Assembly (NCBI GenBank): GCA_010015585.1
Contig: ML975169.1
From: Eremomyces bilateralis CBS 781.70
Lineage: Eukaryota
DNA length: 20,000 nucleotides
Reading direction: 5' to 3' (one strand)
Numbering within the stretch: the first letter of the stretch is position 1; each line of letters starts with the position of its first letter. Below are positions 1 to 20,000 of this stretch, one piece after another. The position numbers and the translations under genes are program-made. Under the pieces are notes generated by a model, which saw only the letters and a program-made list of their open reading frames with translations, made no database searches and was not told the origin of the DNA.

Positions 1-722
1 GAAGGCAAGTTGTCAAGAAGACACGGCAGCCTTGCATTAGCTCTTCGTGGGGTGGAAGTAGGTTCCAGATATCGGTGGCAGAGTAGATCTCCACTTTCCG
101 AGCTACAGATGGCGAGAGTAGGTTCTGAACCCTAGTGATGGAGTCACTGTTCGTGCTGTAAGTCCCAAGGTCGCCACGCCAAACTTTCGGTGATGGAATA
201 CCTTGTGAAGGTCATTGGCGCCTCATTCGATCTGAAAAAGGGCTCATCAGCGTTGTCGCCAGACATGAAGAGTACTAACCATACACTGTCGATCCATTGC
301 TTACCATAGACCCCGGTTCTTGAGGACTTGTGCGTTTGATACGAAACTAGCGACGTAAGCCTTTAATAGGAAATAGCATGTCTGTAAATAAAGAATATCT
401 TACCTTTCTATCCACAGTATCACCTCTGACAGCAAGAGCGCTTGTTGTCTGTCATCAGTCTACTACCTTCTTGAAGGTGTACAATACTCACCACGACTTG
501 GTATCTTCTGGCCCTGCTCGACGACATGGAATACAGGGAATGCGGCCTTCATGCTGCACACATTTCATCCGCAGACGACGGCATCTGTATGGAATGAGTA
601 ATGATCGTTAGAGTATGGGGACAAGGTAAGAACCTCCTACAGGCAACCGCCGACCTCTTTGGGCGCGGCATCTCCATTTCCTGGGACGGGGTGAGCTGAC
701 TGTTACCAGTTGGACGGTCCAT
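1..722 (-). CDS. Zn(II)2Cys6 (C6 zinc cluster) fungal transcription factor, 5' part (continues beyond left edge)
   Basis: Hand splicing: exons 722-634, 584-492, 440-404, 346-280, then 231 (or 201)-1. Introns are 48-57 nt GT..AG (78 nt with the alternative acceptor). Spliced product MDRPTGN...KRSAVA-CRRCRRLRMKCVQHEGRIPCIPCRRAGPEDTKSC-ALAVRGDTVDRKFRIKR gives C-x2-C-x6-C-x8-C-x2-C-x10-C. The last exon reads ...DIWNLLPPHEELMQGCRVFLTTCL, like the start of a C6-factor middle homology region. Confidence 0.85.
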
Positions 723-870
723 GTGTGCTTGTATCAATGGAACGTTTGCCTTGTGCTACAAAGAGGACTGTGAATATGTGGACTGAACTCGGAAGTCGTT
801 CGAAGTTTGGCAGCCCCGGACCGGTGCCTGCACTCAACACCACTACTAGAGATTGGACTTTTGCAAGACC

Positions 871-1119
871 TGTCGCAAGATGCCCCTGTTGGTTTCTACT
901 GCCCTAACATCCCTTTCACTGCCTATTACCCCTAGGCTAAGCCTATTTCGGACTGCTTAGTCTCTTCCCATGTATTTAGTTATCTTCAACTGTTTGGCCA
1001 GCTAGATCTCCTTTTGGGAGAGACAATGGGAATCGTCAAGACCAACTTGCGTTGTGACTCTGCAGCAACTGAGCTTAAGCAGCGAACGTGGTTAATCATC
1101 ACCCACGCGAAATGCGACA
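871..1119. mobile_element. Solo LTR (249 bp) of an LTR retrotransposon, probably Ty3/Gypsy type
   Basis: Starts TGTCGCA and ends TGCGACA (7-bp inverted termini, TG...CA). Flanked by a perfect 5-bp target-site duplication AGACC (866-870 and 1120-1124). Near-identical copy at 12154-12405. Confidence 0.93.
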
Positions 1120-1433
1120 AGACCTCCCTCAATACACTCTCTATGTCAGTATTCTAGGCCTTATCTGACTCGACACTATTTAACACTCCACCGTGAGCGG
1201 GTCAGAGTTGTGTGGGCCTATGGTAGCATGGTTTAGATAGTGGGTCTTTGTCAACCTGGTTGGCTATGATAGGCCATTACCATATTAGCACCCTTCTTAT
1301 CTCCTCCCTCCTAGGGTAGGGAACCCATCAACAATAACAATCTGGGGAGAATTATGGACACCCTACTACGTAGTACTCCGTACAGCTGGTTCTTTGCTAG
1401 ATGCTGGTATTCTGGCCCTACAACCTCCAGTGC

Positions 1434-3193
1434 CTACGCTGATCCTTGTCCCAGCGCCGGAAGTCCCATCGCCGCCAGCTTGGTGTTCACCTCATCTAGA
1501 TGGTCCATGAAATGGCCTTGGAGATTGTCCCAGAACTCGCCTTCATACCCGGGGATTTCTGTGATAATTCAAGTCAGAGGGTTTGTGGCCAAGTAATTGA
1601 ATTGAGGGATTTTGGCTTACGCTTGATGGTCGGGTTCCTCTCCAAGGCAAACTTGGTCAGACTAAAGTGGTTGTTTAGGTGGAACATGAAGCCTATTCAC
1701 AAAAGTTAACATTGGCATCCGTGTACCATTCGTAGAGACAACGAATCACTCACTTAAAGCATCCTTGCCGGCGACCTCATGTTCCAACTGCTTCGTCGTC
1801 GCTTCTTTCCACGCCCCGTAGGCATCCCCATGTGGCATGTACGAATTCTCGCAGCTCAGACAGCCCTCCTGCACGTCACGCACAGACCCGTGGTACTCGC
1901 CATAGATCATGCCGAGCATCTCGGTCGACATGTTGCGATGGTAGTAGGGCGGCCGGTACGTGTCGAGCGCCGTGATATGCTTGGCCGTGTACACGGCGAA
2001 TTCTGACAGCGCCACCTTGGGCGTCTTGGACTTGGCGATGAGGACGGTGTAGATGGTCGGGTCGCACTGCTCCTTCATCGCGCAGGCGAGCGGCACGAAC
2101 TTCTCCATGGCGTACTTGAAGGGCACGTAGCTGCCGTGCCATGCCACCACGTCAAAGGGTGTGTGGTTCTGCTTGTACGCGAAGAGCTGGCCCGCGAGTT
2201 TGTATGTGACTATCAACGGCATTAGTTTTCAGATTGGGATACTTCGGGTGCAGATTTCTTACTCTCCCACTTGGACTGGTCCATGTCAAATGAAGCTACG
2301 GGGTACTCGAAGTCGCGAGGATGCGCCAGGCCATTAGAGCCGATTACACCGAGGTCGGGAAGCTCGAAATGGGAGCCAAACACCTCGTGCACATATCCTC
2401 TCGAGGGACCGTCAGGTAGCGACACCTTCCACCGAAGTCCAGCCTGGATGACACACAGCTCACCCGGCCTGACCATAAGCCTACCTAGCTCAGTCTGGAT
2501 TTCGAGTCGGCCGACCTGCGGCAAGATCAAGAAGTCGCCGTCGTTATTGCAGAACGCCTTCTTCTCCATCGAAGCGTTGCACGAGTACAGGTGCATTGCC
2601 AAGCCCTCTTTTAGCGTCGGATCGCCCCAGCCGCCTATCGTCTTGAGTCCGTGGATGAAAGTCACCTGGTCCTCCTCCTCGGGGTACTCTAGGGGACCCC
2701 ATTCGTATGTGAGAGGGGTAAACTGGACGTTCGGGTTCTGCGGGGAGAAGCATGCTTCAAGCTGGGGCTGGTCAGCCAAGATGCTCTCGCGGGAAGTGAG
2801 GGCGTATTGGACTTAAATCGGGGCTTGCTGGCATGGGTCGGGGCCGCGCGTGTGCAACGGCGGGCCGTATGCGGTACATCCAGACATGTTGGAGTGTGTC
2901 GCGGTACGATGCAAATGGAGTCCCGTTAAGCTGTTCTGAGTATAGGTCATATGGGCATCGCTGCGGCACGTTCCGTCCAGGCTCTGGAAGGGCATCTGGT
3001 CTTTCATGGCGTAAGTCAAATCCGGTTCTGCGAATGGTTCTTCAACTCACACAGCTTCTGAGGAGAAGTAGTTACCAAAGCCGAGCTGGTATCTGTACGG
3101 GTCATTCTCTTTCGGCGGAGTTGTTCGCGACCCAGCGGCAGATGCACCGAAGGTCTTGGGTACCGATGGCGTCAAGATGGAGGCGTCACCCAT
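1434..3193 (-). CDS. hmgA: Homogentisate 1,2-dioxygenase-like ring-cleavage dioxygenase (divergent HmgA/HGD paralog), ~492 aa
   Basis: Exons 3193-3051, 3000-2817, 2761-2263, 2209-1754, 1692-1621 and 1558-1434 join in frame (1479 nt). HGD motifs: YQLGFGNYFSSEA, PQRCPYDLYSEQLNGTPF, WMYRIRPAVAH, NNDGDFLILPQ, FELPDLGVIGSNGLAHPRDF, PFDVVAWHG, RPPYYHRN, MPHG. Fe ligands His/Glu/His are retained. The intron 2 donor is non-canonical (TTAAGT). Confidence 0.93.
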
Positions 3194-3788
3194 TTTGGCT
3201 ATGACACAAAGCTCAACAAGCAAGAATCAGAAAGAAGACTGCTGCTCAAAAGATGTCTTGAATTTGTGCGTGTCAAACCCCTCAAATCTAGCTTTTATCT
3301 GATCAAAATCCAAGCACGTGGCGGCCGCGACAGAAAGGTAGCTTGTCCTGCGCTCACTTACATGACAATTGTCACCATGTGTTGATTGATGGTTTATGCC
3401 CGCTCGTATCCTGCCGGCCGGCCGGCCGGCCCCATCGGCTTGGACGGGCCCAATGCTCTGATTCTGTCCTATCTACAACGTAATAATACACGCAGCAGCG
3501 GCAAGCAACTCCCCTATCAGACTCCACTCTGCTCTGGCGGCCCGGACCGGGACGTGCACGCCGATAGACCGAGAGGCGGCGAGATGATGGGCCTCAATGG
3601 TCCCTACATGTCGATTTCATGTCGACCTAGCCCCGAGATCACGGATAATCGGAGGAATCTGAAGGAGCGAGTAGCGAATCAATGTTATCATATCTCTAAG
3701 TTCGCGGCTCTATAGCATCTACTTTCTGTCTCACTTCCGAGATGCCTCCTCACAAACACTTTAACTGCACAATTAGCGGTTCGACACC
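3194..3788. promoter_or_regulatory. Bidirectional promoter between HGD-like gene and P450, with CGG-rich elements
   Basis: 595 bp between two divergent ATGs. Contains CACGTG (3315-3320), palindrome TGACAATTGTCA (3363-3374), palindromic GCCGGCCGGCCGGCCGGC (3413-3430), CCCGGACCGGG (3541-3551) and CCG-N6-CGG-N5-CGG (3633-3652). Confidence 0.55.
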
Positions 3789-5765
3789 ATGGCTATTACT
3801 TTGAGTAACGATCAACTTCCCGCCTTTGCTCAATCGCCTATACGAGTGGGTGCAATACTCCTCGTGCTAGGTGTTGTTCTTTACCAGATCCTAAAGAGGT
3901 CTTTCAAGAGATACCCATGTCCCCTACCGCCGTCACCACCGGCAGAGCCGCTCTTGGGCCATTTCCGAACATTGCCCCCCGAGAATGCGCACCTCAAGCA
4001 CATGGAATATGCCAAACGATTCAGTGGGTGACATTTGGAAACATTTATCATACGGCGGCTAAGACCAACCCAGATTCGGACATTGTTTACTTCAATGTTT
4101 TGGGCAACCACACCATTGTCTTGAATAGCCAGAAGGTTGCCAATGAAATCCTCGACAAGCGAGGCGCCAACTATCAGGACCGGCCTGGCTTCGTCCTCTT
4201 TGATGTCATGGGATGGGGTCTCACCCTGACCTTTATGCCGTATGGCCCGCGCTTCAAGCTTCACCGCTCGGCGCTGCAGCATGGCTTCACCAAGACGGCT
4301 ATCGTCAATTATCGGCCCATCCAAGAAGACGAGGCGAGACAGGCCATAGCCCGGATTCTGAAGCGACCCACGGAGTGGGATTTCTCTCTACGGAGGTAAT
4401 CAAAGCCCATATTATGGCAACCGGCACGGAGTAATAACACTGTCTAGGTTCGCATCTGCCATCGTCTTGCGCATCGGGTTTGGCGTCACTGTGCGGTCTG
4501 ACGATGACCCGTACATCAAGATTGCCATCGACGCAAACATGGCGACGGCAAAGGGTGGAAACCCGGGAGCTGCCCTCGTTGACTACATGCCCCCGTGTAA
4601 GCAGGTCACGGCGAAGCCGCCCCAGTCGATCAGCACCTCTGACTAGAACGTCGCAGTCCGCTTCATTCCCGAGTTTCTCAATTTCTCGGGCACTCTACAG
4701 CACGCCCGAAAATGGCGATGGGCCATCAAAAACCTCCATGATATCCCCTTTGCAGCTATTAAGAAGGAGTTTGTGAGTTGGTCGCGAGATGCACACAGAA
4801 GAGCTGGTTTGACCCAAGGTCTAGGACGAGGGAACTGCGAACCCATCATTTGCTTACTCACTCCTGAGCAAATACACGCAAAATGAGGAGAAGGGAATCC
4901 CCAATCAGCTTGAAATGAAGGACATCCAAGGAGCTTCCGGATCCGTGTTCATCGCTGGATCAAACACCGTAAGTACACGGTCCATACATTTAGCAACGTG
5001 TGAACTAATCGACGCCCAGACTTTGGCCACGACAACCGTTGCCCTTCTCAACATCATGCGAAACCCTGAGGTATTCATGAAGGCGAGGGCGGAACTCGAC
5101 CGCGTGGTTGGTGAAGACCGACTCCCAAGCCTGGCCGACCGCCCCAACCTGAGGTATCTTGACTATGTGGTTGAAGAGACCACTCGATGGCGGCCGCTAT
5201 CACCTATCGGTATCCCGCATAAGTCCCTGAAAGATGACACCTACAATGGGATGTTCATCCCGGCAGGGTAGGTGAACAGCCGATGGTGTGGTGGTGATGA
5301 GTCCCCGACTGACGCTTGCTATGACAGAACATTCGTCTACTACAACACGTACGCCATGAGCCGCGACGAGAATGTTTACAAGAACCCTGAAATCTTCAAC
5401 CCTGATAGATACACGCCAAAGGAAGAGGGCGGCGATGGGGAGCCCTTCCTCGTCGGTCCATTCGGATTCGGCCGCAGGTAAGACAACATCGACCGCGCCA
5501 ATACGGTTTTCTCCTTACTAACATCAGCATTAGGATCTGTGTTGGACGGCATCTCGCCCAGGCGTCCGTATGGATCGCTGTTGCAACTATGATTGCAACG
5601 ACGGACATCTCGAAGCCTGTAAGTCCAGACGGAAGGCCGATTGATCAGCCGATCGTGTTTAGCACCGGGTTGTCGAGCCATCCTGGAAAGTTTGATGTCA
5701 ATTTCCAGCCGAGGTCTGAGAAAGCTACTAGGCTGCTTGCTCAGGCTGTCGGTGATGCCCAATGA
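3789..5765 (+). CDS. Cytochrome P450 monooxygenase (resembles the OrdA/O-methylsterigmatocystin oxidoreductase-like group), ~531 aa
   Basis: Exons 3789-4023, 4074-4395, 4448-4596, 4657-4772, 4825-4968, 5020-5267, 5328-5477 and 5534-5765, all GT-AG and in frame (1596 nt). N-terminal TM anchor, Pro hinge PLPPSPP, I-helix AGSNTT, ExxR (EETTR), PDRY and heme motif FGFGRRICVG. Confidence 0.95.
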
Positions 5766-6111
5766 GCTCATGATTTGGTGATGTTGATGCAGGGTAGGGA
5801 ATGAGAAGTGAATCGGCGCTGGAGAAGTCAGAGAATATTCCTGCGACCGCCGGCCTTGGGTACATGCTCATATATTGGCAGAAAAGGTGTAAATAAACAG
5901 TTGAAGTCAGTCGATACGAATAGAACGTGAAGTGCAAGCTCTCCCATCGATGTCTGCCATTGAACCCAACTGTGGAAGTGACTTGCGCAAATTCATAACT
6001 GTCTTCTGCATCCCAACTAGGCATGCCTGCAGCATAAGAGCAGCGAGGCTTTAAGCCCGATTCGTAGTCGCCTATTGAAACCCGGATGGCCTGCATATGC
6101 TAATGTCTCAG

Positions 6112-6850
6112 AGCTTCAAGTCGCTCAGGGGACGATCAATACGGTCTCCCGCTCGTGTGTCTGAATTTCCCACCACACACCCCTCCGCTTCTCCGAGACG
6201 GGGGGCTCTCGGCCCTCCGACTCTTAACCCTCAATCTCGACGCGGACTTCAGTGACGAAGAGTTCAAATGGTCTTCTTTGCCCTCCCGTCGGTCCGTTGA
6301 GCAATTGCTCCCACGTTTCCTTGAGCTCATCCCTCAGCTGGAAAGGCTGGGATTCAGCTGTCCAGATCTGATCCTAGACTCGTACTGGTTACTAGAAGAG
6401 CTCGCCACAGTCCATTTTCCCTGTTTGAAAGCGATCAACTTGTGGCGTCTAGTTATGGGGCCGGAGACTTTATTATCGATGCTACGCACCTACCGGGCCA
6501 CGCTGCGCGAACTTGATCTATATGAGTGTTCCCTCGGCGATCCAGATGCTGATAACGACGATGGTGGTGGTGATGGTGACGGTGACGGTGATGAAGAAGC
6601 TGACCCAAACATATGGCGGTCCCTGTTACACGGTCTGTTAGACCTCAAATTGGAATGTCTTTCCGTTTCCCGACCGTTGCTGCAGATGGTGGGCGACGTT
6701 CGATTCCGGTCGGTTAAAGGGGAGGAGTATCAAGAGCTGGCAGGGGAAACCCCCGAAGCCGTCCAAGAGGAGATCAACCGGGTCGACGCCATTCTTGTAG
6801 GTCGGAGGGCGGGGGAAGGACCATGGTCACCGCAACCTGATGAGAGCTAG
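6112..6850 (+). CDS. Leucine-rich (F-box/RNI-like C-terminal) hypothetical protein, terminal exon; 5' part not identified
   Basis: Open frame of ~245 codons with LxxLxL repeats (LSALRLLTLNL, PQLERLGF, FPCLKAINL, ATLRELDL, LKLECLSV). Acceptor-like GCTAAT...CAG ends at 6111. No convincing upstream exon or ATG found. Confidence 0.5.
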
Positions 6851-7254
6851 TGACGGGGTGTTACGTCGAGGGGTAGACCTCATTGGGGACGAGTATTTGA
6901 CAGGATCGTACAAGAGGTACCAGCAGTCTCAACAGAAGAAGATATCAATTCATAACTCGCGCTAGTTGAGAGTAACTTTATTGGGTTCATAAGAAGTCGA
7001 ATCACGATGCATTATTGGCCTCCTATTCCTCCAGACCTCCCATACTCCTAGATAGATCAATCAATCACATATTCATACTTCTACAAAATGATGATCCAAG
7101 GTCTGTAGAGCTTGTAAAAAGAGGGAGAGAACAAGAGACGAAAGGCACCATCTCCTCCATGTATCTGCCGGTTGCCATCTCTTGCTCCAGCGCTGTAATA
7201 CAGACGACAGTCCATTGTCGAGAATCGCTGTGTCAACTATATTAGTTAATAGCT

Positions 7255-8097
7255 CTACAGCATAAGCATGGCGGTTCCAATCACTCCAAAAAGCACGATT
7301 GGTAGAAAGAAAGAATCCCTCCAAAGATATGCCCCAGTTATCGCCGCGCTTCCTGTCGCAGGAGGGCCGTCCGGTGTCCCCGTCGTGACTACGGATTGCG
7401 TCGCTGAAGTCGTTTCACCTGTTGTAGAGATTCCAACTTTTGTAGGCGTAGGTAGCTGCGCTGATATGCTACTTATACGAACATCGTCCAGTGCAACGGC
7501 ACACGGGTTGGCGGGGCCACCCACCGCGTCGCCAAAATGCGGGCAGCCTGTCAAGTTGGCCTCGATTCCAAAGACACCAGCCGCGATCGGACACTCGCCA
7601 CCCCCTTGGATAGCTGGAGGAATGCCAGAGCCCGTAGTAGTAAAGTTAGAGCGGCCCTCACCAAAGACATAGCCTGCGCTAATTCTGAATCGATTGCCTT
7701 CATCCGTGCAGTTGGTGGCCAGTTTCAGCTCCCAGGCCAGCGTCCAAGTGGTAACAGGGTCTCGCCAGTTTCCGTCGATCCTAGTGGAGTTAACGATGAT
7801 AAACGGGTCCGATGGCGGCGGGCTGGGGTTTGCTAGAGAAGGCCCCCCCGCCCCCGCCCTGCCGAAGTCCTTCAGGCCAATGTCGTTGTGTAGCTCCCAG
7901 CTAAATGTGAACCCAAAGTCCCAAGCCACTTTTGCATTTTGAATCGCGAATATAAGCGGGAACGGCGACTGATAGAGGTATGTTGTGTTCGGTCGCGGAA
8001 GCACTATGTCAACTTCGATATCGGTAGGGAAAGTGACCATGTCTTGAGCTAGTGCGACGGTCACTAGTAGTGCCGCAGAAAAGAATAAAGACTTCAT
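7255..8097 (-). CDS. Secreted, probably GPI-anchored hypothetical protein (DUF7136-like), 280 aa
   Basis: Intronless ORF from ATG 8097. Signal peptide MKSLFFSAALLVTVALA, motif EVDIVLPRPNTTY...PLIFAIQN recalled from a fungal family, four Cys, Ser/Thr-rich stalk and hydrophobic C-terminal tail. Confidence 0.8.
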   Translation of the reverse strand: MKSLFFSAALLVTVALAQDMVTFPTDIEVDIVLPRPNTTYLYQSPFPLIFAIQNAKVAWDFGFTFSWELHNDIGLKDFGRAGAGGPSLANPSPPPSDPFIIVNSTRIDGNWRDPVTTWTLAWELKLATNCTDEGNRFRISAGYVFGEGRSNFTTTGSGIPPAIQGGGECPIAAGVFGIEANLTGCPHFGDAVGGPANPCAVALDDVRISSISAQLPTPTKVGISTTGETTSATQSVVTTGTPDGPPATGSAAITGAYLWRDSFFLPIVLFGVIGTAMLML

Positions 8098-9318
8098 GTT
8101 TGATTTGGGTTGAATTCCAGGGATCACGACCGAGGGGAAATGTAATGTATCGAGTCAAACTGCACGGCTTGGGATAGATATCTGAGGAGGGGGCGATAAG
8201 TGGCCTTATGGCCTGGCGATAAGCAAAGTTATTATATTTTCCCTGTGCAACAATTGGCAGTCCGTCCTTTACATACTTGGTTGATGGCAGCGGTGGTCCG
8301 CACTGCTAATTACTGGGGTAACACTTACGAGGCACCCTCGATTCTTACGGTGGAAGCCGAGAGGTCAGGAGTAGCGTAATATAATTTGCTAGTCCGTGCA
8401 TCATATCGTGCTAGGATAATTGGATCGTAAGTTCGTAACAAATAGCCAGGGGAAATTGGGAATGAGGGCAAGTCGGATCCTCCGGCTCGCTCCATATCAT
8501 GTCCTTCGTAGCATAAGCTACCGGATTGAAACTTTCAAGTTGGTCCAAGTAGGTTCATTGTCGCGTGGTGCGTAGGGTTGTGTACTCGCGTCTCGTGTGC
8601 GCAAAGGATGGCACTTGGGTAACTAAGCTAACTGCCTCGTAGCACATGTATGCTAGAAGGCGGAGCGGTGTTTGGAAAGCTTTGATTTGCTAACTATTAT
8701 CAAGCGTGAACGAAAGAAAGAAGAGGTAAAAAGAGGGAGATAATAATAGACTAGGAGATAATACTTAACGGTAACTGTGGTGGTAGGAAGTTATGGTAAT
8801 GCTGGCTGGTGATTCGTTTCTCCACACAGAGAAATCGTGATATTGCTGGGCTGGGACCTTCGTTCCTTCACATATTACGGAACTCCACATCACCCAAGAG
8901 TGTTATTAGTCCGGCAAGGCAAGAGTTAGTGTCAGTCTGTCGGAGGTTAACAAGGTAAACTACTTCTGACCGAATATAAGCGTCTCACGTCTCACTACCT
9001 CAGTTAGGTAACCTATTGCTTCCGTGACTGATTGACATGCCTAAACAATTAACAACATATGAGCCTATGAAATGGTCTCACATCCAGCATGTGCATTCAC
9101 TTATATGGAATAATGATGCACATATTCCCCTCCGCCTGCGAAGAAGCATCACATCGTATCCGGCATCTAGTCAGAGCCTGACCAATGCTTCGGAAATTAC
9201 TCAAAGGCTTGATCATCACTGTTACGATGAACCGTTCGCTACTCGATGACTGAGACCACAACTCGGTAGAGGTGCTATTTTTGAATTTGAACCAAATACC
9301 AGAAACACGCCACTACTA

Positions 9319-10146
9319 CTAACCAGCCCAAGCATCCGTATACGGCCCATACAGAGTATGCATGGCAGCCTCTATCCACGCCGCCCTCCCACTCTCCGCT
9401 TTGAAGTATTCATGCAGATACAACCATTCACTCCTCCCTGCCCTCCGACTTTTATCGAAAGCGAACATTCCGAGAACCACTCCCAAGTCTCGATCCACCA
9501 CCCATCGCCGCGTCGGGATCGGGTACCGGAACAGCGACAGGCCCTGCTCGCAGTGCTGCGTCATGGTCACTCCGTTCTCGTTGCGCACACATTGTGCCGC
9601 CGCGAGCACTCCGCTCCCGTCTCCGGACTGGATGCCCTCGGCATAGCTGTTCGCGATCGCGATGAGCTGCACCCGTGTCAAGGCCGGTGCCGGGTACGGC
9701 GTGCTCCACACGGCGGGGGCTTCCGCAGGGAATCGCTCCGGTGCGAACAGCATGTGGCTTCCTGGTAGGGCATTGACGATCTCGATCTCATCGATCGCGC
9801 CCGTGGCGTTGTCCAGCGCCATGCGGATGCTAAGGATGGCGCGCTGGCGACCCGCTTCGGTCGGGACGCGCATCGACGCGATCTGACAGGCGTCGACGTC
9901 CACAGCGGAGATCTGCCAGGGAACGGCGAAGTTGGTCAGGTTGGCATATGACGTTTGAGCCAAGGACACGACCTGATTGTTCTGTGTGATTTTGGCTGAT
10001 GACGAGAGGGGCGTGGAGAGCGTGTTCCGCTGAGCGACAGCGGAATTGAAGAAGTCAGTGACGGCGGATTCAAGCTGGGGCCGGGTGCAGGCGCAAAGAG
10101 CGGAGGGGAGAACGGAAAAGGGGAGGGAGGCGAGATAAGGCCTCAT
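9319..10146 (-). CDS. Secreted hypothetical protein (possibly tandem NTF2/SnoaL-like domains), 275 aa
   Basis: Intronless, GC-rich ORF from ATG 10146. Signal peptide ends ...SALCA-CTR. Two halves open with similar helices (CTRPQLESAVTDFF / LTRVQLIAIANSYA), and the second contains CVRNENG. Confidence 0.75.
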   Translation of the reverse strand: MRPYLASLPFSVLPSALCACTRPQLESAVTDFFNSAVAQRNTLSTPLSSSAKITQNNQVVSLAQTSYANLTNFAVPWQISAVDVDACQIASMRVPTEAGRQRAILSIRMALDNATGAIDEIEIVNALPGSHMLFAPERFPAEAPAVWSTPYPAPALTRVQLIAIANSYAEGIQSGDGSGVLAAAQCVRNENGVTMTQHCEQGLSLFRYPIPTRRWVVDRDLGVVLGMFAFDKSRRAGRSEWLYLHEYFKAESGRAAWIEAAMHTLYGPYTDAWAG

Positions 10147-10752
10147 TCTGAAGGTATGATGTTGTCCCACGTCTTAGTGTTCACTTCTTTTGAGTCGCTC
10201 GACGGTGCGACTGGTCAAGTAGAGACAGTAATCGAAGGAGCCATCATTTGGTAGATTCACTCATGTTATTATATAGATCCCTCTAAGTCCGATCCGAACT
10301 TCTCGCTCTGTTGCAAATTATTGCGGTCTATGTCATGTAGACATGCATTTATGGGCAAATCGGGTCGTGTTTCGCGGAATACTTGCGCAATATGCGTGGT
10401 CAGGGTTTAATCAATCCGTAGCAAATTCCAAGAAATTATAGCAACGTAAATGGCCTGCTTGCAAGCATCCTCTGACTTTGAACATTTCTAGTGACATCCT
10501 AGAGATAATAGTTAGCAAAACTTATAACTAGTTATAGACTCACGCTTCAACCGGTATTTATTAGTTCGGGTTAGAGAGTGATTAACTAACCTTAGTTGCA
10601 AAACTTTAACTCGCATATGGATATGGTAATGTTTCACGGTGCCGGAATGCACTACGATGGAATTAGATTTTCTTCGTGTCCCTATTCGCATTACTTATAC
10701 CTGCGGCAAAGCTTTCGCTGCTTAATTAACTACCATCCTTTCTTCGCTAACT

Positions 10753-10874
10753 ATGTCGCTCACCACTAACTACTATAACGAGCCCAGCAAGTTCGCCATG
10801 TCACTCACCACAACTACCATAACAACAAGCCCGACGAGTTCGCCTTGTTGCTCACCACAACTACCACAATAATC
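10753..10874 (+). repeat. Degenerate tandem repeat, ~45-47 bp x 2.6
   Basis: Units start at 10753 (atgtcgctcaccactaactactataac...agttcgcc), 10798 (atgtcactcaccacaactaccataac...agttcgcc) and 10845 (ttgttgctcaccacaactaccacaataatc). Confidence 0.8.
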
Positions 10875-11271
10875 GGACGCACAGCGGAGACACCACTACC
10901 ACTCGCCCTGACGACACCATTTGTACAGGCACCAAACTCTGCTGACATCTTCTCCATTAGAAGCATTATCTCGACTTTCGGGTGGTCCCGCAATTACTCA
11001 ACCACCACCACCGTCGTTTGTAGCCTTAGGCTCCTATATATTATACCTTGGTCTGCGACAGAAATCTTGTGTGATGACTAAGTAATAAACCTCCGGTTTC
11101 CGACACATTGGTACCGTACGGCAGGGGTACTTTTGCAACAGCATAGAGTGCTTAAGTATAGACAGCCGGTCCGTCTCGCAGTCTTTCGTTCATTGAAGAG
11201 CACTTCGAAATCTTCCGAAATTTCTCCCAGGCCTCTAGCGATATCTCCACTGACGCAGGATAAGTGAAACG

Positions 11272-11774
11272 ATGCCGGTATATCACATCTACTGCTCGCA
11301 AATCCAATCCGGGCCGTCAAAGTCACAATACGCCAAAAGGCTTATCAAACTCCATGCAGACACTTTCCACACCGATCCTGATGCCGTCAGGGTTATGTTC
11401 AAGACCACACTTCGTGGTGATGTCGTCAAATCATATGTTAGTTTGTCCGTCCAACCTCTTGTGGCCTCCTAGCTAATGGGCTCATCTAGGGCGGCTACGG
11501 CTTCTCGCCTGCGAAGGGACCGTTTGGTGCAGCGATTGTCGGGGATCATATGATTGCCCATATTGACTTCCGCGGCCCTCTAGAGGTATTGCAGGAATAC
11601 TTTAGGAAGGTGACTGCATCGTACGGGAATAATCCTCCGCTTTCCTCGATTTACTGGCAGAAATTGGAAGCAGAATTTGAATTTGGGGGTTTCATTTCTC
11701 ATCCCAAAACGAGCGAAGCGGCAAGCAGCAGTGATGCTCCTCCGCCGCATTATACTGAACAGCTGAAGGAGTAA
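11272..11774 (+). CDS. Small protein with N-terminal Met-Pro, tautomerase superfamily (cis-CaaD-like) candidate, 149 aa
   Basis: Exon 11272-11436, 53-nt intron (GTTAGT...GCTAAT...TAG, 11437-11489) and exon 11490-11774 join two ORF-track fragments in frame. The N-terminus MPVYHIY...AKRLIKLHADTFHTDPDAVRVMF fits a Pro1 beta-alpha-beta pattern. Confidence 0.65.
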
Positions 11775-12153
11775 TTCAAGAGTGTTCTATTTTAAACCTT
11801 CTCGTTCTACCAATCGCTCAAATACTCAAGACAACTGAGTCTCTACGGTCTACAGTTAATACCGAATACGCTGTTTCTGCTCTCTGGCTTCCCTCTGGTA
11901 CCTGGTCCGATTTAGGGTATTCAGATTTTGTTGATTGGTTTAGACGTGTCAATCAATCACGGAAGCAATAGGTTCTCCGGCAGAGGGAGTGAGATGCATG
12001 TATTGTGTAAGCTGTGGGATACATCGCAAGGTAGATATACCCGAGCTTATGTAAGATAAATAACAAGGAAATAAATCTAGCGCGATGACTAAGCAATAAC
12101 CTCTGATTTCCAACAGATTTACACCCTTGGTAACATGCCTGCTACAATAATAC

Positions 12154-12405
12154 TGTCGCAAGATGCCCCTGTTGGTTTCTACTGCCCTAACTTTTCTTTC
12201 ACTGCCCATTACCCCTAGGCTAGGCCTATTTCGGACAGCTTAGTGTTTTCCCTTGTATTTAACTAGTTATCTTCAACTGTTTTGCTAGCTACATCTCCTT
12301 TTTGGGGAACAATGGGAATCGTCAAGACCAACTTGCGTTATGACTCTACAGCAACTGAGCTAAAGCAGCCAACGTGCTTAATCATCACCCACGCGAAATG
12401 CGACA
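12154..12405. mobile_element. Solo LTR (252 bp), same family as 871-1119
   Basis: TGTCGCA...TGCGACA termini and a 5-bp TSD AATAC (12149-12153 and 12406-12410). Roughly 90% identical to the copy at 871 by eye, same orientation. Confidence 0.93.
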
Positions 12406-12943
12406 AATACTTCCTAGTGGAGCCTGCAGGACGGTACAGTCCAAACACTCCTGGTGATTAACAAAGTACAACAACTTGCCAACATTCAGTTGAAGCATTG
12501 GCTGGAAGAAAGATCTAATCAAGTAGAGAAACTTCCTTTTAACTGCCCCATGGCGTAAAATGATAACCCGACTGTACATCTCATCAGAATATTGATTCTT
12601 GACCTTTGTTAAGGTTGAAATGGCTCGATGGGAAGCCAGTTGGAATGAACTTTTCGATCCGACTGAAGCTTCAATGGAAGATATGGATTATGATGTGTTA
12701 TGGCATTGTGGAATATCGTCAAACTAACTCGATCTGGCCAAGGAGAAGGCTTAGGCTTAGGCTTGTGATACTCATTCCAGATATGGCGTTCAGCTGAAAT
12801 AGGTTTCCCATTCCATCATCCGCCTTATCAAGCTGACTTCTTTCTCCAGTGTCTAAGCTGCTGCAATCCAGAGGCAGCACAGGGTCAGAAGCCATACTCG
12901 ACTGCCAAAATACCTCAATTTCTTTTCGCTCCGCTGCTCGTCA

Positions 12944-13469
12944 TTGCATCCTTGGCCTTATCACCATACGGTACTTCTTCTCGGACCTGCGAGCGCTACT
13001 CATTGGAGGGACAATACTAAACGAGTCTGTCCAGGTGAGTATTCAAAAAGCAATAGAAGAAGCACGTCGTGGTGATCGTGTTTATGTTGAGACTGATACA
13101 TACGCTGAGTAGTTGAGTATCGAAACTGATGGACTTGAACTCATCGAATCGGGCACTACTCTCATCCCTCCTGTAGAATCCACCCCAAATACGTGTTCCG
13201 GTCTTGGAAGGAATAACACAGAGGCTGGGATCTGTGTGACTGGAGCCAACGACGACCTCGATCTGTTCGAGACAGGACATCGCAAAGTGTTATCTGCTGG
13301 CCGCTCCGTGAAAGGCGTTTCAACCACCGGCTTCAAAGTTTGCGGTTTCTTTGGAGAAATCATTGCCGTGGTTGGAGCTCGCAATACTGAAGTGAAGACT
13401 AATACACTCATCGATGGCGGAGAGTAAGGGCTTCTCACTGTTGGTTCGAAGGGGCAACGTGGTTACTTC
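12944..13469 (+). pseudogene. Pseudogene of a secreted right-handed beta-helix (pectin-lyase-fold) protein, truncated by an LTR
   Basis: Reads ...VLLLGPASATHWRDNTKRVCPGE (frameshift ~13038) SIQKAIEEARRGDRVYVETDTYAE* (TAG 13110-13112) LSIETDG...NTCSGLG...EAGICVTG...HRKVLSAGRSVKGVSTTGFKV...IAVVGA...LIDGGE* (TAA 13425-13427) GLLTVGSK. SIQxAI...GDxVxV...TYxE is the typical beta-helix N-cap. Confidence 0.75.
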
Positions 13470-13594
13470 TGTCGCAGGATGCCCCTTTTGGTTTCTAGCC
13501 ACCTAACATTCCTTTCACTGCCCTCTAACCCTGGGCTAGTCCTAATTGGGACTCTCAGTCTTCTCCTAATTATGTATTTAAGTTATCTTCATCT
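13470..13594. mobile_element. Truncated, more diverged LTR copy of the same family
   Basis: tgtcgcaggatgccccttttggtttcta...ctttcactgccc...tgtatttaagttatcttca aligns to the first half of the two solo LTRs. The other half and a TSD are not found. Confidence 0.85.
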
Positions 13595-14039
13595 GGCTTA
13601 GGAATATTGCTGATTGATAGCCCAACATCTGTTGGGTCTGGTAATATTGTTAAGAATATTCTGCGTGGGAATGTCTTTGACCTCTATGTCGACTCCGCTA
13701 ACACTAATAATGTTATAAACAATGAATACTCAACGCTGGGACCATTCTGTACTTGAATAGTAATACATAAAAGCAAATCACAAGTCTATGACGCTGTCCT
13801 CCCTTAACTCCATTTTATAACTATAAGGAGTAACCTAATTAAAAAAAGGGCGAACTCTAATATACGGCGGTCGAGAACTGGGGATCAAAGAAACGCGGTT
13901 CATCGTATCAATATGCATAGGACGAAGAATAGTTAGAGATCAAATAATAATACAGTTTGTCCGGTTAAGACACACCACCGGGTTCTTCGTCTGCAAATTG
14001 ACTCAATTCCAATGTTTTCTGCCGGCCACAACAGAGCCT

Positions 14040-15826
14040 TTATAACCTGAAGCTTGATAGCTGTGTAGTGATATATAAAAAGTTAATTGGCCTATACGTG
14101 TCCCATGTAAGGGACGTAGTCGTTGCCGAGAAGTTCATCATCTTCGGGAGAATCAAGGAGTACTGGGGCCAGGAGGTGAGACCGGTGGCGCTGTTGTAAG
14201 AGTTCGGATCTAACGTGTTGATGAAAGAGATGAAGTATTTTCGCATGTTGGATCCTGCCACCGCGTCTGGAACGTCGAAGAAAATTTGGAACAAGTCCGA
14301 CACATGGAAAGTGCCCAAAACAGGCAACCCATACAGGCTGGTGTCGAGATAGGTCCAAGTCTTGACGGTGTAGGAAACACTAGTGAGATATGACCTTCGA
14401 GCCAAATCGAAAAAGAGATCGCCGATGATGGACGCCAGGCGCTTGAATTGGGGATAGATTTGGTTGGCAGAGCCGGTATCATATGGGGACCCATCCTCTG
14501 GTTCATCCGGATATATTGCGGCAAGACCAGCAACCTGGAGGGTCGAGGCAAGAGGAAAGTAACTCTTCAAATAGGAAATGAGTTGCTGCGTTGTTGAAAG
14601 ATCCGTTTGCGGAAGAGAAAATAGTGTTCCTTCATCTTTCACGTCTCCAATGATGAGCGGGACTTTGGCGTAAGCGCCAGATCGGATGGCAGTCTCTGGA
14701 GACACCGGGAAGAAATCGTCACTTGGATCAGGCCTGGGAAGGTAGGAAAGGTTGACACTGCTGGAGTCAACGAAGTTTGGAACCGAAGTTACGGCGCTGA
14801 GGAAGTCATCGTATGACAATCCACGCAGACAAGCCAGGCTGTCCGCAGCATTAGCGCACCCAGCACTTTCGACAACTTGATCGAAAATTGCCTGGGATTT
14901 ATCACTATCCACAGGGAGTGCTGGCCAAACCGAACCGGATTGCTAGCAATAGATAAGCTCAGGATTGGAATATCGACTGAGATTGTAACCTACCATGATA
15001 GCGGCGCGGAAAAGTGGCTTTCCATTGTAGCTAATATCGCCTCCGTTGATGATGGTATGGTCAAGAACTAATTCAACGGCAATTAGCAGAATGCACTGGA
15101 TTTGCAGATAGGAATCGTACCGGACAAAGCTCCTGCGGATTCACCCCATAGTGTGACTTTGGTTGGATCACCACCGAATGCCCCAATGTTATCCTGAACC
15201 CATTGGATCGCAAGCCTTTGGTCACGGAGGCCAAGATTTGCGCTTCCATCGGCCTTCACTTGGCTTCCAGCGAGGAAACCAAATCCACCAAGGCGATAAT
15301 TCATGGCCACGTAAATAACGGGATTATTCATGCTGATGGACTGGTTGACAAAGATCGACCCATCATAAACTTGGGTTGCACCAATTTCAAAACCACCTCC
15401 ATGAATCCAAATTACAACTGGGAGTTCAGCATTATATGAAGTCCCTTCTGGCCTCTGAACATTAATAGTCAAGCAATCTTCACCGGCAACGCTAGAAAGA
15501 TCCGCGAAGATCGGGGTCGAAGTGAGGAGACCCAAAACCTCAAGAGGAAGGTTTTCGGCATGAAGCTGGCCCAGGAACTGAGGGCAGGCTTGGGGAACTC
15601 CAATGGCGTCGATGGTTCCGAATGATGTGGCCAGTGGCTTGGGTGGTTTGAGACGTAATGATCCTGTCGGAGGTTGCGCATACGGAATTCCCATGAAAGA
15701 CTCAACCCCCCCTGAACTTGAGCCAAATACTGTCCCATTGGAGATGGTGACACTGGTTCCAGCTCTCGGGATCAAAGATCCAGCCACAGCAGTAGAGGTA
15801 AGGCAAGCAAGAAGTGTAAGAAACAT
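14040..15826 (-). CDS. Secreted type-B carboxylesterase / lipase (Candida rugosa lipase / sterol esterase-like), ~560 aa
   Basis: Exons 15826-15121, 15067-14994 and 14942-14040 join in frame (1683 nt). Signal peptide, FMGIPYAQPP, EDCLTINV, oxyanion HGGG, nucleophile GESAG, AIMQSGS, catalytic Glu (KDEGT) and His (GTFH). Confidence 0.95.
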
Positions 15827-16655
15827 GGTTAATATATGTATGTAATGAGCGACTGAGGTAAGAATTAGATGACAAACTGATTAACTAAAGGAAAAACCGA
15901 CCTGTCCCCTCAAAACTGGAAGCCTGGAATCGGCTCGTGGAGGATCTCTTCTTAAATATAATAAATGCGCAAAGACCAGCAGTTCGCATTTCAATAGTGT
16001 GACAATTTCCGAGGTAGTGGATTACTTAGCTCTTAGACTTAACTAGCTCTTAGAGCTCACAATATGCATCTGATGTCTGGGCTTGAATTCTACTATTGAC
16101 CAACCCTCGCACTTCTAACCGATATGAATGAAGAGGCGGATGCATCCCCTGGCAATTGGTTGAATAATATGATCAATGACGTGATTAGTTAGCAGTTACG
16201 CCTCTAAAGATTGCTATGCCAGCTCTAACTAGTTAGATAGATACTAACTAATTTCTATAATTTCTATTGGAAGCATCAAAGTTGAGGAGACGAACAAAGT
16301 CATGCAATAATAATGTCGGCTGCCGGCGTTCGAGCAGTTAGTGGCTTACACAGTAGTCGCAAGCCCTCTCAGTTGACCAATTATATAACATGAAAGCCAA
16401 TCAGCTTCTGCCAAGAAATTAGCCTCCTTTTCCGTTCCATGATAAGTTTGATAGCATTATTTGCACAACTTATGACGATACACGTAACAGATGCTTATTC
16501 ATCGCCCAATACTGGCTGTTAGATTTTTTGTCGCCCTCAATTCTAAGGCTGGTACGTAAGGGGCCGTATTGTAGTATTGGGAAAGATGGCCGTCGTTTGT
16601 ATCGCACTGGGACGGGGACACCACCTTCGAGAGAACTTAAAAAGATAGCCAAAGA

Positions 16656-17304
16656 GTGGCGAATTATCAGCGTCTGTACCGTGCAAGCCTGGACCATATG
16701 GGGGACGCTTCAGTGACAGACCACACGCTCTTCGTCGATTCCTTCGATGTCGACGTCATGTCCGAGACCTATGAAGTTTGCGAGTCCCAGGATAACGTCA
16801 GCGCGACGCTCAATGCGTGGGAACCAAAAAATGGCACCGCGGCGTATCCGACCGGAATCTCCGTCCGCGAAGCCGTGGCTCTACACGCTGGTCGGCGACG
16901 CGTACCGAACCCCCGAGTACGGTCTGGTCCGCGCGCGTCCTTCGACATGGTGATCATGAACAAAGATTTCTCGGCGACGCTGCCTTTCGACGAGTTTCAG
17001 CGACGGCATCATATGCGCTTCTCGATGGTGTGCACAGCGTGGAACCGGCGGCTGTTCCGCACTAGGAAAGGATTAATGGGGGATCGGTCCCGCGACGACG
17101 GAGGTTGGGGATGGGATCTGCGGCATAGTTGGTGGGCAGATGTTGTATATACTCCGCGAGTCGTCCGCTGGAGAACACGCCGGTATATCTGGATCAGAGA
17201 ACCGATCCGTAGGTGAATGCGACGTCAATGGGCTGATGGATGGGAAGGCACTTCGCTATCGTGCGGATGGCTCGGTTATTAGTGAACATATGGCAGTTCA
17301 ATGA
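16656..17304 (+). pseudogene. Relic of the C-terminal region of a HET-6-like heterokaryon incompatibility protein
   Basis: YPTGISVREA shifts frame to WLYTLVGD near 16875. RRLFRTRKGLMG is followed by an extra G in the run at 17078-17082, after which the frame reads IGPATTEVGDGICGIVGGQMLYILRE...VGECDVNGLMDGK...*. This matches the RRxFxTxxGxxGxGP...GD...LR...VGECYVxGxMDGE tail of HET-6-like proteins. No HET domain is seen upstream. Confidence 0.75.
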
Positions 17305-18004
17305 ACATCATCAGTTCTCATCCATCACTCAAATTGCGTTGAGAGAGCACATTAAACCCTCTTTGTGGTTCCCTAGCTGCCAGATTGTAAACCATATTAC
17401 CAGGCCCCATATAGAATTCGGCAAAGTGGAAAGGTTTGGACACGCTTCTGTCCACGAATGGATTCGTAAATTCTTGGTGGAGAATCTCTCTTGTCTGAGG
17501 ATGACAGGTGTTTGTAGTGCCCCTTCACATGCAGAGGATGGTGACAGAATTCAGGTGGCTGAAGATTTCGATGCCCCTGCACCTACATCATCGCGGAGTG
17601 ACAGCCTGGATTCTGCAAAAGCTTCAGTTCTGTAATGATGAAATAATGTGTGCTCCCAGATGCGCAAGAAAACTCTTTAAATAAAGAGATAACTATCAAT
17701 ATCCCATCTGATGAATGAATCTATATTCAACCTGAGGCGCCTGAAAACCAATACCTATGCAACTCGCCGTTCGTCCAGCCATGGTTCTGTCAAAAGATAC
17801 GACCTTTGCTGTTTGTTAGGCAACAGCAGTGGACTTCTCTAAGTTATAGAGTGTCTGGAATCACTATTTATTTCTTTTTGTTGTCGCCAAACTGTTTGGC
17901 ACTCTAGCTTTTGAAGCCCGAACCTACCTCTCTTCTCTTCAAGCTCCTGCTCAGATTTCATCATCGAGTCTGCACCTATCCATTCGCTCTTGTCCACAAT
18001 CCCG

Positions 18005-19637
18005 ATGTCTCAAATACCTGGCTACTATTTCGGTGCGATTACCGGCCGCCGTTGTCTATAAATCCGCTGACCGATAAAGATGAATCGCGAAACCGATGGT
18101 TTAAGGTCGATTCCGACGATGCACTTCCAGCCAGCCAGAAGTACAGCTCCGACATCATTCGGCAGAATGCATTGAAAGCAGAGGTGGGCGAGCATGCTTT
18201 CTTTCAGTTTATTTGCTTCATATTTAAATGCATATAATGTCCTCCGCCCAGTATGCATTATTCTCTGCTCCGGTCATTTGTTTGTGGGGGGACGCCGCCA
18301 TTTCATTGAATTGTATACCGTATTGGATCAAGTGCTTATATGACCTGTAGGCACAGAAGAAAGCGCGCGAACATAGAGATGCTAGGAAACACCTAATTCG
18401 AAAGATCCGACTAGACCACTCGGCAACGTTGAGGGAAGAAGTGACTGGATCTTTCAATGCTTCTCGTACCAGCTGGCTGGCTCAGAATCTAGTCCGTCAA
18501 AAGCTTTCTACCATGATGCGCCCGGTGGAAGATTTTCACGTTGTCATCAGCACGATCGATCATAAAGCGAACGTATGGATAGGAAGTTCCCAAAACCTGA
18601 CGCTCCGAAATTCTACCTTTGAGCAACAGAGTCTGAAGGTGTTTGCCCCCGGCTGGTCAATCACCACCAACGACGACAGCGTGATCTACTCCGGGCTTTC
18701 CTCCGGAGGGGTTGCGTTGGACTCATTGGAGTATCTTTCCGCCGCTATTGCCATTTACGATAACGAGGCTTCCGGCCTTCCGGTACTGAGAATCGTGGAT
18801 CACCCTGTCCAAAGATCGAAGTTTCCGGATATTCATACCATCGAGACGTACACCGACGCGAGAGGAGACCGTTATTTCGGCGCAATCTTTTCAGGGCAGA
18901 GAAGGGCAGGAAGTCTGCTTACCGCGGGACAACTTGACGGCCACCGTTTAGACGCAGCCCTTAAAATCACCTCCCGGACGAGTGACATCCTTGCCTTCTG
19001 CTTCCTCGACTCCAGCAAAGTGGCTTGCGGGACTCGTGCCGGCAATATCCTTGTCACGGACACTCGCCTCCCACACCCTCACATCCAGCTCTTTTCTCAC
19101 GGCTCCTCGATCGTGGATTTGAAGCGGGGACGAAACGAATACAGCATCATCGCAGCGGGCCTCAAAAGTCACCTAGCAATGTATGACACGCGCATGCTTC
19201 CACCTCATGCGGTGAATGAATCCGCCATCAACGTAGTGAAGTGGACGGACAATGCTAAGGTGTTCCAGTGGGATAGACTAGCAGACACCGGACAACTAGC
19301 CTCACCAGTCGTCACATTTCCACAATACAGCAACGAATCCGACCCGCAGCTCCGCATCGCGGTACACGAGGAGCTCGGCCTGGTCGCGTCTGGCAATGAT
19401 ACCGCCGGAACGGTCGCCATATTCAGCCTAGATTCCGGCGCCCTGTTGCGGAAAATAGGACCGGGCCATTTCTCCGCCGGAACGGTTCGACGGCTGCAGT
19501 GGGTCGACGACGAGTACGGGGTGCCGTGGCTGTATTTCGCGCAGGACAAGATCATCGAGCGGTGGGGAGTGGACGCAGTGGATGAAGGTCTAGTGCCGCA
19601 AGAGCGGAGAAGAAAGCGGGCACGAGATGCCGACTGA
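18005..19637 (+). CDS. WD40-repeat protein, DCAF4/WDR21-like (DDB1-CUL4-associated factor), ~472 aa
   Basis: Exons 18005-18032, 18080-18183 and 18351-19637 join in frame. The N-terminal MSQIPGYYFDESRNRWFK matches the DCAF4-type PGxYFDxxxxRYF motif. WD-like blades with DxR motifs (VTDTR, MYDTR) and a basic C-terminal NLS-like RRRKRAR. Confidence 0.85.
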
Positions 19638-20000
19638 TTGGAATTTAGGGACTTTTCGAGCCAGTTGATGATGAAGATGTTTTGGAAGGGTAATTGACCG
19701 AAGCGGACAGGACAAGATTCGCTAGAACGACCAAGACACCACTTGCTTACTCGGTAATGGTCTTTTAATAATAATAATAAGAATCAATTTAACGTACTAT
19801 CTGGATCCCTTTCGGGTCTATGAGCACGATATTCTATCTGGTCTGCCGCGGGCAAAAGTTTCCCCGTAGCCCTGAGGCTGCGGGTACATAAAATCCCGCC
19901 TCCTCCCTTTAGTAGACTATCTCAAACGTTTATCATCTATCCGTAAGAGTCGGTGTTTCCGCCTACGCGGAGAGCTTATTCTGGCACGTCGTGGAGGAAC

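What the first reader, a model, noticed from the sequence alone, without database searches (positions are those of the whole stretch)
1..5765. Candidate uncharacterised aromatic-catabolism module: Zn2Cys6 regulator + divergent HGD-like dioxygenase + non-PhacA P450
Seen: three adjacent genes, with the dioxygenase and P450 head-to-head across 595 bp and a hidden multi-intron C6 TF next to them. Known: canonical fungal hmgA clusters with hppD/fahA/maiA for Phe/Tyr catabolism, and phenylacetate is funnelled by CYP504 (PhacA/PhacB). None of those partners is in this window, and this P450 looks OrdA-like rather than CYP504-like. Inference: the P450 hydroxylates or O-dealkylates an aromatic (plant, lignin-derived or xenobiotic) to a para-diol that the HGD paralog cleaves, under control of the adjacent TF. 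That would be a pathway distinct from tyrosine catabolism.
Basis: partly seen in the sequence, partly recalled or inferred. Interest (0 to 1): 0.75.

Follow-up and report, generated by a model that had tools for sequence, protein, structure and literature searches.

The report
Conserved fungal P450–ring-cleavage dioxygenase–regulator cassette
Three neighbouring fungal genes (a cytochrome P450, an extra copy of the ring-opening enzyme homogentisate dioxygenase, and a regulator) stay together in many distantly related moulds, which marks them as an unstudied unit for breaking down some aromatic compound.

Summary
The window's exons match proteins annotated in Eremomyces bilateralis CBS 781.70: a 6-exon HGD-family dioxygenase (3193..1434, minus), a 595-bp gap, an 8-exon P450 (3789..5765, plus), and downstream of the dioxygenase a Zn2Cys6 regulator (677..<1, minus). 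The database model of the regulator lacks its zinc-cluster exons. Spliced RNA contigs confirm 4 of 5 dioxygenase introns and all 7 P450 introns.

Dioxygenase and P450 orthologues carry consecutive locus tags or accessions in 16 other named species of three ascomycete classes. One 152-kb metagenome contig holds the whole trio in the same order and orientation. A Xylariomycetidae genome has P450, HGD, one gene, then the regulator.

The dioxygenase lies in a supported subclade, 55-60% identical to other fungal paralogue clades and 37-38% to human-like HGDs. In Exophiala spinifera the published hmgA orthologue is a different gene.

Caveats: 15 species have the P450 without this dioxygenase. The substrate, the CYP family and any second HGD in this genome remain untested.

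Verdict: a real, conserved, uncharacterised catabolic cassette, a new variant of known fungal HGD-centred clusters. The chemistry is inferred only.

The parts
1..677 (-). 5' part of a Zn2Cys6 / Fungal_trans transcription factor. Exons are 677-634 (ATG at 677), 584-492, 440-404, 326-202 and 146-<1, and the gene continues beyond the window. The first three exons carry the six-cysteine zinc cluster. They are absent from the database model P0178, which starts near 305.
   Evidence: Open spliced frame with GT..AG introns. Pfam Zn_clus E=0.031 on exon 2 alone, and Fungal_trans E=9.3e-9 on P0178. P0178 residues 18-66 are identical to window 148-2. The zinc-cluster exon and its intron position are conserved in L001.
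678..1433 (.). Spacer of 756 bp between the dioxygenase stop codon and the regulator start codon. It should hold the dioxygenase 3' UTR and the regulator's promoter.
   Evidence: Coordinates. RNA contig cover in bins 668-2001. No tblastx match to L001.
1434..3193 (-). HGD-family Fe(II) ring-cleavage dioxygenase, 491 aa, 6 exons: 3193-3051, 3000-2813, 2754-2263, 2209-1753, 1691-1621, 1558-1437, stop 1436-1434. The metal triad is His365/Glu371/His401. His299, Tyr363 and the lid residue Tyr380 are kept.
   Evidence: Pfam HgmA_N and HgmA_C. Exact match to P0001. RNA joints at 3001-3050, 2210-2262, 1692-1752 and 1559-1620. Alignment to solved HGDs 9pz4, 1ey2 and 3zds. Motif columns.
3194..3788 (.). 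595-bp divergent intergenic region, the presumed shared promoter of the dioxygenase and the P450. It is rich in CGG/CCG elements, for example a CCGG-repeat run at 3414-3429 and a CGG/CCG group at 3538-3553.
   Evidence: Start codons. CGG/CCG listing, which is descriptive only and was not tested against chance. One RNA contig runs across the region (record 1).
3789..5765 (+). Microsomal-type cytochrome P450, 531 aa, 8 exons: 3789-4023, 4074-4393, 4446-4596, 4657-4772, 4825-4968, 5020-5266, 5327-5475, 5532-5765. Junctions are ambiguous by up to 2 nt. It has an N-terminal hydrophobic anchor, the I-helix motif AGSNTT, the ExxR motif EETTR, and the haem loop FGFGRRICVG.
   Evidence: Pfam p450. Seven GT..AG RNA joints. 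The spliced translation equals P0121. Motif table.

Best explanation
This is a conserved three-gene catabolic cassette for an aromatic compound, separate from the core tyrosine pathway.

Proposed mechanism:
- The ER-anchored P450 oxidises a phenolic or alkoxy-aromatic compound to a para-diol (hydroquinone-type) intermediate. Para-hydroxylation of a 2-substituted phenol is the likeliest reaction, and O-dealkylation is the alternative.
- The neighbouring HGD-family Fe(II) dioxygenase, a dedicated paralogue, opens that ring next to a hydroxyl group.
- The Zn2Cys6 regulator encoded just downstream switches both genes on through their shared 595-bp divergent promoter.
- The open-chain product is finished by enzymes encoded elsewhere.

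What is shown: the gene structures, transcription and splicing, the catalytic residues, conserved adjacency, and the distinct paralogue clade.

What is inferred: the order of the reactions, the para-diol intermediate, the regulator's targets and the substrate. My leading substrate guesses are hydroxyphenylacetate giving a homogentisate-like diol, or a guaiacol-type phenol giving methoxyhydroquinone.
For: Gene models and expression:
- The spliced products equal P0001 and P0121. The introns are seen in spliced contigs of run X1.

Linkage:
- HGD and P450 orthologues have consecutive accessions or locus tags in 16 named species. These are Thozetella, Pleurostoma, Microdochium, Xylariomycetidae FL2044, Podospora conica, five Sporothrix, Exophiala spinifera, E. 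oligosperma, Rhinocladiella similis, Knufia peltigerae, Cladophialophora chaetospira and Meristemomyces frigidus.
- Of 18 named species with a clade HGD, 17 have the P450 next door, counting the window.
- L001 carries P450(-), HGD(+) and regulator(+) in the window's arrangement. Similarity to the window stops exactly at the cassette's edges, window 2-5765.
- In FL2044 the regulator is two accession numbers from the HGD.
- L002 pairs the sister HGD clade with the sister P450 clade.

Paralogue status:
- The HGD sits in a 15-row clade with 99% SH-aLRT support, and in a 16-row clade at 100/99.
- It is 80-86% identical within the clade, 69% to Meristemomyces, 55-60% to other fungal clades, and 37-38% to human-like types.
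- Thozetella, Pleurostoma, FL2044 and E. oligosperma each hold further HGD paralogues.
- The hmgA orthologue of E. spinifera in Table S8 of PMC5358931 is PV08_02623, while the linked P450 is PV08_00233.

Catalytic competence:
- His/Glu/His, His299, Tyr363 and Tyr380 are present in the dioxygenase.
- The haem Cys loop and ExxR are present in the P450.

Precedent:
- HGD-family paralogues cleave methoxyhydroquinone: A. niger MhdA (PMC8336404, passages) and PcMHQD1/2 (review PMC11634970, section 7).
Against: - No experiment or expression contrast ties either enzyme to a substrate. One RNA data set of unknown growth condition shows only that both genes are transcribed.
- 15 named species (14 Hypoxylaceae/Durotheca and Clohesyomyces) have a clade P450 but no clade HGD among the best 120 of 1020 hits. 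The P450 can therefore work without this dioxygenase.
- Podospora aff. communis has the HGD but no P450 among the 57 hits.
- The regulator's linkage rests on 3 loci only. One search, with a 70-aa query, returned 3 proteins.
- No downstream hydrolase or isomerase lies in the window.
- The dioxygenase keeps the residues that bind homogentisate in canonical enzymes, so it may simply cleave homogentisate.
- Whether E. bilateralis has any other HGD could not be checked, because no genome is held.
- A 2014 survey found hmgA orthologues in only one Dothideomycete (PMC3914699, passages).
Confidence: 0.55

Rival explanations
1. Homogentisate feeder branch. The P450 is a functional analogue of PhacA/PhacB from a different CYP family. 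It hydroxylates 2- or 3-hydroxyphenylacetate (or phenylacetate, or a tyrosol-type compound) to homogentisate. The dioxygenase is a true homogentisate 1,2-dioxygenase, and its product joins the ordinary maleyl/fumarylacetoacetate steps encoded elsewhere. The pathway would then merge with tyrosine catabolism and would not be distinct from it.
For: - The dioxygenase keeps His299, Tyr363, lid Tyr380 and the metal triad.
- P450-plus-HGD neighbourhoods for phenylacetate/styrene catabolism are described in black yeasts (PMC5358931 section 22; PMC5844311 passages).
- A bacterial P450 for 2-hydroxyphenylacetate in a homogentisate pathway is reported (PMC8449657, listing and abstract only).
- Several carriers are black yeasts and wood or dung fungi.
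Against: - The protein is only 37-38% identical to human-like HGD representatives. The lid motif Y-[DE]-[AG]-K of those rows is replaced by Y-H-G-S.
- Meristemomyces, the deepest clade member, lacks the lid Tyr.
- No FAH or isomerase lies nearby in the window or in L001.
- The black-yeast PHA-HGD cluster involves the hmgA orthologue, a different gene.
- No CYP504-named or Aspergillus/Penicillium/Trichoderma protein is among the P450 hits, although CYP504 is reported in all seven Trichoderma species examined (PMC5985579 passages).
Confidence: 0.25
2. Housekeeping hmgA with a bystander neighbour. The dioxygenase is this fungus's only homogentisate dioxygenase for Phe/Tyr catabolism. The P450 and the regulator are neighbours without a shared pathway.
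For: - No second E. bilateralis HGD appears among the 120 listed hits.
- Dothideomycetes were reported mostly to lack hmgA orthologues of the Aspergillus type (PMC3914699), so another clade may have taken over that role.
Against: - Adjacency of the same two orthologues in 16 other named species of three classes, and in L001, is not expected for bystanders.
- Other carriers hold additional HGD paralogues, and E. spinifera has a separate hmgA orthologue.
- Only 120 of 1020 hits were listed, so absence from the list is weak evidence.
Confidence: 0.1
3. Tailoring pair of a secondary-metabolite pathway. The P450 and the dioxygenase remodel an aromatic natural product and do not feed central metabolism.
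For: - Fungal P450s of this broad group are often biosynthetic, and relatives are auto-named after the sesquiterpene oxidase COX2.
- The distribution is patchy and the gene tree conflicts with taxonomy, as for many biosynthetic clusters.
Against: - No PKS, NRPS, terpene synthase or prenyltransferase domain occurs in the window or in the 21.8 kb of L001.
- The only block shared between the window and L001 is the trio.
- L001's extra neighbours are an FMO-like monooxygenase, isochorismatase-family hydrolases, an alpha/beta hydrolase and an MFS transporter, which look catabolic.
Confidence: 0.05

Closest known systems
Aspergillus niger mhdA-omeA (methoxyhydroquinone 1,2-dioxygenase of the HGD family with a neighbouring esterase; PMC8336404, passages read)
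   Same: An HGD-family paralogue, separate from hmgA, dedicated to a non-tyrosine aromatic, with a functionally linked neighbouring gene. It belongs to the same fungal-specific expansion of HGD-like enzymes.
   Different: Its partner is a carboxylesterase, not a P450, and its substrate is made by a flavoprotein (VhyA). No labelled MhdA sequence was available, so clade membership could not be tested. The best solved relative (9pz4, identity of organism unknown to me) has PPFYH and no lid Tyr, unlike the window protein. No row of my alignment carries that signature.
Phanerochaete chrysosporium PcMHQD1/PcMHQD2 (review PMC11634970, section 7 read)
   Same: HGD-like enzymes that cleave substituted hydroquinones. 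The metal triad is conserved. The lid Tyr decides activity on homogentisate.
   Different: They are basidiomycete enzymes from recent duplications and no P450 partner is reported. The window protein keeps the lid Tyr, as PcMHQD1 does and PcMHQD2 does not.
Tyrosine-degradation cluster hppD-hmgX-hmgA-fahA-maiA-hmgR of Aspergillus (PMC3914699, passages read)
   Same: An HGD-family dioxygenase clustered with a Zn2Cys6-type pathway regulator.
   Different: No hppD, hmgX, fahA or maiA lies here. The HGD clade differs. A P450 is the conserved partner.
Black-yeast PHA (CYP504)-HGD-fumarylacetoacetase-MFS cluster (PMC5358931 section 22 and Table S8; PMC5844311 passages)
   Same: A P450 gene directly beside an HGD-family gene in an aromatic-catabolic neighbourhood. 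Some of the same genera (Exophiala, Rhinocladiella) carry it.
   Different: That cluster holds the hmgA orthologue (R. mackenziei Z518_05388 beside CYP504 Z518_05387; E. spinifera hmgA is PV08_02623). The cassette here is a second locus (E. spinifera P450 PV08_00233), with a P450 that shows no sign of being CYP504 and with no FAH. Figure S7 of that paper was not visible to me.
PhacA/PhacB (CYP504A1/B1) phenylacetate and 3-hydroxyphenylacetate hydroxylases of Aspergillus nidulans (as described in PMC2657799 passages; otherwise recalled)
   Same: Microsomal P450s that make the substrate of an HGD by ring hydroxylation. This is the working model for the P450 here.
   Different: They are not clustered with hmgA in Aspergillus (recalled). 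No Aspergillus or Penicillium protein is among the 57 relatives found. The P450 clade here has Asn in place of the I-helix acid.

Membership tests
Homogentisate 1,2-dioxygenase superfamily (Pfam HgmA_N + HgmA_C) | Both Pfam domains above the gathering score | tested here: met
   HgmA_N at 203.3, 62.8 and 41.1 bits and HgmA_C at 82.3 bits on the exon ORFs. The solved HGDs 9pz4, 1ey2 and 3zds match at E=3e-137, 3e-103 and 3e-83.
Homogentisate 1,2-dioxygenase superfamily (Pfam HgmA_N + HgmA_C) | 2-His-1-Glu iron triad plus the catalytic His and the active-site Tyr. The roles of these residues are from review PMC11634970 and from recall of the human and P. putida structures. | tested here: met
   His365, Glu371, His401, His299, Tyr363 and Tyr380 align with the corresponding residues of 1ey2.
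Canonical hmgA (tyrosine-pathway homogentisate dioxygenase) | Groups with human-like or canonical HGDs in a tree, with high identity to them | tested here: not met
   It is 37-38% identical to the human-like representatives P0208, P0212 and P0213, and a 99% branch separates it from them. No labelled A. nidulans HmgA was available, so the label 'canonical' for those rows rests on their lid motif and length.
Canonical hmgA (tyrosine-pathway homogentisate dioxygenase) | Neighbourhood with hppD, fahA, maiA | tested here: not met
   No such Pfam domain in 77 ORFs of at least 65 aa right of the P450. The left side of the window ends inside the regulator.
Canonical hmgA (tyrosine-pathway homogentisate dioxygenase) | It is the only HGD in the genome | not testable with these tools
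   No genome is held for this window. Only 120 of 1020 hits were listed.
MhdA-type methoxyhydroquinone 1,2-dioxygenase | Same clade as A. niger MhdA or PcMHQD; activity on methoxyhydroquinone | not testable with these tools
   No labelled MhdA or PcMHQD sequence could be brought in, and activity needs an assay.
MhdA-type methoxyhydroquinone 1,2-dioxygenase | Adjacent omeA-type esterase | tested here: not met
   The only esterase in the window (COesterase, 14040-15880) lies 8.3 kb from the cassette (11 kb from the dioxygenase) and starts with a signal-peptide-like N-terminus.
Cytochrome P450 superfamily | Pfam p450, FxxGxRxCxG haem loop, ExxR | tested here: met
   Pfam at 85.7, 39.3 and 23.2 bits. 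FGFGRRICVG and EETTR are present. 69 solved P450s match at E<=1e-20.
CYP504 (PhacA/PhacB) | More than 40% identity to a named CYP504 member (nomenclature rule, recalled) | not testable with these tools
   No labelled CYP504 sequence was available. Indirect evidence against: none of the 57 relatives is named phenylacetate hydroxylase or comes from Aspergillus, Penicillium or Trichoderma.
Zn2Cys6 (Gal4-type) fungal transcription factor | Six-cysteine binuclear cluster at the N-terminus | tested here: inconclusive
   The pattern C-x2-C-x6-C-x8-C-x2-C-x10-C appears in the spliced frame and is conserved in L001. Pfam on the single 30-aa exon gives 14.8 bits against a cut-off of 21. The joined protein could not be given to Pfam.
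Zn2Cys6 (Gal4-type) fungal transcription factor | Fungal_trans middle homology domain | tested here: met
   P0178 scores 35.2 bits, P0180 52.4 bits and P0179 44.1 bits.
Fungal metabolic gene cluster | The same orthologues are adjacent across distant species while the flanks differ | tested here: met
   16 named species by consecutive tags. L001 shares only the trio with the window.

The most novel reading that the evidence does not exclude
The P450 clade, marked by an invariant Asn in place of the I-helix acid, together with its private HGD paralogue, forms a previously unknown fungal route. A phenol derived from lignin or plant material is para-hydroxylated by a P450 and the resulting hydroquinone is cleaved directly. 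This would name the first fungal P450 dedicated to intracellular catabolism of lignin-type monoaromatics. The three-gene cassette has moved horizontally between Sordariomycetes, Chaetothyriales and Eremomyces.
Probability: 0.2. Interest if true: 0.7.

Novelty: new variant of a known kind. Interest (0 to 1): 0.45.

Why it matters
Recent reviews and surveys describe two gaps in fungal catabolism of lignin-derived aromatics.
- No specific P450 acting on these compounds has been identified (PMC11634970, P450 section passage).
- Only three HGD-type ring-cleaving enzymes have been characterised, while Pezizomycotina carry several anciently diverged clades (PMC12420386, passages).

A P450 that is locked next to one such clade in at least 17 species, with its own regulator, gives a concrete and testable enzyme pair for one of these unknown branches. 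It also gives a cloning target for making or removing hydroquinone-type intermediates.

For annotation:
- These genes should not be counted as the tyrosine-pathway hmgA.
- The regulator's zinc-finger exons are missing from the public gene models.

Tried and rejected
- **Whole-genome look-up for a second HGD, FAH, MAI or HPPD.** No genome is held for this window, so this is unresolved.
- **Earlier findings of this scan.** Four look-ups by place, sequence and words gave nothing relevant.
- **RNA runs.** No RNA holder is listed on record. The one run found (X1, 'RNA?' by guess) proved to hold spliced contigs. Its depths cannot rank genes, so I claim no co-expression. Joints over the regulator were not among the 15 shown.
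- **CYP family assignment.** The ESM Atlas gave only generic P450 clusters, mostly from Basidiomycota. The PDB gave CYP1, CYP2 and CYP17 as the best matches. Neither separates CYP504 from CYP64, so 'OrdA-like' stays untested.
- **PDB entry 9pz4.** It is the best structural relative, but a full-text search for '9PZ4' found no paper on it (10 unrelated hits). Its organism and substrate are unknown to me.
- **Searches for prior description of this pair.**
  - The locus tags and accessions PV08_00232, PV08_00233, XP_016239874, XP_016239875, XP_046008899 and XP_046008900 gave 0 papers.
  - 'ElHDO' gave nothing relevant.
  - Two broader term searches listed only the CYP504-hmgA black-yeast cluster and the bacterial CYP116B case.
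- **Paper not held.** The Jeoung et al. structure paper (PMC3732965) is not held, so residue roles are taken from the review and from recall.
- **Shared promoter motifs.** Both the window's and L001's divergent regions hold many CGG/CCG elements. With two GC-rich sequences this is not evidence, so I dropped it.
- **The esterase at 14040-15880 as an omeA analogue.** Rejected, because it is distant, looks secreted, and is not conserved in L001.

Full report
**What is in the sequence**

The window is fungal. Stop-to-stop ORFs in 1-5765 fall into three genes.

*The dioxygenase.*
- The minus-strand ORFs between 1746 and 3041 hit Pfam HgmA_N and HgmA_C.
- A search with the largest exon returned a 491-aa protein, P0001, annotated as putative homogentisate 1,2-dioxygenase of Eremomyces bilateralis CBS 781.70.
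- Its sequence is reproduced exactly by six window exons: 3193-3051, 3000-2813, 2754-2263, 2209-1753, 1691-1621 and 1558-1437, with the stop at 1436-1434.

*The P450.*
- The plus-strand ORFs between 3809 and 5481 hit Pfam p450.
- Splicing from ATG 3789 at seven junctions gives exactly the 531-aa protein P0121 of the same organism, ending with the stop at 5763-5765.

*The regulator.*
- On the minus strand to the left of the dioxygenase, five exons (677-634, 584-492, 440-404, 326-202, 146-<1) give one open frame with GT..AG introns of 49, 51, 77 and 55 nt.
- The frame carries six cysteines spaced C-x2-C-x6-C-x8-C-x2-C-x10-C.
- The last exon is identical to residues 18-66 of P0178, a 656-aa protein on the same 396,544-bp contig as P0001 and P0121. 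P0178 has a Fungal_trans domain.
- P0178 and its two relatives P0179 and P0180 all start downstream of the zinc cluster, so 'hidden' is a fair word for those exons.
- On its own the 30-aa second exon scores below Pfam's cut-off (Zn_clus 14.8 bits, E=0.031).
- The same exon, with an intron at the same place between the first two cysteines, is present in a relative that shares about 50-58% identity in the regulator.

**Transcription**

One public run (coded X1, labelled RNA only by guess) holds contigs that skip canonical introns on the window, so it contains spliced transcripts.
- It shows 4 of the 5 dioxygenase introns: 3001-3050, 2210-2262, 1692-1752 and 1559-1620.
- It shows all 7 P450 introns.
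- The contig shown does not splice the second dioxygenase intron (2755-2812). This is either intron retention or an assembly choice. Nine further joints were not displayed.
- One 4,915-nt contig runs through both genes and the gap between them. The tool warns that this does not show a single transcript.
- Depth cannot rank genes here. I claim only that both genes are transcribed and spliced.

**Is the linkage conserved?**

*Evidence from database records.*
- The hits for the dioxygenase exon (1020 at E<=0.001 among 1623 candidates, 120 listed) and for a P450 exon (57 among 891 candidates) come from the same contigs in the same species.
- Cluster look-ups then gave accession numbers and locus tags.
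- The two genes are consecutive in 16 named species:
  - Thozetella sp. PMI_491
  - Pleurostoma richardsiae
  - Microdochium trichocladiopsis
  - Xylariomycetidae sp. FL2044
  - Podospora conica
  - Sporothrix stenoceras, S. eucalyptigena, S. curviconia, S. bragantina and S. thermara
  - Exophiala spinifera and E. oligosperma
  - Rhinocladiella similis
  - Knufia peltigerae
  - Cladophialophora chaetospira
  - Meristemomyces frigidus
- Counting the window, 17 of 18 named species with a dioxygenase of this clade have the P450 next door. For Podospora aff. communis PSN243 no P450 appeared among the 57 hits.
- In FL2044 the order of accessions is P450, dioxygenase, one other gene, regulator.

*Evidence at DNA level.*
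- A scan of metagenome contigs found three loci (145 pattern matches, 3 confirmed).
- L001, from a 151,828-bp contig, has P450 (9382-7669, minus), dioxygenase (10001-11776, plus) and regulator (about 12405-15149, plus). This is the window's order and orientation.
- tblastx similarity between the window and L001 covers window 2-5765 and nothing else in the 20 kb.
- L002 has a dioxygenase and a P450 in tandem. Both are nearest to the sister clades, mostly Leotiomycete proteins, so the pairing may be older than the clade itself.
- L003 (4.6 kb, with an Agaricales-like dioxygenase) has no P450.

*Evidence against strict coupling.*
- The P450 clade (28 rows, 97% SH-aLRT) also holds 14 Hypoxylaceae/Durotheca species and Clohesyomyces aquaticus.
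- No dioxygenase of this clade from those 15 species appears among the 120 listed hits.

*The regulator.*
- Its linkage rests on three loci: the window, L001 and FL2044.
- The search that could have found more used a 70-aa query and returned only three proteins.

**What kind of HGD is it?**

- In a tree of 68 family members, the window protein sits in a 15-row clade (99% SH-aLRT) that contains every P450-linked dioxygenase, with Meristemomyces deepest. A careful tree of 25 rows gives 100/99 for the 16-row clade.
- Identity is as follows:

| Compared with | Identity |
|---|---|
| Clade members in Sordariomycetes and Chaetothyriales | 80-86% |
| Meristemomyces | 69% |
| Other fungal paralogue clades | 55-60% |
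| Representatives with the human-like lid motif (P0208 of E. oligosperma; P0212; a diatom protein, P0213) | 37-38% |

- Thozetella, Pleurostoma, FL2044 and E. oligosperma each have further family members in other clades.
- Table S8 of Teixeira et al. (PMC5358931, supplement searched) lists PV08_02623 as the E. spinifera orthologue of A. fumigatus hmgA. The P450 of the present cassette is PV08_00233, and its neighbour is the clade dioxygenase.
- So in at least that species the cassette's dioxygenase is an extra copy.
- For E. bilateralis itself I could not check, because no genome is held. Greene et al. found hmgA orthologues in only one Dothideomycete in 2014 (PMC3914699, passages). This is the main open point.

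**Catalytic residues**

- Aligned to human HGD (1ey2), the window protein keeps the iron ligands (His365, Glu371, His401), His299, Tyr363 and the lid residue Tyr380. The numbering of the human residues and their roles are recalled, supported in part by the review read.
- The lid motif that reads Y-[DE]-[AG]-K in the human-like rows is Y-H-G-S here. The residue after the last iron ligand is Asp in the clade, against Glu, Val or Pro elsewhere.
- 15 of 16 clade rows keep the lid Tyr. Meristemomyces does not.
- The best solved relative, 9pz4 (E=3e-137), has PPFYH and no lid Tyr. I could find no paper on it.
- These features do not decide between homogentisate and another hydroquinone. PcMHQD1 keeps the Tyr and prefers methoxyhydroquinone, while PcMHQD2 has Phe and does not use homogentisate (review PMC11634970).

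**The P450**

- It has an N-terminal hydrophobic segment and a proline-rich hinge, so it looks like a microsomal class II enzyme. That classification is an inference.
- Full-length identity to the orthologues in other classes is 76-81%.
- All clade rows carry AGSNTT in the I-helix. Asn replaces the usual acid in 34 of the 49 aligned rows, plus one more distant row. The Botrytis/Monilinia and Colletotrichum relatives have AGSDTT or AGADTT (14 rows with Asp). What this means for catalysis is unknown.
- None of the 57 relatives is named phenylacetate hydroxylase or comes from Aspergillus, Penicillium or Trichoderma. CYP504 is reported in all seven Trichoderma species examined (PMC5985579). Some relatives are auto-named COX2.
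- This speaks against CYP504, but it is not a family assignment. I had no labelled CYP504 or CYP64 sequence to compare.

**Surroundings**

- To the right of the P450, 77 ORFs of at least 65 aa gave only DUF7136 (7255-8154), a two-exon-plus COesterase (14040-15880) and weak WD40 hits (18351-19637). There is no FAH, GST or HPPD.
- L001's flanks hold an FMO-like monooxygenase, two isochorismatase-family genes, an Abhydrolase_3 gene and an MFS transporter. None of these is shared with the window.

**How it most likely works**

- Shown: two intact, transcribed enzymes whose genes stay together across three classes; a regulator that travels with them in at least three loci; and a dioxygenase lineage separate from the tyrosine-pathway gene.
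- Inferred: the P450 makes a para-diol, the dioxygenase opens it, and the regulator drives both genes from the 595-bp divergent promoter.
- This follows the logic of PhacA/PhacB feeding HmgA, and of MhdA cleaving methoxyhydroquinone (PMC8336404).
- I put 0.55 on this general model.
- I put 0.25 on the special case in which the diol is homogentisate itself and the pathway merges with tyrosine catabolism.
- I put 0.10 on a housekeeping hmgA with bystander neighbours.
- I put 0.05 on a biosynthetic role.

**Comparison with what is known**

- A P450 beside an HGD is not new in itself. In Herpotrichiellaceae a CYP504 'PHA' gene lies next to the hmgA orthologue, with a fumarylacetoacetase and an MFS gene (PMC5358931 section 22; PMC5844311; Table S8). 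That is a different locus from the one described here.
- HGD paralogues with new substrates are also known (MhdA, PcMHQD1/2).
- What I found no description of is this particular clade pair with its regulator. Searches by accession or locus tag and by topic found none.
- A 2025 survey says fungal HGD-type enzymes are 'insufficiently characterized' and sit in several ancient Pezizomycotina clades. It also says fungal O-demethylases are still unknown and may be P450s (PMC12420386).
- I therefore file the finding as a new variant of a known kind.

**Verdict**

- Observation: confirmed.
- Interpretation: partly supported. Its linkage and paralogue claims pass, while its chemistry is untested.
- Interest: 0.45. 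This is a solid and testable lead for people who work on fungal aromatic catabolism, but it is not a surprise in kind.

Noticed in passing
window 3789-5765 (I-helix codons in exon 4825-4968): The P450 and all its clade relatives have Asn where P450s normally carry the I-helix acid (AGSNTT). This holds for 34 of 49 aligned rows. The next relatives (Botrytis/Monilinia, Colletotrichum) have Asp. The substitution marks the clade and its meaning for catalysis is unknown.
   Followed up: partly
window 1434-3193 and relatives P0002-P0014, P0181, P0186-P0189, P0377-P0380: The dioxygenase tree conflicts with taxonomy. Eremomyces (Dothideomycetes) and the Chaetothyriales sequences nest among Sordariomycete sequences at 80-86% identity, while the other Dothideomycete (Meristemomyces) is the deepest branch at 69%. 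An AU test rejects a clade of the two Dothideomycetes (p=0.0008), but I named that group after seeing the tree. Horizontal transfer of the cassette, or old paralogy with loss, could both explain this.
   Followed up: partly
window 1-677; proteins P0178, P0179, P0180: All three database models of the regulator start downstream of the zinc cluster. The Zn2Cys6 exons are short, are split by an intron between Cys1 and Cys2, and seem to be missed by gene callers.
   Followed up: yes
window 2755-2812: The second intron of the dioxygenase is not spliced in the RNA contig that was shown (record 1 is continuous over 2263-3000). Read through, it would stop the frame shortly after the exon. This is possible intron retention, but nine joints were not displayed.
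   Followed up: no
window 6104-6850: A 248-aa plus-strand ORF without any Pfam hit contains a Gly-Asp repeat (the tool flagged 6547-6603 as a repeat). An RNA joint with CT..AC ends at 6420-6488 overlaps it, which is an intron of a minus-strand transcript. Which strand is the gene is unclear.
   Followed up: no
P450 relatives P0124, P0127, P0129, P0132, P0134-P0136, P0138-P0142, P0144, P0145, P0157: 14 Hypoxylaceae/Durotheca species and Clohesyomyces have an orthologous P450 (73-79% identity). No dioxygenase of the linked clade from these species is among the 120 listed hits. What the P450 sits next to there was not visible.
   Followed up: partly
L001:5624-7471 and L001:15217-20802: In the metagenome relative the trio is flanked by an FMO-like monooxygenase, two isochorismatase-family genes, an Abhydrolase_3 gene and an MFS transporter. 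This may be a larger catabolic cluster in that organism. None of these genes is shared with the window.
   Followed up: partly
window 7255-8154 and 14040-15880: A DUF7136 protein with a signal-peptide-like start and a Ser/Thr-rich tail lies at 7255-8154. A COesterase-family gene with a signal-peptide-like start lies at 14040-15880, with RNA-supported introns at 14943-14993 and 15068-15120. They look like ordinary secreted proteins unrelated to the cassette.
   Followed up: no
window 19344-20000: RNA contig depth jumps to about 2187 in the last bin, against 1-140 elsewhere. There are also loose ends, including an AAT-type repeat at 19774. This may be a very highly expressed gene or a repeat at the window's right edge.
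   Followed up: no
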